Made by a program: the position numbers and the translations under genes. The notes beneath the pieces are model-generated. The model ran no database searches. It had not been told where the DNA came from and saw nothing but the letters and a program-made list of their open reading frames with translations. A DNA stretch of 64,000 nt. It comes from Eubacteriales bacterium. Its GTDB lineage: Bacteria; Bacillota; Clostridia; Oscillospirales; CAG-272. Of the stretch, positions 1-64,000 are shown one piece after another (the first letter of the stretch is position 1; each line of letters starts with the position of its first letter). The DNA is taken from NCBI GenBank assembly GCA_045594445.1, contig JAZNYL010000111.1, positions 10,087-74,086 on the forward strand, written 5' to 3'.

Positions 1-1405
1 TAATGGTATAAGTACGATTGGTAGTACCGGTGGAAACAGTATGTTCAACGGATTCACCTGTTTCATCACCATATTTAATATATTCAACTTTATACACAAC
101 TCCATCGGTTGTTGTCGCATCTACATCATCCTTCAAAATAAAGCTGAAGCTTCCATTAGGATCGTATGTAAAGTTCACAACGTTATTTACTGCGCCCAAA
201 TTCTCCGCATTTTGGATATGATCTAAAGTATTAAAGGTAATAGTATAGGTCTTTGGATCCTGCTTGGTGATCGAAACAGTTACATTTTCAGTTACGCCCG
301 TCAGAATCCACTTACCATCCTGACCATCTACAGGAGTCAATGTACCATTGGAAACAGACAGCGTATAGTCATAGTTCTTATCCTCTGCTTCGATAGTAAT
401 AGATCCCTTGTTATATTCAATAGTCGTATTACCGGTAAGGCCATCATCCAAAGTAACATTCAAGTCGGCGGGAGTAACTGCAAATTCCTCTGTATTGATA
501 GTAATGGTCGCAGGGGTCAAGTCGTTTGCTTTTGCATCAGCAGCAGTACTGAGTGCTGCACCGGTAAGTTTAACATTTGCGGAGCCACTTGCCGCACCGT
601 TCAGGCTATCAACAGTGAATGCCAAAGTATAAGCAGTCACAGTACCTTCAGTCCAAGTGGTTGTCTCACCGTGGTCAATGATCTTAATCGCTCCGTTCTC
701 TGCCGTAATGTCCGCACCGTTAGCAGTAGAATTATCAGAATCGAACGTCAGGCCGGTATAGCTCAGCTCCAGCTCGGAAGAAGCAAACTCACCGGTGGTA
801 CCGCCAACCAGAACGTCAACGGTGATGGTGTCGCCAACCTTTACTTTTTCATAGTTGGTATCCAAATCTGCGGTGTATGCCTTGTCGGTGGGGATAGTGG
901 GAGTTTCGCCGCCGGGAGTACCATCGCTCAGGTTCAATGTATTGGAAGTCACAGTAGCGCTAGACCAATCAAACTTATTACCATCAATGTCAGCAGCAAT
1001 AACCGTTGCGCCGAAGGACAGTTCATCACCGACCGCATTAGTGGTGTCAACAGTAACCGTCACAATTTCTTTCCCGGCAGAAGCATTCTCATTCACTTCA
1101 CCTCCTGCGCCCATGACAGAAATTATACCAGTCGTTTTATTAGTGGTGAAATTCCCGCCGCCAATTTCATCGTAGTTAGCGCCTTTGCTGATTGTAGCAA
1201 TTGTGCATCCCTCGGGCAGATTCAGTGTGAACTCCAAAGTATACCACTCAAATGTATCTGTGGTTCTTACCTGTAAAGTTATAGTGTTTTCCGCACTGAT
1301 AGAGGCAACCATTTCCATGGGCGCTTCGTCTGCCGCAAAAATCGCCATGGGGAGTAGGTTTCCAATCATCAGCATGACTATGAGCATTGACAAAATCTTT
1401 TTCAT
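1..1405 (-). CDS. Secreted protein with two cohesin-like modules (partial; C-terminus lies beyond the window start)
   Basis: Absent from the ORF track because there is no stop in the window. My reverse-complement translation from the ATG at 1405 (GGAAGG RBS at 1415-1420) gives MKKILSMLIVMLMIGNLLPMAIFAADEA..., a Sec signal peptide, and stays open to nt 1. Two ~130-aa modules (about nt 926-1315 and 497-880) show a cohesin-like pattern, e.g. KVKVGDTITVDVLVGGTTGEFASSELELSYTGLTFD. Thr/Val-rich Ig-like repeats follow. The CDS is solid; the cohesin assignment is by motif only. Confidence 0.6.
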   Translation of the reverse strand, partial: MKKILSMLIVMLMIGNLLPMAIFAADEAPMEMVASISAENTITLQVRTTDTFEWYTLEFTLNLPEGCTIATISKGANYDEIGGGNFTTNKTTGIISVMGAGGEVNENASAGKEIVTVTVDTTNAVGDELSFGATVIAADIDGNKFDWSSATVTSNTLNLSDGTPGGETPTIPTDKAYTADLDTNYEKVKVGDTITVDVLVGGTTGEFASSELELSYTGLTFDSDNSTANGADITAENGAIKIIDHGETTTWTEGTVTAYTLAFTVDSLNGAASGSANVKLTGAALSTAADAKANDLTPATITINTEEFAVTPADLNVTLDDGLTGNTTIEYNKGSITIEAEDKNYDYTLSVSNGTLTPVDGQDGKWILTGVTENVTVSITKQDPKTYTITFNTLDHIQNAENLGAVNNVVNFTYDPNGSFSFILKDDVDATTTDGVVYKVEYIKYGDETGESVEHTVSTGTTNRTYTI

Positions 1406-1444
1406 AATGCTATTCCTTCCTAATTGGTATATTAAATAAAACAT

Positions 1445-4400
1445 TTACCACTGCAGAGTGCGACTCTTAACTGCTACACGCTGAGCTTGACCCGCATCGA
1501 TAGTATCCACTACACCGTCTCCGTTAATATCACAAGTCAAGACATTCAATTCGGTGCAAGTACGGCTCTTAACTGCAATACGCTGCATCTGACCCGCATC
1601 AATGGTGTCTACTATCCCATCTCCGTTCAAATCGCCGAAAACCGCCAAAATAATCTGATCACCCACAGCAAGTGTTGCGGTAAAACTATGTTTACCATCA
1701 ACCATGCTTGCAGGTATTTTGTCATAGCCGCCGTCGGCCTTCTTCACCAGCACTACACAAGCAATGTCATTTGTGCTTTCTACGTTGAAGGTGTTCTCGC
1801 CGACAATCCAGCCGGATGCAGGTGCTGCTACAGTGATCTCAGTTGCCCCGTATGTTACGGTTACGGAACCGTTTTCATCCACAGTTCCAACAGTTGTGCC
1901 GTTACCAATGGTAGGGACAAGGGGTTCTTTCTCACCACAACCGGTGCATACACCGTCAACGTAGGTATGGTCAGTTACGTTTACTGTAATAGTATCGCGG
2001 CTGAGCTCAGCGTTACAAACAGTACAGTATACAACGTTATCGTAACTACCTTGAGCAGTACATGTTGCGGCCTTTTCGTTCTCGACAACAACTGCGCCCT
2101 CGGTATGCGCTGCGAGTTCAAGTGCCTTGGTCTCGCGGCTGAGTTCAGTGTTGCATGCGGAGCAGTAAACGACTTGGTCGTAGGAGCCTGCTACGGTGCA
2201 GGTGGATTCCACTCTGTTCTCTACTACTGCAGCTGCGGGGGTGTGCGCGATCTTCTCAACCGTCACAGTATTGCGGCTGAGCTCTGCGTTACATACAGAG
2301 CAGTAAACTACGTTATCGTAGCTACCTTCTGCGGTACAGGTTGCGGCAACTTCGTTCTCCACAACAACTGCGCCCTCGGTATGCGCTGCGAGTTCAAGTG
2401 CCTTGGTCTCGCGGCTCAGTTCAGTGTTACATACAGAGCAGTAAACGACTTCGTCGTAGGAGCCTGCTACGGTGCAGGTGGATGCCTTTTCGTTTTCCTT
2501 TACTGCAGCTGCGGGGGTATGCCCTGTTGCAGCGGTTTCGCTATCCTTATAGGAATCACTGCAGACGGAGCAAGTATGAGTCGTATAACCCTTCTCCGTA
2601 CAAGTCGGATTGGTTACAATGGATTCGTATTTGTGTCCAAGTGCGTCTCCCTCGGTTGCGCCACATACGGAGCAAGTCTTGGGAGCGGTGCAGGTTGCAT
2701 CCGTCCACTTGTGGCCAAGTTGGGAAATCGCCTCGGTATAAGTATCGCCGCAGACGGTGCAGGTATAGGTCTTAACACCGGGTGTAGTACAAGTGGGCTG
2801 TGTGGTCACAACACCATCATTATAAGTATGCGTGATGGTTCTGGTTTCACCGCAGACGTTACAAACGGTATCGCAGCTGTTAGTGTAGGTGTGGTTTCCT
2901 TCGCAGTCAATTCTCCAGGAGCCGCTATGGGCAATGGATACATTTTGTGAATCGGTCAATTTGTATTTTGTATTATATTTATCCGCATAGTACACATCGT
3001 ATGTATACGACTTCACGGTGTGGTCACCGGTAGCGGACAGATAGCTCTTCCCTGCCACAAGATCAATGCGGCTGCCGTCAGCTGCAAAGACCTGCGCCTT
3101 GAGAGTGCGCACCGTTGCGCCAACCAGCTCGTAAGAAAATTCATAATCACCGGTAATATTTGTATACCAATAACCTACGCCACCGATCTGGGTGGTTGTT
3201 TGCGTTGTAAAACCGGATGCGACCACGATCTTACCGGTATTCGAGGTAGACTGAATCAAGCCACCAAACGCGCCGCTGTTGAGATTCAACGTACCGTTAA
3301 CGATCAACTGTGCAGAGCCGCTCAAACCTGCATTCTGCAATTGCTGAGTTGTAGGATACGGGCTTTGCGAACCAACAGAGCCGGCTGCCATAAAGGCAGT
3401 GGTCGCAGAATCGATACGGCTATCGTTCGCAAAAGCAGAATGGAAAATAAACTTGTTGCCGGTATTTCCGCCGCCTGTTTCTGTACTGCCCATATTACGG
3501 ACTGCGGTATAGTCCTGCAAACCGTCAAACACCGTCACTTTGGCGTTCACGTTCATGGTTGCACCCTCATTGACAGTCAGGGTGGCACCGGGCAGAAGCA
3601 TCATACTATTTGTGATGGTAAAGGTGCCGCTATTCACCACTACGTCATAGTTATAAGGAACAGGGAACGTAAGACTGCTCGTGTTGATAGTTGCCTTTAC
3701 GACGCCTTGGGCGTTCAAATAGATGGAAAAGTATCCAAACTCCGTATTACCGTCCAACGTGATTTTGGTTCTGCCAACGTTCTCGATTACGTTAGTTTTG
3801 GAATATTCAATGGTAGCGGTTGCGCCCTCGTGAAGTCGGATCAGGCACTGCATGTAACTCGTATCATATTCCCCAATAAGTGTAATTCTGGAATAGTTAT
3901 GATCGCCACCGGCATAGAGATCTACGTAAGCATCTACGTAGCCACCATAATTGACCACCTGCTTACACTGTACAGCCATTACGGAATAGCGGATAAAGGG
4001 CATGAGTACCGCTTCGCCGGAAGGATGGGTGATTTCGGGGCTAACAGTAATAGTGTTTTTATCTGCAACCTGGCTGGTAACGCCTACGGTGTATCCGCCG
4101 CCCTTAAAGTCATTGATGGTAAACGGCACGTACATTCTGCCGCCCTTCTTTACGTTGACGGTACCATCGCCGTAGATAAATCCGCAGGAGGAAAGCTTTC
4201 CGCTATTATATGCTGCACCATCACCTACGTTGATCGTCGCACCGTTTGCCAAATACACGTCAGAGTGTGCACCCGTGATCATACCTGTACCCGAAACGGT
4301 ACCGCCTACAGCCATAAGGCCATTTACGTTGATAGTAGTTCCGGAAGGAACGGTCAGCTTCAGGAAAGTATTGCTGTCACCGGGGGCTGCCGGGTTACTG

Positions 4401-6859
4401 ACGCTTGTAGAGGTTGTATGTGTTACGCATGCGTAAGCAAAATTACTACTGTCAGCTATCATACCGTTAGCATGCGGCACCAACAACGTAACGCCCGCGG
4501 GAATCGTAAACGTTGTCCGTCCGTCAGAACCGTACACATTACCGCCATTAATCACGGTAATCGTACCACTGCTGCCTGCAGCGGTGATTGCCTCATCAAG
4601 GTATGCGTAACTGATGCCGTCGCCTACGTTATACCTCGCAGCACCGCTCTGCACAAACACCGCGTTGAGCTGCGCATTCGCAGGCAACGTGCCCGTATAA
4701 GATGCACTTGACGAAATACGGGAGCTACCGTTTGCCCAATAGTAGAACACGTAGCCTGTAGGAACGGTTGCGTTCAAGGTGAATTGCGTATCTTTATCCA
4801 AAGTAAGCTTCTGCGCAGCGCTGCCCGGCTGCATAGTATAGGTCGTTTCATCTACCGTAACGGTATAGCTGCCGCGCACAGGAGCATTCAGAGTGATCTC
4901 CGAACCATTATATTCAAACACGGGCTTAACTGCCGCATCACCCACAGGCAGCACGTAAGGATTGGCGCGGCTTACCTCCAAGCCATCTGCATTCACCCAC
5001 TTGACAAATTTATAGAGGGAGTCGGGCGTTGCCTGCAGGGTAAAGCTACCGCTTGGTCCCGTGCCGCTATGCAAGCCTGTAGAAGGCACCGTGGTTCCGT
5101 TGACCGTATAAGAGCCATGCTCAACATACTCGAAATCCTTGTAAACGTCTCCGATCTTTTCAAAGATGGCAGTGAACTGATGACCGTTGATCGCACCAAG
5201 GGTGATCATACAACTCTCGCCACCGGGGAGCATTTCTCCTGTAGTCAAATCCTTCCAGCCTACAAACTCATAGTCGGTATTCGGAACCGCATATATCAAC
5301 ACATCCTGCGCCGACTGCCCCCAAGCATTCGAATTAACGATCGGTATGGCCAACGTCACATTGCCTGTAACCTGCGTTCTATCATCTGTACTATTATTCG
5401 AATTGTCATAATAGAAGCTGCCACCGTCAGTGGGTTTCACAAACGTAGCCGAAGTGCCGCCTGCGGATCTTATATAGATAGGTGAAATAGTCTTACCCTC
5501 ATACTGCCCCAAATTCACCGAGATCACACGCTCCATGGAGATCAGTTCGGCATTATTCAGCCACTCTAATCCGGAAGCTACAGAAGCACTTCCACCATTT
5601 TGATTATAGGCTTCGCCTACGTACCAACCTGCGAAGACTGCGTTTCTGTCGGAATTTGGCCATGCTCGCAGCCAGACAGTATCGGTGGTTCTCCCGGTGT
5701 GCTCTAACAAACGAGAGGTACCTGTAACTTCTCCCAGTTGAGTACCTTCTTTTTCTGAATGAACCGAATAAGTTCCGTCTACGTCGACATTAATCGTAGG
5801 AACATGTTCAAAATACACCGACGCGGCCTTATAAAAACGGGCAACCAAGTCGATTTTATCATCAGCCGTCTTAATTTCCTTACCATAATAGTCTTCCGTG
5901 GTAATCAGGTCGCCACTTTCTTTATCATAGAAACCTTCAAACTCATAGCCCTTTGCACAATTTGCATAAACCATTACCTTGTGGCCTATTTTTACCTTTG
6001 TGCCACTGTCGATTTCTGTATAGATCTGCGAGTTAAGGTCTCCCCATTTCTCATAATCTCTTAAAGTTACGCTGCCTGTATTCGCGTCTTCAGGCACAGC
6101 ATTCACCATGACAGAATCCGCTTTTTCAACGACGCTGTTGATGGTAAGGGTCATTGATTTTACTGCTTTCGCTGAGGAGTTTTCAAGACTAATCTCGATA
6201 TATCCCGGCTTTTCCGTGGCCGCATATACTTCGTGTGACACATTAGAGACACTCTTTTCGGATGTATTATAGGATTTTGCGGTAGTTAGTTCAGTTTGGG
6301 AAATAAAGTCGTAGTAATGAGTGGTAGATGTGGACGGATCTGTCCAATAGTAATAGCAATATACCTCCTTAGCAGCCTCACACGAAAATGAAAGATTGAT
6401 GGTCGCATTCTTCTTTGGGGTCAGCCTCAGATAGATTCCGCTTGGATTACTATTACCAGCTGTCTTAATATTTTTAAACTCAAACGTCTCCGTGCCGTTG
6501 TCAACGCTATATATTACCGTATTGGTCGTACCGTAGCCATCTGCTGTTGCCGGCTGACGTGCAACGATCTCATAATCGAAAACATCCGAGAATAAACCTT
6601 CTTTTGCTGCCGTATTTTCATTTTCTAAAACAAGATAATATTGCTGTTTCCCACCGGTACCAGTGTAATTAGTGGAGAGCACGCAGTCGGTTGACCAAGA
6701 AACATTCGTTTTAATAGTTTGATCAGTCGACTCCTCCGCATGAACATCCAAAACACCCAGAGAAGGCAGATCGAACGGTAAGTCGCTAAAAGCAGGCGCA
6801 AGCATTGAAAACACAAGGGTCAGTGCAAGTGCGGTACGTATCCATTTGCTGAAATTCAT
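1445..6859 (-). CDS. 1,804-aa secreted surface protein with a C-terminal type I dockerin, Listeria-Bacteroides-type repeats, a beta-helix-like core and Cys/His-rich modules
   Basis: ORF track. The N-terminal signal peptide is MNFSKWIRTALALTLVFSMLAPAFS. At least five repeats end in GY-x-F-x-GW-like motifs (GYEFEGFY, VFAGWY, DYEFVGWK, LYKFVKWV, GYVFYYW). The Gly/Asn/Thr-rich central region looks like a parallel beta-helix. Nine or more CxxxGxxxxxCxxC...H modules follow, then a dockerin duplicate at the C-terminus. A GGAGGA RBS precedes the ATG, 23 nt after the upstream pilin-like gene. Confidence 0.88.
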   Translation of the reverse strand: MNFSKWIRTALALTLVFSMLAPAFSDLPFDLPSLGVLDVHAEESTDQTIKTNVSWSTDCVLSTNYTGTGGKQQYYLVLENENTAAKEGLFSDVFDYEIVARQPATADGYGTTNTVIYSVDNGTETFEFKNIKTAGNSNPSGIYLRLTPKKNATINLSFSCEAAKEVYCYYYWTDPSTSTTHYYDFISQTELTTAKSYNTSEKSVSNVSHEVYAATEKPGYIEISLENSSAKAVKSMTLTINSVVEKADSVMVNAVPEDANTGSVTLRDYEKWGDLNSQIYTEIDSGTKVKIGHKVMVYANCAKGYEFEGFYDKESGDLITTEDYYGKEIKTADDKIDLVARFYKAASVYFEHVPTINVDVDGTYSVHSEKEGTQLGEVTGTSRLLEHTGRTTDTVWLRAWPNSDRNAVFAGWYVGEAYNQNGGSASVASGLEWLNNAELISMERVISVNLGQYEGKTISPIYIRSAGGTSATFVKPTDGGSFYYDNSNNSTDDRTQVTGNVTLAIPIVNSNAWGQSAQDVLIYAVPNTDYEFVGWKDLTTGEMLPGGESCMITLGAINGHQFTAIFEKIGDVYKDFEYVEHGSYTVNGTTVPSTGLHSGTGPSGSFTLQATPDSLYKFVKWVNADGLEVSRANPYVLPVGDAAVKPVFEYNGSEITLNAPVRGSYTVTVDETTYTMQPGSAAQKLTLDKDTQFTLNATVPTGYVFYYWANGSSRISSSASYTGTLPANAQLNAVFVQSGAARYNVGDGISYAYLDEAITAAGSSGTITVINGGNVYGSDGRTTFTIPAGVTLLVPHANGMIADSSNFAYACVTHTTSTSVSNPAAPGDSNTFLKLTVPSGTTINVNGLMAVGGTVSGTGMITGAHSDVYLANGATINVGDGAAYNSGKLSSCGFIYGDGTVNVKKGGRMYVPFTINDFKGGGYTVGVTSQVADKNTITVSPEITHPSGEAVLMPFIRYSVMAVQCKQVVNYGGYVDAYVDLYAGGDHNYSRITLIGEYDTSYMQCLIRLHEGATATIEYSKTNVIENVGRTKITLDGNTEFGYFSIYLNAQGVVKATINTSSLTFPVPYNYDVVVNSGTFTITNSMMLLPGATLTVNEGATMNVNAKVTVFDGLQDYTAVRNMGSTETGGGNTGNKFIFHSAFANDSRIDSATTAFMAAGSVGSQSPYPTTQQLQNAGLSGSAQLIVNGTLNLNSGAFGGLIQSTSNTGKIVVASGFTTQTTTQIGGVGYWYTNITGDYEFSYELVGATVRTLKAQVFAADGSRIDLVAGKSYLSATGDHTVKSYTYDVYYADKYNTKYKLTDSQNVSIAHSGSWRIDCEGNHTYTNSCDTVCNVCGETRTITHTYNDGVVTTQPTCTTPGVKTYTCTVCGDTYTEAISQLGHKWTDATCTAPKTCSVCGATEGDALGHKYESIVTNPTCTEKGYTTHTCSVCSDSYKDSETAATGHTPAAAVKENEKASTCTVAGSYDEVVYCSVCNTELSRETKALELAAHTEGAVVVENEVAATCTAEGSYDNVVYCSVCNAELSRNTVTVEKIAHTPAAAVVENRVESTCTVAGSYDQVVYCSACNTELSRETKALELAAHTEGAVVVENEKAATCTAQGSYDNVVYCTVCNAELSRDTITVNVTDHTYVDGVCTGCGEKEPLVPTIGNGTTVGTVDENGSVTVTYGATEITVAAPASGWIVGENTFNVESTNDIACVVLVKKADGGYDKIPASMVDGKHSFTATLAVGDQIILAVFGDLNGDGIVDTIDAGQMQRIAVKSRTCTELNVLTCDINGDGVVDTIDAGQAQRVAVKSRTLQW
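1448..1633 (-). other. Type I dockerin module (two Ca-binding EF-hand-like segments)
   Basis: The C-terminal sequence is DLNGDGIVDTIDAGQMQRIAVKSRT...DINGDGVVDTIDAGQAQRVAVKSRTLQW. This is the duplicated DxNxDGxxxxxD loop plus helix characteristic of dockerins. Confidence 0.8.
1975..2527 (-). repeat. Tandem 276-bp (92-aa) duplication inside the dockerin protein gene, each unit built from two 138-bp (46-aa) Cys-rich sub-units
   Basis: GCGGCTGAGCTC... recurs at 1997 and 2273, a period of 276 bp. The protein units HTPAAAV(K/V)EN..STCTVAGSYD(E/Q)VVYCS(V/A)CNTELSRETKALELAAHTEGAVVVENE(V/K)AATCTA(E/Q)GSYDNVVYC(S/T)VCNAELSR are nearly identical. Confidence 0.85.
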
Positions 6860-6882
6860 ATTGTATCCTCCATATATAAAAG

Positions 6883-8061
6883 TTAATCTTGACCTATTAC
6901 TTTTTCGATCAAGTCTTCATAAACTCCAAAGCCCACATAATCTCCGTTTTCGTCCAAGAGATCGTCTCCCGTGATGTTATTGGAATTGCTACCGATGATA
7001 TTCATAGCCCCCTTGTAGCCGTTCATGGCATTCATAATCTTGTCTCGGTTTGCAGGGTTTTCCATCCATTTGACAAAATCACTGTACTCTGTTTTGGAAT
7101 TACCCTTTTCGTCTTCAACTTCTTTGGTATCTGACATCGCATCAAACAGTTTGCTGGGGTCATCGTTATATTCGTAGCCGGTCTCCTTTGCCCATGCCAA
7201 ACCCAATGCATAATGCATTGCCACGGTTGTAACGTCCTGCGTGTCGTTGCTGTTTACATAGAGAATGTAGCCATAGCCGCCCTTTTCGGCAAGAATCGCA
7301 TTATAAACGTCCTGATTGTCCAGATCCTGCGAATTTTGAGCGGTATAAACCACCAGCGCGCTCATTTTCTGCTCATTGTTATTGGGGTCGTTAATATCCA
7401 AACCGGGATACATAGCTGCAAAGATTTCTTGGAAGGATGGTTCATTCACAAGTCCAGCCAACAGGCTATTCGTGTCAACCATACCTGCTGCAAAGTCAAC
7501 CACAGCATCCACGTTGGTGACAAGATCTCCGGGGGTCATTACGTTGGAGTCTGCAAAAATGGAGCCGAGCAATGCGGTTCTGTCGGTAGGATCAACAATG
7601 TACTCTTTGCCTTTGAATGGGTAGGTCAAGGCCAATCCGGTGGTGCCTTTCCAGCTGAAGCTTGTACCATTGAAAAATGCGAAACCGCTATTGAGGAGCT
7701 TGAAGGTTTCGGTAGCATCAACGACCTGATTGAAAAGGTCGGTTAATGCTGCATTGGTTTTCTCTGCAAGGTCGTTACCGTCTGCGGTTTTCAATGCTAT
7801 AACAAATTTTCCGTTTTCGGTCTTCAGCGATCCGTCCGACTGTATTGCGATCTCTGCACGTACGTCTGCGGGATCGATACCTTCGCTTAGGCAAGCGGCA
7901 GTGAGCGCGTCGGTCATGATGTTCAAAAGCTCGTTATCCGCAGCCTCTTGTGCCTTAGGGATATAGACGCTGACGCCGATGACAGCGACGCTTGCGAGTA
8001 CCGCCATAATGGCGATTACCACGATCAGTTCAACGAGGGAAAATCCTTTGTTGTTTCTCAT
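6883..8061 (-). CDS. Large (392-aa) prepilin-type N-terminal cleavage/methylation domain protein (pilin-like)
   Basis: The N-terminus MRNNKG|FSLVELIVVIAIMAVLASVAVIG has the class III signal: Gly-1, Phe+1, Glu+5 and a hydrophobic helix. An AAGGAGA RBS lies 9 nt upstream. I do not recognise the remaining ~360 aa. Confidence 0.85.
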   Translation of the reverse strand: MRNNKGFSLVELIVVIAIMAVLASVAVIGVSVYIPKAQEAADNELLNIMTDALTAACLSEGIDPADVRAEIAIQSDGSLKTENGKFVIALKTADGNDLAEKTNAALTDLFNQVVDATETFKLLNSGFAFFNGTSFSWKGTTGLALTYPFKGKEYIVDPTDRTALLGSIFADSNVMTPGDLVTNVDAVVDFAAGMVDTNSLLAGLVNEPSFQEIFAAMYPGLDINDPNNNEQKMSALVVYTAQNSQDLDNQDVYNAILAEKGGYGYILYVNSNDTQDVTTVAMHYALGLAWAKETGYEYNDDPSKLFDAMSDTKEVEDEKGNSKTEYSDFVKWMENPANRDKIMNAMNGYKGAMNIIGSNSNNITGDDLLDENGDYVGFGVYEDLIEKVIGQD

Positions 8062-8475
8062 CTTCTTGTTTCTCCTTAAAAATTAAATTATTTTTCGTAA
8101 GCTTATTAGCATGATCGGGTGTCATGCTAACGTGTGCAAGGCTTTTGCAAGTCTCGCGATTGGAACCCCTGTTTTTTCACAGGAGTCTCTTTTAGTAGTA
8201 ATCATGTGTTGCTAACTTTGATTATTTCGCACAAATTTGGCGAAAATTTCAAAATGCCCCCATGATTATTCCATTCTATTATACTTAAATAATTTTTTTT
8301 TACAATCCCCTTTTCACCAACGGGCGCGTTGCTTGCACGAAACGCCATTTTTGCGATCTCTACGATTATATATATCAGAATATCTCGTTATTATCTATAC
8401 CTATTATATGCCTTTTGACTTTTTGCGACGTCAAAGGGCACGCTTTCGGCAGGTCGGCTACAAGTCTTTTGGGGA

Positions 8476-8511
8476 TAAAAAAACAGCGAAGACTCGTATG
8501 AGTCTTCTCTG
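8476..8511 (-). terminator. Rho-independent terminator after the small pilin gene
   Basis: Stem GAAGACTC / GAGTCTTC (8488-8495 / 8500-8507) with loop GTAT, followed on the minus strand by a run of T (the A-run 8476-8483 on plus). Confidence 0.7.
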
Positions 8512-8544
8512 TTTATGTAGTTAATGTAATAATTTGTTATTTTA

Positions 8545-17021: not shown

Positions 17022-18083
17022 TTAGTTTACGGGCAATACACTTGTTTGATATGCGGAAATCGAAAACTGCAACGGATATGCAACACGATAGGATTTCACT
17101 ACGTTACCGTCACTGTCCACGTCCACATACGTAATATTCATCACGGTAAGCAAATCATCAAAGTTCAGATCCTCTTTGGAAAAGCTTTCACCGTAATTTT
17201 GCTTCAAATGGTCAAGCAGCACTACCCAATGGATGACAAATTCCGTGCGCCAGCCAACCTGATTGTTAAATTCCTTGCGGACACCGTTATTGGTACGTGT
17301 GCCACCCATCACATCGAAGGAATCACCACCGTCCGAGGTGGCAAATCGGGTATTTTGAGTATCCTCTCCGTCAAAGGTCGCTCCCACGTAGATCACCCCA
17401 CGCGGATGCGGACCAAAAGAATACTGCACGGGTGCAGGCGCCCCTTCCTCTTGACCAAGTCCGCCAATATCCAATGAGATTGTAAAATGATCTCCGAGTG
17501 TTGGAAAACTATCTGAGTTGAACGAATTATCTTCAGATTCCACGAGCGTTTCATCATTGACCGCAAATGCAAAGTATACAAAGTTGGTGTCCGCAGCCAT
17601 GTACATGACAAAGCCGTCCTGCTCCGTCAACTCTCCTTGGTTGGCAACTAAATTGTTTTGATCAAAAACGTCGTGATAATATGCGCAATCAAGTTCCTGC
17701 CAGTCCTCTAACGTAATCGAATTCATCGGCAAAAGAAGCTTGATCGGAGCAGTATGATGGGGCAAAGCATTCAGCTCAAATCCTATGTCGGTATATACGG
17801 GCTCAGTTTCCGGGGGTGACGTGGTATTCCAAGCCGTACCGTATTCCGTTTCGATCTCATAAGGCGGCGTGGTCTGGATTTCAACCGTCCCCCAAGGCTC
17901 GATCGGATCGATCGCAACGTATTCCGATTCATATACGTCTACCGGTGGCTCAACGTAGCCGTAATCATATTCATTCCGAATGCCTTCAAACAGCTCGGCA
18001 ACAAGGCCGTTGCCCACGTCACAGGAGGTTAAGACCGTCATACAAAGCGCGGTCAGAAGTAAAATCGTGATCGTTTTTTTCAT
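17022..18083 (-). CDS. Acidic lipoprotein with a CBM9-like domain; paralogue 4 of 4
   Basis: Lipobox ...VLTS|CDVGNGLVAEL, then AIDPIEPWGTVEIQTTPP. The CBM9-like pattern is DGFVMYMAADTNFVYFAFAVNDETL...GDHFTISLDIGG...GWRTEFVIHW. Confidence 0.8.
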   Translation of the reverse strand: MKKTITILLLTALCMTVLTSCDVGNGLVAELFEGIRNEYDYGYVEPPVDVYESEYVAIDPIEPWGTVEIQTTPPYEIETEYGTAWNTTSPPETEPVYTDIGFELNALPHHTAPIKLLLPMNSITLEDWQELDCAYYHDVFDQNNLVANQGELTEQDGFVMYMAADTNFVYFAFAVNDETLVESEDNSFNSDSFPTLGDHFTISLDIGGLGQEEGAPAPVQYSFGPHPRGVIYVGATFDGEDTQNTRFATSDGGDSFDVMGGTRTNNGVRKEFNNQVGWRTEFVIHWVVLLDHLKQNYGESFSKEDLNFDDLLTVMNITYVDVDSDGNVVKSYRVAYPLQFSISAYQTSVLPVN

Positions 18084-18115
18084 GGCGATTGCCTCCTTTC
18101 ATTTTTTTACTATAT

Positions 18116-18829
18116 TCAGATTTTTGCTTTTTTGATTCTTCTCTTCATCTTGGCAAGGTCGCGCAGCATCTTGAGCGTATCACGCACCAAGTTGACCGAC
18201 GACTCGCGGTGATTGATGATCTTGACCGGGATTTCGTGAATGGTCATGCCGTACTTGACCGCCCACAAAATGGCCTCAAAATCAAAGGCGAAGCGATCCA
18301 CCTCACATCTCGGGAAGATCTTTTTGACCGCGTCGCCCGTAAACGCCTTACAGCCGCACTGGGAGTCGGACAGCTTGAAGCCGCCTGCCAGGCAAAGCAC
18401 CTTGATATAGGTCTTGCTGGCCAGCTTACGGATGGGGGTATAGCCCTCGTAGCCATCCTTGGAGAGGTTGCGCGATCCGATGACCATATCCGCCTCGGGA
18501 TGCTCCAAAAACGCGTCGCGCACGCGCGCGATCACGTCGGTGCCATAGGCAAGGTCGGCGTCGGTGAACATGACGTAGTCGCCCTTGGCAGCAAGCATTG
18601 CGGTACGGACAGCGTAGCCCTTGCCGCGATTCTGCTCGTAGCCCACGACGCGCACGCAAGGCAGGTGCATCTGCTCTACCAGCTTGTCACAGCCGTCCTT
18701 GGAGCCGTCGTTGGAGAAAATGATCTCGTAATCGTCAAAATTCGCCTGCATATAGTCGGACAGCTGACGCGCGGTGTCCTCGATGATGCTCGACTCGTTA
18801 TACATGGGAATGCAAAGTGAAAATTTCAT
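18116..18829 (-). CDS. Family 2 glycosyltransferase (polyprenyl/dolichyl-phosphate hexosyltransferase-like)
   Basis: LCIPMYNESSII...IIFSNDGSKDG...GKGYAVRTAM...FTDADL is a GT2 (GT-A) DxD-type pattern, closest in feel to DPM1/ALG5/GtrB-type enzymes. No TM segment. Confidence 0.85.
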   Translation of the reverse strand: MKFSLCIPMYNESSIIEDTARQLSDYMQANFDDYEIIFSNDGSKDGCDKLVEQMHLPCVRVVGYEQNRGKGYAVRTAMLAAKGDYVMFTDADLAYGTDVIARVRDAFLEHPEADMVIGSRNLSKDGYEGYTPIRKLASKTYIKVLCLAGGFKLSDSQCGCKAFTGDAVKKIFPRCEVDRFAFDFEAILWAVKYGMTIHEIPVKIINHRESSVNLVRDTLKMLRDLAKMKRRIKKAKI

Positions 18830-18849
18830 GATCTATCACATCCTTTGGT

Positions 18850-19671
18850 TTATTTTCTGTAGATATAAAGCAGCATGTCCACCTCTGTCGTTAAGGTGTC
18901 CAAGGCTTGCAGCTTTGCCTTGTCGTCTTGGCTTGTGCGCCAGTAGTAGGGCGTCATGGAAAACAGCGCCTCGATGTCATCCTGCCCCTTGACCGTGATC
19001 TCAAAGGTCGCGCGTCTTGTTTCCACCAACGAAAGCGTTGTGGGCAGGTCGGCGCGCTCGGCATTTTCATAGGTGTTTTCGTACATGGCGCGCTTAAGCC
19101 CCATCAGATGCTGCTTGCCCGCTCCCAAAAGGAATAAGTATCCGCCATCCTTCAACACGCGGGCGTATTCCTGCTCGGCACAGGGCGCGAAGATATTGAG
19201 CACTCCGTCAGCGCACGCGTCGGACACCGGCATGGTATATACCGAAGCCACGGCATAGGCCGCGTTGTCAAGCCCTTGCAGGCTTGCATCTTTGGCGGCA
19301 CGCGCGCAGCCGAATTTGGAAAGGTCAAAGCCCAGCATGCGGTATCCCTGCTCTGCTATGCGGTTGGAATACCACCCTTGCCCACAGCCTGCGTCGATCA
19401 ACGCTGCTCCCTTTGGCAAATAGTCATGCACCACCTGCTCCAGCACCTCTGCGGCGGGCGCGTAATAGCCTTTTCCCAGAAAGCTTGTCCTTGCGGCAAT
19501 GGCCTCCTTAGAGTCGCCCCCGGGCATATGCCCCGTGGCAAGGTTGACGTACCCCTCCTTGGCCACGTCAAATTTATGCTTGCCGCCCAGGCAGCAAAGC
19601 ACTTTTCCCTCGATCTGCACGCCGTTTTTGCACACGGGGCAGATCAATTTATCCGTCAGATTCTTTAACAT
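18850..19671 (-). CDS. rlmA: 23S rRNA (guanine-N1)-methyltransferase RlmA-like SAM-dependent methyltransferase
   Basis: The N-terminal Zn-finger pattern is LICPVCKNG...CCLGGKHKFDVAKEGYVNL, followed by the SAM motif IDAGCGQGWY. Confidence 0.75.
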   Translation of the reverse strand: MLKNLTDKLICPVCKNGVQIEGKVLCCLGGKHKFDVAKEGYVNLATGHMPGGDSKEAIAARTSFLGKGYYAPAAEVLEQVVHDYLPKGAALIDAGCGQGWYSNRIAEQGYRMLGFDLSKFGCARAAKDASLQGLDNAAYAVASVYTMPVSDACADGVLNIFAPCAEQEYARVLKDGGYLFLLGAGKQHLMGLKRAMYENTYENAERADLPTTLSLVETRRATFEITVKGQDDIEALFSMTPYYWRTSQDDKAKLQALDTLTTEVDMLLYIYRK

Positions 19672-20273
19672 CAGCCATCACTCCGTTCTCTTCCCACCAA
19701 GGCAAGATATTCGTCGTAGGACAAGAGCAATCGCAAAGCGTCCAGCAGCGCGTTGGCGGTCATGTCCGCGGGCAGGCCACAGGCCTTTGCAATTTCTGCA
19801 CGGCGGGCTTTACTGTCCGTACCGCCCGAAAGGCCGTCCAGAAAGAAATCGGTCTTGGAGAGCGGATTTTCGCGGTAACGCTCGGCCGCATCTCCCTTGG
19901 CATAAGGTGCAAGCAGGTCGTAAAGCAGCTCTGCATCCATACCCTCCACGCCAAGCAGTCCTTGTGCACCCGGCGCTTGCTTGCGGCGCTCCTTGCCTTT
20001 GATCTGCGGGATATACAGCTGGATCAGCCTGTCCTTGGGGATCAGGCCCGAGATATGCGAGCGGATGACCTTACCGCCGCCGTCGCTATCGGTCAGCACA
20101 ATGATCATGCTGCGCTGTGCAAGCCTTTGCAAAAGGCTTGCAATCTCCGAATTTTTGAATACGCCGAATCCACCCGTGGAAATGATCTGCCCCTCGACGA
20201 TCGAGGACAGCTTGATCTTATCATATTTCCCTTCCACGATGATGGGATACGGGATCACAAGCCTTTCCATCAT
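19671..20273 (-). CDS. Toprim-domain protein (RNase M5-like / DUF4093-like)
   Basis: IIVEGKYDKIKL...IIVLTDSDGGGKVIR shows the Toprim E...DxD pattern. Confidence 0.75.
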   Translation of the reverse strand: MMERLVIPYPIIVEGKYDKIKLSSIVEGQIISTGGFGVFKNSEIASLLQRLAQRSMIIVLTDSDGGGKVIRSHISGLIPKDRLIQLYIPQIKGKERRKQAPGAQGLLGVEGMDAELLYDLLAPYAKGDAAERYRENPLSKTDFFLDGLSGGTDSKARRAEIAKACGLPADMTANALLDALRLLLSYDEYLALVGRERSDG

Positions 20274-20282
20274 AAATACCTC

Positions 20283-21161
20283 TTAAAGTAAACTCATCAA
20301 AAGCACCGCCGCACCAAGCAAAATGCGATAAACGCCAAACGGCGCAAAGCCGTGGCGGGCGGAAAAATCCATCAGAAATCGGATGGTCAGGCGCGAGGTG
20401 ACGTACGCAACCGCACCTGCGACCAGCAAAACAAGCGCTGCCTCGTACGGCATGCGCAGATGATTCTGCAGCAGGAATTTAGCAAAGCCAAGTGCCTTGA
20501 GCCCCGACGCGCCGAGCATGACCGGCACAGCCATGAAAAAGGAAAACTCTGCAGCCGCCTTGCGCGAAAGCCCCAGCAGCATACCGCCAAGGATGGTGGA
20601 GCCCGAGCGCGACGTGCCGGGTATCAGCGACAGCATCTGAAACGCGCCCACACCAAGTGCGGTGGCAAAAGGCATTTGCTCCGGCTCGGTCACGCGCGGC
20701 ATCTTGCCCTTACGCATCTTTTCTACGACAATGAACAGCACACCGTAAAAGATCAGCATACAGGCCACGACCGCGGACGTATATAACAGAGCGTCCATAT
20801 CCTTGCCTGTGACCTTTTCCAATACTTCATCCAGCACAACGCCCGCAAGCCCCGCGGGAATACATCCCACCAAGGCGCGCGACCAAAGGCTGATCGCCAA
20901 TTTCTTTTTCTCGCGACTCTCCCTCACGGGAAACAGCCGCTTTGCATAGGTGGTGACAACCGCCAGAATCGCGCCAAGCTGTATGGCAACCAAAAAGAAT
21001 TCCGAGAATTGTGCGTCAAACTGCGGGTGCACGTCCGTTCCCACGTTTAAGGCAAGCAGATCCTCAAGCAGGATCAGATGCCCCGTGGAACTGACAGGCA
21101 ACCATTCGGTCACGCCCTCAAGAATGCCGTAAAGCAACGATTTGAGCAGGTTTATCCCCAT
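20283..21161 (-). CDS. uppP: Undecaprenyl-diphosphate phosphatase
   Basis: LEGVTEWLPVSSTGHLILLE...PGTSRSGSTI are BacA/UppP signatures. Confidence 0.9.
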   Translation of the reverse strand: MGINLLKSLLYGILEGVTEWLPVSSTGHLILLEDLLALNVGTDVHPQFDAQFSEFFLVAIQLGAILAVVTTYAKRLFPVRESREKKKLAISLWSRALVGCIPAGLAGVVLDEVLEKVTGKDMDALLYTSAVVACMLIFYGVLFIVVEKMRKGKMPRVTEPEQMPFATALGVGAFQMLSLIPGTSRSGSTILGGMLLGLSRKAAAEFSFFMAVPVMLGASGLKALGFAKFLLQNHLRMPYEAALVLLVAGAVAYVTSRLTIRFLMDFSARHGFAPFGVYRILLGAAVLLMSLL

Positions 21162-21171
21162 TTATCTCCTA

Positions 21172-22473
21172 TCAGAGCGAATCGGGTCTGCGCTTGTCAA
21201 AGCCCTTGGGGCTACCTGCGCGCATGATGTCGCCCTCGCGTATTTCAAAGGGTACGCGGCACCAGAAAATCATGGAAGGATGCGGTGCTGCGGGAATGGC
21301 CGTGCCGTCCGCGGCATAAAGCTCGCAAACGTCAAAGCCGCGGCCGATCTTGCCGGGCGAGATAATCTCAGCGCCCTCGCCTGTGCTGACCTTGTTTCTC
21401 TGCACGAAGCGGTAAAGGGTTCCCTGCTTTGTTTGCATGGGCACGCCTGCCGCCGCCAGCGCATCTGCTTCCTCTTGATTATATTCCACGGCCGTTGCAA
21501 AATATGCCTTTTCGCGCATATATCCGCACTCGCCAAGCAGCTGGGGATTGTTCATGGGATCATCCAGATAAAAGCCCGTGCCGTAGGTGCGGTGAGAGAC
21601 GCTCTCCAGTTCGGAAAGCCACTCGGGATTGAATTCGTATTTCTCGGGGTCTGCCGTATAGGCGTCCATGGCCATACGATACACGTTGGTGACCACGGCG
21701 GCATAGTACGCGCTCTTCATTCTGCCCTCGATCTTGAAGGAGTCAATGCCGCTCTGCATCAGCTGCGGGATGCAATCAATGGTGCACATATCCTTGGAGG
21801 ACATGATAAACGTGCCAAGCTCGTTCTGCTCGATCGGAATGGGCATTTCGGGCCTTTTTTCCTCCACCAGCACGTAATTCCATCTGCATGGCTGCGAGCA
21901 GGTGCCGCGATTGCCGTCTCGGCCGTTGAGCGCGTTGGCGAGCAGGCATCTGCCGCTGTAAGAAACGCACATCGAGCCGTGCACAAAGGCCTCCAGCTCT
22001 ACGTCCGCAGGCAGAGCCGCGCGAATAGCCGCGATCTCGGAAAAGCTCAGCTCACGCGCAAGCACCAGTCTCTTTGCGCCAAGCGCTGCCCACGCGCATG
22101 CAGCCGCGGGGCTGATAATGCTTGCCTGCGTGGAGATATGGATCTCCATATCGGGCAAAATTTCCTTGACTGTGGCCAAAACGCCCATGTCGGCTACGAT
22201 CATGGCGTCAATGCCGAAGTCCTTGATTTCATATAAAAATTTGCGCAAGAGCGGGTATTCCGCGGTGCGCGGCATGGTGTTGACCGTCAGGTACAGCTTT
22301 TTGCCGCGCGCGTGGGTATATTCCACCGCTTCTTTGAGTTGATCGTTTGTAAAGTTATCTGCCGCAGAACGCATGCCAAACATCTGTCCTGCGCAATACA
22401 CGGCGTCCGCACCGTAAAGCAGCGCCGCCTTGAGTTTTTCAAAATTCCCCGCGGGGGATAAAAGCTCGGGCAT
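21172..22473 (-). CDS. Peptidase U32 family protein
   Basis: MPELLSPAGNFEKLKAALLYGADAVY...E(A)FVHGSMCVSYSGRCLLS-like block is typical of the U32 family. Confidence 0.9.
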   Translation of the reverse strand: MPELLSPAGNFEKLKAALLYGADAVYCAGQMFGMRSAADNFTNDQLKEAVEYTHARGKKLYLTVNTMPRTAEYPLLRKFLYEIKDFGIDAMIVADMGVLATVKEILPDMEIHISTQASIISPAAACAWAALGAKRLVLARELSFSEIAAIRAALPADVELEAFVHGSMCVSYSGRCLLANALNGRDGNRGTCSQPCRWNYVLVEEKRPEMPIPIEQNELGTFIMSSKDMCTIDCIPQLMQSGIDSFKIEGRMKSAYYAAVVTNVYRMAMDAYTADPEKYEFNPEWLSELESVSHRTYGTGFYLDDPMNNPQLLGECGYMREKAYFATAVEYNQEEADALAAAGVPMQTKQGTLYRFVQRNKVSTGEGAEIISPGKIGRGFDVCELYAADGTAIPAAPHPSMIFWCRVPFEIREGDIMRAGSPKGFDKRRPDSL

Positions 22474-22563
22474 GTTGACCCCTCCTATGTGATATCATGG
22501 GAATGACACGTCCTTATCTATATAGACGCGAAAATTCCGAAAATGTTCCGTTTTTGAGTAAAA

Positions 22564-23019
22564 TTATTTTAGATTTTCCTTTTCCTGCTGCTTTTTTTCC
22601 TTTGCTCTTTGAATGGCAGGGCCGATGACCTGGGTATATACGATCACGCCCACCAGCAAACAAAGTGTCAGGCAAGGCCACAGGATATAGCCCTTGGGCG
22701 TCAGAATCAGCACTAAAATAAAGGTCAGGAGCGAAAGGCCGAACAGGGTGCACAGAAGCAGGGTGATCAGATTACGCTTCTTCTGCTGCTTGGCGCGATA
22801 AGCCTTGACCTCATCGTTTTCGTGGCTCGCTCCGTTTGCCGCTTGCTTTTCAAGGCGGTCAAGCTCCTTGGCGTACTGCTCGTACAGCGCATCCGCATCG
22901 CGGTAGCCGTGAATCTTTTGCAGCAGCGAGAGCGAGCGGTAGTATTCGTGCACCGCATAGGGCGCGGGCTCGGTTGCATCGGTGTAAATCTGTAACTTTT
23001 CGTCTTCGGTATAAGTCAT
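22564..23019 (-). CDS. Hypothetical membrane protein
   Basis: I placed the start at the ATG at 23019 (AAGGAG RBS 6 nt upstream) rather than the track's 23082. The protein has a soluble N-terminal part, two hydrophobic helices and a Lys/Glu-rich tail. Confidence 0.6.
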   Translation of the reverse strand: MTYTEDEKLQIYTDATEPAPYAVHEYYRSLSLLQKIHGYRDADALYEQYAKELDRLEKQAANGASHENDEVKAYRAKQQKKRNLITLLLCTLFGLSLLTFILVLILTPKGYILWPCLTLCLLVGVIVYTQVIGPAIQRAKEKKQQEKENLK

Positions 23020-23104
23020 GTGACACTCCTTACAAAAAAGCATACTTTTTTTGATTATAACATATTTTGAAGAAATTCTCAAGGGGTTTGGGCAAATATC
23101 CTTG

Positions 23105-23145
23105 CAAAAGAAAAGGCCCGAATTCCAAAGGATTTTGGAATTCGG
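23105..23145 (-). terminator. Rho-independent terminator after the transporter gene
   Basis: CCGAATTCCAAA GGAT TTTGGAATTCGG is a 12-bp stem (23118-23145), followed on the minus strand by CCTTTTCTTTTG. Confidence 0.75.
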
Positions 23146-23153
23146 ACTATGAT

Positions 23154-24314
23154 TTACAGAATCAGCAATGCGACGGCGCAGAGCACGATGACAAAGCCGA
23201 AGTTGAAGGCTGTGAACTTGGCAAGATACGAGCCTGCCTTGCCGGGATTGTGCGCGCAGTACTCGCGGAATGTGATCAGCGAGGCAAGGGACGCGATCAG
23301 CGTGCCTGCACCGCCGATATTGACGCCTAAGAGCAGCGCGGGATAATCGGCTGTGAACTGCGAGAGCAGAATGGCCGAGGGCACGTTACTGATGACCTGG
23401 CAGGAAAGCACCGAGAAGATCAGCGTGTTCTTTTCCAAAAGGCCGCTCATCAAGGTGCTGACGGCGGGAATGCGCGCCATGTTGCCGGCAAACACAAAGA
23501 AGCAGACAAACGTGCCAAGCAAACCGTAGTCCACGTCTGCAAGCGCCTTGCGGTCCAAGAACAGCAGGGCTGCCGTGATCACGATCAGTCCAAGCCAATA
23601 AGGCACGATGCGGAATACCACCACAAGCGCAAGCGCGAACAGCACAAGATAGATGACAGTGCGGCCGACGGGCAGCGTGCTCTCCCCTTCTGCGGGCATT
23701 TCAAGCTTGATGCCGGGCAGGCACAAACAGCAAATGGTAATCAGCGCGATGGCTGCTGCAAACGGGATGGCCATAATGCTCATGAATTCACCCGTGGGGA
23801 TATTAAAAAAGCTGTAAAGGTAAAGGTTTTGCGGATTGCCGAAGGGTGTCAGCATGCCGCCGAGGTTGGCTGCGATGTTTTGCATGATGAACACGAACGC
23901 CATATATTTCTGCATACCGGTATAGCTAAGCACAAAAAAGCCGAGCGGCAGGAAGGTCAGAAGCGCCATGTCGTTGCTGATCAGCATCGAGCCGATAAAG
24001 GTGATCCACACCAAGGCCAGCACCGCCATGCGCAAAGATCCTGTGCACTGCACGATCTTACGTGCCAGCACTGTGAAAAAGCGGATATTCTTGAGCGCAC
24101 ACACTACAGCCAGCGTACAGAACAGACAGGTCAGCGTTTTGAGGTCAAAATAACCGAGATAAGCCGCGTCCGGGGGCACGATGACCGACGTGACGGCAGC
24201 ACATGCAAGCGCGATCAGCAGTACGACGTTCTTCTTGGCAAACGCACCTGCTTTGCGCAGCGTGTCTTGTGGATGTATGACAAACCGAGGATGCAATCTT
24301 TGTTGAATCATCAC
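23154..24314 (-). CDS. Anion permease of the ArsB/NhaD (YbiR/CitMHS-like) superfamily
   Basis: 386 aa with more than 10 TM segments and a GNPQNLYLYSFF motif typical of this permease superfamily. Substrate unknown. Confidence 0.7.
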   Translation of the reverse strand: MMIQQRLHPRFVIHPQDTLRKAGAFAKKNVVLLIALACAAVTSVIVPPDAAYLGYFDLKTLTCLFCTLAVVCALKNIRFFTVLARKIVQCTGSLRMAVLALVWITFIGSMLISNDMALLTFLPLGFFVLSYTGMQKYMAFVFIMQNIAANLGGMLTPFGNPQNLYLYSFFNIPTGEFMSIMAIPFAAAIALITICCLCLPGIKLEMPAEGESTLPVGRTVIYLVLFALALVVVFRIVPYWLGLIVITAALLFLDRKALADVDYGLLGTFVCFFVFAGNMARIPAVSTLMSGLLEKNTLIFSVLSCQVISNVPSAILLSQFTADYPALLLGVNIGGAGTLIASLASLITFREYCAHNPGKAGSYLAKFTAFNFGFVIVLCAVALLIL

Positions 24315-24402
24315 AAAATCCTTTCGCCCTGTAAAATTTCACAACGAGAGAAATTATACTACAACGCATCCCGGATGTCAAGAGCTTTTTGCTAAAAAAT
24401 GC

Positions 24403-24435
24403 AAAAAACATCCGTGCACCAATCGGTGCACGGAT
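24403..24435 (-). terminator. Rho-independent terminator after ispH-S1
   Basis: ATCCGTGCACC AATC GGTGCACGGAT is an 11-bp stem (24410-24435), followed on the minus strand by TTTTTTG. Confidence 0.8.
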
Positions 24436-24453
24436 ACTTTTGCTTATGTAAGA

Positions 24454-26472
24454 TTACTCAGCGTCCTGAACCTCTTCTGCTTCCTCAGCAGGAGCAGCCT
24501 CAAGCTCTGCCTTAGCCTCCTCCAGAAGAGCGCGGATGGACAGGTTGACCTTCTGCTTCTCGTTGTCGATAGCAACGATCTTAGCGTCAACGATCTGGCC
24601 GATCTCAAGCACGTCTGCGGGCTTTGCGATCTTGGTCATAGCGATCTGGGAAATGTGGATCAGACCGTCTACACCGTCAACGATCTCTGCAAATGCACCG
24701 AAGGGCATCATGCTGACGATCTTGACGCTTGCTACGTCACCCTCAGCGTAGGTGTGGGTGAATACATACCAAGGATTGGTCTCTGCGGTCTTGTAGCCCA
24801 GAGCAATTCTCTTCTTTTCCTTATCAAAGCTCTTGACGAAAACAGTCAGCACGTCGCCGATTGCTACAACGTCAGCGGGAGACTTGATTCTCTTCCAGGA
24901 CAGCTCGGATGCGTGAACCATGCCGTCAACGCCGCCCAGGTCAATAAATGCACCGTAGGTGGTCATGCTCTTCACAACGCCGGTATAGGTCTTGCCTTCC
25001 TCGATCTCGTTCCAGAAAGCTTCCTCGCGAGCCTTGCGCTCGTCTCTCTGTACCAGACGAATGGAGCCCTTAGCTCTCTTGCCCTCGCGGATCTCGATGA
25101 TTCTCAGCTTAACGGTAGTGTTCAGAATGGTGTTCAGGTCGCCGTCCTTGGGAACGCCGGTCTGAGATGCGTGTACGAACACGCGGTTGCTGTCAACGGA
25201 AACGATGACGCCACCCTTAACGACTTCGACAACAGTGCCCTCCAGCACTTCCTCGGAGTCCTTAGCTGCGACGATTCTGTACCAGTTCTTGTCAGAATCA
25301 ACGCGCTTCTTGGAAAGTTCAGCAACTCCCTCGATGTCACTGACGCGAATGACAAAGGCATCTACCTTGTCACCCTTGTGGAATCTGTCAGTCAACTTTT
25401 CGGGAGAATCATCAACTTGCTCGGCCTTGATGTAACCCGTAACGCCTGCGCCGAGGTCCAACTGGATCTCTGCATCGGTAACGTATTCAACGGTTCCGGT
25501 AACGACATCTCCTGTATTTAAAGTTTTGAGTGATGATTCCAACAGCTCTTCAAAGTTTTCAATAACTTCGCTCATGGTTTTTTCTACCTCCTCAATTATA
25601 TCGCGCGGTGTTGAGGCACCTGCCGCGATCCCCACCCTTTGGTGAGTAAACGGTCCATACGCAGAAAGCTGTGAAGCGCTTTCAACCAGGTAGGTATCCC
25701 GGCACGCACTCTTGCTGATATGGTACAGTTTTGTCGAATTTGAACTGCTCCGACTTCCGATCACAATCATGCAATCACACGCGCAGGCAAGGCTTGCAAC
25801 CTCTTTCTGGCGAATTTCCGTGATACTACATATTGTATCAAAAATTATCGGATTTGTATATAGTTTTTTGAGAAATTCTTTCGTTTTCAACCATTCGCCC
25901 AATTTTTGTGTTGTTTGGGCAACAATAATTGGTACTTTTGCGCATATCCTTTCCCACTTTTCGGGTGTCAGAATGCGTCCTAACTCCTCGGTGTCCGAAA
26001 ATACGATTTTTTCACCGTCAAAGCGGGACAAAAAGCCCACGACTTCGGGGTGATCCGAGGTGCCGAGCACGAACAGAACGTTCTCGGGCTTGTTGTGCTC
26101 TGCCACGATTTTATGGATCTTTTGCACGAACACGCAGGTGCAATCCACAAAGGAAAAATACGGATTTTTTGCTTGCAGGCAGGAAAGCTTTTGCTCTGTT
26201 TGCCGCGTCATGCCGTGCGCTCGCACGAACACCTTGACGGGTGCACTCTCGCACGCCTCTGCGCACAGCCGATCCAGATCCGCCTCGCTCGCAATGCCGA
26301 CACCCTGCTCCTGCAGACGGGACACGTAGGTATCGTTATGAATCAGCTTACCAAGCGTAAAAATGCGCGCACCGGGAGCATGATTGGCAATCTCTTGCTC
26401 TACCGCGTCGGCAGCCCTACCAACGCCAAAGCAAAAGCCTGCGTGCTTTGCAACGATGACTTCCCTTTTCAT
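24454..26472 (-). CDS. ispH: Bifunctional 4-hydroxy-3-methylbut-2-enyl diphosphate reductase (IspH/LytB) / ribosomal protein S1-domain fusion
   Basis: The N-terminal ~285 aa are IspH (AKHAGFCFGV..., VRAHG, GSRSSSNS). The C-terminal half has four S1 RNA-binding repeats (GDVVTGTV..., GTVVEVVKGG..., YTGVVKSMTTYGAFIDL..., GDVASVKIVSMMPFGAFAEI). Confidence 0.9.
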   Translation of the reverse strand: MKREVIVAKHAGFCFGVGRAADAVEQEIANHAPGARIFTLGKLIHNDTYVSRLQEQGVGIASEADLDRLCAEACESAPVKVFVRAHGMTRQTEQKLSCLQAKNPYFSFVDCTCVFVQKIHKIVAEHNKPENVLFVLGTSDHPEVVGFLSRFDGEKIVFSDTEELGRILTPEKWERICAKVPIIVAQTTQKLGEWLKTKEFLKKLYTNPIIFDTICSITEIRQKEVASLACACDCMIVIGSRSSSNSTKLYHISKSACRDTYLVESASQLSAYGPFTHQRVGIAAGASTPRDIIEEVEKTMSEVIENFEELLESSLKTLNTGDVVTGTVEYVTDAEIQLDLGAGVTGYIKAEQVDDSPEKLTDRFHKGDKVDAFVIRVSDIEGVAELSKKRVDSDKNWYRIVAAKDSEEVLEGTVVEVVKGGVIVSVDSNRVFVHASQTGVPKDGDLNTILNTTVKLRIIEIREGKRAKGSIRLVQRDERKAREEAFWNEIEEGKTYTGVVKSMTTYGAFIDLGGVDGMVHASELSWKRIKSPADVVAIGDVLTVFVKSFDKEKKRIALGYKTAETNPWYVFTHTYAEGDVASVKIVSMMPFGAFAEIVDGVDGLIHISQIAMTKIAKPADVLEIGQIVDAKIVAIDNEKQKVNLSIRALLEEAKAELEAAPAEEAEEVQDAE

Positions 26473-27107
26473 GCGTCCTGCTCCTTGCCCATAAACTGCT
26501 CACCGAGCGTGCAGATGCGGTCAAACACCTTTTCGGTAATGGCCACGTACTCGGTCTTCCCCGAAAGTCCCGCCGAATATTCCTCGTAGGTCATCGGGGC
26601 TCCGATCACGATGTCCAGCCTGCGACCGAACTTGTATTTGTAATCCTTCATGCAAAGGTAGCACGGCAGAACGGTTGCATGCGTGCGGCTTGCGATCATG
26701 CCGATGCCGTGATGGATCTCGGTTTCTCTGGGATTTATCCCCACGTTGCGGTGTCCCTGCGGGAAAATGCCCACGCACTTGCCCTGTTCCAGCATGGCAA
26801 TGCTTCGCTTGATGGCAGAGACGTCACCGCCTTTACGGTCAACCGGAAAGGCACCCAGCCCCTTGATCAGCCAGTTTAACAGAGGGATTCTGAAAAGCTC
26901 CTTTTTGGCCATGAAATGCGGCTGCTGCTTATGCGTGGCACTGCACAGAAAGATGGGATCTGCAAATACGGTATGGTTGCCGCAGATGATATACGGGCCT
27001 TGCTCGGGGCCGGGCTCGTTCTCTGCGCCGTGCACGTGCACGCGGAACAGCCACAAAAACGGCTTGCGGAGCACGCCGTGGAATACGCGATAAAATCCGC
27101 TCTTCAT
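26469..27107 (-). CDS. plsC: 1-acyl-sn-glycerol-3-phosphate acyltransferase
   Basis: The HX4D motif is CGNHTVFADP, and FPQGHR is an acyltransferase block. I moved the start to the ATG at 27107, one nt after the cmk stop, instead of the track's 27179, which overlaps cmk. Confidence 0.85.
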   Translation of the reverse strand: MKSGFYRVFHGVLRKPFLWLFRVHVHGAENEPGPEQGPYIICGNHTVFADPIFLCSATHKQQPHFMAKKELFRIPLLNWLIKGLGAFPVDRKGGDVSAIKRSIAMLEQGKCVGIFPQGHRNVGINPRETEIHHGIGMIASRTHATVLPCYLCMKDYKYKFGRRLDIVIGAPMTYEEYSAGLSGKTEYVAITEKVFDRICTLGEQFMGKEQDA

Positions 27108-27108
27108 C

Positions 27109-27792
27109 TTACAGATCGTTGAGCTTATCGCCCAGCTTTTCCTTGATAAAGGCAAGCAGGCTCTCAAGGCTTTCCTCAAAGGTCAGCCCGGAATTGTCGT
27201 ACATAATGGCGTCCTCTGCGGGGATCGCGGGAGCGATCTCGCGGCCTGCGTCCTGCGCGTCGCGCGCCAGCATTTCTTCCATGACCTGCTCCAAGGTAAC
27301 GTTCTGTCCCTTCTCGATCAGCTCCAGGTAGCGGCGCTTTGCGCGCGTTTCGGGAGATGCGGTCATGAAGAGCTTGAGATCTGCATTCGGCAGAATGACC
27401 GTGCCGATGTCGCGGCCGTCCATAATCACGCTGTTTTTGCGCGCGATCTCCTTCTGGGTTTCCAGCAAAAACGCTCTGACCTCGGGGATCTTGGAAACGC
27501 CCGACGCATACATGGAGATCTCGGGCTCGCGGATGCGGTCACCGGGATTGACACCGTTGAGATAAATATTCTGCACGCCGTCCTCAAACTTGACCTCGAT
27601 GCAGATTTCGGGCAAAAGAGAGATCACGGCAGCGGTATTTTCCCAGGAAAAGCCGTGGTCGCGCACGTAAAGACCGACGGTGCGGTACATCGCACCCGTG
27701 TCTACGTAAACGATTCCGAGTCTTTTGGCAATGGCCTTGGAAAGCGTGGTCTTACCGGCTCCGCCCGGTCCGTCAATGGCAATCTGAATCAT
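27109..27792 (-). CDS. cmk: Cytidylate kinase
   Basis: IAIDGPGGAGKTTLSKAIAKRLGIVYVDTGAMYR is a canonical Cmk N-terminus. Confidence 0.92.
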   Translation of the reverse strand: MIQIAIDGPGGAGKTTLSKAIAKRLGIVYVDTGAMYRTVGLYVRDHGFSWENTAAVISLLPEICIEVKFEDGVQNIYLNGVNPGDRIREPEISMYASGVSKIPEVRAFLLETQKEIARKNSVIMDGRDIGTVILPNADLKLFMTASPETRAKRRYLELIEKGQNVTLEQVMEEMLARDAQDAGREIAPAIPAEDAIMYDNSGLTFEESLESLLAFIKEKLGDKLNDL

Positions 27793-27814
27793 AGTTATTC
27801 TCCTTCAATATTAG

Positions 27815-29068
27815 TCAATCTGTCGCTGCGCTCTGTCCTGCTAAAAATCCCGTAGAAAACGCGATCTGCAAATTAAAGCCACCGGTATAAGCGTCCACGT
27901 CCAGCACCTCACCCGCAAAATAAAGCCCCGACACAAGGCGGGATTCCATGCTGGCAGGCTTGATCTGGCGCACGTCCACGCCACCCTTGGTCACAATGGC
28001 CTCGTCGATAGGCCGAAATCCGGTCAGCTTGACCGAAAAGCCCTTGAGCAGGGAGATCAGCGCACGGCGCTCCTCGGCCGTGACGGAATTGACCTTTTTT
28101 CGCGGATCAATGCCCGAGCGGGCAACCGCCACGTCAATCATTTTCTGCGGCAAAAGGTCGCCAAGGCTATTGACAAAATCCTTGTTCTGATATTTGGAAA
28201 AATCCGAAAGCAAGCGCGTGTCCAGCGTTTTTTCGTCCAGCGCGGGCTTGAGATCAATATAGGCTGTGTATTTTCCGGGCGCAATATCCGGCAGATGCGC
28301 AGATGCGCTCAGAATCATGGGACCGGTCAGGCCGAAATGCGTGAACATCATCTCGCCAAAATCGCGGTACACCGCCTTGCCGCTTGCGTTATCCTTGACG
28401 GTCAGACCCACGTTGCGCAAGGAAAGCCCCTGCATGGCGCGGCAATCCTTGTCCTCACAGGTGATAGGCACCAGCGAGGGGATCAGCCTTGTGACGTTGT
28501 GCCCTGCTCCGGCGGCAAGCTTGTAGCCGTCGCCGTCCGAACCGGTCAGCGGATAGGATTTGCCGCCCGTGCAAATAATCACGCGGTCAAACTCGTATTT
28601 TTTATCGGTGCAGAGACCGCAAACGCGATCGTTTTCAATCAGCAAGGAGCTCACTCTCTCGCACACGACCTTGACGCCCGCGTCAAGCACGGCACGCTTC
28701 ATGGCGTTGACCACGTCAATCGCCTTATCCGACACGGGAAACACGCGGTTGCCACGCTCAGTCTTGAGCGGCACGCCCAAATCCTCGAAAAAGGCCTTGG
28801 TATCCGCGGTGGAAAAGGCTGCCAGCGCACTGTAAAGAAAGCGCGGATTGGTGGGCACGTTGGACAAAAATTCATCCCTGCCACAATCGTTGGTCACGTT
28901 GCACCTGCCCTTGCCCGTAATGCGCAGCTTTTTGCCAAGGCGATCGTTTCGCTCAAACAAAGTGACCGCCGCGCCCATATTGGCGGCAGAAACCGCTGCC
29001 ATCATACCCGCAGCACCGCCGCCCACAACGGCGACGCGCACGGGAGAAAAATCACCGTATTCCATCAT
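27815..29068 (-). CDS. HI0933/BaiN-like NAD(P)/FAD-dependent oxidoreductase
   Basis: VAVVGGGAAGMMAA...GKKLRITGKGRCNVTN...GGKSYP are HI0933-family signatures. Confidence 0.85.
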   Translation of the reverse strand: MMEYGDFSPVRVAVVGGGAAGMMAAVSAANMGAAVTLFERNDRLGKKLRITGKGRCNVTNDCGRDEFLSNVPTNPRFLYSALAAFSTADTKAFFEDLGVPLKTERGNRVFPVSDKAIDVVNAMKRAVLDAGVKVVCERVSSLLIENDRVCGLCTDKKYEFDRVIICTGGKSYPLTGSDGDGYKLAAGAGHNVTRLIPSLVPITCEDKDCRAMQGLSLRNVGLTVKDNASGKAVYRDFGEMMFTHFGLTGPMILSASAHLPDIAPGKYTAYIDLKPALDEKTLDTRLLSDFSKYQNKDFVNSLGDLLPQKMIDVAVARSGIDPRKKVNSVTAEERRALISLLKGFSVKLTGFRPIDEAIVTKGGVDVRQIKPASMESRLVSGLYFAGEVLDVDAYTGGFNLQIAFSTGFLAGQSAATD

Positions 29069-29931
29069 TACTGCTGGGTTTTATCGTAAATGTCGTATTC
29101 GTCCCACAGCACCTCAAGGTGGCGAAGTCTCTCGGTCACCTGCTCCTGGCATACGCGGGAAACGGCTACGACAAGCGCGTTGATCACGCTCAAGGGGGCG
29201 ACCAGCGAATCCACGAAGGACGCCATATCGCTCTGCGCAACCAGCAGCTGGTCTGCGCTTGCGGCAAGCGGGGATTCCACGCTGTCGGTCAGGCAGATCA
29301 CGTCTGCACCGCTCTTGTGCGCGTACTCGGTTGCCTTGATGATTCTCTTGGAATATCTGGGGAAGCTGATGGCAATGACCACGTCGCCTTCACTCACGCC
29401 GATCATCTGCTCAAACACCTCAGCACCAGAGGCGGTCTGCACGCGGCGCACGTTGTCAAAGATCATACGCAGGCTGTGGTCGAGGAAGGACGCCAGCGAG
29501 GACGAGGAACGTACGCCCAAAATGTAGATATTCTTTGCGCCTACGATGCTGTTCACCGCTGCGTCAAACGCTTCGCGGTCAATGCCCTCCAGCGTTTTGC
29601 GGATCTTTTCGGCATCCGACTCCAGCACCTTGGAGAGCACGTCACCCTTACCAATCAGGTTATTGGTGACCTCGATGCGCTGGAAAGAGGTCAGCTTGGT
29701 GCGGATCAGCTCCTGCAGCGATTTCTGGAATTCGGGGTAGCCCTCGTATCCCAGTTCAATCACAAAGCGCACGACGGTGGACTCGGAAACGCCCACGGCG
29801 CAGCCGAGTTTGGAGGCGGTCATGTAGGCTGCCTTGTCGTATTCTTGCAAAATATATTTCGCAATCAGCTTTTGTCCCTTGGAAAAGCTGCTCATATTTT
29901 CTTCAAGAAGTCTTAAAATGTCTCTTTTCAT
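29068..29931 (-). CDS. MurR/RpiR-family transcriptional regulator (HTH + SIS domain)
   Basis: SKGQKLIAKYILQEYDKAAYMTASKLGCAVGVSESTVVRFV is an RpiR HTH, and the C-terminal part is a SIS domain. I chose the ATG at 29931 (AAGGAA RBS) rather than the track's TTG at 29955. Confidence 0.85.
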   Translation of the reverse strand: MKRDILRLLEENMSSFSKGQKLIAKYILQEYDKAAYMTASKLGCAVGVSESTVVRFVIELGYEGYPEFQKSLQELIRTKLTSFQRIEVTNNLIGKGDVLSKVLESDAEKIRKTLEGIDREAFDAAVNSIVGAKNIYILGVRSSSSLASFLDHSLRMIFDNVRRVQTASGAEVFEQMIGVSEGDVVIAISFPRYSKRIIKATEYAHKSGADVICLTDSVESPLAASADQLLVAQSDMASFVDSLVAPLSVINALVVAVSRVCQEQVTERLRHLEVLWDEYDIYDKTQQ

Positions 29932-30087
29932 AACAGATTTCCTTTCTGCCGTCAAGATTGGTGCTCAAAGAACGCCATTTTTCATTATACACCCATTCTC
30001 TTTTTGTGTCAAGGGTTTTTGCAAGTCTTTAGACGCAAAATTGCATTTTATCATTTCACAAATCTAATATTGGCGCCACATCTCAAA

Positions 30088-30334
30088 AAAAGTTTTCGCC
30101 CGCCTTTTTCAGAAAGGCATGGTGGCGTGTGAATATTGTTGTATTTTCAAGTGTTTTTGACGCCACCTGATGCTGAATTTCGGCAAAATTCAGCATCCAA
30201 AAGTTAACCGGCGCAGCCCTCGTCGCCTCCGCAGAGGCGAAACCTCTCTTACGCCGTTTCAATTCGCGCAGCGAATTACTGGTTCATTTTTTTGCGGCTA
30301 CTTGCTCAAAAAAAGAACGGAGATGGTTTTCTCA
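30088..30334 (+). repeat. Hairpin-rich intergenic repeat, copy A (full-length type with 5' module)
   Basis: It shares long identical blocks with 56038-56278 (AGTTTTCGCCCGCCTTTTTCAGAAA, GCATGGTGGCGTGTGAATATTG, CCCTCGTCGCCTCCGCAGAGGCG) and with 48727-48900. Confidence 0.8.
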
Positions 30335-30548
30335 GTGCAACAGAAAATACCCACCGCAAGCGCGGCGGGCATTTATACTAACTATCCCGGCAGTGTCGGC
30401 AACACTGGGAACGATTGCTCGGATGCATGACCAATTATTATTGAATTCACGCCTGACGGGACGTCGAGGGCGCCGTCCCCTGCAATCGGTGAAAACGCGT
30501 CACGCAAGGGGATCTCTTCATGTTTGCATTGTATTCATTCCGCACTCA

Positions 30549-31133
30549 TTATTCCGCGCGATTTCTCGCAAACTCACTGGCTAACATCGAATACGTCCCC
30601 ACCGTGCGATACGCGCCCTTGATCAGCATGGCCTCGCGTCTTTCGCCCTCAAATTTCATGCCCAGACGCTCCATGAGTCTGCAGGAGCGGTCGTTGCCCT
30701 TTAAGTACCTTGCCTCGATACGGTGCAGCTTGAGTGCGACAAAGCCAAAGCGCACCACCTCGGCAACCGCCTCGGTCGCATACCCTTTGCCTCCAAAGTC
30801 GGGGTGGAACACGTATCCGATCTCACCTGCGTCGTTGGGATAATCAAAGCGCGTAAAGCCGCAGGAACCAATCACTCTGCCGCTCGCCTTTTCCACCACG
30901 GCCCAGTCGAAATAGTCGCCCACGCTGTATCTCTGCCCGATATAGCGCAGATAATCCTGCGTGTACGCCACGCTTGTGTGCGGCGCCCAGGTCAGGTATT
31001 CGGTCACGTCAGAGCGGCAGGAATACGCGTAGATATCCTCCTTGTCCGTCACCAGCATCTTGCGCAGGATCAGGCGCTCGGTTTCAAGCGTGGGAATTTT
31101 TGAAAAGATTCGGTAGATGCTTTCCTTCTTCAT
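30549..31133 (-). CDS. GNAT-family N-acetyltransferase (RimJ/RimL-like)
   Basis: LETERLILRKM...IGYVFHPDFGGKGYATEA...HRIEARYLKGNDRSCRLMERLGMKFEG. I placed the start at the ATG at 31133 (AAGGAG RBS). Confidence 0.85.
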   Translation of the reverse strand: MKKESIYRIFSKIPTLETERLILRKMLVTDKEDIYAYSCRSDVTEYLTWAPHTSVAYTQDYLRYIGQRYSVGDYFDWAVVEKASGRVIGSCGFTRFDYPNDAGEIGYVFHPDFGGKGYATEAVAEVVRFGFVALKLHRIEARYLKGNDRSCRLMERLGMKFEGERREAMLIKGAYRTVGTYSMLASEFARNRAE

Positions 31134-31231
31134 GGGCAAAACTCCTTTGGTCGTCATATTCCCATTATAACGGATCATAAAGCCTTTTGCAAGAGTGTGG
31201 AAAAATTATTTGCAAAATATTACGGCTTTGC

Positions 31232-31260
31232 GTGACAAGACGTGAGTTTTGTGATATAAT
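31232..31260 (+). promoter_or_regulatory. Putative extended -10 promoter for the small ORF - murE paralogue pair
   Basis: GTGACA (31232-31237), a 17-nt spacer, then TG-A-TATAAT (31252-31260). Confidence 0.55.
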
Positions 31261-31293
31261 GGATAAGAATATGGAAAAGAGAGGAGGATGCAG

Positions 31294-31683
31294 ATGAAGG
31301 AACAGCTGAACCGCGTGATGGTGCCCGTTCTTTTGGGCGACGGCGCGCAGGCAAAAGGCATTGCACGCAAGCTTTACCGTCGCTTTGGCGTGATCTCGCA
31401 TATCTATTGCACCCGCCCCTCGCTCTTTACCTATCTGCTCTCTTACGTGCGCGTGGTGCGCATGCCCGATTATCTGCAAGGCGAGCTTTTGCTGGAGGAT
31501 CTTTGTACCTTTGCGCGCGAGTATCCCGATCTGCTCTTTTGTCTGATCCCCTGCAACGATGATTTTCGTGCCTTTTGCTTGGCGCACGCTCGCGAGCTTG
31601 AGCCTTATTACGTCATCCTGCAGCCCGAGCAGCTGACGCTTGGCACGCTGCCCTATCTTTCCAAGGAGGAGATGGCCGTATGA
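31294..31683 (+). CDS. Hypothetical 129-aa protein, translationally coupled to the murE paralogue
   Basis: The ORF overlaps the downstream ATG by ATGA. An AGGAGG RBS lies just upstream, and the second ATG at 31294 has the better spacing. The sequence (VPVLLGDGAQAKGIARKLYRRFGV...) is vaguely like a pre-ATP-grasp / Rossmann-like N-domain. No confident family. Confidence 0.55.
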   Translation: MKEQLNRVMVPVLLGDGAQAKGIARKLYRRFGVISHIYCTRPSLFTYLLSYVRVVRMPDYLQGELLLEDLCTFAREYPDLLFCLIPCNDDFRAFCLAHARELEPYYVILQPEQLTLGTLPYLSKEEMAV

Positions 31684-33149
31684 AGCTTTCCGAACTGATC
31701 CGAGATTTAGAATATACCTGCACGCGTCCGATTCCGGATGCAGAGATTACATACGTTTGCCACGATTCGCGCAAGGCAGGCCCGGACGCGATGTTCGTCT
31801 GCGTCTGTGGCTACGTCAGCGACGGCCACAACTACGCCCTTTCCGCCTATTCAAACGGTGCACGCGTGTTTGTGGCGCAAAAGCCGATCTCCTTACCCTC
31901 GGACGCGCTGGTGCTTTACGTGCAAGACTCACGCGTATCTCTTGCCGAGCTGGCGGCCACCATCTACGATCATCCCGCGGACAAGCTGTGCGTGATCGGC
32001 ATCACGGGCACCAAAGGAAAAACCACCACCGCCCTGATGATCCACGGCGTGCTGGAATCCCTGTCCATCCCCTCTGCCTACGTAGGCACCAACGGCATTG
32101 ATTTCGGTGGCAGACACTACGCCACGGTCAATTCTACCCCCGAAAGTCTGGATTTGCACCATTATATGGCGCAAATGGTGGAATGCGGCGTCAGGTACGT
32201 GGTCATGGAGGTGTCCTCACAGGCGCTCAAGCTGCATCGCGTGCACGGCATTCGCTTTGACATTTGCATCTTTACCAATCTCTATCACGACCACATCGGC
32301 GGCGTGGAGCACGCAGACATGGAGGAATACAAATCCTGCAAAAAAAAGCTGTTCTCCTTCCCCGGTATCAAGCATATTCTGTGCAACGCGGACGATCCCG
32401 AGGCGGCATATATGGTCGAGGGTGCAATCGCGCCCGTGACCACGCTCGGCAAGGGCAAGACCTGTGCTTGGCGCGCCGACCGCGTCAAGGCAGAGATCTG
32501 CCACCGCGTCCCCGGCACATCGTTTACCTGCCACACGCCCGATGGCCATTCCCTGCCCGTACAGATTCCCTTCCCGGGAGATTACAGCGTTTATAACGCG
32601 CTGTGCGCGCTTGCGGTTTGCGACAAGCTGGGCATTCCGCCGGAAGACAGCGTAGCCGCGCTTGGTCACGTGCGCGTCAAGGGCCGCTTTGAGCCGGTAT
32701 TTTTGCCGAGCCGCCCCGATTCTATCTTTATCATTGATTACGCGCATAACGGTGCTTCCCTGCGTGCCGTGTTGGAGTCCTTGCGTGCTTATAAGCCAAA
32801 ACGTCTGATCTGCTTGTTCGGCTCTGTGGGTGACCGCACGCAGATGCGCCGCTTGGAGCTTGGCGCGGTGGCAAGCGAGCTTTGCGATCTCTCGATCCTG
32901 ACCTCGGACAACCCCGGCAACGAATCCCCCGACAAGATCATCGCAGACATTGCAGCCGCCTTTACCCACGACCGCTACGTCGCTATCCCTGATCGTGCCG
33001 AGGCGATCGCTTACGCGGTCAGACAAGCCCAAAAAGGCGACATGATCCTGCTTGCGGGCAAGGGCCACGAGGCCTATCAATACGTGCGCGGCAAATATCT
33101 GCCCTTCTCGGAGAGGGAGATTTTGATGGAAGCGGACAAAACCTTATAA
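31680..33149 (+). CDS. murE: UDP-N-acetylmuramoyl-tripeptide synthetase (MurE paralogue, DNPG variant)
   Basis: Mur ligase P-loop GITGTKGKTTT and full three-domain length (489 aa). DNPG sits where DAP-type MurE has DNPR. Confidence 0.85.
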   Translation: MKLSELIRDLEYTCTRPIPDAEITYVCHDSRKAGPDAMFVCVCGYVSDGHNYALSAYSNGARVFVAQKPISLPSDALVLYVQDSRVSLAELAATIYDHPADKLCVIGITGTKGKTTTALMIHGVLESLSIPSAYVGTNGIDFGGRHYATVNSTPESLDLHHYMAQMVECGVRYVVMEVSSQALKLHRVHGIRFDICIFTNLYHDHIGGVEHADMEEYKSCKKKLFSFPGIKHILCNADDPEAAYMVEGAIAPVTTLGKGKTCAWRADRVKAEICHRVPGTSFTCHTPDGHSLPVQIPFPGDYSVYNALCALAVCDKLGIPPEDSVAALGHVRVKGRFEPVFLPSRPDSIFIIDYAHNGASLRAVLESLRAYKPKRLICLFGSVGDRTQMRRLELGAVASELCDLSILTSDNPGNESPDKIIADIAAAFTHDRYVAIPDRAEAIAYAVRQAQKGDMILLAGKGHEAYQYVRGKYLPFSEREILMEADKTL

Positions 33150-33153
33150 AGTA

Positions 33154-33179
33154 AGGCCTCCTGCCACGGCAGGAGGCCT
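33154..33179. terminator. Bidirectional terminator between the convergent murE paralogue and ftsZ
   Basis: AGGCCTCCTGCC AC GGCAGGAGGCCT is a near-perfect 12-bp inverted repeat, followed by GAATTTTG on the plus strand. Confidence 0.75.
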
Positions 33180-33196
33180 GAATTTTGCTATGTAGA

Positions 33197-34291
33197 TTAC
33201 TTTCTGGTGCCCTGCTTGAACATGGACAGCATATCGTCCAGATCGTCGTCAGCAGAGGTTTCCTTTACGGGAATTGCCTTTGCGGGCTCGGTCTTGGGCT
33301 GCAAAGAGATCTTACCGGGATTCTGGTTATCGTCCTTCTTATCAAAGCCGGTTGCGATGATGGTAATCTTCATCTCGTCCTCCAGCTCAGGATCAAAGCC
33401 AACACCCCAAATGACGCTTGCATCGGGATGTGCCTCGTTGGCGATCATGGTGGATGCCAGATCCACGTCCTCCAGACCTACGTCGGGAGATACCATAATG
33501 CTGATCAGAACGCCGCGTGCGCCCTTGATAGAGGACTCGAGCAGCGGGCTGGAGATAGCAGCGCGAGCTGCCTGCTCTGCTTTATCCTTACCGGTAGCAG
33601 CACCGATACCCATGTGCGCGTAGCCTGCATCCTTCATGATGGAGGTTACGTCTGCAAAGTCCAGGTTGATGAACAGAGACTCGTTTACCAGATCGGAAAC
33701 GCTCTTAACGCCGCGATGCAGCACGTTATCTGCGATCTCGAATGCGTTAGCCAGCGTGATTCTGGTATCGGTCACTTGCTTGAGCTTTTCGTTGGGAATG
33801 ACGATCAGCGAGTCTACGTACTGGCTCAGCTCGGCAATGCCTGCCTCTGCCTGCGCAGCTCTGCGAGAGCCCTCGAATGCGAAGGGCTTGGTTACGATAC
33901 CGATGGTCAGAATGCCCATCTCGCGTGCAACGCGCGCAACAACGGGAGCCGCACCCGTGCCGGTACCGCCGCCCATACCTGCGGTTACGAATACCATATC
34001 GGTACCCTGCAGGAACTTCTTAATATCATCCAGGGATTCCTCTGCTGCACGTGCACCGATCTGAGGATTGGAGCCTGCACCAAAGCCCTTGGTCAGCTTT
34101 TCGCCGATCACCAGCTGAAGACCTGCTTCGGATCTGCGAAGTGCCTGTCTGTCTGTGTTGATGGACACGAATTCCACACCGAGGATGTGGCTGCTGATCA
34201 TTCTGTTGACTGCGTTGTTTCCGCCGCCGCCGACGCCGATCACCTTAATATTGACGCCACAATCATAGGTATCGTCATGTTCAAAAGTCAT
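33197..34291 (-). CDS. ftsZ: Cell division GTPase FtsZ
   Basis: IKVIGVGGGGNNAVNRM...GGGTGTGAAPVVA... I placed the start at the ATG at 34291 (GGGAGG RBS) rather than the track's 34321. Confidence 0.93.
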   Translation of the reverse strand: MTFEHDDTYDCGVNIKVIGVGGGGNNAVNRMISSHILGVEFVSINTDRQALRRSEAGLQLVIGEKLTKGFGAGSNPQIGARAAEESLDDIKKFLQGTDMVFVTAGMGGGTGTGAAPVVARVAREMGILTIGIVTKPFAFEGSRRAAQAEAGIAELSQYVDSLIVIPNEKLKQVTDTRITLANAFEIADNVLHRGVKSVSDLVNESLFINLDFADVTSIMKDAGYAHMGIGAATGKDKAEQAARAAISSPLLESSIKGARGVLISIMVSPDVGLEDVDLASTMIANEAHPDASVIWGVGFDPELEDEMKITIIATGFDKKDDNQNPGKISLQPKTEPAKAIPVKETSADDDLDDMLSMFKQGTRK

Positions 34292-34398
34292 GTTATTTTC
34301 CTCCCGAATATTTATCATCATGTTTTTTAATTTCCGTAGTCAAAGCACAACACCTTGTGTCTTTTGGGTAAAGTCAGCCCAAAATATGCCTTATATAT

Positions 34399-34427
34399 AT
34401 AATATAACAAACTCTTAAATAATTCAA
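34399..34427 (-). promoter_or_regulatory. Possible ftsZ-proximal promoter
   Basis: The minus strand reads TTGAAT (34427-34422), a 17-nt spacer, then TATTAT (34404-34399), within the AT-rich 194-bp ftsQ-ftsZ spacer. Confidence 0.35.
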
Positions 34428-34485
34428 GAGGTTTCGCAAAAATAATTGCAATAATTTATGAAAAATTCACAATTTTTCGCGCTTA

Positions 34486-35397
34486 TCACGACCGCGGAGC
34501 ATCCAGATCCACGTCGTTTGCGGGATAGATGGAATACTGTGAGGATCCTACCAGAATGATATACTTCTGATCCGGGTCCACCTCTGCCGCGTCAAGAATC
34601 TGCTCTGCGACCGAAAGCTTTTGCAAAAAATCCTGCTCGTCGCGCACGCGGCCGAAGTCCACGCGGTATTTGCTGTCAAAGGTGACGCGGACGTCAAATT
34701 TTTCGGAAAGATCCACGCAAGTCGGCGTGCCTTCCAAGGCTGCATTCTCCAGATAAGTCAGAAATTCCGTGATGTACGCAAAATCCTGCTCGGTTTTGGC
34801 CCCCTCTTCGGTTTCCTCCTCGCGGGTAAAGCGCAGCTTGCTGGCTCTGCCCGGCTCGGTCTCGTCCAACACGGGCGCGGGGATGGCGATTTTACTGAGC
34901 CCCAGCTCGGCAAACCGCTGCCCGTCACGCGCAGCGTCCACCACGCGCAAATCCGCTCCGATGGCCAGCCAGCCGGTATGCGGCTTGCCGCCGATCTGCG
35001 TATCGTAATAGAAATAATACAAGGGCTGCTCCTGCTTGACGCTGACGTGCAGCGTTGCGGGAAATTCATATCTGACCTCGGCACTCTCTAAATAAAGCAG
35101 CTTGTCCATCAGCTTTTTCTCGGCGCGACGCGGCAGCAGATTCAAAACCGGCGTCCATGCAGACTTGTCCAGCGCCTCCAGCAGCTCCTGCTCGGTGTAG
35201 TGGGATTGATTGGAGTCAATCTCCACGCGCAGCACCGGAAATACTGCAACAACCAGCAAAATCAAGGCAAAAAACGCAATTACAGCACCAATCACGGCCG
35301 TTTTTTTGGTAATTGCCGCCTTTTGCTCGGGCGTATAATTTTTGTGCGGAATCCTTTCAAGTAAGGCGTCCCGCAGCTTTTGCAAGGCCTGCTTCAT
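34486..35397 (-). CDS. ftsQ: Cell division protein FtsQ/DivIB-like (POTRA domain)
   Basis: There is a single N-terminal TM (VIGAVIAFFALILLVVAVF) and then a POTRA-like segment, LRVEIDSNQSHYTEQELLEAL...AEVRYEFPATLHVSVKEQ. The position between murG and ftsZ also fits. Confidence 0.75.
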   Translation of the reverse strand: MKQALQKLRDALLERIPHKNYTPEQKAAITKKTAVIGAVIAFFALILLVVAVFPVLRVEIDSNQSHYTEQELLEALDKSAWTPVLNLLPRRAEKKLMDKLLYLESAEVRYEFPATLHVSVKQEQPLYYFYYDTQIGGKPHTGWLAIGADLRVVDAARDGQRFAELGLSKIAIPAPVLDETEPGRASKLRFTREEETEEGAKTEQDFAYITEFLTYLENAALEGTPTCVDLSEKFDVRVTFDSKYRVDFGRVRDEQDFLQKLSVAEQILDAAEVDPDQKYIILVGSSQYSIYPANDVDLDAPRS

Positions 35398-36533
35398 GCC
35401 AAGCGCTCCTTCCCCGAAAGCAACTGCTCGATCTCGGCAAGGATCTTTTGGTTGGCATCTGCCGAGGCAAAGGCCACGATGCGCTCGCGCATCGTTTTTC
35501 TCTTTTGCTCGTCGGCAAGCAGCTCCTCAATGCGCCTCTGCAGACCGCCGTTTGCAAATTCGCTCTCTCTTGCGTACACAGCCGCGCCCGCATCGCCAAG
35601 CGCCTTGGCGTTTTTATACTGATGGTCGTTTGCTACGTTGGGCGAAGGGATCAGCACCGCCGTTTTTTGCATCAGCGCAAGCTCGGAGACGGTCATAGCA
35701 CCCGCGCGGGAAATGACGATATCCGCCGCTGCCATTTGCACGGGCATATCGTAAATATATTCCGAAACACGCACGTTGGGCAGCTTGTCAAGCCCTGCCG
35801 CAGCGTATTTTTCCTTGTACTCCTCGAAGTAATCCTTACCCGTGGCCGTCACGAACAGCACGTCGGGGTTGGATTTGGCCATGCTCCCGATCATTTCAAA
35901 GACGTAGCGGTTGACCATCATGGCGCCTCTGCTGCCGCCAAAGGCCAATACCATATAGCGGAACTTGCCGTCCGCATCGATCTTTCTTCTTGCCTCTGCG
36001 CGGTCGCACGCGCCAAAGGCGCGCAGCAAGGGATTGCCGACCACGCGCGTCTTTTCGGGGCAGTTAAACAGCTCGGCCGCCTCGGGAAAATTGACAAGGA
36101 TGCGATCCACCTTGCCCCTGACCTGCATCAGAGCCTTGCCCGGCAGTGCGTTGGATTCGTGCACCAGGGTGGGAATGCCCATGCGGGAGCCTACCGCAAG
36201 CAGCGGCCAGCTTGCATAGCCGCCCGTACCGATGATAATATCGGGTGCAAACTGCTTGATCAGCTTTTTTGCCTGTCCTTGCGATTTGAGCATGAGATAG
36301 GCCGTGCGCACGTTGCCCGGATGGAACACGGGCGAGCGCATGCCGCAGATATCGATGGAATAGAACTCGCTGTACCTTGTGCGCGACAAAAGCTCCTCTG
36401 CCTTATCCGAGCGTTCGGTGGATGCGGCAAAGGCGATGTGCGCCTCGGGATATTTATGCAGAATGGTATCGGCTATGGCGATGGCAGGGTTGACGTGCCC
36501 TGCCGTTCCGCCACCGGTCATTAAAACGTTCAT
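35394..36533 (-). CDS. murG: Undecaprenyldiphospho-muramoylpentapeptide beta-N-acetylglucosaminyltransferase
   Basis: MNVLMTGGGTAGHVNPAIAIA... I placed the start at the ATG at 36533 (GGAGA RBS). The track's extension to 36614 overlaps ftsW. Confidence 0.9.
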   Translation of the reverse strand: MNVLMTGGGTAGHVNPAIAIADTILHKYPEAHIAFAASTERSDKAEELLSRTRYSEFYSIDICGMRSPVFHPGNVRTAYLMLKSQGQAKKLIKQFAPDIIIGTGGYASWPLLAVGSRMGIPTLVHESNALPGKALMQVRGKVDRILVNFPEAAELFNCPEKTRVVGNPLLRAFGACDRAEARRKIDADGKFRYMVLAFGGSRGAMMVNRYVFEMIGSMAKSNPDVLFVTATGKDYFEEYKEKYAAAGLDKLPNVRVSEYIYDMPVQMAAADIVISRAGAMTVSELALMQKTAVLIPSPNVANDHQYKNAKALGDAGAAVYARESEFANGGLQRRIEELLADEQKRKTMRERIVAFASADANQKILAEIEQLLSGKERLA

Positions 36534-36546
36534 AAGAATCTCCGGT

Positions 36547-37833
36547 TTACTTTTTTTGATACGAATAACGTGAAATGGAAAGAATGATGCCCATCTCGAA
36601 GATCTGCAAGGCAAGCGCCGTACCGCCCGACGAGAAGAATGGCAGCGAAATGCCCGTATTAGGCATAGAATTGGTAACGACTGCGATGTTGAGCAGCGTT
36701 TGCAGCGCGACCTTGGTGGTCAGCCCGTAGACGGTCAGCGCGCAGAATTTGTCGGGAGCGTTTGCCGCGATTTTGTAGCCGCGCCATACCAGCATCACCA
36801 CAAGTCCCATCAGAATCAGCACGCCCAGCATGCCAAGCTCCTCGCAAAGGATTGTAAAGATAAAGTCGTTCTGCGGCTGCGATACGTAGCCGTATTTCTG
36901 CTGGCTCATGCCAAGGCCTCTGCCAAAAAATCCGCCAGAGCCGATGGCGTAAAGGCCTTGCAACGTTTGCCATGCCTCGCCAAGCGGGTCAACCTTGTCA
37001 ATGTTGATCCAGGTATCGATTCTCTGTCTTGCGTAATCGGATACCAGAAGCACGCCGCCAACCACCGTAACACCCGCGATACCGATCACACCAAACCATT
37101 GAAGCTTGGTGCCGCCAAGATACATGACCACGATGCCAAGCACACCCAGAATGATCAGACCGGACAGGTGCTTTTCCAGCATGACAAGACCGCAGATGAT
37201 GCCGATGATCACCACGGGACCCAGTACGCCGTAAGTAAAATGGCCTCCGAATTTCTGTACAGTATTTATCTGCTTTTGGTATTTTGACATAAACAGCGCA
37301 AGGAACATGATCAGCGCCATTTTTGCAATTTCGGAGGGCTGAATGGTAATGCTGCCGATCGCGATCCAACGGTTTGCACCGCCGAATACCGTACCGCTGA
37401 TCAGTACCGCCAAAAGCAGCACGACAGAGCCGCCGTACGCGCAAATGGCAAAGAATTTCCAGAACCAGGGGCGCGCCATGAGTACAAAGGGCGTTGTGGC
37501 AGCTATGGCCAGCACCAGATACATCACGTGCTTTTTGATAAAGTAGGTGGAATCTCCGTGGTACTGCGCTGCGTAGATCGAGCTTGCGCTGTACGCCATG
37601 ATCACGCCGTAAAGGATCAATCCCAGCACGATCAGGAAAAACCACACGTCAATACCGCCGCGCGTCAGCACGCCCGGCTCGGGCAGAGGCTCACCGTGAA
37701 TTTTTCTTTGATAGATCGGATCCTCCGGCTCTAAGATCGCATCCTGCTTTTGGTTGAAGCGGTCGGTCGCTTCCCCGCCCTTAAGGCGCAAAGCGCGCTT
37801 GAATCGCTCCCAATACACCCGATGCTTTTTCAC
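36547..37833 (-). CDS. ftsW: SEDS-family lipid II flippase/peptidoglycan polymerase FtsW/SpoVE
   Basis: About 10 TM segments, with the SEDS motifs IQPSEIAK and PNTGISLPFFSSGG. I placed the start at the GTG at 37833, directly after an AAAGGAGGTGAG RBS. Confidence 0.88.
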   Translation of the reverse strand: MKKHRVYWERFKRALRLKGGEATDRFNQKQDAILEPEDPIYQRKIHGEPLPEPGVLTRGGIDVWFFLIVLGLILYGVIMAYSASSIYAAQYHGDSTYFIKKHVMYLVLAIAATTPFVLMARPWFWKFFAICAYGGSVVLLLAVLISGTVFGGANRWIAIGSITIQPSEIAKMALIMFLALFMSKYQKQINTVQKFGGHFTYGVLGPVVIIGIICGLVMLEKHLSGLIILGVLGIVVMYLGGTKLQWFGVIGIAGVTVVGGVLLVSDYARQRIDTWINIDKVDPLGEAWQTLQGLYAIGSGGFFGRGLGMSQQKYGYVSQPQNDFIFTILCEELGMLGVLILMGLVVMLVWRGYKIAANAPDKFCALTVYGLTTKVALQTLLNIAVVTNSMPNTGISLPFFSSGGTALALQIFEMGIILSISRYSYQKK

Positions 37834-37874
37834 GGTCTCACCTCCTTTATAATCTGATTGGTTTGGTTTATCTC

Positions 37875-38918
37875 TTAAAACAGAACGGTCACAGCAGCCA
37901 CAGCGCACAAAAGCACCGTAACAAGGCTGAACACGACCACGATTTTGCGCTCGCTCCATCCACACTTTTCAAAGTGGTGGTGCAGGGGCGCCATTTTGAA
38001 CAGGCGCTTGCCATGCGTCAGCTTGAAATACAGGATCTGGAACAGGCTGGACAGCATTTCGACGATATACACAAAGCCCGCGATGATGACAGCGACCTCT
38101 ACGTGTGCCATGAACGCACAGCCCATCAGCACGCCGCCGATAAACAGCGATCCCGTATCTCCCATAAACACGCTTGCGGGATGGTGGTTATAGATCAAGA
38201 ACGCGCAAACCGCGCCAAGCAGCGCAGCCGCAACCGCACCCAGCATACCGTTGCTCACCAGCACGGCCATGATTGCCAAGAACAAAGCAACCACCGCGGT
38301 GATGCTGCTGGCAAGGCCGTCGATGCCGTCGGTCAGGTTGGTAGCGTTGACAAAGCCTGCGATCACGATGATATAGATGGGATACGCAATCCAGCCAAGC
38401 TCGATTGCAATCTCGGTAAACGGAATGGCAACGTCGGTATGCAGATTGCCCGTAATGGCCATCATGGCCACGTACGCAGCCGCAAACACCAGCTGCAAAA
38501 GCAGCTTTTGCCAAGCGGTCAAGCCCTGATTCTGCTTTTTGAGCAGCTTGCAATAATCGTCCACAAAGCCGATAGCGGCGTTAAAGACGCCAAGCAGCAG
38601 CGTAAGCGCAAGCGGAATGAGTGCCTTGGACTGCTCTGCGCCGCCCTTGATCAGAAACAGCACCGAGCCAATCGCCAGCACCAGCAAAAACGGCGGAATA
38701 AAGCCGATGCCGCCCATGGTGGGAGTGCCCTGCTTGCTCTCGTGCCACGCAGGTCCCAGCTCATAAATGGTCTGGCCGATCTTTTTGGCGCGCAGTACGG
38801 GAATCAAAAAACGCAGCACGATCGCGCTGATGCCGAATACGGCCACCGCCACGATCAAAGCCTCTGCCGCAATGGCGGCTTGCTCACTCATCTGTAACCC
38901 GAATAATCTCAAAAGCAT
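37875..38918 (-). CDS. mraY: Phospho-N-acetylmuramoyl-pentapeptide transferase
   Basis: PTMGGI...NATNLTDGIDGLA...FMGDTGSL...APLHHHFE are MraY signatures. Confidence 0.92.
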   Translation of the reverse strand: MLLRLFGLQMSEQAAIAAEALIVAVAVFGISAIVLRFLIPVLRAKKIGQTIYELGPAWHESKQGTPTMGGIGFIPPFLLVLAIGSVLFLIKGGAEQSKALIPLALTLLLGVFNAAIGFVDDYCKLLKKQNQGLTAWQKLLLQLVFAAAYVAMMAITGNLHTDVAIPFTEIAIELGWIAYPIYIIVIAGFVNATNLTDGIDGLASSITAVVALFLAIMAVLVSNGMLGAVAAALLGAVCAFLIYNHHPASVFMGDTGSLFIGGVLMGCAFMAHVEVAVIIAGFVYIVEMLSSLFQILYFKLTHGKRLFKMAPLHHHFEKCGWSERKIVVVFSLVTVLLCAVAAVTVLF

Positions 38919-38935
38919 TTTTCTCTCCCTTTATC

Positions 38936-40369
38936 TTACGCGTTCAAACGCTGTTTTACGATGTCATAAACCTCTTCAAGTCTGACGCCTCTGCTTGCTT
39001 TAAGCAGCAGCGCGTCCTGCTTTTGCAGCATGGAGCAAAGCTGCTCGGCGGCCTGCTTCTTTGCCTGCTCTCCCGTATAGGAGTATACCTCGGCACCGCC
39101 GTGGCTCTGCGCGCCTTTGGCAATACGTGCGCCAAGCTCGCCCACCGTGATCAGCACGTCAACATGCTCTGCCGCAAGCGCGCCAACCTGCTCGTGCAGC
39201 TGCACGGTGGTTGCTCCCAGCTCCAGCATATCGCCAAGCAGCGCGATGCGTCTGCCCTGCACGCGCAGCTCACCCAGCGTCTGCAAGGCCGCCCTCATGG
39301 ATTCGGGGCTTGCGTTATAGCAATCGCAAAGCAGCGTTACGCCGCCGATCTGCTCGATCTGCTGGCGCATGGGCATGCCTTGATAATCCAGAATCCCCGC
39401 GCGGATCTGCGCCTCGGGCAGATGGAAAATCTTGCCCGTCACGGCCGCGAACATGGCCGCCATGACCATGTGCTTGCCAAGTGCGGGCACGCGCACGTCG
39501 GTGCGCACCTCGTGCTTGGTATGCAGATCGAATAAAGTATATCCATCTTCCGTATAGCGGATATTCTCGGCACGCACGTCAGCGTCCGGGTTGTCAATAC
39601 CGATATACACCGTGTGTCTGCCCTCTGCTCTCTTGCCTGCCAGCAGCGGCTCGTCGGCGTTGAGCAGCAAAAATCCGCCGTGGCGCAAGCCATCCGCAAC
39701 CTCCAGCTTGGCCAAAGCGATATTTTCGCGCGTGCCAAGATGCTCCAGGTGCGAGCTGCCCACGTTGGTGATCATGGCCACGTACGGGCAAGCCGTGCGG
39801 CTCATGCGGGAAATTTCGCCTCTTGCGCTCATGCCCATCTCCAGCACGGCAGCACGATGGTGTGCCCCCGCCTGCATCAGCGACATGGGCATGCCGATCT
39901 CGCTGTTGAAGTTGCCTGCAGCTGCGTACAGGTTCAGCTCTCGGCGCAAAACGGCTGCCACCATTTCCTTGGTGGTAGTTTTGCCCACGCTGCCCGTAAT
40001 GGCAACCGTTTTCATGGGATCGTTCTCCCCGAACTTTTCAATTCTGTAGCTTTTGGCCAACTGACAAAAGGCTGCCACGCTGTCCTCTACCACAGCCGCA
40101 CCCACGCTCTGGGCACATATATCCTGCGGCACGTACTCGCAAAGAATGCATCTGCATCCCGCAGCGATCACCTGCCCGATATAGTCGTGTCCGTCCACGC
40201 GCTCACCGCGAATGGCAACGAACATGGTATCCTTATCCGCTTCTCTGGAGTCGGTGCAGATATATGAAAACTCCACGCCTGCGCTGCCCGTAAAATCGTA
40301 CAGCTCACCGCCGCAATACGCTGCCGCCTGCGCCAGATTCATGGGTTGCATGCCAAGCTTGATTTTCAT
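38936..40369 (-). CDS. murF: UDP-N-acetylmuramoyl-tripeptide--D-alanyl-D-alanine ligase
   Basis: ITGSVGKTTTKEM is the P-loop, and the rest is typical MurF. I placed the start at the ATG at 40369 (AAGGAGAG RBS). The track's extension overlaps murE. Confidence 0.88.
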   Translation of the reverse strand: MKIKLGMQPMNLAQAAAYCGGELYDFTGSAGVEFSYICTDSREADKDTMFVAIRGERVDGHDYIGQVIAAGCRCILCEYVPQDICAQSVGAAVVEDSVAAFCQLAKSYRIEKFGENDPMKTVAITGSVGKTTTKEMVAAVLRRELNLYAAAGNFNSEIGMPMSLMQAGAHHRAAVLEMGMSARGEISRMSRTACPYVAMITNVGSSHLEHLGTRENIALAKLEVADGLRHGGFLLLNADEPLLAGKRAEGRHTVYIGIDNPDADVRAENIRYTEDGYTLFDLHTKHEVRTDVRVPALGKHMVMAAMFAAVTGKIFHLPEAQIRAGILDYQGMPMRQQIEQIGGVTLLCDCYNASPESMRAALQTLGELRVQGRRIALLGDMLELGATTVQLHEQVGALAAEHVDVLITVGELGARIAKGAQSHGGAEVYSYTGEQAKKQAAEQLCSMLQKQDALLLKASRGVRLEEVYDIVKQRLNA

Positions 40370-40388
40370 ATTCTCACTCTCCTTGTCT

Positions 40389-41891
40389 CTATTGGTCTTT
40401 CGCGCCCTTGCGATATTGCGCCACCGCCTCTGTGACGATGGCCTTTTCGTCAAACGCAAGCCGCTGATCTTGCTTGATTTCATAGTTCTCGTGCCCCTTG
40501 CCGGCAAGCAGGATCACGTCGCCTCTTTTGGCATGGGCGATCACGTGCCTGATCGCCTCGCGTCTGTCCTGTATGACGCGATAGTGCGAGCGTCGGTCAA
40601 CGCCCTTGAGAATATCCGCTATGATGTCCGACGTGGGCTCCGTACGGCTGTTATCCGCCGTGATCACCACGTAATCGGCGTAGCGCGAGGCAATCTGCCC
40701 CATTTGTGCGCGCTTGCCGCGATCGCGGTCTCCTCCGCAGCCAAACACCAGCACCACGCGCTGAGCGCGCTTTTTCAGGCCATGCACGGCACGCAGCAAA
40801 CTCTCCAGCGCGTCCGGCGTATGCGCGTAATCGATCAGCACCGAAAAATCCGCGTCGGCAGGCAGGCAAAGGCGCTCCATTCTGCCCGGTACGGGTGGTA
40901 CCGAGGGCATGCCATCCTTGATTTTCTGCGCCTTGACGCCAAGCAGCATCGCTGCCGCCACCGCCTCTACCGAATTGATCACCGAAAACCGACCGCCAAA
41001 GGAGCAGGCGATGCGCACGCGTGCGTTGGGAGAGACCAGATTGTACTTGACGCCCGAAAAGCTTACGCTGACCTCTTGGGCATAAAAATCTGCGTGCGTG
41101 CTTGCAGCCGAGCAGGTATACGTACCGCCCTGCCGACAGGTGCGCAGCGTTGCCAGTTTTGCATCGTCCACGTTGAGCAGCACGCGCTCGCTTTGCTCCA
41201 GCAGCTTTTTCTTGGCCGCAAAGTAGGCCTCGGGGCTGCCGTGAAAATCCAGATGATCCCGCGTGACGTTGGTAAAAATGCCAAGGTCAAATCGAATGGG
41301 GGCGCACCGCTCCATACAAAGCGCGTGCGAGGTGACCTCCATGACCACGATCTCGGTTCCCTGCGCTGCCAGCTCGGCCAGCATGGGATACAGCACCTCG
41401 GGATCGGGTGTGGTCATATTGGCGGCCGTGCGCTCGTCCTTTGGAAAGATGCCCGCAGGCCCCTCGCACTTGACCGTACCGATCAGCGCGCAGGGGATTT
41501 GCGCGTAACGCAAAAGCTCATACAGCATCCATGACACCGAGGTTTTGCCGTTGGTGCCCGTCACGCCCACGAATTTCATTTTGGACGAGGGTTTTTCGCA
41601 CCATGCGTCCATCAGATACGCAACGGCTGCGCGCGTATCCTCGGCGCGGATCGTGCATAGTCCTTGAGGGATTTCGCCCGCATAGTCCTCTGCGATCACG
41701 GCCGCGCACGCGCCTCTCTTGGCTGCGTCGCCAAGATAAGCGTGGCCGTCCGTCTTGGTTCCCTTCAGGCAGACAAACAGCTGTCCTGCCGTCAGCTTCC
41801 GGGAATCGGTGCAGATGCCGGATACCTTGATCCGCTCTGCACCTGCGGGATGCTTCAATCCCGCTGCTTCACATAAAGTAGAAAGAATCAT
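40389..41891 (-). CDS. murE: UDP-N-acetylmuramoyl-L-alanyl-D-glutamate--2,6-diaminopimelate ligase (dcw-cluster MurE, DNSR variant retaining the Arg)
   Basis: VTGTNGKTSVS is the P-loop. DNSR sits at the DNPR position. The gene lies between pbp and murF. Confidence 0.9.
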   Translation of the reverse strand: MILSTLCEAAGLKHPAGAERIKVSGICTDSRKLTAGQLFVCLKGTKTDGHAYLGDAAKRGACAAVIAEDYAGEIPQGLCTIRAEDTRAAVAYLMDAWCEKPSSKMKFVGVTGTNGKTSVSWMLYELLRYAQIPCALIGTVKCEGPAGIFPKDERTAANMTTPDPEVLYPMLAELAAQGTEIVVMEVTSHALCMERCAPIRFDLGIFTNVTRDHLDFHGSPEAYFAAKKKLLEQSERVLLNVDDAKLATLRTCRQGGTYTCSAASTHADFYAQEVSVSFSGVKYNLVSPNARVRIACSFGGRFSVINSVEAVAAAMLLGVKAQKIKDGMPSVPPVPGRMERLCLPADADFSVLIDYAHTPDALESLLRAVHGLKKRAQRVVLVFGCGGDRDRGKRAQMGQIASRYADYVVITADNSRTEPTSDIIADILKGVDRRSHYRVIQDRREAIRHVIAHAKRGDVILLAGKGHENYEIKQDQRLAFDEKAIVTEAVAQYRKGAKDQ

Positions 41892-41947
41892 GAAAGCCTC
41901 CGAATAGTTTCTCTTTTGGCTTCCTGTTCTTTATTTTTTCCTTGCTT

Positions 41948-44272
41948 TTATGCCTCTGTATCCGGCAATCCTTGGTTTTCCACGTCGTCCGCAACGTGCT
42001 CGTCGCGGAAATATACCGTCACGGTCGTACCGATCGTGACCTCGGTTCCGGGCTCGATCGACTGCGCGTACACGGTAGCGGCCGTACCACTCATATAATT
42101 ATACGTGCCCGAGATCTTGATATTCAGATTGCTGTTGGCAAGCAGTTGGCTTGCTGCAACCGCAGTCTTGCCGCTCAGATCCGGCACCTTGACCGTCTTT
42201 TGTTCGGCATTTCTGTCCGTATATACGATCAGCGTAGCGCCTTCCTTTTCCACGCGCGTGCCCGCCTCGGGAGATTGCGCGTAGATCAGATCGCCGCCGC
42301 CCACGACCTTGAGCTCAAAGCCGACGCTTTCGGCATAGCCGCGCGCCGCCTCTACCGACCACCAAACCACACCGGGTGCTTCAACGGCCATTTTTTCAAG
42401 CTCTGCGTCGGTATAAACCGCCTCAACGCCAAGGTAAGGCAGAATGGTCTCCATCACGTTTGCCACGTAAGGTGCTGCCACGACCGAGCCGTACAGCGTG
42501 CCCTTGGTGGGCTGGTCTACCATGATCATGGTAATATACTGCGGATCGTCCGCGGGCGCGTATGCAACGGTTGAGCAGATGTACTTACCGTCGATCAGCT
42601 CGCCGTTTTCGTCGCGCAGGTCCTTTTTCTCGGAGGTACCGGTCTTGGCAGCCACTCTATAGCCTGCCACGTACGCATTCTTTGCGCCGCCGTTACCCGA
42701 AACGCCCTCCTCCAGGATCTGCGAGATGGTCTTGCAGGTCTGCTCACTGACCACCTGACGACGGATCTCGGGAGCAAAGCTCTTGATCACGTTGCCCTCG
42801 GTGTCCGTAATGCTGCGCACCAGTCTTGGAGTGACAAGATCGCCGCCGTTTGCCACGGCCGCAATCGCCGTGACGTGGCCAAGCACCGAGATCTTGAAGT
42901 TCTGACCGAACGAAGCGGTGGCCAGATAAATGTCCGCGCTCTCAAACAGGCTCTTATCCCAGAAGGTCACGCCCTCAACCGTGCTTCCCTCTCCGGGCAG
43001 GTCAATCCTGGTTTTTTCAAAATAGCCGAATGCCTTGAAATAGTTGTAGAAATTGGTGGTGCCGATGCGTGCGCCCAGCTTCATCAGCCAGGGGTTGCAG
43101 GATTGCTGAATACCCTCGGGGAAGGTCAGCGTACCGTGTCCCTGCACCTTATGGCACTTGATCTTGTGTCCGTTGACAATATGATAACCGGGGCAGAACG
43201 AGGTCTCGGACAGGCTGACTAAGTTTTCTTCCAGTGCCATGGCGGCAGTAATGATCTTAAACGTCGAGCCGGGCATATACACCTCGGTGACCGCCTTGTT
43301 ATTCCAGGTGGTCAGCAATAGCTCCTGCTTAAGCGTGCCGTATTCCTCGCTGTCCTCGGCAAATCCGCTTTCCTCCAGTGCCTTCAGGCTTTCCTCGTTG
43401 AGCTTCCAGGGATCGTTCAGATTAAAGGTAGGATAAACCGAGATGGCCAGCACGTCACCTGTGTTGACGTCCATGACGATGCCGCACGCGCGGTTTTCAC
43501 CGCCCGATTCGATATAGGCCGCCTTAACCTGCTCGTCAAGCGCGTTCTGCACGAACACGTCAATGGTGGTATTGATCTGATAGCCCGCCACGGCGGGGAT
43601 CATGCTTTCGTAATCGTAGGGCATTTCGTTGCCGTCCGCGTCACGCGCGGTCACGTACTTGCCGTCCGTGCCCTTGAGGTATTCCTCGTAGGTATATTCC
43701 AGGCCGTAAATACCCACGCCATCGCTGTTGGTAAAGCCGATGGTGTGTGCGGCCAGAGATTCGTAAGGATAATAGCGGGTGGCAGTTGCCTCCAAGAATA
43801 CCATATCCTCAAGGCCGTTCTCCTTGATAAACTCGCGGATCTGCTTGGCCACGTCCGAGGTGACCTTGCGCGCCACGGTTCTGTCCAGATAATGCGTTTT
43901 GGTGGTCTGATATTGCACGTCCTCGTAGCTGACGTCCTCTAAAATTTCGGAGAGTCCGTACGAGATCATATCCGCGTAGTCCACGCCGGTCTCGTTGCTG
44001 TCCTGCTTGATGATGCGGGGCGCGATGAACACGCGATAAGTGGTGATGTTGCCTGCCAGCAGAACGCCGTTGGCATCGTAGATCGCGCCGCGATCCGCCT
44101 CGATCACGGTTTCCGTGGTGATCTGACTGATAACCTTGGCCTGATATTTTTCGTATTCCGCGGTCTGAAGCAGCAGGATGCGGAGCAACAATAACGCAAA
44201 AGCCAGCGATACCAGAAAACCAAGTACCGCTGCCCTTTTGATTGTTTTTGTATCCGTGGTGTGAAGACTCAA
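41948..44272 (-). CDS. Class B penicillin-binding protein with C-terminal PASTA domains (FtsI/SpoVD-type)
   Basis: PBP dimerisation domain plus transpeptidase motifs (STFK, SGN-like, KTGT) and two PASTA repeats (VKVPDLSGKTAVAASQLL...). TTG start with a GGAGG RBS. Confidence 0.9.
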   Translation of the reverse strand: MSLHTTDTKTIKRAAVLGFLVSLAFALLLLRILLLQTAEYEKYQAKVISQITTETVIEADRGAIYDANGVLLAGNITTYRVFIAPRIIKQDSNETGVDYADMISYGLSEILEDVSYEDVQYQTTKTHYLDRTVARKVTSDVAKQIREFIKENGLEDMVFLEATATRYYPYESLAAHTIGFTNSDGVGIYGLEYTYEEYLKGTDGKYVTARDADGNEMPYDYESMIPAVAGYQINTTIDVFVQNALDEQVKAAYIESGGENRACGIVMDVNTGDVLAISVYPTFNLNDPWKLNEESLKALEESGFAEDSEEYGTLKQELLLTTWNNKAVTEVYMPGSTFKIITAAMALEENLVSLSETSFCPGYHIVNGHKIKCHKVQGHGTLTFPEGIQQSCNPWLMKLGARIGTTNFYNYFKAFGYFEKTRIDLPGEGSTVEGVTFWDKSLFESADIYLATASFGQNFKISVLGHVTAIAAVANGGDLVTPRLVRSITDTEGNVIKSFAPEIRRQVVSEQTCKTISQILEEGVSGNGGAKNAYVAGYRVAAKTGTSEKKDLRDENGELIDGKYICSTVAYAPADDPQYITMIMVDQPTKGTLYGSVVAAPYVANVMETILPYLGVEAVYTDAELEKMAVEAPGVVWWSVEAARGYAESVGFELKVVGGGDLIYAQSPEAGTRVEKEGATLIVYTDRNAEQKTVKVPDLSGKTAVAASQLLANSNLNIKISGTYNYMSGTAATVYAQSIEPGTEVTIGTTVTVYFRDEHVADDVENQGLPDTEA

Positions 44273-44546
44273 CTCCGTATCCTCCCGTATAGCGGAAATT
44301 GCGGTTTACAACCGCATTTCCGCAGTGAAATGTTTCGCTGTGCGGAACGCTTTGAAAAAGCAGCGGCGGACGCCCCGTGTCCGTCTCCTGCGCAGGCAAG
44401 AGTCGAAGCACCCTTCCCGACATTTGCCGAAAAGCTGCGCCCGCCGCCATTTGAAATCCGATCCTACGTTCATTATATCGGATTTATCTTGTCCTGTCAA
44501 CGTCAATTTATGAAGTGCCTGCGTCTTTTATGCACAGCCGTGCGAC

Positions 44547-45425
44547 TCAATCCGACAGAATTCCGATCGCACTGAGCAAGCTTGACAGCCCTCTGCCAAA
44601 TTCGCCCTTTGTTTCATAAACCTCTACCGTATTTTCACTCTCCGTGCTCAAAACCTGCGTGCTGACAAAGTCGGCGCGCACCATGCCGTATTCCTCCACG
44701 GCGATCCGCTCGATCTCCAGCATGTCATTTTTGAGTGACAGCTCGGTATTCAACGTGGTATACTGCTTATTCAGCGTATCCAGCTCACTTTGCAGGATAC
44801 TTGCTTCTCTGATGGACAGGCTTACCATAACCGAGCTGCCGACAATCATCAAGCAGCAAAGCGTGACGGCCAGCATGGCGCCAAGCATGCCCGCGGGCAG
44901 CTTCTTTGCATCGCTCTTTTCTTGTCTTTCTTCCTTTTCAATCGGAAACCATTCTCTGGACACCTCAGCCAGCCTTTCGGTCGCGGGGCTTTCCAGATAC
45001 TTGCGCACCGACTGAGGCATTTGCTCGGTCACCGTAAGCCACAGGGCTTTTTTTGGCGATTGTCCTCCTGCGACTGTGCTCTGATCCTCCGCTTGCGCGG
45101 GCATTTCGGTGCGGATATTGTAGTTGGGCATCTTATAGCTGCGCTGATCGTGGTAGTAACGCACGAAATCGTCCGCAGTCATATGGCGTTCTCCCTTATA
45201 AAGACCCGTGCGGTATTTGTCCGCCTTGCCGTCCGACACCTTTTCCGCCATGATATACGCGCCGGGTGCCATGGCGTGCGAGAGTGCCTCCTCTCGCTCC
45301 TGTCGCTTGGCGTCCAGACGTACGTGGGCGGAAATGCCGCGGTCCTTGTAGCGTTCGCACAAGGCCTTGACGTACTCGGAGCAAGCGGTATATTTGGGCT
45401 TTTGGGCTTGCATGATGTGCTCCAT
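44547..45425 (-). CDS. ftsL: FtsL-like septation protein with an unusually long (~165-aa) N-terminal cytoplasmic extension
   Basis: The gene lies between rsmH and pbp. It has a single TM (GMLGAMLAVTLCCLMIVGSSVMV) followed by a coiled coil, SIREASILQSELDTLNKQYTTLNTELSLKNDMLEIERIA. Confidence 0.6.
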   Translation of the reverse strand: MEHIMQAQKPKYTACSEYVKALCERYKDRGISAHVRLDAKRQEREEALSHAMAPGAYIMAEKVSDGKADKYRTGLYKGERHMTADDFVRYYHDQRSYKMPNYNIRTEMPAQAEDQSTVAGGQSPKKALWLTVTEQMPQSVRKYLESPATERLAEVSREWFPIEKEERQEKSDAKKLPAGMLGAMLAVTLCCLMIVGSSVMVSLSIREASILQSELDTLNKQYTTLNTELSLKNDMLEIERIAVEEYGMVRADFVSTQVLSTESENTVEVYETKGEFGRGLSSLLSAIGILSD

Positions 45426-45437
45426 CGGGTCCTCCTG

Positions 45438-46385
45438 TTACAATTTCTCGGCAACGCGCAACTTTGCACTGCGCGACCTGGGATTGATCTCAAGCTCTTG
45501 CTCGCCGGGCAAGATGGGTTTGCGGCTGATAATATCCACCAGCGGCTTTTTGCCGCACACGCACACGGGAAAATCACGCGGGCAAGTGCAGCCGGACGCC
45601 AAGGACGCAAAGGTCTGCTTGACGATGCGGTCTTCCAGCGAATGGAAGGTAATGATTGCAATTCTGCCACCCGGCTTGAGCAGCGATACTGCGTCGCGGA
45701 TGGTGGGCTCGATCACGGAAAGCTCTCCGTTGACCTCAATGCGAATGGCCTGGAAGGTGCGCTTGGCGGGATGGTGTCCGCCCTCCTTGGCCGAAGCGGG
45801 CATGGCCGCTTTGATAATGCCGACAAGCTCGCCCGTGGTGCGAATGGGCTGCTTTTCCCTTTCCTGCACGATGCGCTGGGCAATGCGCGGAGCAAATCGC
45901 TCCTCGCCGTAATCGTAAATAATCTTTTTGAGCTGTTGCTCGGTATACGTGTTGACCACGGTATACGCATCCAGCGTATCCTCGCGGTTCATGCGCATAT
46001 CCAGAGGTGCGTCCGCCATGTAGGAAAAACCGCGGTCCGCCGTATCCAGCTGATACGAGGATACACCAAGATCCAGCAGCACGCCGTCCACGCCCTCGAT
46101 ACCAAGCTCGCGGCACACCTGTGCCATCTCGGAGAAATTGCTGTGCACCACCTGTGCGTGCTCCCCGAACTTTGCAAGTCTTGCACTTGCTGCATTGACG
46201 GCACTCATGTCGCGATCCAGCGCGATCAGCTTTCCCTCGGTCAGGTGCGAGGCGATCTCGTGCGAGTGGCCTCCGCCGCCTGCGGTTCCGTCAATATAAA
46301 TACCGTCGGGCTTGATGCAGAGCGCGTCCATGCACTCCTGCAGAAGCACCGATACGTGAGAAAATACCTGTCCTTCCATCATCAC
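45438..46385 (-). CDS. rsmH: 16S rRNA (cytosine1402-N4)-methyltransferase
   Basis: HVSVLLQE...YIDGTAGGGGHS...LLDLGVSSYQLD...ITFHSLEDRIVK are RsmH/MraW signatures. Confidence 0.92.
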   Translation of the reverse strand: MMMEGQVFSHVSVLLQECMDALCIKPDGIYIDGTAGGGGHSHEIASHLTEGKLIALDRDMSAVNAASARLAKFGEHAQVVHSNFSEMAQVCRELGIEGVDGVLLDLGVSSYQLDTADRGFSYMADAPLDMRMNREDTLDAYTVVNTYTEQQLKKIIYDYGEERFAPRIAQRIVQEREKQPIRTTGELVGIIKAAMPASAKEGGHHPAKRTFQAIRIEVNGELSVIEPTIRDAVSLLKPGGRIAIITFHSLEDRIVKQTFASLASGCTCPRDFPVCVCGKKPLVDIISRKPILPGEQELEINPRSRSAKLRVAEKL

Positions 46386-46804
46386 AACCCGTAAAGCTCC
46401 AGCTTGGCGCGCAGATCCTCTGCGCTCTCGGCGGCAATTTCTGCTTCATACAATGCCTCGGACCAGATCTCTGCGCAATCGCAGTTGCCCACGATCACGG
46501 CGTTCTTTTCCACCTGCGCATAATCCAGCAGCGCCTGCGGCAAAAGAATACGGCCCTGCGCGTCAGGCGTGACCTTGGCCGCGTTGCGGTGCAGATAACG
46601 CAACGCCGGCTCGGCAATCTTTCGCTCCTGTTCTTTAATGGGGGCAATATACGCCTCCCAACCCTCTACGGAAAAGACCTTGAGTCTGGGACCGCGGATA
46701 TCACGCGCCACGATCAGCTCGTCACCAAGCTCCTCGCGGTGCTTTGCGGGGATAAACAATCTGTTTTTTGCATCCACACTGTGCCTATATTCACCTGTTA
46801 ACAC
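46382..46804 (-). CDS. mraZ: Transcriptional regulator MraZ
   Basis: (M)LTGEYRHSVDAKNRLFIPAKHRE...RILLPQALLDYA shows the two DXXXR-type MraZ repeats. I placed the start at the GTG at 46804, 10 nt after an AAGGAGG RBS. Confidence 0.88.
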   Translation of the reverse strand: MLTGEYRHSVDAKNRLFIPAKHREELGDELIVARDIRGPRLKVFSVEGWEAYIAPIKEQERKIAEPALRYLHRNAAKVTPDAQGRILLPQALLDYAQVEKNAVIVGNCDCAEIWSEALYEAEIAAESAEDLRAKLELYGL

Positions 46805-46865
46805 GACATGCAGTCCTCCTTTCCGAAATTTTGAGGCGACAAATGGGGGCGACCTAAACATTTCG

Positions 46866-46881
46866 CCCCATTATTCCCCAC
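46866..46881 (-). promoter_or_regulatory. Putative MraZ operator (direct TGGGG repeats with 10-bp phasing)
   Basis: The minus strand reads GTGGGG-AATAA-TGGGG-CGAAA-TGTTT. CCCCA occurs on the plus strand at 46866-46870 and 46876-46880, just downstream of the predicted -10. Confidence 0.4.
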
Positions 46882-46894
46882 CTCGGGTATATTT

Positions 46895-46923
46895 ATTATA
46901 AACTTATTACAGCAAAAAGGCAA
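46895..46923 (-). promoter_or_regulatory. Putative dcw (mraZ) promoter
   Basis: The minus strand reads TTGCCT (46923-46918), a 17-nt spacer, then TATAAT (46900-46895). Confidence 0.5.
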
Positions 46924-46974
46924 TAGGCAGATGCGCATTTTTTCATAAAATCGTTCGGTTTTTTTGTATCTTTT

Positions 46975-47018
46975 GCGAAAAATAACGGGTACAATCCTAA
47001 AGTTGTACCCGTGTTTTT
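46975..47018. terminator. Stem-loop terminator separating the germination-protein gene from the dcw promoter
   Basis: ACGGGTACAA TCCTAAAG TTGTACCCGT is a 10-bp stem (46985-47012) with T-runs on both strands (GTTTTT on plus, TTATTTTTCG on minus). Confidence 0.7.
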
Positions 47019-47172
47019 ACTAATTCATGTTATTGCTTACATTTATTCCCAATTATTTATTTTTACGATATTTCCCGCAAAAAGAAATATCGGGAAATGG
47101 CGAAAAGCTGTACGACATGCGCGCAAAATATCACGCATCAGCGGCGGCAGGAGCCGAGCCCCTGCCCTACCA

Positions 47173-48621
47173 TCATCGTTTCCCGGATGCATGGATATCA
47201 CTTTGCTTTTTGCGTCTGACAAGCAGCGTCAGCAGCGCGCGGCCATCAAACGGGATGAGCGGATAGAGATACTGCCGCTTACCGTTGACGGTTTTGTTGG
47301 TGGCCAACAGCACGAGTATGAGCACCACACCGATGCCGTAGCCCCAGACGTTGCCGATTGCGGTCAGGATCAAAAGTCCAATGCGCAAAAACTTGAAGGC
47401 GTAGCCAAGCTCGTAGGATCTTTGCGTAAAGGTGGCAATGGCCACGAACGCCATATACAGAATGACCTCGGGGATCAGCCAGCCGATGCCCACCGCGAAA
47501 TCGCCCAGGATCAAGCCGCCCACGACGGAAAGCGAATTGGAAAGCATGCTGGGCGTATTGAGCGAGGCCATGCGCAGTCCGTCAATGATAAACTCGGTCA
47601 GAAGCAGCTGCGCGATCAAGGGGATGCGCCCTTGTTCCTGCGGAATGATAAACGCAAGCCACTCGGGCACGACGGACGCATTGGAGACCAGGAGATACCA
47701 CGTGGGTACCAAAAACAGCGACAAGGCGAACACGATATAGCGGATGACGCGGATATACGTGCCGGTCAGCGGGGTAAAATAATAGTCATTGGTCTCTTGC
47801 ATGAAGTCGAAAATGCTGACGGGCAGGATCATGACCTGCGGAGAATTATCGCAAAAGATCAGCACGCTTCCCTCCAGCACCTGCGCGGCTGCGGTGTCGG
47901 GACGCTCGGTGTAGCGCACCTTGGGAAAGGGGTTATACCAACGCGTTTTGATCAAGCATTCGGAAAGCGACTGATGCCCCAGTGTCAGCGCGTCGGTATC
48001 AATGGCCGTCAGTCTTTTTTCCAGCATCCGAACGTATTCGGGATTGGCCTTTCCGCTAAGATAGCAAAGCACGACGTCGGTTTTGGAGCGTCGGCCAATG
48101 GAAAAATACCGCATGGTCAGCTGCGTGTCGCGCACGCGGCGGCGCAGAAGCGCGGTATTGAAGATCAGCGTTTCCACAAAGCCGTCGCGCGAGCCGACCA
48201 TGACGCGGTCGCCCTCGGGCTCCTCGGTCGAGCGTGCGGGATAGGTGCGCGCATCCACGATGATGGCCTCTGGGCCAAAGGCAGAGCCGAGAATGAGCGA
48301 GGCGCCTGAGAGCACCATCTGGATCATAAGGTCAATATTGCCGGTGGTTTCGGCCTCCACGTGCGGCACGTTGTATTCGAGGAACCGCTCTGCCGAGGAT
48401 TTTTGCCCGTCCGGCGGCGTTTGCATGCTATCCAGCGAGAGAAAATGCATCATCAGCTTTTGCATGGGAGTTGCGTTCACAAAGCCGTCGATATAGTAAA
48501 GCGTCATTTCGTCAGGCCCTATGCGCAGCACCTTACGAATGATATCAAAGTTGTCGTCGGGATGCAAGAGGCTATCTACGGTAGCCACGTTGACCCGATA
48601 GTTTTCACCCAGTTTACCCAT
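47173..48621 (-). CDS. Spore germination protein, GerA/SpoVAF family (A-subunit type)
   Basis: FDIIRKVLRIGPDEMTLYYIDGFVN...RSTEEPEGDRVMVGSRDGFVETL...LLRRRV, with a C-terminal 4-5 TM domain. This is the GerAA/SpoVAF architecture. Confidence 0.8.
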   Translation of the reverse strand: MGKLGENYRVNVATVDSLLHPDDNFDIIRKVLRIGPDEMTLYYIDGFVNATPMQKLMMHFLSLDSMQTPPDGQKSSAERFLEYNVPHVEAETTGNIDLMIQMVLSGASLILGSAFGPEAIIVDARTYPARSTEEPEGDRVMVGSRDGFVETLIFNTALLRRRVRDTQLTMRYFSIGRRSKTDVVLCYLSGKANPEYVRMLEKRLTAIDTDALTLGHQSLSECLIKTRWYNPFPKVRYTERPDTAAAQVLEGSVLIFCDNSPQVMILPVSIFDFMQETNDYYFTPLTGTYIRVIRYIVFALSLFLVPTWYLLVSNASVVPEWLAFIIPQEQGRIPLIAQLLLTEFIIDGLRMASLNTPSMLSNSLSVVGGLILGDFAVGIGWLIPEVILYMAFVAIATFTQRSYELGYAFKFLRIGLLILTAIGNVWGYGIGVVLILVLLATNKTVNGKRQYLYPLIPFDGRALLTLLVRRKKQSDIHASGKR

Positions 48622-48726
48622 AGTTTTTGCTTCCTTTTTTGTTTTCTACGGTTAGTTTGGGTGAAAAACAAAAAATCATGACAAACAAAATTTGGTCGCT
48701 AACACCTCAACGGAGCTCCTTTGCAC

Positions 48727-48900
48727 GATGAAAGTTTGAGTCGAGCCTTTTCAAAGGCTCGCACGGGTCGAGGGCGTGAAGACCTCGTCGCCTCAGCAGA
48801 GGCGAAATACTTTTCTCGCCGTTTCAATTCGCGCAGCGAATTACCGGTTCATTTTTTTGCGCCTACTTGCTCAAAGAAAGAACAGAAACGGTTTTCTCAC
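48727..48900 (+). repeat. Hairpin-rich intergenic repeat, copy B-left
   Basis: It aligns with 30200-30334 and 56150-56278, and as an inverted copy with 48994-49157. Confidence 0.8.
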
Positions 48901-48950
48901 ATAATAAACCAACAGCCGTAGGGTGGGGGCTTGCTCCCGCAGTACAAAAC

Positions 48951-48987
48951 AAAAAGGAAGCTACTTTACGTAAGTAACTTCCTTTTT
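48951..48987 (-). terminator. Central stem-loop terminator between the inverted repeat arms (ends the SDR transcript)
   Basis: AAAAA GGAAGCTACT TTACGTA AGTAACTTCC TTTTT pairs at 9 of 10 stem positions, with A and T runs on either side. Confidence 0.65.
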
Positions 48988-48993
48988 CTTTAC

Positions 48994-49157
48994 ATTGAAC
49001 AAACTCTCTCCGTTCTTTTTTGTGCAAGTAGGCGCAAAAGAAGAACATATTTGCTTCGCAAATTTAAACGCCGTTTTAGAATGTTTCGCGCCTGCGGGCG
49101 CGACAAGGGCGCTGCCCTTGACCTGCGAGCCTTTGAAAAGGCTTGATCCAAACTTCC
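48994..49157 (-). repeat. Hairpin-rich intergenic repeat, copy B-right (inverted)
   Basis: Its reverse complement aligns with the B-left, A and C arms, including the blocks TTGCGCCTACTTGC, AAGAACGGAGA and GCCTTTTCAAAGGCTCG. Confidence 0.8.
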
Positions 49158-49185
49158 ACCAGTGTCGCTCAACCTTGGGTGTCGC

Positions 49186-49950
49186 TTAACCGTCTAATTT
49201 CTGCTGATTACACCAGATCTTCATGACCATCTTGGTGGGCAGCAGCCACGCCAAGAATCTCGCTCTGCGAATGGCGTGCCCGCAAACAGAGACGTCCTTG
49301 CCCTTCTTCATATCCTTGAGCGCTCTGGTCACTACCTGCTCTGCGGTATAATATCTCGCGTAATACTTAATCGTATCGTCGGTCACCGCGTGGTCAAAGA
49401 ACTCAGTCTTTACCCAACCGGGGCAAATGGCCATGACGCGGATGCCCCTGCTTTTCAGCTCTACGTTCAGCGATCTTGAAAAGCTGAGCACGAACGCCTT
49501 GGTTGCACCGTACACACCGATATACGGCACGGGCTGGAAGGCCGATTGGCTGTCGATCTGATAGATCTGTCCGCCCTTCTTCATATAGGGCAGCGTCAGA
49601 TACGTCATGCTCATCAAAGCGCTTGCGTTGAGCGTAATCATGCGCTCCTGCGCCTCCAGATCAATATCGGTAAACGCACCGAATCTGCCAAATCCGCTGC
49701 CGTTGACCAACACCGCCACGTCGGGGCGGTGCTCTTCAAGCAGCGTCTTGTATGCATCCAACGACTCCCTTTGGCACAGATCCAGCGCAATGGCTCTGAC
49801 GCGGGCACGCGTCTGCTTGCCGATCTCAAGGAGTCTGTCCTCGCGGCGCGCGATCAACCAAAGCTCGTCAAATTCCTGCTGCGCATCCAGCTGCAGCACG
49901 AATTCCTTCCCCATACCGGACGACGCGCCCGTAATGACTGCTATTCTCAT
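49186..49950 (-). CDS. SDR-family oxidoreductase
   Basis: MRIAVITGASSGMGKEF is the TGxxxGxG motif, and YGATKAF is the catalytic YxxxK. Confidence 0.85.
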   Translation of the reverse strand: MRIAVITGASSGMGKEFVLQLDAQQEFDELWLIARREDRLLEIGKQTRARVRAIALDLCQRESLDAYKTLLEEHRPDVAVLVNGSGFGRFGAFTDIDLEAQERMITLNASALMSMTYLTLPYMKKGGQIYQIDSQSAFQPVPYIGVYGATKAFVLSFSRSLNVELKSRGIRVMAICPGWVKTEFFDHAVTDDTIKYYARYYTAEQVVTRALKDMKKGKDVSVCGHAIRRARFLAWLLPTKMVMKIWCNQQKLDG

Positions 49951-49960
49951 CTCACACCTC

Positions 49961-51202
49961 TCAAAGAATGATCTGCTCGGGCAGGCCGTTCACGTACTCG
50001 GGGGATCTCTCGCCCAAAATCAGCGGACGCAGATATGCAAGGCATGCGTCGGTGATACCGTTATGCTCTGCGTTGATATACTCGTCGGGCACACGCTTGA
50101 TCTTGTTGGCGATCTCGTGCACGTCGGCGCAGTCTATCTCGCAAGCATAGGGCACGCTCGAAATTCTGCGATACAGCATCATCTTGCCGCTCTCGCCCTG
50201 CTCTGCTGCGAGGGCTGCCGCGCGACCGATGGCAACCGAATCCGCAATATCGGTAGCGGACACCAGATGTCCCGCGCAGCGCTGGCAAACGTTGAGCTCC
50301 ACCGAGCGCACCTTGCAGCCGATGCGGTCACGCACCGCATACTCCAGCGCCTTGCCCGTACCTGCCAGATACTGGTGGCCGAACACGTCCTTGACGCCGC
50401 TCTGCGCACCTGCACCCACGTACGTGCCGTCGGCAAAGCGAATACCCTCGGAAACCGCTACCACCACGTTGGGATGACGCTCAAGTGCCGCCTTGACGCT
50501 GCTGATAAATTCATCCATGCAGAAGGGCTTTTCGGGCAGGTAGACAAGATCCGGCTCCTCGCCGTTTGCCAATCTGCCGAGTGCGGCCGAGGTGGTCAGC
50601 CAGCCTGCGTCTCTGCCCATGATCTCCACGATAGTGACCGCCTTGCTGGTATATACGGCTGCATCACGGATGATCTCGGACACGGTGGTTGCCACGTACT
50701 TTGCAGCCGAGCCGAATCCGGGTGTGTGGTCGGTGCCCTCCAGGTCGTTGTCAATCGTCTTGGGCACGCCCATGACGCGCATGTCGTAGCCGCTCTCTGC
50801 CACGAATGCAGACAGCTTGGACACGGTATCCATGGAGTCGTTACCGCCGATATAGAAGAAATAGCGGATGTCGTATTTTTTGAAAACGGTCAGCAGCTGC
50901 TCGTAGAACGCGGGATCGTCCTCGTGCTTTGGCAATTTTTTGCGGCAGGAGCCAAGCGCCGCTGCAGGCGTCAGTTCCAAGGCCGCGAGCTTTTTCTCGT
51001 CCTCGGCGAAAATTCCGAGGTCTACAAGGCGTTCCTGCATCAACCCCTCGATGCCGTTGCGCATACCGTACAGCTTACCGATCGCGCCCTCTCTTTGGTT
51101 GATCTCGATCACGCCGCGAATCACGCCCGCTAAGGTTGCGTTGATTGCCGCGGTCGGTCCGCCCGACTGTCCCACAACTGCGTTTCCGTATAATTTGCTC
51201 AT
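49961..51202 (-). CDS. pfp: Phosphofructokinase with pyrophosphate-dependent signature residues (PPi-PFK)
   Basis: The PFK family is shown by GQSGGPTAAINA and PKTIDNDL. GGNDS places Asp at the E. coli position 104 and PKT places Lys at position 124, the residue pair associated with PPi use. Confidence 0.8.
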   Translation of the reverse strand: MSKLYGNAVVGQSGGPTAAINATLAGVIRGVIEINQREGAIGKLYGMRNGIEGLMQERLVDLGIFAEDEKKLAALELTPAAALGSCRKKLPKHEDDPAFYEQLLTVFKKYDIRYFFYIGGNDSMDTVSKLSAFVAESGYDMRVMGVPKTIDNDLEGTDHTPGFGSAAKYVATTVSEIIRDAAVYTSKAVTIVEIMGRDAGWLTTSAALGRLANGEEPDLVYLPEKPFCMDEFISSVKAALERHPNVVVAVSEGIRFADGTYVGAGAQSGVKDVFGHQYLAGTGKALEYAVRDRIGCKVRSVELNVCQRCAGHLVSATDIADSVAIGRAAALAAEQGESGKMMLYRRISSVPYACEIDCADVHEIANKIKRVPDEYINAEHNGITDACLAYLRPLILGERSPEYVNGLPEQIIL

Positions 51203-51404
51203 ATATTTTTCCCTTTCTTTTGGTGCAGAATTTCTGCTTTTAGTATACCATATTGCGTCTCAATTGTCAACGCAAAAAGCGCAAGTCCACACGTTCACAA
51301 AACGTTTACAAATATTTTTTTCCAAATACGCGAACGTTTTTGCAAAAAATGCGATTTTACAGATGAAGGTGGAGCTTCAAATATACCCAAAGGAGAGCTG
51401 AGTG

Positions 51405-52784
51405 ATGAGAAAAATACTGATTTGGATAAGCTTTTTACTGCTTTGCAGCACGCTTTTTGCTTGCGGTGCACAGCAGCAACTGCCTGCGGTTGACCTCAGC
51501 TCTCCTGCAACGACCGCCAAGCAGGCACTTACCTACATGGACGCGCAGCTGGCGGCGCAAAAAAGCTATCGCGCAGATGGAATGACAGAATTTATTCTGT
51601 ATACGCAAGGCGTTCGGGTGCGCAGCGAGATGGAAACCGTTACGATTGAGGACGCGGGCGAGCGGACAAGCGATTATTATTCCTATGGTCACAGCGACGG
51701 AACCATGCAAATAGGCTCCAAGAAATACGACGTTTTTACCGTTGAGGCCTATGCGGACGGCGTTGCCTATTCGTCGGTTTCGCAAAACAAAAAGAAACGA
51801 AAATTGCGCGCGAAAATGTCACTTCCCGCCTATATTGAGTACCGCAATCAAGAGCAGGCCTTGCTGGATTTCGACTTTGCGACCTGCGAAAACACAAAGC
51901 TTGAGAAAACCGAAAAAGGTTATCTTGTCACCTGCTCCGGTTATAGCGAGCAGGCCCTGCAAAGCATAGCCGACATGACCGGCATCACAGCCTTCAACGA
52001 CGACACTTTAGCGGATATGCAGGTCACGTTTGCGCTGGACCAAAGCTATCTGCCGCAGAAAATTTCCTTGGAGCTGATCATTACAAGCGAAAACAACTAC
52101 AAGGAATATCCGCCCCATTTCCGCATGGAGCTCAAATTCTCGGAGTACAACGAGGCTGAGCACATTACAAGAAACATTGAGCCCGAGGATTACACCGAGG
52201 TCAAGGATCTGCGCCTGCTTGGCGAGCTGGAGCAAAAGATCCTTGAGACGTTGGACAAAAAGCAGAGCGGCTTTACACGAGAGCTCTCTCATACGATCAC
52301 GGTCGACGGCCAAAGCAGCACCGACACCGTGGTGGACACCGTAGCCACCTTTTCCAACACCGACGAGGGCTTTTCCTTCAAGGCGGAGCTGGAGGACGGC
52401 GACGTGGGCACCAAGGTGACGTACGGCGGCGGAGATCTGATAGGGCTTCCCGGCATCGCGGGATCCAAGATCAATCGCATGAGTGACGAGCAGGCAAAGC
52501 AGTTGCTGTCCGTGCTGATCAACGACCCTTCGTACGGGTACGACGTCACGCGCGTGATCAACATTGAGAAAACCCGCAGCGGCTATCTTGTCCCGTCCGA
52601 AACAAGCTTTCCCGAGCAGCTGGAGGGCTCGCTTGGCATCAACCTTGAACAAGAAAGCGAGACCATTGAATTCGTAATCAAATGGGGCAGGATCACCAAG
52701 ATCATTCACTCATTTGACTCCACGGGAAAATTCAACGGTCAAGAGATACAGTATTCGGGTACTATTACCGTAACGTTTGACTAA
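51405..52784 (+). CDS. Hypothetical lipoprotein (paralogue of the 52801 gene)
   Basis: Lipobox LLCSTLFA|CGAQQQ. I placed the start at the ATG at 51405 (AAGGAGAG RBS). It is colinearly similar to the next gene, e.g. TVEAYADGVAYS/TVEAYSDGMAFS and a C-terminal GTITVTFD/GSISVTFE. Confidence 0.75.
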   Translation: MRKILIWISFLLLCSTLFACGAQQQLPAVDLSSPATTAKQALTYMDAQLAAQKSYRADGMTEFILYTQGVRVRSEMETVTIEDAGERTSDYYSYGHSDGTMQIGSKKYDVFTVEAYADGVAYSSVSQNKKKRKLRAKMSLPAYIEYRNQEQALLDFDFATCENTKLEKTEKGYLVTCSGYSEQALQSIADMTGITAFNDDTLADMQVTFALDQSYLPQKISLELIITSENNYKEYPPHFRMELKFSEYNEAEHITRNIEPEDYTEVKDLRLLGELEQKILETLDKKQSGFTRELSHTITVDGQSSTDTVVDTVATFSNTDEGFSFKAELEDGDVGTKVTYGGGDLIGLPGIAGSKINRMSDEQAKQLLSVLINDPSYGYDVTRVINIEKTRSGYLVPSETSFPEQLEGSLGINLEQESETIEFVIKWGRITKIIHSFDSTGKFNGQEIQYSGTITVTFD

Positions 52785-52800
52785 ATAAAGGAGGACGACT

Positions 52801-54192
52801 ATGAAAAAAAGACTTTCTATCATTGCACTATTACTGTTATTTTCGCTGATGCTTGCGTCCTGCGACAGCCTTTTGGGCGTGCTCCCTGCCCCCATGACGG
52901 CCAATGCGCTTGAGCGACGCGTCAATTTCAAAATGAACGATTATAAAAGCTACCGCGTCGATATTGAAATGACCTACACCACTTACGTAAGCGGCAAGAT
53001 CACGGGCACGGCCAAGGGCTTTATGATTGAAGATCAAGGAGAGAGCAAGGACGACTACTACTCTTACATGGAGCTGCAAAACGAGGTCAAAAACGGTTCT
53101 GCCTCGATCCGCATCAGAACCGTGGAGGCATATAGCGACGGGATGGCGTTCTCGGTATTCGGTGACGGATCCGCTACGCGCAGACTGTATGCCGAAATGT
53201 CGGTCAAGGAATACAACGCATACAGACAGGGCGAGAGCGTAACTCAGTTGAATTTGGAGGATTGCAAAAGCTCCGAAATGGAAAAGACCGCGGATGGGTA
53301 CTTGCTGAAATATTCGGAATACACGCCCCGGGCAATCGAGCAGTTTGCGCGTGCCTCGGGACTTGATGGGGACTTATTTGGCGAGGATCTCAAGGATCTG
53401 ATCGTGACCATGGAGGTCAACCATGATTACCTGCCCACCAAGGTCACACTGGATCTGGTGTTTGACGTGGAGGAGGGTGCTTACTATCAGCCCAAGGCAA
53501 GCATGACAATGACGTATTCGCAGTTTGGCGAAGCCGAGCGCGTTACAAAAGGATTGGATCCCGATAACTACACAAAAATTGAAAGCCTTTCCCTTCTCAA
53601 GGATCTGCAGCAGCTGATCGACGACAGAACGGATGCCAAGAAGGGCTCTTTCACCTACTCATCCTCGCAAAGCGCGTCACTCATGACGCAAAGCGAGAAG
53701 CAGAATCAGACAAGCAAGGTCACCTTTGAGCGAACCAAGGACGGCCTTACCTACGAGATGGACGTTACGGGCGACGGCGTGACAAGCTATCACGCAGAAT
53801 ATGCAAACGGTGAGCTGAGCACCGAAACCAACGGAACAACCAAAACCAGTAAGCTGGATCAAGACAAGGCAGAAAAGACGATTGCCGAGCTGATTAACGA
53901 TCCCGCTATGGGATATAACGTAAACTATATCTCCAACGTTGAAAAGACCGACACAGGCTATCTGGTCACCATGCTGGTCACCAAGAACAGTACCTTGGGG
54001 CGCAGCGTTGCAGCCTCGGGCGCAAGCTTCGGCAACGGCACGCACACCATTGAATTCGTGCTGGACGGTGACGAGCTGAAGTCCATGACCGTGCATTACA
54101 AAGCGCAGGGCGGCGTCACCATTGATATGGGCTGGAATACCTCAACGGCAACACTGCACGTAAGCGGCAGTATTTCGGTAACCTTTGAATAA
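52801..54192 (+). CDS. Hypothetical lipoprotein (paralogue of the 51405 gene)
   Basis: Lipobox LFSLMLAS|CDSLLG. An AGGAGGA RBS is present. It has the same length and block order as the upstream gene. Confidence 0.75.
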   Translation: MKKRLSIIALLLLFSLMLASCDSLLGVLPAPMTANALERRVNFKMNDYKSYRVDIEMTYTTYVSGKITGTAKGFMIEDQGESKDDYYSYMELQNEVKNGSASIRIRTVEAYSDGMAFSVFGDGSATRRLYAEMSVKEYNAYRQGESVTQLNLEDCKSSEMEKTADGYLLKYSEYTPRAIEQFARASGLDGDLFGEDLKDLIVTMEVNHDYLPTKVTLDLVFDVEEGAYYQPKASMTMTYSQFGEAERVTKGLDPDNYTKIESLSLLKDLQQLIDDRTDAKKGSFTYSSSQSASLMTQSEKQNQTSKVTFERTKDGLTYEMDVTGDGVTSYHAEYANGELSTETNGTTKTSKLDQDKAEKTIAELINDPAMGYNVNYISNVEKTDTGYLVTMLVTKNSTLGRSVAASGASFGNGTHTIEFVLDGDELKSMTVHYKAQGGVTIDMGWNTSTATLHVSGSISVTFE

Positions 54193-54206
54193 ATCACAAA
54201 ACATCC

Positions 54207-54241
54207 TTTCCCTGCCGCACATTGCGGCAGGGAAATTTTTG
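54207..54241 (+). terminator. Rho-independent terminator after the lipoprotein pair
   Basis: TTTCCCTGCCGC ACATT GCGGCAGGGAAA is a 12-bp stem followed by TTTTTG. Confidence 0.8.
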
Positions 54242-54254
54242 TCCATTTTTGCCG

Positions 54255-54283
54255 TTGACAAGCGTGGCTGTCGGTGCTATAAT
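54255..54283 (+). promoter_or_regulatory. Consensus sigma-A-type promoter upstream of mgtE
   Basis: TTGACA (54255-54260), a 17-nt spacer, then TATAAT (54278-54283). Confidence 0.6.
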
Positions 54284-54336
54284 GAAAATGGTATGGAATT
54301 GTCATTTCCAACCATACTAATACACACGAAAGCGGG

Positions 54337-55974
54337 GTGACTCTCTTGCAAGAGAACAAAGACAACAAGCCGGACGAGCTTGAAGAGAACCGAAACCCAA
54401 GCACATACCAACAAGAACCACCCGCTCCCCGACAGTGTGAGGATGAAGACGAGCAAGAGAGAGCCGAGCGCGCTCTGGACGAGCAGTTTGAGCGCGAGGA
54501 GCAGGAACAGGAGCGCGAGGTTGAGCAGGACGAGCAGGCTCTGGCCGAGGACGAAATGCCCGACTCCTACGAGGAGATCATCGAGGACACCTTCGAGAGC
54601 TTGGAAGATCTGCTTGACAATAAAAAATACGCCGATTTCGTGCGCGAACTGGAAAAGCTCAACCCGATTGACGCCGCAGATTTCTTTGAAAATCTGCCTC
54701 CCAAGCGAATTCCCGCCGTGTTCCGTCTGCTCAAAAAGGACAGCGCGGCAGAAGTTTTTGCCGAGCTGGACGTACCTATTCAGGAGCGCATCATCTCTGC
54801 TATGACCGACCGAGAGATTTCGGTCATCGTGGAAGACTTGTTCCTTGACGACGCGGTTGACATGCTTTCCGAAATGCCTGCCAACATCGTGCGCCGCATC
54901 AAAAAGAACACCACGCCCGAAACACGTGCACAGATCAACAGGTTGCTTGCCTACCCCGAGGACAGTGCGGGCAGCGTCATGACCTCTGAGTTTGTTGACC
55001 TGCGCAAATCCATGACGGTTTCCGAGGCCATCAAGCACATCAGACAGACCGGTATTGACAAGGAAACCGTATACACCGCCTACGTGGTGGACGACCGCCG
55101 CATTCTGGAGGGCATCGTATCCTTCAAGGATCTGCTGTTCTCTCCCCGTGACGCTCTGATCGGCGACATTATGGAGCCCAACATCATTTACGCAAACACG
55201 CTGGACGACCAGGAAACGGTTGCCGACATCATTGCAAAGTATAACCTGCTCTCGCTGCCCATCGTGGACCGTGAGTTGCGCCTTGTGGGTATCGTAACCG
55301 TCGACGACGCTTTGGACGTCCTGGAAGAAGAAACCACCGAGGACATTGAAAAAATGGCGGCAATTTTGCCGACCGACAAGCCCTATATGCGTACGGGCGT
55401 TTGGGAAAACTTTACCAAGCGTATCCCGTGGCTGCTGCTTCTGATGCTGACCGCGACCTTTACGGGCACCATCATCACCATGCTGGAGGGCAAGATCGAC
55501 GCGTTGGACTTCCCGCTGGTGCTTTCCCTTTCTGCGTTTATCCCCATGCTGATGAGCACGGGCGGTAACGCAGGCGGACAGTCGTCTGTTACGGTCATTC
55601 GTGCGCTCTCGCTGGGCGAGATTGAGCCCAAGGACATTTTGCGCGTGGTCTGGAAGGAGCTGCGTATCGCATGCCTGTGCGGCTTGACGGTATTCGTTGC
55701 ATGCTTTGTAAAGACTTGGGCGATCGACTGCAAGTTCCACACCGAGCCGGAGTATCTCATGATCGCGTTGGCGGTCAGTGCGACCGTATTTGTGGCCATC
55801 GTGCTGGCAAAGCTGATCGGTGCGATGCTGCCGATCGGTGCGAAGGTGATCAAGCTTGACCCGTCGGTCATGGCATCGCCGTTTATTACGACCATTGTGG
55901 ACACGCTGACGCTGTTGGTCTATTTTCTGATCGTCATTTACCTGCTGGTGCCCCAGATGGCAGCGGTGATGTAA
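54337..55974 (+). CDS. mgtE: Magnesium transporter MgtE (with a possible ~73-aa hyper-acidic N-terminal extension; alternative start ATG 54556)
   Basis: MgtE N-domain, tandem CBS domains and a 5-TM domain (DDAVDMLSEM, PIVD...LVGIVTVDDALDV, GGNAGGQS). The start is uncertain: a GTG at 54337 with a weak RBS, or the ATG at 54556 preceded by GAGGA. Confidence 0.88.
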   Translation: MTLLQENKDNKPDELEENRNPSTYQQEPPAPRQCEDEDEQERAERALDEQFEREEQEQEREVEQDEQALAEDEMPDSYEEIIEDTFESLEDLLDNKKYADFVRELEKLNPIDAADFFENLPPKRIPAVFRLLKKDSAAEVFAELDVPIQERIISAMTDREISVIVEDLFLDDAVDMLSEMPANIVRRIKKNTTPETRAQINRLLAYPEDSAGSVMTSEFVDLRKSMTVSEAIKHIRQTGIDKETVYTAYVVDDRRILEGIVSFKDLLFSPRDALIGDIMEPNIIYANTLDDQETVADIIAKYNLLSLPIVDRELRLVGIVTVDDALDVLEEETTEDIEKMAAILPTDKPYMRTGVWENFTKRIPWLLLLMLTATFTGTIITMLEGKIDALDFPLVLSLSAFIPMLMSTGGNAGGQSSVTVIRALSLGEIEPKDILRVVWKELRIACLCGLTVFVACFVKTWAIDCKFHTEPEYLMIALAVSATVFVAIVLAKLIGAMLPIGAKVIKLDPSVMASPFITTIVDTLTLLVYFLIVIYLLVPQMAAVM

Positions 55975-56037
55975 GCAATTGCTCTCACAAAGCGAAGAAT
56001 TGTGTAACGCCCGCCACCATACGGACGGCCCACTCAC

Positions 56038-56278
56038 GAAAGTTTTCGCCCGCCTTTTTCAGAAAAGCATGGTGGCGTGTGAATATTGCCGATATTTCGA
56101 GTGTGATTGACGCCACCCGATGTTGAATTTCTGCGAAATTCAACATCCAAAAGGCAACCGGCAACGCCCTCGTCGCCTCCGCAGAGGCGGAACTTTTCCA
56201 CGCTGTTTAATTTGCGAAGCAAATATGTTCTTCTTTGCAGCTCCTTGCTCAAAAAGAACGGAAACGATTTTCTCACAT
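56038..56278 (+). repeat. Hairpin-rich intergenic repeat, copy C-left (full-length type with 5' module)
   Basis: It is colinear with copy A at 30088-30334. Differences cluster as paired changes in the stems. Confidence 0.8.
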
Positions 56279-56288
56279 AAACAAAAAA

Positions 56289-56315
56289 GGGAGTTACCTA
56301 TGCAAGGTAGCTCCC
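56289..56315. terminator. Central bidirectional stem-loop terminator between convergent mgtE and the oxidoreductase gene
   Basis: GGGAGTTACCT ATGCA AGGTAGCTCCC is an 11-bp stem with one mismatch, flanked by AAAAAA and TTAGTTTTT. Confidence 0.7.
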
Positions 56316-56326
56316 TTAGTTTTTGC

Positions 56327-56483
56327 GTTGAGATAATCCTCTCCGTTCTTTTTCTTGGCTATGTAGCCGCAAGAAAAAGAACCAAAAAGAACGGCGATAG
56401 AAGTGTTTCGCGCCTGCGGGCGCGACGAGGGCTTCGCGCCCTCGACCTGCGCAAACTTTTGAAAAAGTTTGATCAAAACTTTT
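56327..56483 (-). repeat. Hairpin-rich intergenic repeat, copy C-right (inverted)
   Basis: Its reverse complement aligns with the B-left and B-right arms, including the blocks GGTCGAGGGCG.GAAG.CCTCGTCGC, GCGAAAC, TTGCGGCTAC and AAGAACGGAGAG. Confidence 0.8.
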
Positions 56484-56508
56484 ATCCTGTAAAGGTCATC
56501 CGCGCGTT

Positions 56509-57894
56509 TTACGCGTTCACTTCCCTGCCTGTGATCTTATCTGCGACGTAAATGCCCATGGCGCCGCTCTGCGACAAGCCTCTGGTAATGCCGCTGCCGT
56601 CACCGATCAGGTATACGCCGTCCATGATCTCAAAGTTCTCGTTATGTCTGGGTCTGATCGAATAGTACTTATTCTCACAGCCGTACAGCAGCGTGTCGTC
56701 GTTTGCACAGCCGGGCGCAACCTTATCCAGCGCATAAATCGTCTCGATAATGTTGGTCAGTGCTCTGTAAGGCATCACCACGCTCAAATCTCCCGGGAAT
56801 GCCTGCAGCGTCGGTCTGACCGTGCTCTGCGACAGTCTGTGCGCGTTGGTTCTTCTGCCTCTGATCAGGTCACCGAATCTCTGCACCATGATGTTGCCCT
56901 CTGCTGCAAAGTTGGTGTTTCTTGCAATGTTCTCGGCATACTCGGTGGGCTTTTGGAAGTCGCCGTCAAAGTGAATGGACGACAAAATTGCAAAGTTGCA
57001 GTTATCGGTCTTCTTCTCGGGCTGCGCGTACGAGTGGCCGTTTGCGGTAATCACGCCGTGGTTATTCTCTGCCGATACAAGCCCGCCCTGATTGAAGCAG
57101 AACATTCTGGTTCTGTCCTCAAACGTCTTGGTGCGGTACAGAATCTTGGGCTCGTAGATCTGCGACGAGAATTCGCGCCAGATAATGTCCTTCATTTCCA
57201 CGCGCACGCCGATGTCCACCGAATTGGAATCCATACGGATGCCAAACTTCTTGCAGGTGCGGATCACGAAATCCGAGCCGCTGCGGCCTGTGGAAATCAC
57301 GATTCTGGCAGCCTGCAGCACCTCTGCCTCACCGCTGCCTCTTTTTTGTGTAACGGCATAGCAACCGTCCTGTTTGTCAATCTCAAGCACCTCTGTCAGG
57401 TCTCTCATCTCCACGCCCTTTTCCTCAAGCGCATCGATCAGGCTCTGCATGGTGGCAAAGTTCTTGTCCGTTCCAAGATGGCGCACATTCATGTCCAAAA
57501 GTCGCAAATTGTTCTGCAGACACTTCAGCTTGAGCTCCTCGTTGGAATGGTACATGGGCGGATAATCATCGGCAAATTGCTCCAGAATGCTATCCACCTG
57601 GTTGATATAGTACATAGCAAGGTCTTCTCCAAGCTCCTCGCCCATCGTGCCGCCGTATGCGGTACCCAAATTGAATTTACCGTCCGAAAATGCACCTGCA
57701 CCGGCATATCCGCTGGTAATGCTGCACACCTTGCAGTGAATGCACTTCTGGTTCTTTCCTGCGGGGCAATGACGCTTGGACAGAGAAAGTCCCTTCTCAA
57801 TTATTACGATTTTCTGTTCGGGATTGTTGACGATTGCACGGTATGCAGCCATCAGGCCACCGATGCCACCGCCGATTATTGCTATATCATACAT
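56509..57894 (-). CDS. FAD-dependent oxidoreductase (COG2509-like uncharacterised dehydrogenase)
   Basis: MYDIAIIGGGIGGLMAAYRA is a dinucleotide-binding motif, and the C-terminal block is LIGDGSGITRGLSQS. I placed the start at the ATG at 57894 (GGAGA RBS) instead of the track's TTG at 57909. Confidence 0.8.
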   Translation of the reverse strand: MYDIAIIGGGIGGLMAAYRAIVNNPEQKIVIIEKGLSLSKRHCPAGKNQKCIHCKVCSITSGYAGAGAFSDGKFNLGTAYGGTMGEELGEDLAMYYINQVDSILEQFADDYPPMYHSNEELKLKCLQNNLRLLDMNVRHLGTDKNFATMQSLIDALEEKGVEMRDLTEVLEIDKQDGCYAVTQKRGSGEAEVLQAARIVISTGRSGSDFVIRTCKKFGIRMDSNSVDIGVRVEMKDIIWREFSSQIYEPKILYRTKTFEDRTRMFCFNQGGLVSAENNHGVITANGHSYAQPEKKTDNCNFAILSSIHFDGDFQKPTEYAENIARNTNFAAEGNIMVQRFGDLIRGRRTNAHRLSQSTVRPTLQAFPGDLSVVMPYRALTNIIETIYALDKVAPGCANDDTLLYGCENKYYSIRPRHNENFEIMDGVYLIGDGSGITRGLSQSGAMGIYVADKITGREVNA

Positions 57895-57934
57895 GGTTGT
57901 ATTCTCCAAAATAAAAATCTGTAAGCGCGAAAAT

Positions 57935-57959
57935 ACGGGGCGGTCATTGGCCGCCCCGT
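57935..57959 (-). terminator. Stem-loop terminator after rplQ
   Basis: ACGGGGCGG TCATTGG CCGCCCCGT is a 9-bp GC-rich stem. On the minus strand it is followed by ATTTTCGCG, a weak U-tract. Confidence 0.55.
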
Positions 57960-57974
57960 GTGTTGATTAACGGA

Positions 57975-58322
57975 TTAATCCTTAATCAGGGTGATGATCG
58001 CCATCTCTGCTGCGTCGCCGCGGCGAGGGCCGGTCTTCAGAATTCTGGTGTAACCACCGTTACGATCTGCATACGCAGGAGCGATTTCGCTGAACAGCTT
58101 GGTTACAACGTCCTCCTTGGTAATGTATGCCAGAGCCGCACGACGGCTTGCAAGTGTATTCTTCTTTCCCAGTGTGATCATCTTCTCTGCAACGGAACGG
58201 ACTTCCTTTGCTCTTGCGAGCGTGGTCTCTACCTGGCCGTTCTCAAGCAGCAGGGTGACCATACCGCGAAGCATAGCTTTTCTATGATCGGTCGTTCTGC
58301 CGAGTTTTCTGGATGCGGGCAT
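57975..58322 (-). CDS. rplQ: 50S ribosomal protein L17
   Basis: [36 protein letters not shown]... Confidence 0.95.
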
Positions 58323-58376
58323 TGTTTTATCCCTCCTTCTGCTAAACTACTTATACAATGATTTGCTGCTTTTGGC

Positions 58377-59351
58377 TTATTCTTCTTCTCTCTTGAGATC
58401 AAGCCCCAGGGAGTGCAGCTTCTGGATAACTTCTTCAAGCGATTTCTTACCAAGGTTACGGACTCTGATCATCTCTTCCTCGGTACGGTTGGTCAAATCT
58501 TCAACGGTATCAATGCCTGCACGCTTCAAGCAGTTGAAGCTACGTACAGACATGTCAAGCTCCTCAATGGTCATCTCAAGGACTTTTTCCTTCTTGGTCT
58601 CTTCTCTCTCGACCATAATCTCTGCCTTCTTTGCTTCATCAGACAAATCCACAAACAGGTTGAGATGCTCGTTGAGAATCTTGGCACCGAGCGAAATCGC
58701 TTCCTTGGCGGTGATCGTACCGTTGGTCAGGACGTTGAGCGTGAGCTTATCGTAGTCGGTGTTGTTACCAACTCTGGTGCTCTCGGTCTCATAGCTTACC
58801 TGATAAACGGGGGTGTAAATCGAATCGGTGTAAATCGTTCCGATGGGAGCGGAAGTGTTCATGCCCAGCATCTCGCTGTGCAGCTGCTTGTTGCGCTCCT
58901 GGGAAACGTAGCCTCTGCCGCTGCCAAAGGTCAATTCCATGTAGAATCTCTCGTTGGATGCAACAGTTGCCAGATGATGGTCGGGATTCAGAATTTCAAT
59001 GTCGGAATCCTGCTTGATGTCACCTGCGGTGACAATGTGCTCGCCCGCAACGTCAATGATCACGGTCTTGGGACCGGAGCAATACAGCTTTGCGGTGATT
59101 CCCTTTACATTGAGAACGATTTCCGTAATATCTTCTTTTACGCCCTTAATGGTTCCGAACTCATGCTGTGCGCCGTCAATCTTGATGTTGGTGACTGCAA
59201 CGCCGGGCAGAGAGCTAAGCAGTACTCTGCGCAGGGAGTTACCCAGCGTGGTGCCGAAACCTCTTTCCAAAGGTTCAACGATAAATGTTCCGCTTTTTCC
59301 GTCTTCGCTTTCGTCGACGGTGAAAATATTAGGCTTTTCAATCTCAATCAT
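58377..59351 (-). CDS. rpoA: DNA-directed RNA polymerase subunit alpha
   Basis: [30 protein letters not shown]... with the C-terminal domain [17 protein letters not shown]. Confidence 0.95.
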
Positions 59352-59467
59352 TCCAAATAATTCCTCCTCATAAAATTTTGAAAGTATACCTTTTTACACG
59401 GATATACCCGCGTTGATTTGCGCAAATTCCACCATACTGTGCGCTTGCGCAAAAAGCAACGACAGTA

Positions 59468-60088
59468 TTACTTGGAATAGAGCTCGACGATCAGCTGCTC
59501 GTTGAAGTCGAAGTCGATGTCTTCTCTTGCGGGAAGAGCAACAACCTTACCGCAAAGGTTTGCAGCGTCGGTTTCCAGCCACTTGGGAACGATTACGTTC
59601 TTTTCGGTCATAGCCTTGAACTTGTCGGAAGAACGGCTTGCTTCCTTCACAGCGATCACGTCGCCTGCCTTAACGATCAGAGAAGGAATGTTAACCTTCT
59701 TGCCGTTTACGGTGAAGTGTGCGTGCAGAACGAGCTGACGAGCATCTCTACGAGACTCTGCAAAGCCCAGTCTGTAAACAACGTTGTCAAGTCTTCTTTC
59801 CAGCAGAAGCAGCAGGTTTTCGCCGGTCATGCCTTCCTTGCGAGCTGCCTCATCATAGTAGTTCTTGAACTGCTTCTCAAGAACACCGTAGTATCTCTTG
59901 GTTGTCTGCTTTTCGCGGAGCTGCAGACCGTACTCTCTCATCTTCTTCTTTGCTGCACCGTGCTGACCGGGAGCGGTTGCTCTGCGATCCAGAGCGCACT
60001 TGCCGGAAAGGCAGCGGTCGCCCTTCAGATAAAGCTTCTTGCCCTCTCTGCGGCACAGCTTACATGCAGGACCTGTATATCTTGCCAT
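59468..60088 (-). CDS. rpsD: 30S ribosomal protein S4
   Basis: [26 protein letters not shown]... Confidence 0.95.
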
Positions 60089-60112
60089 AATTGCGTTACC
60101 TCCTGTGAAAAA

Positions 60113-60511
60113 TTAAACGCGTCTGCGCTTGGGCGGTCTGCAACCGTTGTGGGGGATAGGAGTTACGTCTCTGATCAGAGTGATCTGGAGACCAACTGCT
60201 TCCAGTGCACGGATTGCGGATTCACGTCCCGAACCGGGGCCCTTTACATACACCTCTACGCTCTTCAGACCCTGATCGATCGCTGCCTTAGCTGCGGTCT
60301 CAGATGCGGACTGAGCTGCGAAGGGGGTGGACTTTCTGGAACCCTTGAAGCCGAGTTCACCGGCGGATGCCCAGGAAATGGCATTACCGTTGACATCGGT
60401 GATGGTTACAATAGTGTTATTGAAGGTTGCCTGAATATGAACAACGCCCTTTTCGATATTCTTTTTCTCGCGGCGTCTCTTAATGACCTTCTTTGCAGCA
60501 ACTTTTGCCAT
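60113..60511 (-). CDS. rpsK: 30S ribosomal protein S11
   Basis: [46 protein letters not shown]... Confidence 0.95.
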
Positions 60512-60527
60512 ATTCTATGCCACTCCT

Positions 60528-60896
60528 TTACTTCTTCTTGTTCGCAATGGTCTTTGCGGGACCTTTTCTGGTTCTTGCGTTAGTCTTGGTTCTCTGTCCT
60601 CTTACGGGCAAGCCCTTTCTGTGTCTGACACCGCGGTAGCAGTTGATTTCTACCATGTTCTTGATGTTCATGGCAACTTCACGACGAAGGTCACCCTCTA
60701 CAGTGTAGAAGTTTTCGATTTCGTCACGCAGCTTTGCAATGTCTTCCTCGGTCAGATCCTTTGCGCGGATTGCGGGATCAATGCCGGTCTTTGTGAGGAT
60801 ATCTGTTGCGCTCTTACGACCAATACCGTAAATGTAGGTAAGGGCGATATCTACGCGCTTGTTGTTGGGAATATCAACACCAGCTATACGAGCCAT
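60528..60896 (-). CDS. rpsM: 30S ribosomal protein S13
   Basis: [30 protein letters not shown]... Confidence 0.95.
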
Positions 60897-60949
60897 TCTT
60901 GTTCACCTCTTTGTTTGGTTTAGTTGTTTGTTTGTCGTGGTTCTCGAGA

Positions 60950-61063
60950 TTAACCCTGCTTCTGCTTGTGCTTGGGGTTCTCGCAGATGACCATGACTTT
61001 ACCTTTTCTCTTGATGATCTTGCACTTTTCGCAGATCTTCTTAACGGACGGTTTAACCTTCAT
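60950..61063 (-). CDS. rpmJ: 50S ribosomal protein L36
   Basis: Below the ORF-track size cutoff. My translation is [37 protein letters not shown], with a Zn-ribbon CxxC...CxxxxH. The position between infA and rpsM is conserved. Confidence 0.9.
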
Positions 61064-61104
61064 TACGTTATACCATGCCTTTCTTTCGAGTTATTCGTAA
61101 AATC

Positions 61105-61323
61105 TTATTTTGCGCGCCATGTGATGCGGCCCTTGTCCAGGTCGTATACCGAAACCTCGACGGTTACCTTATCACCGGGCAGAATTCTGATATAGTTCAT
61201 ACGAAGCTTACCGGAAATATGCGCCTTGACGATATGTCCGTTGGGCAGCTTCACTTTGAAGTTTGCGTTGGGCATTGCTTCTACCACAACACCTTCAAAT
61301 TCAATAACATCGTCCTTCGACAG
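61105..61323 (-). CDS. infA: Translation initiation factor IF-1 (full length requires a non-AUG start, CTG 61323 or ATT 61326/61329)
   Basis: The track starts at the GTG at 61287 ([12 protein letters not shown]...). However, the in-frame upstream codons encode [11 protein letters not shown], the conserved IF-1 N-terminus (compare Bacillus MAKDDVIEVEGTV), directly after AAGGAGGG and an in-frame TAA at 61336-61338. Confidence 0.8.
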
Positions 61324-61370
61324 AATAATCCCTCCTTACTTGCTTGTAACTGTCTGCATAAAACTTGTAA

Positions 61371-62132
61371 TTAAAATTCAGAGTCGATCAGCGTCAGATT
61401 CAGCACGCCTTCATCGGTCATTGCCACCGTGTTTTCGTAGTGTGCCGACAGTCTTCTGTCAGCCGTTACTACCGTCCAGCCGTCGGCCAGCTCTCTGACC
61501 TCAAAGGTACCTGCGTTGACCATCGGTTCGATGGCCAGCACCATACCCGAGCAGATGCGTACGCCGCGTCCGGGGGTTCCGTAGTTGGGTACGTCGGGAG
61601 CTTCGTGCACTTCTTTGCCGATGCCGTGGCCGATATACTTACGTACGGTGGAAAATCCGTTTGCTTTGACGTGCGTGTCGATCGCGGAGCCGATGTCGCC
61701 AAGGCGATTGCCCTGCTGCATCTGTGCAACGCCTGCAAAGAAGCTCTCTCTTGTGACCTTGATCAGCTTGAGTGCCTCGTCGCTTACCTTTCCTACCGGA
61801 ATGGTTCTTGCGCTGTCTCCGTGATAGCCCTTGTAATGTGCACCAAGGTCGATCTTGACGATGTCGCCCTCGCGCAAAATTCTCTTCTTGGAAGGAATGC
61901 CGTGGATGACCTCATCATTGATGCTGATGCACGCGCTTCCGGGAAAGCCGTACAGCCCCAGGAAGGAGGGCTTAGCACCCGATTTCTCGATATACTGTCT
62001 GATGACTCGGTCGAGCTCGTAGGTGCTGACACCTTCGCGGACGTGCTCACGGGCTACAAGCAAAGCCTCGCCCGTGATACGACCCGCTTCTTTCATGGCC
62101 TTGATCTGAGCTGCATTTTTGAGCTGTATCAT
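61371..62132 (-). CDS. map: Type I methionine aminopeptidase
   Basis: ACISINDEVIHGIP...DIVKIDLGA...GHGIGKEVHEAP... shows the metal-ligand pattern of MetAP1. Confidence 0.93.
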   Translation of the reverse strand: MIQLKNAAQIKAMKEAGRITGEALLVAREHVREGVSTYELDRVIRQYIEKSGAKPSFLGLYGFPGSACISINDEVIHGIPSKKRILREGDIVKIDLGAHYKGYHGDSARTIPVGKVSDEALKLIKVTRESFFAGVAQMQQGNRLGDIGSAIDTHVKANGFSTVRKYIGHGIGKEVHEAPDVPNYGTPGRGVRICSGMVLAIEPMVNAGTFEVRELADGWTVVTADRRLSAHYENTVAMTDEGVLNLTLIDSEF

Positions 62133-62156
62133 ACGATACCTCAGATCAACCGTGCG

Positions 62157-62795
62157 TTACGCCTCAAACTTTTCCAGTGCCTTGAATACCAGGGCGGTCG
62201 TATCAGCGACCTCTTCCTGGCCTTCTACGGTCAGAAGGATTCCCTTCTGTGCGTAGAATTCCTTCAACGGCTCGGTTTGAGCGTGGAACGTCTTCAGTCT
62301 GTTAATTACGGTTTCTGCTGCGTCGTCCGCTCTGGTATAAAGAGCAGCGCCGCACTTGTCACAAACGTCAGCAGTCTTAGGCGGAATATATACGACGTGG
62401 TAGGAAGCACCGCAAGAGCAAACTCTGCGTCCGCTCATACGCTCGACGATCTTCTCGTCGGCAACCTCGATGCTCAGTACTGCGTCGATACGGACCCCCA
62501 TATCCTCCAGAGCCTGAGCCTGGGGAATGGAACGGGGGAAGCCGTCCAGGATAAATCCGTTCTTACATGCGTCTGTCGAAAGATATTCCTTGATAATACC
62601 AATGACAACCTCATCGGGGACCAGCTTGCCGGCCTCAACGTAGCTCTTGGCAGAGAGACCAAGCTCGGTTCCCGCTTTCATTGCACCGCGCAGAATGTCG
62701 CCGGTTGCAATTGCAGGGATATTGAATTTCTCCGAAATTCTCGCGGATTGGGTACCTTTACCCGCACCGGGAGCGCCCATTAAAATCAAATTCAT
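62157..62795 (-). CDS. adk: Adenylate kinase (Zn-lid type)
   Basis: MNLILMGAPGAGKGTQS... with the lid CSCG...CDKCG. Confidence 0.95.
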   Translation of the reverse strand: MNLILMGAPGAGKGTQSARISEKFNIPAIATGDILRGAMKAGTELGLSAKSYVEAGKLVPDEVVIGIIKEYLSTDACKNGFILDGFPRSIPQAQALEDMGVRIDAVLSIEVADEKIVERMSGRRVCSCGASYHVVYIPPKTADVCDKCGAALYTRADDAAETVINRLKTFHAQTEPLKEFYAQKGILLTVEGQEEVADTTALVFKALEKFEA

Positions 62796-62823
62796 GTTGT
62801 TCCTCCGGTGTTATGCCGTGTGA

Positions 62824-64000
62824 TCAATCAAGGAAGCCCTTGTAATTTCTAAGGGTGATCTGAGCCTCAAGCTCACGAACAGTTTCCAGTGCAACACCGA
62901 CAACGATCAGCAGCGAGGAGCCACCGAACGCAAGCTCGGACATAGAAGCCGCAGCGTTGACGTCGATCAGGTTGACGATGATGGTGATCAACAGGGGGAG
63001 ACCCGAGATCACGCACAGGAACAAGCCGCCGATCAGGGTGACTCTGTTCAGGATCTTCTTAATATAGTCGATGGTAGGCTTGCCGGGACGAATGCCGGGA
63101 ATCGAACCACCGTTGTTTCTGATATTATTTGCTACCTCAACAGGGTTGAAGGAGATCATAATATAGAAGTAAGCAAATGCTACGAGAAGGATTATGAAGA
63201 GTACTATATACAAAGGCTTTGTGTTAGCGAATATGTTAACTACTGCGTTCCAGAAGCCACTCTTTCCGTCCATATTTGCAAAGCTTGCAATGGTTGCGGG
63301 AATAGTAACTATAGCGTTAGCAAAGATTACGGGCATAACGCCGGACATATTCAGCTTGAGAGGAAGGTTGGAGGACTGACCGCCGTACATCTTGCGTCCT
63401 ACAACTCTCTTTGCATACTGTACGGGAATGCGGCGCTCGGAATTTGTGAACCAAATAATGAAGAATACCGCTGCGAGTACAATAGCGAGGATAACGATGC
63501 ACCAAAGAATCCACCAGGGATTGAACTTGTTGCCGTCGTATATCTTCTGGATAAATCCGATAACTCCATTCGGGAGACCGGAGATAATACCTGCGAAAAG
63601 GATGATGGAGATACCGTTTCCGATACCGTGATCATTGATCTTTTCAGCCATCCACATAACTATGGATGCACCTGCGCAGTACGTAGCAACCATTACGATA
63701 ACCTGGAATACGTAATTCTTGGAGGTATCAATGGTCGTCATACCTGCGTTGATAACGTACAGCGAATAACCGATAGATGTAATTATCGCGAGACCGATAG
63801 TTACAACTCTTGTGAGAGCGGAGATCTTCTTTCTTCCCTCCTCGCCTTCCTTAGACCACTGCTCGAGCTTAGGAATAACGATTGTAAGAAGCTGGATTAC
63901 GATCGAAGACGTAATGTAAGGAGATACGCCGAGAGCAAACAAGGTTGCCTGCGCGAACGCACCACCCGAAAGAAGATTCATAAATCCGAAAATAGATCCG
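62824..64000 (-). CDS. secY: Preprotein translocase subunit SecY (partial; N-terminus beyond the window end)
   Basis: GVSPYITSSIVIQLL...GGSIPGIRPGKPT... The ORF stays open to the window edge. Confidence 0.93.
   Translation of the reverse strand, partial: GSIFGFMNLLSGGAFAQATLFALGVSPYITSSIVIQLLTIVIPKLEQWSKEGEEGRKKISALTRVVTIGLAIITSIGYSLYVINAGMTTIDTSKNYVFQVIVMVATYCAGASIVMWMAEKINDHGIGNGISIILFAGIISGLPNGVIGFIQKIYDGNKFNPWWILWCIVILAIVLAAVFFIIWFTNSERRIPVQYAKRVVGRKMYGGQSSNLPLKLNMSGVMPVIFANAIVTIPATIASFANMDGKSGFWNAVVNIFANTKPLYIVLFIILLVAFAYFYIMISFNPVEVANNIRNNGGSIPGIRPGKPTIDYIKKILNRVTLIGGLFLCVISGLPLLITIIVNLIDVNAAASMSELAFGGSSLLIVVGVALETVRELEAQITLRNYKGFLD

Follow-up and report, generated by a model that had tools for sequence, protein, structure and literature searches.

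The question raised by this locus is whether hairpins that differ in sequence from copy to copy and still remain paired are maintained as structures and, if so, as RNA or as DNA. The locus belongs to a 64,000-nt stretch from Eubacteriales bacterium (GCA_045594445.1 JAZNYL010000111.1:10087-74086). Further in this study the whole stretch is referred to as the window, and positions are counted from its first letter. The first-pass annotation of positions 30169–30277 had listed paired changes in five stems shared by repeat copies. They were read as compensatory substitutions and attributed to selection on structure rather than on primary sequence, at the level of RNA or cruciform DNA. Proteobacteria, pneumococci and Bacillus are well known to harbor dispersed palindromic repeats with complementarily kept stems.

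Composite elements in the window

The window contains three composite elements, A (~30078–30500), B (~48721–49170) and C (~56028–56493), each formed by two inverted arms of ~150–230 nt that flank one central hairpin (Table 1). The annotated stretch falls within arm A (~30078–30320, plus strand) and holds three hairpins: stem 1, H3 and H4. In total, five arms with ~25 hairpins are found in 64 kb, every one of them intergenic. The core CCTYGTCGCSYCNGCAGRSGCGRAA, common to all five arms, occurs five times in the window and is absent from 100 shuffles of the window. The genes bordering the elements are ordinary chromosomal genes (RpiR, GNAT, GerA, SDR, MgtE, FAD oxidoreductase), and no tRNA or tmRNA genes were found by scanning the window.

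In elements B and C the central hairpin lies between an A-run and a T-run and resembles a terminator. The terminator scan called the center of B on the minus strand and that of C on the plus strand, the A-runs being on the opposite side; given these flanking runs, both centers would be expected to terminate transcription in both directions. The central hairpin of element A was not called by the scan. Its minus strand continues with TATTTTCTGTT, and the hairpin may hence terminate the upstream GNAT gene. A sigma-70 promoter scoring 12/12 is located at 30012–29984, ~65 nt from arm A.

The sequences quoted earlier for all five stem comparisons are present in the window as described, with the exception of one loop. 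Stem 1 reads GATGCTGAATTT/AAATTCAGCATC at 30169–30197 and GATGTTGAATTT(C)/(G)AAATTCAACATC at 56119–56147. The H3 hairpin TCGCCTC-CGCA-GAGGCGA was found in A and C-left, while B-left has the same stem with the loop AGCA; the GCC/GGC version is carried by B-right and C-right. H4 is AATTCGC-GCA-GCGAATT in A and B-left and ATTTGC-GAA-GCAAAT in C-left and B-right, H2 is CGAGGG/CCCTCG in C-right and CAAGGG/CCCTTG in B-right, and H1 is GAGCC/GGCTC in B and CAAAC/GTTTG in C-right.

Table 1. Arms, hairpins and other modules of the three composite elements (positions in the window).
Feature	Position	Strand	Remarks
Arm A, type-2 variant: AAAGTTTT motif, broken H1, 92-nt insert, H3, Px, H4, H5	30078–30320	+	nhmmer matches 30083–30117, 30197–30316
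H1 remnant GCCTTTTTCAGAAAGGC	30102–30118	+	3' side broken by the type-2 insert
Type-2 insert: stem S0 and stem 1	30119–30209	+	takes the place of the H2 5' strand
Stem S0, 8 bp: GGTGGCGT pairs with ACGCCACC	30121–30128, 30160–30167	+	within the type-2 insert of arm A
Stem 1, 12 bp: GATGCTGAATTT-CGGCA-AAATTCAGCATC	30169–30197	+	
H3 of arm A: TCGCCTC-CGCA-GAGGCGA	30222–30239	+	in the conserved H2-H3 core of the superfamily
Px, 4-bp long-range pairing: GCCG (30252–30255) with CGGC (30295–30298)	30252–30298	+	encloses H4 and the 5' strand of H5
H4 of arm A: AATTCGC-GCA-GCGAATT	30261–30277	+	apex is a GC-GNA-GC mini-hairpin
H5 of arm A: GTTC(A)TTTTTTTG ... CAAAAAAAGAAC	30282–30318	+	apex variable
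Element A central hairpin: CCCACCGC-AAGC-GCGGCGGG	30350–30369	.	weak match to the terminator part of Rfam Hrs13
Decayed right-arm relic of element A, H2-H3 region	30432–30500	-	weak nhmmer match, E=0.16, model positions 50–88, expected place and orientation
Arm B-left: H1 GAGCC, H2 with G.A mismatch, H3 CTC with loop AGCA, H4 GCA, H5	48721–48885	+	
REP-like module CCGTAGGGTGGGGGCTTGCTCCCGCAGTAC: GTAG head and GC-rich hairpin	48916–48945	+	inside element B; compared with the REP table in PMC2817692
Element B central hairpin, 16-bp stem, A-run/T-run flanks	48951–48987	.	terminator scan, minus strand
Arm B-right: H1 (one A.C mismatch), H2 CAAGGG, H3 GCC, H4 GAA, H5	49010–49170	-	
Arm C-left, type-2 variant: stem 1 56119–56147, H3 56173–56190, H4 56210–56224	56028–56261	+	
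Element C central hairpin: GGGAGTTACCT-ATGCA-AGGTAGCTCCC, A-run/T-run flanks	56287–56317	.	terminator scan, plus strand
Arm C-right: H1 CAAAC, H2 CGAGGG with loop GCGAA, H3 GCC, H5 with GGCTACATAGCC apex	56343–56493	-	

Structure of the arms

Short hairpin modules with near-perfect stems, H1 to H5, follow one another in an arm in the order AAAGTTTT-H1-H2-H3-GAAAC-Px-[H4]-H5-GAACGG, then a tail; H4 is optional. The base of H1 varies beneath an invariant CTTTT-TCA-AAAAG top. The alleles of H2 are CGAGGGC, CAAGGGC, CCAAGGGC or CTTGGGGC, with a loop of 3–5 nt. H3 consists of TCGC-NN-C, the loop CGCA and G-NN-GCGA; H4 (AATTCGC-GNA-GCGAATT), where present, occurs in one or two copies; and H5 is made of GTTC, a T-run, a variable apex, an A-run and GAAC. 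The segment CG-NN-G ahead of the T-run forms 4 bp, designated Px, with the 5' side of the H5 apex; this pairing competes with H5 or knots into it. Pairing of T-run 1 with the 3' strand of H5 was considered and rejected, as it comprises merely 7–11 bp including G.T pairs and is weaker than H5. The two arms usually face each other around the center, sometimes also around a REP-like GTAG hairpin.

A 92-nt insert, type-2, is present in arms A and C-left. It sits in the 3' strand of H1, displaces the 5' strand of H2 and brings in the 8-bp stem S0 and stem 1. The insert is missing from the left arms of the orthologous C elements in three sister genomes (L078, L066, L036). A possible duplication of CAAAAGGC around it is only suggestive.

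The loops CGCA and GNA and the motifs AAAGTTT, GCGAAA and GAACGG are strongly conserved in primary sequence. The orientation of the CGCA loop is kept in 121 of the 122 H3 copies among the matches listed, and that of GNA in 18 H4 hairpins, while the H1 loop is inverted in two cases (TGAA for TTCA). Two other readings of the arms were dropped: a protein-coding one, because indels between copies break the reading frame, and a hammerhead-like one (...CTGATG.../...GAAA), because GATG pairs with CATC in stem 1.

Distribution of the family

We scanned for the core using one genome per species and leaving the two variable pairs of H3 free. At least 122 core matches in at least 118 genome loci were obtained, nearly all in metagenome-assembled genomes (MAGs) of Oscillospiraceae/Clostridia. 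Among the matches listed, the MAGs are labeled Oscillospiraceae, Ruminococcus sp., Eubacteriales, Clostridia, Faecalibacterium sp. CAG:74 and Ca. Avispirillum, and come from human, ruminant and rabbit guts. The architecture seen in the window is found in 58 arms among the matches listed, mostly in convergent pairs; 16 convergent pairs with recurrent tails and centers are present among the filtered arms. A metagenome scan with the type-2 insert yielded two loci.

Other subfamilies have only AAAGTTT-H1 and the H2-H3 core in common with these arms, and their 3' parts differ. In them a stem, P1, encloses H2 and H3, giving a three-way P1-H2-H3 arrangement. The H2-H3 core, GGTCRAGGG..CCCTYG followed by TCGCNNC-CGCA-GNNGCGA-AA, is kept across many Oscillospiraceae subfamilies and in five related phage contigs, which carry the core of one of these other subfamilies.

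The arms have no matches in Rfam at gathering scores and only chance-level ones at E<=10, and no description of this repeat family was found in the literature searched. The family is apparently undescribed, and neither Rfam nor the literature searched yielded any such family for this dominant, uncultured gut group; repeats of this kind (REP/BIME, BOX, bcr1-like) are already known. The minus strand of H4 weakly matches CRISPR-DR63 (E=2.4), and H3 resembles type I-C CRISPR repeats; both likenesses were put down to chance. A repeat-spacer array is absent.

Covariation and linkage of stem halves

The stems were compared in 58 related arms from ~25 uncultured Oscillospiraceae/Clostridia genomes (arms among the matches listed). 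For H1, H3, Px and H4 in 47 arms, 98.3% of 916 stem cells are paired versus 85.3% in shuffles. Doubly changed cells number 140, compared with 52 ± 7 in shuffles, and none of 500 shuffles reaches this count. The covariation score equals 0.281 versus 0.107 in shuffles and at most 0.053 in slid controls. Hence the paired changes noticed in the few window copies are borne out in a larger set, well above both kinds of control.

Individual modules behave in the same way. The free dinucleotide of H3 exists in eight fully complementary variants, and 119 of 122 copies among the matches listed are Watson-Crick, whereas 27 would be expected with independent sides. H2 has its own exact 7-nt complement in 45/49 arms versus 116/1598 cross-allele comparisons, and H5 its own exact 10-nt complement in 40/57 versus 105/2428. 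In 11 copies of the type-2 insert, 97.1% of cells are paired and the score is 0.181 versus 0.072 in shuffles (0/500). The covarying pairs of Px are CG:24/GC:20 and CG:36/UA:10.

As shuffling leaves the relatedness of the arms in, we added a linkage test based on normalized mutual information (NMI). The NMI between the halves of one stem is 0.95 for H1, 1.00 for H2 and 0.89 for H3 (each p<0.001). Across different stems it ranges from 0.05 to 0.39 and is nearly always non-significant, two H1-H2 comparisons having p=0.015 and 0.052. Proximity does not produce linkage: the contiguous 3' half of H2 and 5' half of H3 have NMI 0.09, and so do the 3' half of H3 and the 5' half of Px, ~12 nt apart, whereas the two sides of Px, separated by 20–60 nt, reach 0.78. 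Reassortment of stem variants between copies, as proposed from the window, thus extends to the whole set. Since the halves of a stem are matched while the modules reassort freely, complementarity is actively maintained rather than inherited by linkage.

These data support the conclusion that complementarity is maintained independently of primary sequence. The claim that selection acts on structure and not on primary sequence therefore stands in its first part only, the loops and motifs listed above being strongly conserved as well. The pair highlighted earlier in stem 1 is less tidy than the two window copies suggested: the copies of the type-2 insert give four distinct rows with C:G, two with T:A and four with a C.A mismatch, so that the two perfect window copies are the ends of a series with unpaired intermediates.

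Comparison of the same sites in related genomes

Two contigs of the same species (L124, L125) encode an identical SDR protein, have flanks 96.4–97.8% identical to the window and carry an element at the B site. Compared with element B, their H2 differs by one compensated pair (G:C vs A:T), and their H3 is TCGCTCG-TCGCAA-CGAGCGA instead of TCGCGCC-CGCA-GGCGCGA, that is, three compensated pairs plus a new loop. In H4 the loop reads GCA vs GAA in the B element of the window, and the central hairpins are three compensated pairs apart. They lack the REP-like module, and their other (left) arm belongs to another type, in which H3 and H4 are missing. With a background divergence of only 2–4%, these differences are not due to point mutation; they represent replacement by alleles of the family that exist elsewhere.

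At the C site, the element is kept in the three sister genomes (88–94% identical), with different alleles of H1, H2, H3 and H5. The type-2 insert is present only in the left arm in the window and only in the right arm in L066, and the center and tails are inverted in L036. At the A site, none of the relatives whose RpiR is 94–96% identical has an arm. The site is occupied by a plain terminator in two of them (L127, L128) and by an inverted doublet of REP-like GTAGGGGAG...CTCCCGCC hairpins (GTAGGG and hairpin) in three (L121, L123, L126). Neither a clean insertion junction nor a target-site duplication was found at the A site in the relatives compared.

Among the matches listed there is also one chimeric H3, with the left half of the GC and the right half of the AG allele. 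By a hand tally, the H3 alleles within arm pairs differ in 9 and match in 7 of 16 cases, approximately as expected by chance; avoidance of identical alleles within a pair was therefore rejected. In sum, the copies differ by exchange of whole modules, and the notion of stepwise compensatory substitution between copies had to be abandoned, because loci of the same species show whole modules replaced.

Folding as RNA or as DNA

Covariation cannot separate folding of RNA from folding of DNA, the two levels named in the first-pass annotation. Px, as well as P1 of the other subfamilies, requires a single strand folding beyond local palindromes, which is typical of RNA and of single-stranded DNA alike. 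Other features of the arms lean towards folding of DNA or single-stranded DNA rather than of a dedicated RNA.

If the arms were functional structured RNAs, either 3'-UTR elements ending at the central terminator or independent small RNAs, selection would act on RNA folding and Px and H5 could form a conformational switch. Such a role would agree with the strong covariation of all stems including the long-range Px, with the three-way arrangement around P1, and with the terminator-like centers of B and C. Moreover, three window arms (B-right, C-left and C-right) lie in sense orientation between a stop codon and the central hairpin; where the center is a terminator, transcription from the gene would run through such arms in the sense direction, and they may act as RNA. 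The folding energy of arm A as RNA, -87.4 kcal/mol with a z-score of -4.4, points the same way, but the antisense strand folds equally well (-86.6 kcal/mol, z-score -3.8), and the plus strand folded as DNA has a z-score of -4.7.

Further observations speak against RNA. Wobble pairs account for 4 of 916 stem cells, so that G.U pairs are nearly absent, with no strand bias. Mismatches in 102 distinct stems, which stem from few independent events, include eight C.A/A.C and two G.T/T.G, as if the sense strand had no tolerance to G.U. The H4 apex is GC-GNA-GC in 18 of the 18 hairpins listed, with C, A, T or G as N. This motif is extraordinarily stable as DNA (PMC13037366; PMC3201870), GCGAAGC melting at 76.5 C as DNA compared with 39 C for the related RNA octamer r(GCGAAAGC) (PMC13037366); the GNA triloops thus favor DNA. 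Inspection by eye of the 5' end of the arms revealed no conserved promoter.

The elements are found in tandem, convergent and divergent intergenic regions, and the outer flank of an arm is the 3' end of a co-oriented gene in 23 cases and the 5' end of a divergent gene in 27 (both by crude ORF calls). Many arms lie behind the own terminator of the upstream gene or against a divergent sigma-70 promoter. Approximately half of the arms face away from the adjoining gene or are located past its own terminator. The decay of the right arm of element A, the lack of arms at the orthologous site and the negative Rfam search also weigh against this explanation. On the whole we regard it as unlikely, and nothing in the analysis shows an RNA gene.

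Maintenance and exchange of the modules

On balance, the elements are probably a high-copy family of mosaic palindromic intergenic repeats of uncultured gut Oscillospiraceae in which hairpin modules are swapped. The unit copied and selected would then be the hairpin. Modules would be exchanged between copies via gene conversion or recombination, probably helped by intra-hairpin templated repair of the kind described in PMC8794818 and possibly by a structure-specific enzyme. Copies whose stems no longer pair would be lost or repaired. The relevant fold is most likely that of single-stranded DNA or of DNA extruded from the duplex. The same fold would form in read-through transcripts, and around a central terminator the elements could insulate or stabilize 3' ends, as REP/BIME do.

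A bolder version of this scheme is that the H2-H3 core is the recognition site of a putative structure-specific recombinase or transposase that swaps hairpin cassettes among hundreds of loci. Firmicutes would then have a single-stranded-DNA system of the REP/RAYT or attC kind, with Px versus H5 as a strand-specific conformational switch. We know of no such system described in Firmicutes, and a dedicated enzyme behind the module exchange, if real, would represent a new mobile-DNA mechanism in this phylum. No ORF with the PDHxH and YxxxNP motifs (RAYT-like), as a candidate for the mobilizing or binding protein, was found in ~0.95 Mb of loci and the window, and we consider this version quite improbable.

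Complementarity might instead be a pure by-product of mutation: template switching within a hairpin during replication would produce it, and structure would be under no selection. Both compensatory changes and perfect stems have been documented to arise by template switching (PMC8794818). The changes seen here affect several bases at once, are Watson-Crick throughout and show few intermediates, and the two inverted H1 loops are of the kind that it would leave. However, the loops of H2, H3 and H4 hold one orientation with no flipping, the H2-H3 core is conserved over family-level diversity and in phage contigs, and Px joins segments 20–60 nt apart across other modules, which is beyond a local switch. 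Within a species, whole arms change and the incoming alleles already exist elsewhere, which implies copying from other loci. As the sole cause, template switching is therefore very doubtful.

A classical MITE, with the arms as long terminal inverted repeats moved in trans by the DDE transposase of a related IS, is likewise very unlikely: the inverted arms, the total length of 330–480 bp, the intergenic position, the high copy number, the varying presence at the A site and the second small element nested in the arms would suit it, but the arms of one element usually differ in alleles (H3 in 9 of 16 pairs, hand tally), the sites stay occupied, with changing content, across species 85–94% identical, the A site showed no target-site duplication, and neither an internal transposase gene nor a gene-sized segment is present between the arms among the at least 118 loci.

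Relation to known repeats

The closest parallels are the REP, BIME and REPIN repeats of Enterobacteria and Pseudomonas. These are also high-copy extragenic GC-rich hairpins, often at gene 3' ends, arranged in alternating or inverted mosaics with linker motifs; their stems are kept by complementary variation, and their positions are conserved while the content is variable (PMC2817692, PMC3184786). The complementary variation of stems is visible in the published REP consensus tables (PMC2817692). A truly REP-like GTAG hairpin is present in element B (48916–48945) and at the A site of some relatives. The differences are that our arms are 150–230 nt long and contain five or six different hairpins, compared with 20–40 nt for single REPs, that H1–H5 lack the GTAG/GTGG head, that the host is a Firmicute, and that no RAYT gene was seen in the same ~0.95 Mb of loci and the window. 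Membership in REP/BIME proper is not established.

The BOX repeats of Streptococcus pneumoniae (boxA-boxB-boxC) are similarly modular and intergenic, occur in a Gram-positive host, have variable modules and a predicted strong secondary structure, and lack a transposase of their own (PMC3184786). They have no sequence relationship to the elements described here, and form a tandem array of modules, not an inverted pair around a terminator. The bcr1 and other bcr repeats of the Bacillus cereus group are interspersed in a Firmicute, are ~155 bp long and are reported to undergo compensatory base-pair changes that keep a cruciform-like structure (PMC3184786); IS-derived hairpins in Borrelia are, like bcr1, documented to keep their stems by such change (PMC3184786). 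Unlike our elements, for which no duplication was found and whose sites are conserved across species, bcr1 has 5-bp direct repeats and a non-conserved genomic distribution. The bcr1 repeat is transcribed.

SPRITE and Correia elements carry or mimic Rho-independent terminators at gene ends (PMC3184786), as do the terminator-like centers here, but the defined terminal inverted repeats with TA duplication and the IHF site of Correia elements were not seen in our family. The H4 apex corresponds exactly to the GCGNAGC mini-hairpins of the phage G4 origin and ssiA (PMC13037366, PMC3201870). Those known hairpins occur singly, at signals for replication or priming, whereas here the motif is a module of a dispersed repeat.

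The covariation statistics of the family resemble those of structured RNA and so could mislead searches for RNA motifs. Because complementarity is kept while neighboring modules recombine freely, the family offers a clean natural case in which selection on folding can be told apart from templated mutation and gene conversion. Many copies are located at contig ends, which indicates that the family breaks assemblies.

REP-like hairpins and other repeats

Hairpins with a GTAGGG head were found in element B of the window and in two relatives at the site of element A (L121 and L126). They occur as single copies or as inverted doublets, and contigs of the same species differ in their presence or absence. 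To our knowledge, a REP/RAYT-type system would be unusual for Clostridia. The hairpins of all three loci closely resemble published proteobacterial REPs such as GTAGGGTGGGCTTcAGCCCACC from H. influenzae and GTGGCGAGGGAGCTTGCTCCCGCT from P. fluorescens (PMC2817692).

A GTAG head is also present in two tandem 45-nt copies located within a long minus-strand ORF (11466-12665), where the minus strand reads CCGTAGGG(G/A)CGAATCACGATTCGCCC and the head is accompanied by a perfect 8-bp palindrome. Given that 45 nt equals 15 codons, the copies may represent an in-frame REP-like insertion within the gene; alternatively, they may be simply a peptide repeat. Two other groups of repeats lie in coding regions: the 138-nt tandem copies probably correspond to a repeated protein domain, and the more widely spaced families suggest tandem paralogous genes.

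Coordinates of repeats and related features (window positions unless a related locus, L, is named)
Feature	Position	Strand or context
REP-like hairpins with GTAGGG head, e.g. GTAGGGTGGGGGCTTGCTCCCGC	48916-48945; L121 ~2240-2360; L126 ~1115-1230	
45-nt unit, two tandem copies	12215-12304	GTAG-headed motif on (-)
138-nt period, three tandem copies	1983-2522	within 1804-aa ORF 1445-6859 (-)
Repeat families, spacing ~0.8-1.2 kb	14845-18099	over four adjacent (-) ORFs (13784-18083)
Cys-rich 13-codon frame at type-2 insert start	30119-30160; 56069-56110	
Alternative H2/H3 helix	56420-56445; also many loci, e.g. L014, L027, L035	(-)

Variation within the mosaic repeat family

The centre of element C in the window (56262-56342), a hairpin with two unlike tails, is exactly inverted in the orthologous element of L036 (~7800-7880). 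Recombination between the inverted arms on either side would be expected to have this result, and hence the central segment may be invertible.

The small frame of the type-2 insert, a segment nested in some arms, also occurs in L011, L012, L034, L044, L066, L082, L119 and L120. It reads MVACE[CYW]xxxF[EK][CY]x, with the TGA of TGACGCCACC as the stop codon, and is unbroken in 10 of 11 insert copies. Its middle 10 nt are hypervariable in sequence and constant in length, and its ribosome-binding site is poor. The frame may be a mere consequence of the fixed loop length.

In the conserved core formed by hairpins H2 and H3, the 5' part of H2 can pair with the 5' strand of H3 in an alternative 8-bp helix, GGGCGCGA/TCGCGCCC. 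This helix is possible when a GCGAA loop in H2 is combined with the GCC allele of H3, and competes with both hairpins. One copy of the core was observed in each of five related phage contigs from IMG/VR (L130-L134); it belongs to the Faecalibacterium CAG:74-like subfamily and has an enlarged H2 loop and an outer AGGGG/CCCCT stem enclosing H2 and H3.

Typical family members were also observed in contigs labelled as Escherichia coli (L018, L049, L091) and Pararhizobium (L031) MAGs. These contigs probably come from Clostridia and were binned or labelled wrongly.

Follow-up and report, generated by a model that had tools for sequence, protein, structure and literature searches.

The window – the whole 64,000-nucleotide stretch of clostridial DNA analysed here – carries five copies of a hairpin-rich arm that probably represent a new family of interspersed mosaic repeats in bacteria: non-coding DNA elements of the BIME/REP or MITE kind. 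The family is previously uncatalogued and its hosts are Oscillospiraceae-type gut Clostridia. The arms resemble REP/BIME elements and MITEs more closely than they do a small-RNA gene, because their hairpin modules are interchangeable and because they usually stand inverted around a two-way terminator. The initial annotation had offered both a MITE/REP-like DNA element and a family of structured sRNAs; it is the DNA repeat that is favoured – by multi-copy mosaic modules, inverted pairs, the swapping and nesting of modules, presence or absence of one site between species, the lack of a conserved promoter and the lack of a G.U bias in the 5′ hairpins – and the narrower ideas of a plain MITE and of an sRNA with its own promoter are not supported.

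Arms in the window

A repeat search and a MAFFT alignment recovered all five colinear arms, at three intergenic sites (A, B and C) and at the coordinates originally proposed. Two direct families, D2 (30089-30248 / 56039-56198, 86% identity) and D3 (30215-30334 / 48780-48899, 88% identity), came from the repeat search together with a further direct family, D10, and the inverted pairs I1, I3-I9 and I11 connect all three sites. Colinear similarity spans 120-260 nt at 86-88%. The core CCTYGTCGCNNCNGCAGNNGCGRAA occurs five times in the window against 0.00 expected (100 shuffles), and AAAGAACRGARA eight times against 1.05 expected by shuffling. The arms are thus real, but they are not the units they were first taken for: they are halves of convergent inverted pairs.

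Arm A (30088..30334, + strand; nhmmer 188 bits, repeat search, alignment) is of the long-module type. It runs from a AAAGTTTT start through the 5′ half of hp1, a nested module, hp2 (30223-30240), hp3 (30262-30278) and P4, a T-run/A-run stem, to a tail ending in TTTTCTCA. The nested module (about 90 nt; 30112..30198, +) lies inside the hp1 loop, where it takes the place of hp1's 3′ half and hp1b's 5′ half; it comprises a GGTGGCGT...ACGCCACC hairpin and a ATGCTGAATTT/AAATTCAGCAT hairpin. Adjoining the tail is a further hairpin (CCCACCGCAAGCGCGGCGGG; 30350..30369, unstranded), read from the sequence and with one stem mismatch. A consensus terminator scan gave no call for it; since it is followed by TATTTTCT on the minus strand, it is likely the terminator of the GNAT gene at 30549-31178(-). 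A possible decayed partner of arm A, covering the hp1b-hp2 region only, gives a weak match at about 30446..30487 on the minus strand (nhmmer 6.9 bits, profile positions 51-92).

Arms B-left (48727..48900, +; nhmmer 192 bits) and B-right (48994..49157, −; nhmmer 158 bits), both of the short type with hp3 and both supported by repeat search and alignment, enclose a GTAGGG-type REP-like extra hairpin module (CGTAGGGTGGGGGCTTGCTCCCGCA; 48916..48941, +) and a bidirectional terminator hairpin (AAAAAGGAAGYTACTT...AAGTARCTTCCTTTTT; 48951..48987) of 16 pairs with a T-run. As single-stranded DNA the entire B pair folds at -117 kcal/mol (z -12.4). Pair C consists of arm C-left (56038..56278, +; nhmmer 155 bits), a long-module arm with its nested module at about 56062-56148 and hp2 at 56173-56190, and arm C-right (56327..56490, −; nhmmer 155 bits, repeat search, alignment), a short arm lacking hp3. 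Between them stands a bidirectional terminator hairpin (AAGGGAGTTACCTATGCAAGGTAGCTCCCTT; 56287..56317) with an A-run and a T-run on its sides. The central hairpins of B and C are homologous, with compensated changes, and terminator-like on both strands. The start of C-left at 56038 holds, but some 30 nt more of upstream sequence belongs to it, namely the optional outer module hp0 (CGCCCGCCACCATACGGACGGCCCACTCAC; 56009..56037, +). The extra 5′ module said to be common to A and C-left is confirmed by sequence reading and alignment; the remaining three arms open with another hairpin. Modules built on a CGTAGGG hairpin, separate from the main arms, number three in the window against 0.06 expected. 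No tRNA or tmRNA was found in the window, and an origin from either is rejected.

Inverted pairs and their centres

Units are typically imperfect palindromes, measuring 305-521 bp between AAAGTTT termini and made up of a plus arm, a centre and a minus arm, with arms of 150-250 nt. Most loci with several arms have a plus arm followed by a minus arm 10-80 nt away, at no fewer than 29 sites; these are terminal inverted repeats about a short non-coding core, as is typical of MITEs. Centres come in a minimal 54-nt form, in a 99-nt form with a GGGAGYTACC terminator hairpin, and in longer forms with additional REP-like hairpins. The minimal pairs have no terminator, which is therefore a feature of most pairs and not of all; the hairpin of pair C recurs at the centres of pairs at six other loci (L078, L036, L066, L002, L104 and L033).

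Solo and tandem arms are common, and a paired arm is often closer to arms elsewhere than to its own partner. Fixed polarity of a and b arms within pairs was not seen (ab 3, ba 3, bb 3). A second subfamily consists of whole-length palindromes of 570-750 bp that have only the outer 100 nt in common; at locus L087 the inverted ends are near-perfect over 100 nt.

Hairpin modules and covariation

An arm strings together hairpin modules that can be exchanged one by one, in this order: an optional hp0, AAAGTTTT, hp1, hp1b, hp2, an optional hp3, the T-run/A-run stem and a tail (AAAGAACGGAGA..TCTCA). The centre of hp1 (CTTTTTCAAAAG) is fixed and its outer stem free, hp2 follows the pattern GTCGC-NN-CCGCAG-NN-GCGAAAC, and hp1b and hp2 are GC-rich hairpins of 6-7 bp. 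The outer hp0, found 13-20 nt upstream of 23 of 98 arms (1.5% by chance), appears to have arisen as a tandem copy of the arm start that was truncated.

The initial annotation had called the family hairpin-rich, and the hairpins indeed keep their structure and not their sequence, with stems that covary strongly among copies. Over 78 arms the paired fraction is 93% for hp1, 90% for hp1b and 96.5% for hp2, the last being partly built in, since loci were gathered with the hp2 pattern. Changes on both sides of a stem fill 250 cells in these 78 arms, against 91.5 +/- 9.5 in shuffled alignments (0/500 reach 250) and 15-50 in slid controls, although the shuffle control overstates independent covariation because copies are related and whole modules are exchanged. 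RNAalifold found compensated pairs at 9 of 17 predicted pairs, among them a long-range helix, P3, which is complementary in 43 of 46 arms and has three compensated variants. The hairpins are maintained through compensatory change, and the unpaired motifs of the arms are conserved as well. P3 overlaps the second stem, P4, giving a pseudoknot or switch topology; P4 itself gave no covariation, being mostly invariant and reading GTAC/GTAC in only three arms. A closing helix, P0, is paired in only 54% of arms in a fixed register. Pairing seems better in the large subfamily (AGTTTAGG/CCTAAACT), where P0 is a candidate.

Hosts and genomic sites

Loci were collected by a scan for the hp2 pattern and arms then called by nhmmer, with E-values down to 1e-57; the family so defined numbers at least 176 arms in at least 118 loci. 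Among the matches listed, nearly all hosts are Oscillospiraceae, Ruminococcus, Faecalibacterium sp. CAG:74 or Eubacteriales MAGs, the family is confined to Oscillospiraceae, Ruminococcus and Faecalibacterium-like gut MAGs, and pattern matches outside the Firmicutes are due to chance (eight loci without an HMM match). In one genome, copies 84-96% identical occupy four loci, in both orientations relative to flanking genes. Two intergenic regions of one phage late operon carry related units; phage and plasmid collections gave no match, and IMG/VR only five at the level of hp2.

The sites are extragenic: among the matches listed, 132 of 137 are intergenic and only five overlap a gene. That the arms encode no consistent ORF, as first claimed, is borne out: the two ORFs noted earlier (30170 and 56120) differ, and a search for conserved small ORFs found that stop codons interrupt element ORFs in homologues, those of the large subfamily included. 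Among the loci listed, 34 of 78 sites (44%) lie between convergent genes, against 68 of 491 (14%) in the background. In agreement with the initial reading, neither the window nor 17 related loci reached the gathering score of any Rfam family, and a scan at E<=10 returned only noise. Exact-protein look-ups for the genes adjoining arm A yielded no record, and in the literature on such repeats in these taxa nothing specific was found.

Module exchange and site turnover

At locus B, conspecific contigs with an identical SDR protein have a different hp2 inner stem, centre and left arm, and the conspecific contigs L119 and L120 lack the extra module at 48916..48941. At locus C, too, the contigs with the identical SDR protein differ in arm type. 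Across four species, the orthologous locus C has the nested long module on the left, on the right or in neither arm; one conspecific contig terminates within an arm of this locus. The long module is always joined inside the hp1 loop, and the junction TTTTTCA|GAAA(A/G)GCATGGTGGCG is identical in nine copies with different hp1 5′ halves. One long-palindrome copy has its 71-nt loop flipped. Modules are therefore swapped between copies, nested, and replaced at one locus among near-identical strains, a pattern that suggests recombination between copies, or gene conversion.

Sites are gained or lost between species. The spacer of locus A measures 537 nt in the window; in a species whose RpiR is 93% identical it is 72 nt long and contains another terminator. 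A second relative is also without the arm; the empty site is a replaced spacer, with no clean excision or insertion. Every related genome examined has elements at both B and C, which would also fit a conserved functional element and in this respect speaks against the DNA-repeat reading.

Comparison with known repeats

REP/BIME elements show a bias toward convergent genes, influence the stability of mRNAs as well as termination, and are associated with RAYTs (PMC3184786, PMC5581495), Group 1 of which is present in Clostridia (PMC5581495). The family described here shares much with the REP/BIME/REPIN elements of Proteobacteria: its members are GC-rich, extragenic, multi-copy palindromes, mosaics in which short hairpins alternate in orientation, in varying module combinations, between conserved linkers. 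Convergent gene ends are favoured, termination or mRNA 3′ ends are associated, persistence at a locus is long, no transposase is encoded internally, and the extra central modules have a GTAG-type 5′ motif. Unlike REPs, the arms are far longer (150-250 nt) and contain four to six different hairpins plus AT-rich stems, the main arms lack the GTAG motif, the hosts are Clostridia, and no sequence resemblance to enterobacterial or pseudomonad REPs is visible by eye. Nor, in contrast to REP/RAYT systems, does a RAYT gene occur within the 1.3 Mb of collected sequence.

With the MITEs RUP (S. pneumoniae), Correia (Neisseria) and ERIC the elements share a non-coding length of a few hundred bp, inverted ends, long stem-loops, intergenic sites and a large number of copies. 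They differ in having no target-site duplications, ragged modular ends, no visible parent IS, solo and tandem arms, and arms that often resemble arms elsewhere more than their own partner. The BOX elements of Streptococcus pneumoniae are likewise modular (boxA-B-C) with a variable number of modules; there is no sequence relation to BOX/SPRITE elements, and those described here are much larger, wholly palindromic and from another host clade.

PATEs of the IS200/IS605 group rely on subterminal DNA hairpins, leave no target duplications and are acted on in trans by a small HUH/Y1 transposase. The elements here would similarly work through DNA hairpins, not coding capacity, and show no target duplications. 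The left and right ends of PATEs differ, whereas the arms here are inverted, and neither an IS200-like TnpA (1.3 Mb of collected sequence) nor a fixed target tetranucleotide was found. In what we take to be a resemblance, hp2 is also similar to the type I-C CRISPR repeat. Such repeats are regularly spaced between unique spacers and have the 3′ handle ATTGAAA(C/T); hp2 has no handle and is never arrayed, and with no arrays in any collected sequence this identification was rejected.

Nature of the element

Could the arms be alike without being related? Some of their common parts are simple (T-runs, A-runs, short GC hairpins), and the non-Firmicute pattern matches, eight loci without an HMM match among the matches listed, did prove to be chance. 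A likeness arising from convergent terminators and GC-rich hairpins, or from low-complexity sequence, is nonetheless next to inconceivable: the repeat search, core shuffles and nhmmer refute it, and motifs outside the stems are conserved. That the family is a MITE of the classic kind is also very doubtful: it would then descend from a single IS by deletion, and the DDE transposase of that IS would act on its terminal inverted repeats, cutting and pasting it and leaving target-site duplications. Long inverted ends, a size of 300-520 bp, the lack of an ORF, high copy number and intergenic siting all fit the published definition of MITEs as non-coding, multi-copy, intergenic elements of a few hundred bp with inverted ends and stem-loop folds (PMC3184786), as do the 84-96% identical copies of one genome. 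Yet no consistent direct repeats flank 17 pairs, whose ends are ragged, with hp0 units optional, truncated or reiterated and no sharp boundary; and neither around the at least 118 loci nor in the 1.3 Mb is there the autonomous, transposase-bearing parent that the initial annotation had considered alongside target-site duplications. It is these two results that argue against a plain MITE, and the frequency of solo and tandem arms and the blank phage and plasmid collections agree. Clustering of 1842 ORFs from the listed loci showed only ABC ATPases to be enriched; an IS200 TnpA probe (an approximate query) gave only matches at E>2, the one in the window lying inside ftsW. At locus L046 distant arms flank a gene that was considered as a parent and rejected: it is a glycoside-hydrolase-like ORF, not a transposase.

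That each arm instead acts through its fold as a structured RNA – transcribed in the arm direction, either as 3′ UTR of the gene that reads into the arm or as an independent sRNA, ending at the shared central terminator and folding into a three-hairpin junction plus a long hairpin or pseudoknot – seems to us unlikely, though several points favour it. Stems covary while loops and joining motifs are fixed, P3 with its compensated variants overlaps P4, most pairs have a terminator behind the arm tail, and arm C-right folds as RNA at -65.5 kcal/mol (z -5.45). Among the loci listed, 71% of the arms whose 5′ end faces a gene lie in the direction in which that gene is read. In the 3′ domain, folding is clearly stronger on the arm strand (-21.3 vs -17.5 kcal/mol; 43 arms vs 4), with 131 G.U pairs there against 21, which is what transcript-level constraint would give and counts against a DNA repeat. 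The 5′ domain contradicts it, leaving G.U asymmetry ambivalent as a test for RNA: mismatches in the three 5′ hairpins comprise 21 G.T and 34 A.C, with no G.U excess on the arm strand, and antisense folds slightly better than sense. The promoter-like TTCAGA/TGTGAATAT reported initially is present in the window, but a consensus scan, which found no promoter-like site in or before the arms, misses it, and in six further long-module copies at other loci its position reads TGTGAATGT or TGTGAATGC; with the motif not conserved, an sRNA with its own promoter is unsupported for the family. Also against an RNA gene, A and B-left point away from the neighbouring gene, several copies begin right behind a host terminator T-run, both orientations relative to flanking genes occur, minimal pairs lack the terminator, no Rfam family matches, and module content at one locus varies between strains as it does not in a conserved RNA gene. 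The arms may still be transcribed, as 3′ UTR or read-through RNA, and may have a structured-RNA role.

Distinctly improbable, in our view, is that the arm is the selected nucleic-acid fold of a new element class: either a multi-copy structured RNA at gene ends or a self-copying, transposase-less palindrome. The fold would then be a three-hairpin junction closed by AAAGT/ACTTT, followed by the overlapping P3 and P4 as a possible pseudoknot or switch. A self-copying palindrome might use hairpin-primed synthesis starting at the central terminator hairpin, which would explain whole-length palindromes, the flipped loop and truncated outer ends.

If the arms are interspersed DNA repeats, as we favour, constraint would fall on hairpins that form in single-stranded DNA or cruciforms and that a protein recognises in trans, and probably not on one specific transcript. 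The most likely recogniser would be a REP-associated or IS200-like tyrosine transposase whose gene lies at another place in the genome. Since the 1.3 Mb contains no transposase, RAYT or IS200-like gene, mobilisation is purely inferred. A terminator T-run or the TTTTCAAAA loop would be a candidate for a preferred insertion target. The host may tolerate or use the elements because they would end transcription from both sides and place stable hairpins at mRNA 3′ ends.

Significance

Repeats of the interspersed mosaic kind have been studied thoroughly in Proteobacteria and streptococci; descriptions from the dominant, mostly uncultured gut Clostridia are scarce. By supplying or surrounding two-way terminators the elements shape transcription units; they create recombination hot spots and strain-level intergenic variation, and may break metagenome assemblies. 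A catalogued model would better annotate thousands of MAGs, give strain markers and point toward the protein that recognises the conserved hairpins. With three element sites in 64 kb, the window is densely occupied.

Repeat arms and their genomic setting

The claim of the initial annotation, that five colinear arms lie at three sites – A (30088-30334, +), B (left 48727-48900, +; right 48994-49157, -) and C (left 56038-56278, +; right 56327-56483, -) – was borne out by a repeat search of the window and a MAFFT alignment of the five arms. The search returned direct families D2 (30089-30248 and 56039-56198, 86% identity) and D3 (30215-30334 and 48780-48899, 88% identity), and the sites are further linked by direct family D10 and inverted pairs I1, I3-I9 and I11. 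The core block CCTYGTCGCNNCNGCAGNNGCGRAA occurs five times in the window and in none of 100 dinucleotide shuffles; AAAGAACRGARA occurs eight times against 1.05 expected. From these repeats, the colinear alignment and the shuffle counts it follows that the repeat arms are real and far above chance. The annotation had recognised no named Rfam family, and an Rfam scan of the whole window likewise gave zero matches at the gathering score, and relaxing the threshold to E ≤ 10 around locus C brought up nothing but noise; the window has neither tRNA nor tmRNA genes.

Genes in the window were called by codon score, with a conspecific contig's gene calls as the training set, and some were checked against Pfam; the caller missed ftsW (36547-37965) and murE (40389-41891), hence some error in the intergenic statistics. 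Pair C lies between the convergent genes for MgtE (54337-55974, +) and a FAD-dependent protein (56509-57909, -). Pair B is bounded on one side by the start of a GerA-like gene (47173-48621, -) and on the other by the stop of an SDR gene (49186-49950, -). Arm A has a GNAT gene's stop (30549-31178, -) on one side and, on the other, the promoter of an RpiR gene (29068-29955, -), a perfect TTGACA-17-TATAAT. The inter-arm hairpins of B and C are terminator-like and mutually homologous, with compensated changes. To the right of arm A is a weak (6.9 bits) vestigial partner (30446-30487, -), so each of the three sites may once have held a pair. The 175-nt spacer at 30373-30548, from the GNAT stop to the hairpin adjoining arm A, has no counterpart in a related species (L121) and includes a decayed hp1b-hp2-like stretch; it seems to be the product of a block replacement rather than of a clean insertion.

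Modular structure of arms and pair centres

Read from the outside inwards, an arm may begin with hairpin hp0 (CCGCCACCATACGG...CACGGAT), found 13-20 nt upstream of 23 of 98 arms where chance would give 1.5%. This module resembles a truncated tandem copy of the beginning of the arm, and one locus from another genome (L036) has two to three such units. The arm-start motif GAAAGTTTT then leads to hp1, with an invariant centre CTTTTTCAAAAG and an outer stem in at least six forms (CAAAC/GTTTG, CGCCCGCC/GGCGGCG, CGAGC/GCTCG, GCGTCGC/GCGAC, CGACC/GGTCG and CCACG/GGTGG). There follow hp1b (CGAGGGC-loop-GCCCTCG), hp2 (TCGC-NNN-C-CGCA-G-NNN-GCGA, then AAC), an optional hp3 (AATTCGC-GCA-GCGAATT or ATTTGC-GAA-GCAAAT), the P4 stem (GTTCTTTTT paired with AAAAAGAAC, enclosing a small variable hairpin) and the tail GGAGAG..TTTTCTCA. 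The extra 5′ module that the annotation had described as common to A and C-left proved to be a nested block of about 90 nt carrying two hairpins of its own. Its junction always falls within the hp1 loop, between TTTTTCA and GAAA(A/G)GCATGGTGGCG; it takes the place of hp1's 3′ half and of hp1b's 5′ half, and is found after several different hp1 5′ halves.

Pair centres range from a minimal 54 nt without a terminator, through 99 nt with a GGGAGYTACC...GGTARCTCCC hairpin between an A-run and a T-run, to 140-270 nt with additional CGTAGGG-hairpin units. Two tandem 45-nt units at 12215-12304, 93% identical and within ORF 11466-12665 (-), are of the same kind as in the centre of pair B, each a REP-like CGTAGGG, hairpin and CCGCA; the pattern occurs three times in the window against 0.06 expected. 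Being in frame (15 codons each) in a called gene, these units may be a repeat taken up by coding sequence.

Conservation of hairpins

Covariation was assessed in 78 non-identical 5′ domains (hp1-hp1b-hp2) from two subfamilies (alignment A6), in which pairing stands at 93% for hp1, 90% for hp1b and 96.5% for hp2. Both-side changes fill 250 cells against 91.5 +/- 9.5 in shuffles (none of 500 reaching 250) and 15-50 with the partner shifted by 1-3 columns, and the covariation score is 0.308 against 0.121 – values to be read with the caveats that the copies are kin, that module exchange moves both stem halves jointly and that loci were ascertained via hp2. Of the 17 pairs that RNAalifold predicted on 47 full arms, 9 carry double-sided changes; these include the long-range helix P3, whose three variants (GCCG/CGGC, GGCG/CGCC, GCTG/CAGC) keep complementarity in 43 of 46 arms. 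P3 overlaps the near-invariant P4 (GTAC/GTAC in three arms) in a pseudoknot-like or mutually exclusive manner; the closing helix P0 is only 54% paired in fixed register. Because the stem variants are many and distinct, the alignments show that formation of the predicted hairpins is maintained, whichever molecule forms them. Both the whole of pair B as single-stranded DNA (-117 kcal/mol, z -12.4) and the single arm C-right as RNA (-65.5 kcal/mol, z -5.45) fold far better than shuffles.

Distribution in other genomes

A core-pattern scan of 185,579 species-representative genomes yielded at least 118 stretches, those listed coming nearly all from gut or rumen MAGs and labelled Oscillospiraceae, Ruminococcus sp., Eubacteriales, Clostridia, Candidatus Avispirillum and Faecalibacterium sp. 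CAG:74. Eight loci from other phyla, which lacked a profile match, are chance matches. Searching the matches listed with a profile built from the five window arms gave at least 176 arms; there, multi-arm loci are mostly a + arm followed by a - arm across a gap of 10-80 nt; the AAAGTTT termini of pairs are spaced 305-521 bp apart. A second subfamily has only the outer ~100 nt (hp1, hp1b, hp2) in common, its elements being whole-length palindromes of 570-750 bp, 69-76% homologous among themselves. The hp1b-hp2 double hairpin is the sole common part in Faecalibacterium sp. CAG:74 and five viral contigs. We conclude that the family is real, large and uncatalogued, and consists of mosaic hairpin repeats of Oscillospiraceae-type Clostridia.

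One phage contig (L205, IMG/VR) carries units at 7180-7500 and 9050-9380, in two late-operon intergenic regions and antisense to the genes. These belong to a ~330-nt repeat beginning with hp1b-hp2, lying 3′ of the terminase and 3′ of the portal gene and also present in Faecalibacterium sp. CAG:74 (L059); collections of phage and plasmid records gave zero matches to the family. A rabbit-gut Clostridia MAG holds a ~500-nt variant at four loci (L022, 6503-7018; L032, 2333-2827; L072, 5750-6135; L097, 3337-3808; 84-96% identical), in which one hp2-hp1b-hp1 unit, or two in tandem, is combined with a CGTAG...CTACG unit and with a long perfect palindrome.

Turnover between strains and species

Pair B was compared with two contigs encoding an SDR protein identical to that of the window. 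There the inner stem of hp2 in B-right has undergone a fully compensated swap (GCGCC/GGCGC in the window, GCTCGT/ACGAGC in the contigs), the central hairpin differs, the GTAGGG module is missing and another short variant replaces B-left. One of the two, the conspecific contig L119 (1-140), terminates within the arm downstream of MgtE, a short variant against the window's long type; the repeat is a probable break point in short-read assemblies. All three other species (flanking proteins 94-98% identical) have occupied loci B and C with varying module content: in the window the left arm carries the long module, in L066 the right arm does, and L078 and L036 lack it. In the parts that they retain, the window and L066 agree at about 98% identity. 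Locus A spans 537 nt in the window against 72 nt and a different terminator in a metagenome contig (RpiR 93% identical); in a 90% relative the neighbouring gene is another one and the arm is missing, and none of the 80 RpiR loci carried an arm. Occupancy thus holds at some sites and varies at others. Within a site, sequence turns over much faster than in the flanks. Such behaviour is that of dispersed repeats exchanging patches via recombination or gene conversion.

Nature of the constraint

The constraint could act on DNA or on RNA. That the arms act as RNA is suggested by the 3′ domain, which folds at -21.3 kcal/mol on the arm strand and at -17.5 kcal/mol on the opposite one, clearly stabler on the former (favoured in 43 arms, the other in 4), and has more G.U pairs there (131 against 21), a bias that stems in large part from a T-run opposite a purine run; moreover, 71% of gene-facing 5′ arm ends are read into by the facing gene, and in most pairs the arm is terminated at a terminator. 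The 5′ domain, however, folds slightly better antisense (-38.1 against -37.1 kcal/mol; 52 arms against 26), and its three hairpins are 94% Watson-Crick, with mismatches on the arm strand of 21 G.T against 34 A.C. Many loops are GAA, GCA, AGA or AGC triloops with a C-G closing pair, and triloops so closed form very stable DNA mini-hairpins. A scan of the window found no promoter-like sites within or before arms; the promoter-like motif noted earlier in A and C-left reads TGTGAATGT or TGTGAATGC in other copies. A and B-left are directed away from adjoining genes, and several arms start directly after the T-run of a host terminator. In the rabbit-gut MAG, the copies that are 84-96% identical lie either way round with respect to co-directional flanking genes, and L022 differs from L032, L072 and L097 in that the 71-nt loop of its long palindrome is inverted (flip/flop). 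We regard action as RNA as unlikely, and a DNA-level, strand-symmetric constraint on the arms as the more likely reading.

Under the definitions of REP/BIME and MITE applied (PMC3184786), the arms share with REP/BIMEs short GC hairpins, alternating orientation, conserved linkers, extragenic position and a convergent-gene bias (44% of sites against 14% background). The annotation had proposed target-site duplications as one mark of a plain MITE; 17 pairs show no direct repeats, so this mark is absent, and element ends are ragged. RAYTs are single-copy, vertically inherited, flanked by their own repeats and present in Clostridia (PMC5581495). ABC ATPases were the only recurrent protein families near elements among the loci listed, and no IS200-like TnpA was found in 1.3 Mb of 8-kb blocks around matches. 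On balance we lean toward DNA-level hairpin modules that would be recognised in trans, spread or homogenised through recombination, and tolerated, probably used, as two-way terminators and 3′-end hairpins between genes. Should the fold or a transposase-less mode of copying prove to be the point, the family would be of more than moderate importance.

Other features of the window

Several further repeats lie within genes. ORF 1445-6859 (-), of 1804 aa, contains three tandem 138-nt copies at 1983-2522 (63-87%) and a 102-nt-spaced repeat at 1457-1633; its product looks like a repeat-domain surface protein. Two adjoining - strand genes have common 5′ ends (7994-8082 and 8903-8994) encoding NNKGFSLVELIVVIAIMAVL, which we take to be the N-terminal motif of type IV pilin-like proteins. 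At 14845-18099, repeats D4, D5 and D7 (42-117 nt) connect the adjoining - strand genes 14969-15760, 15772-17001 and 17022-18083, which are tandem paralogues. The dcw (cell-division/cell-wall) cluster occupies 33197-46861, with MraZ and a methyltransferase assigned by synteny with conspecific contig L119, and continues with PBP, MurE, MurF, MraY, FtsW and MurG-like ORFs.
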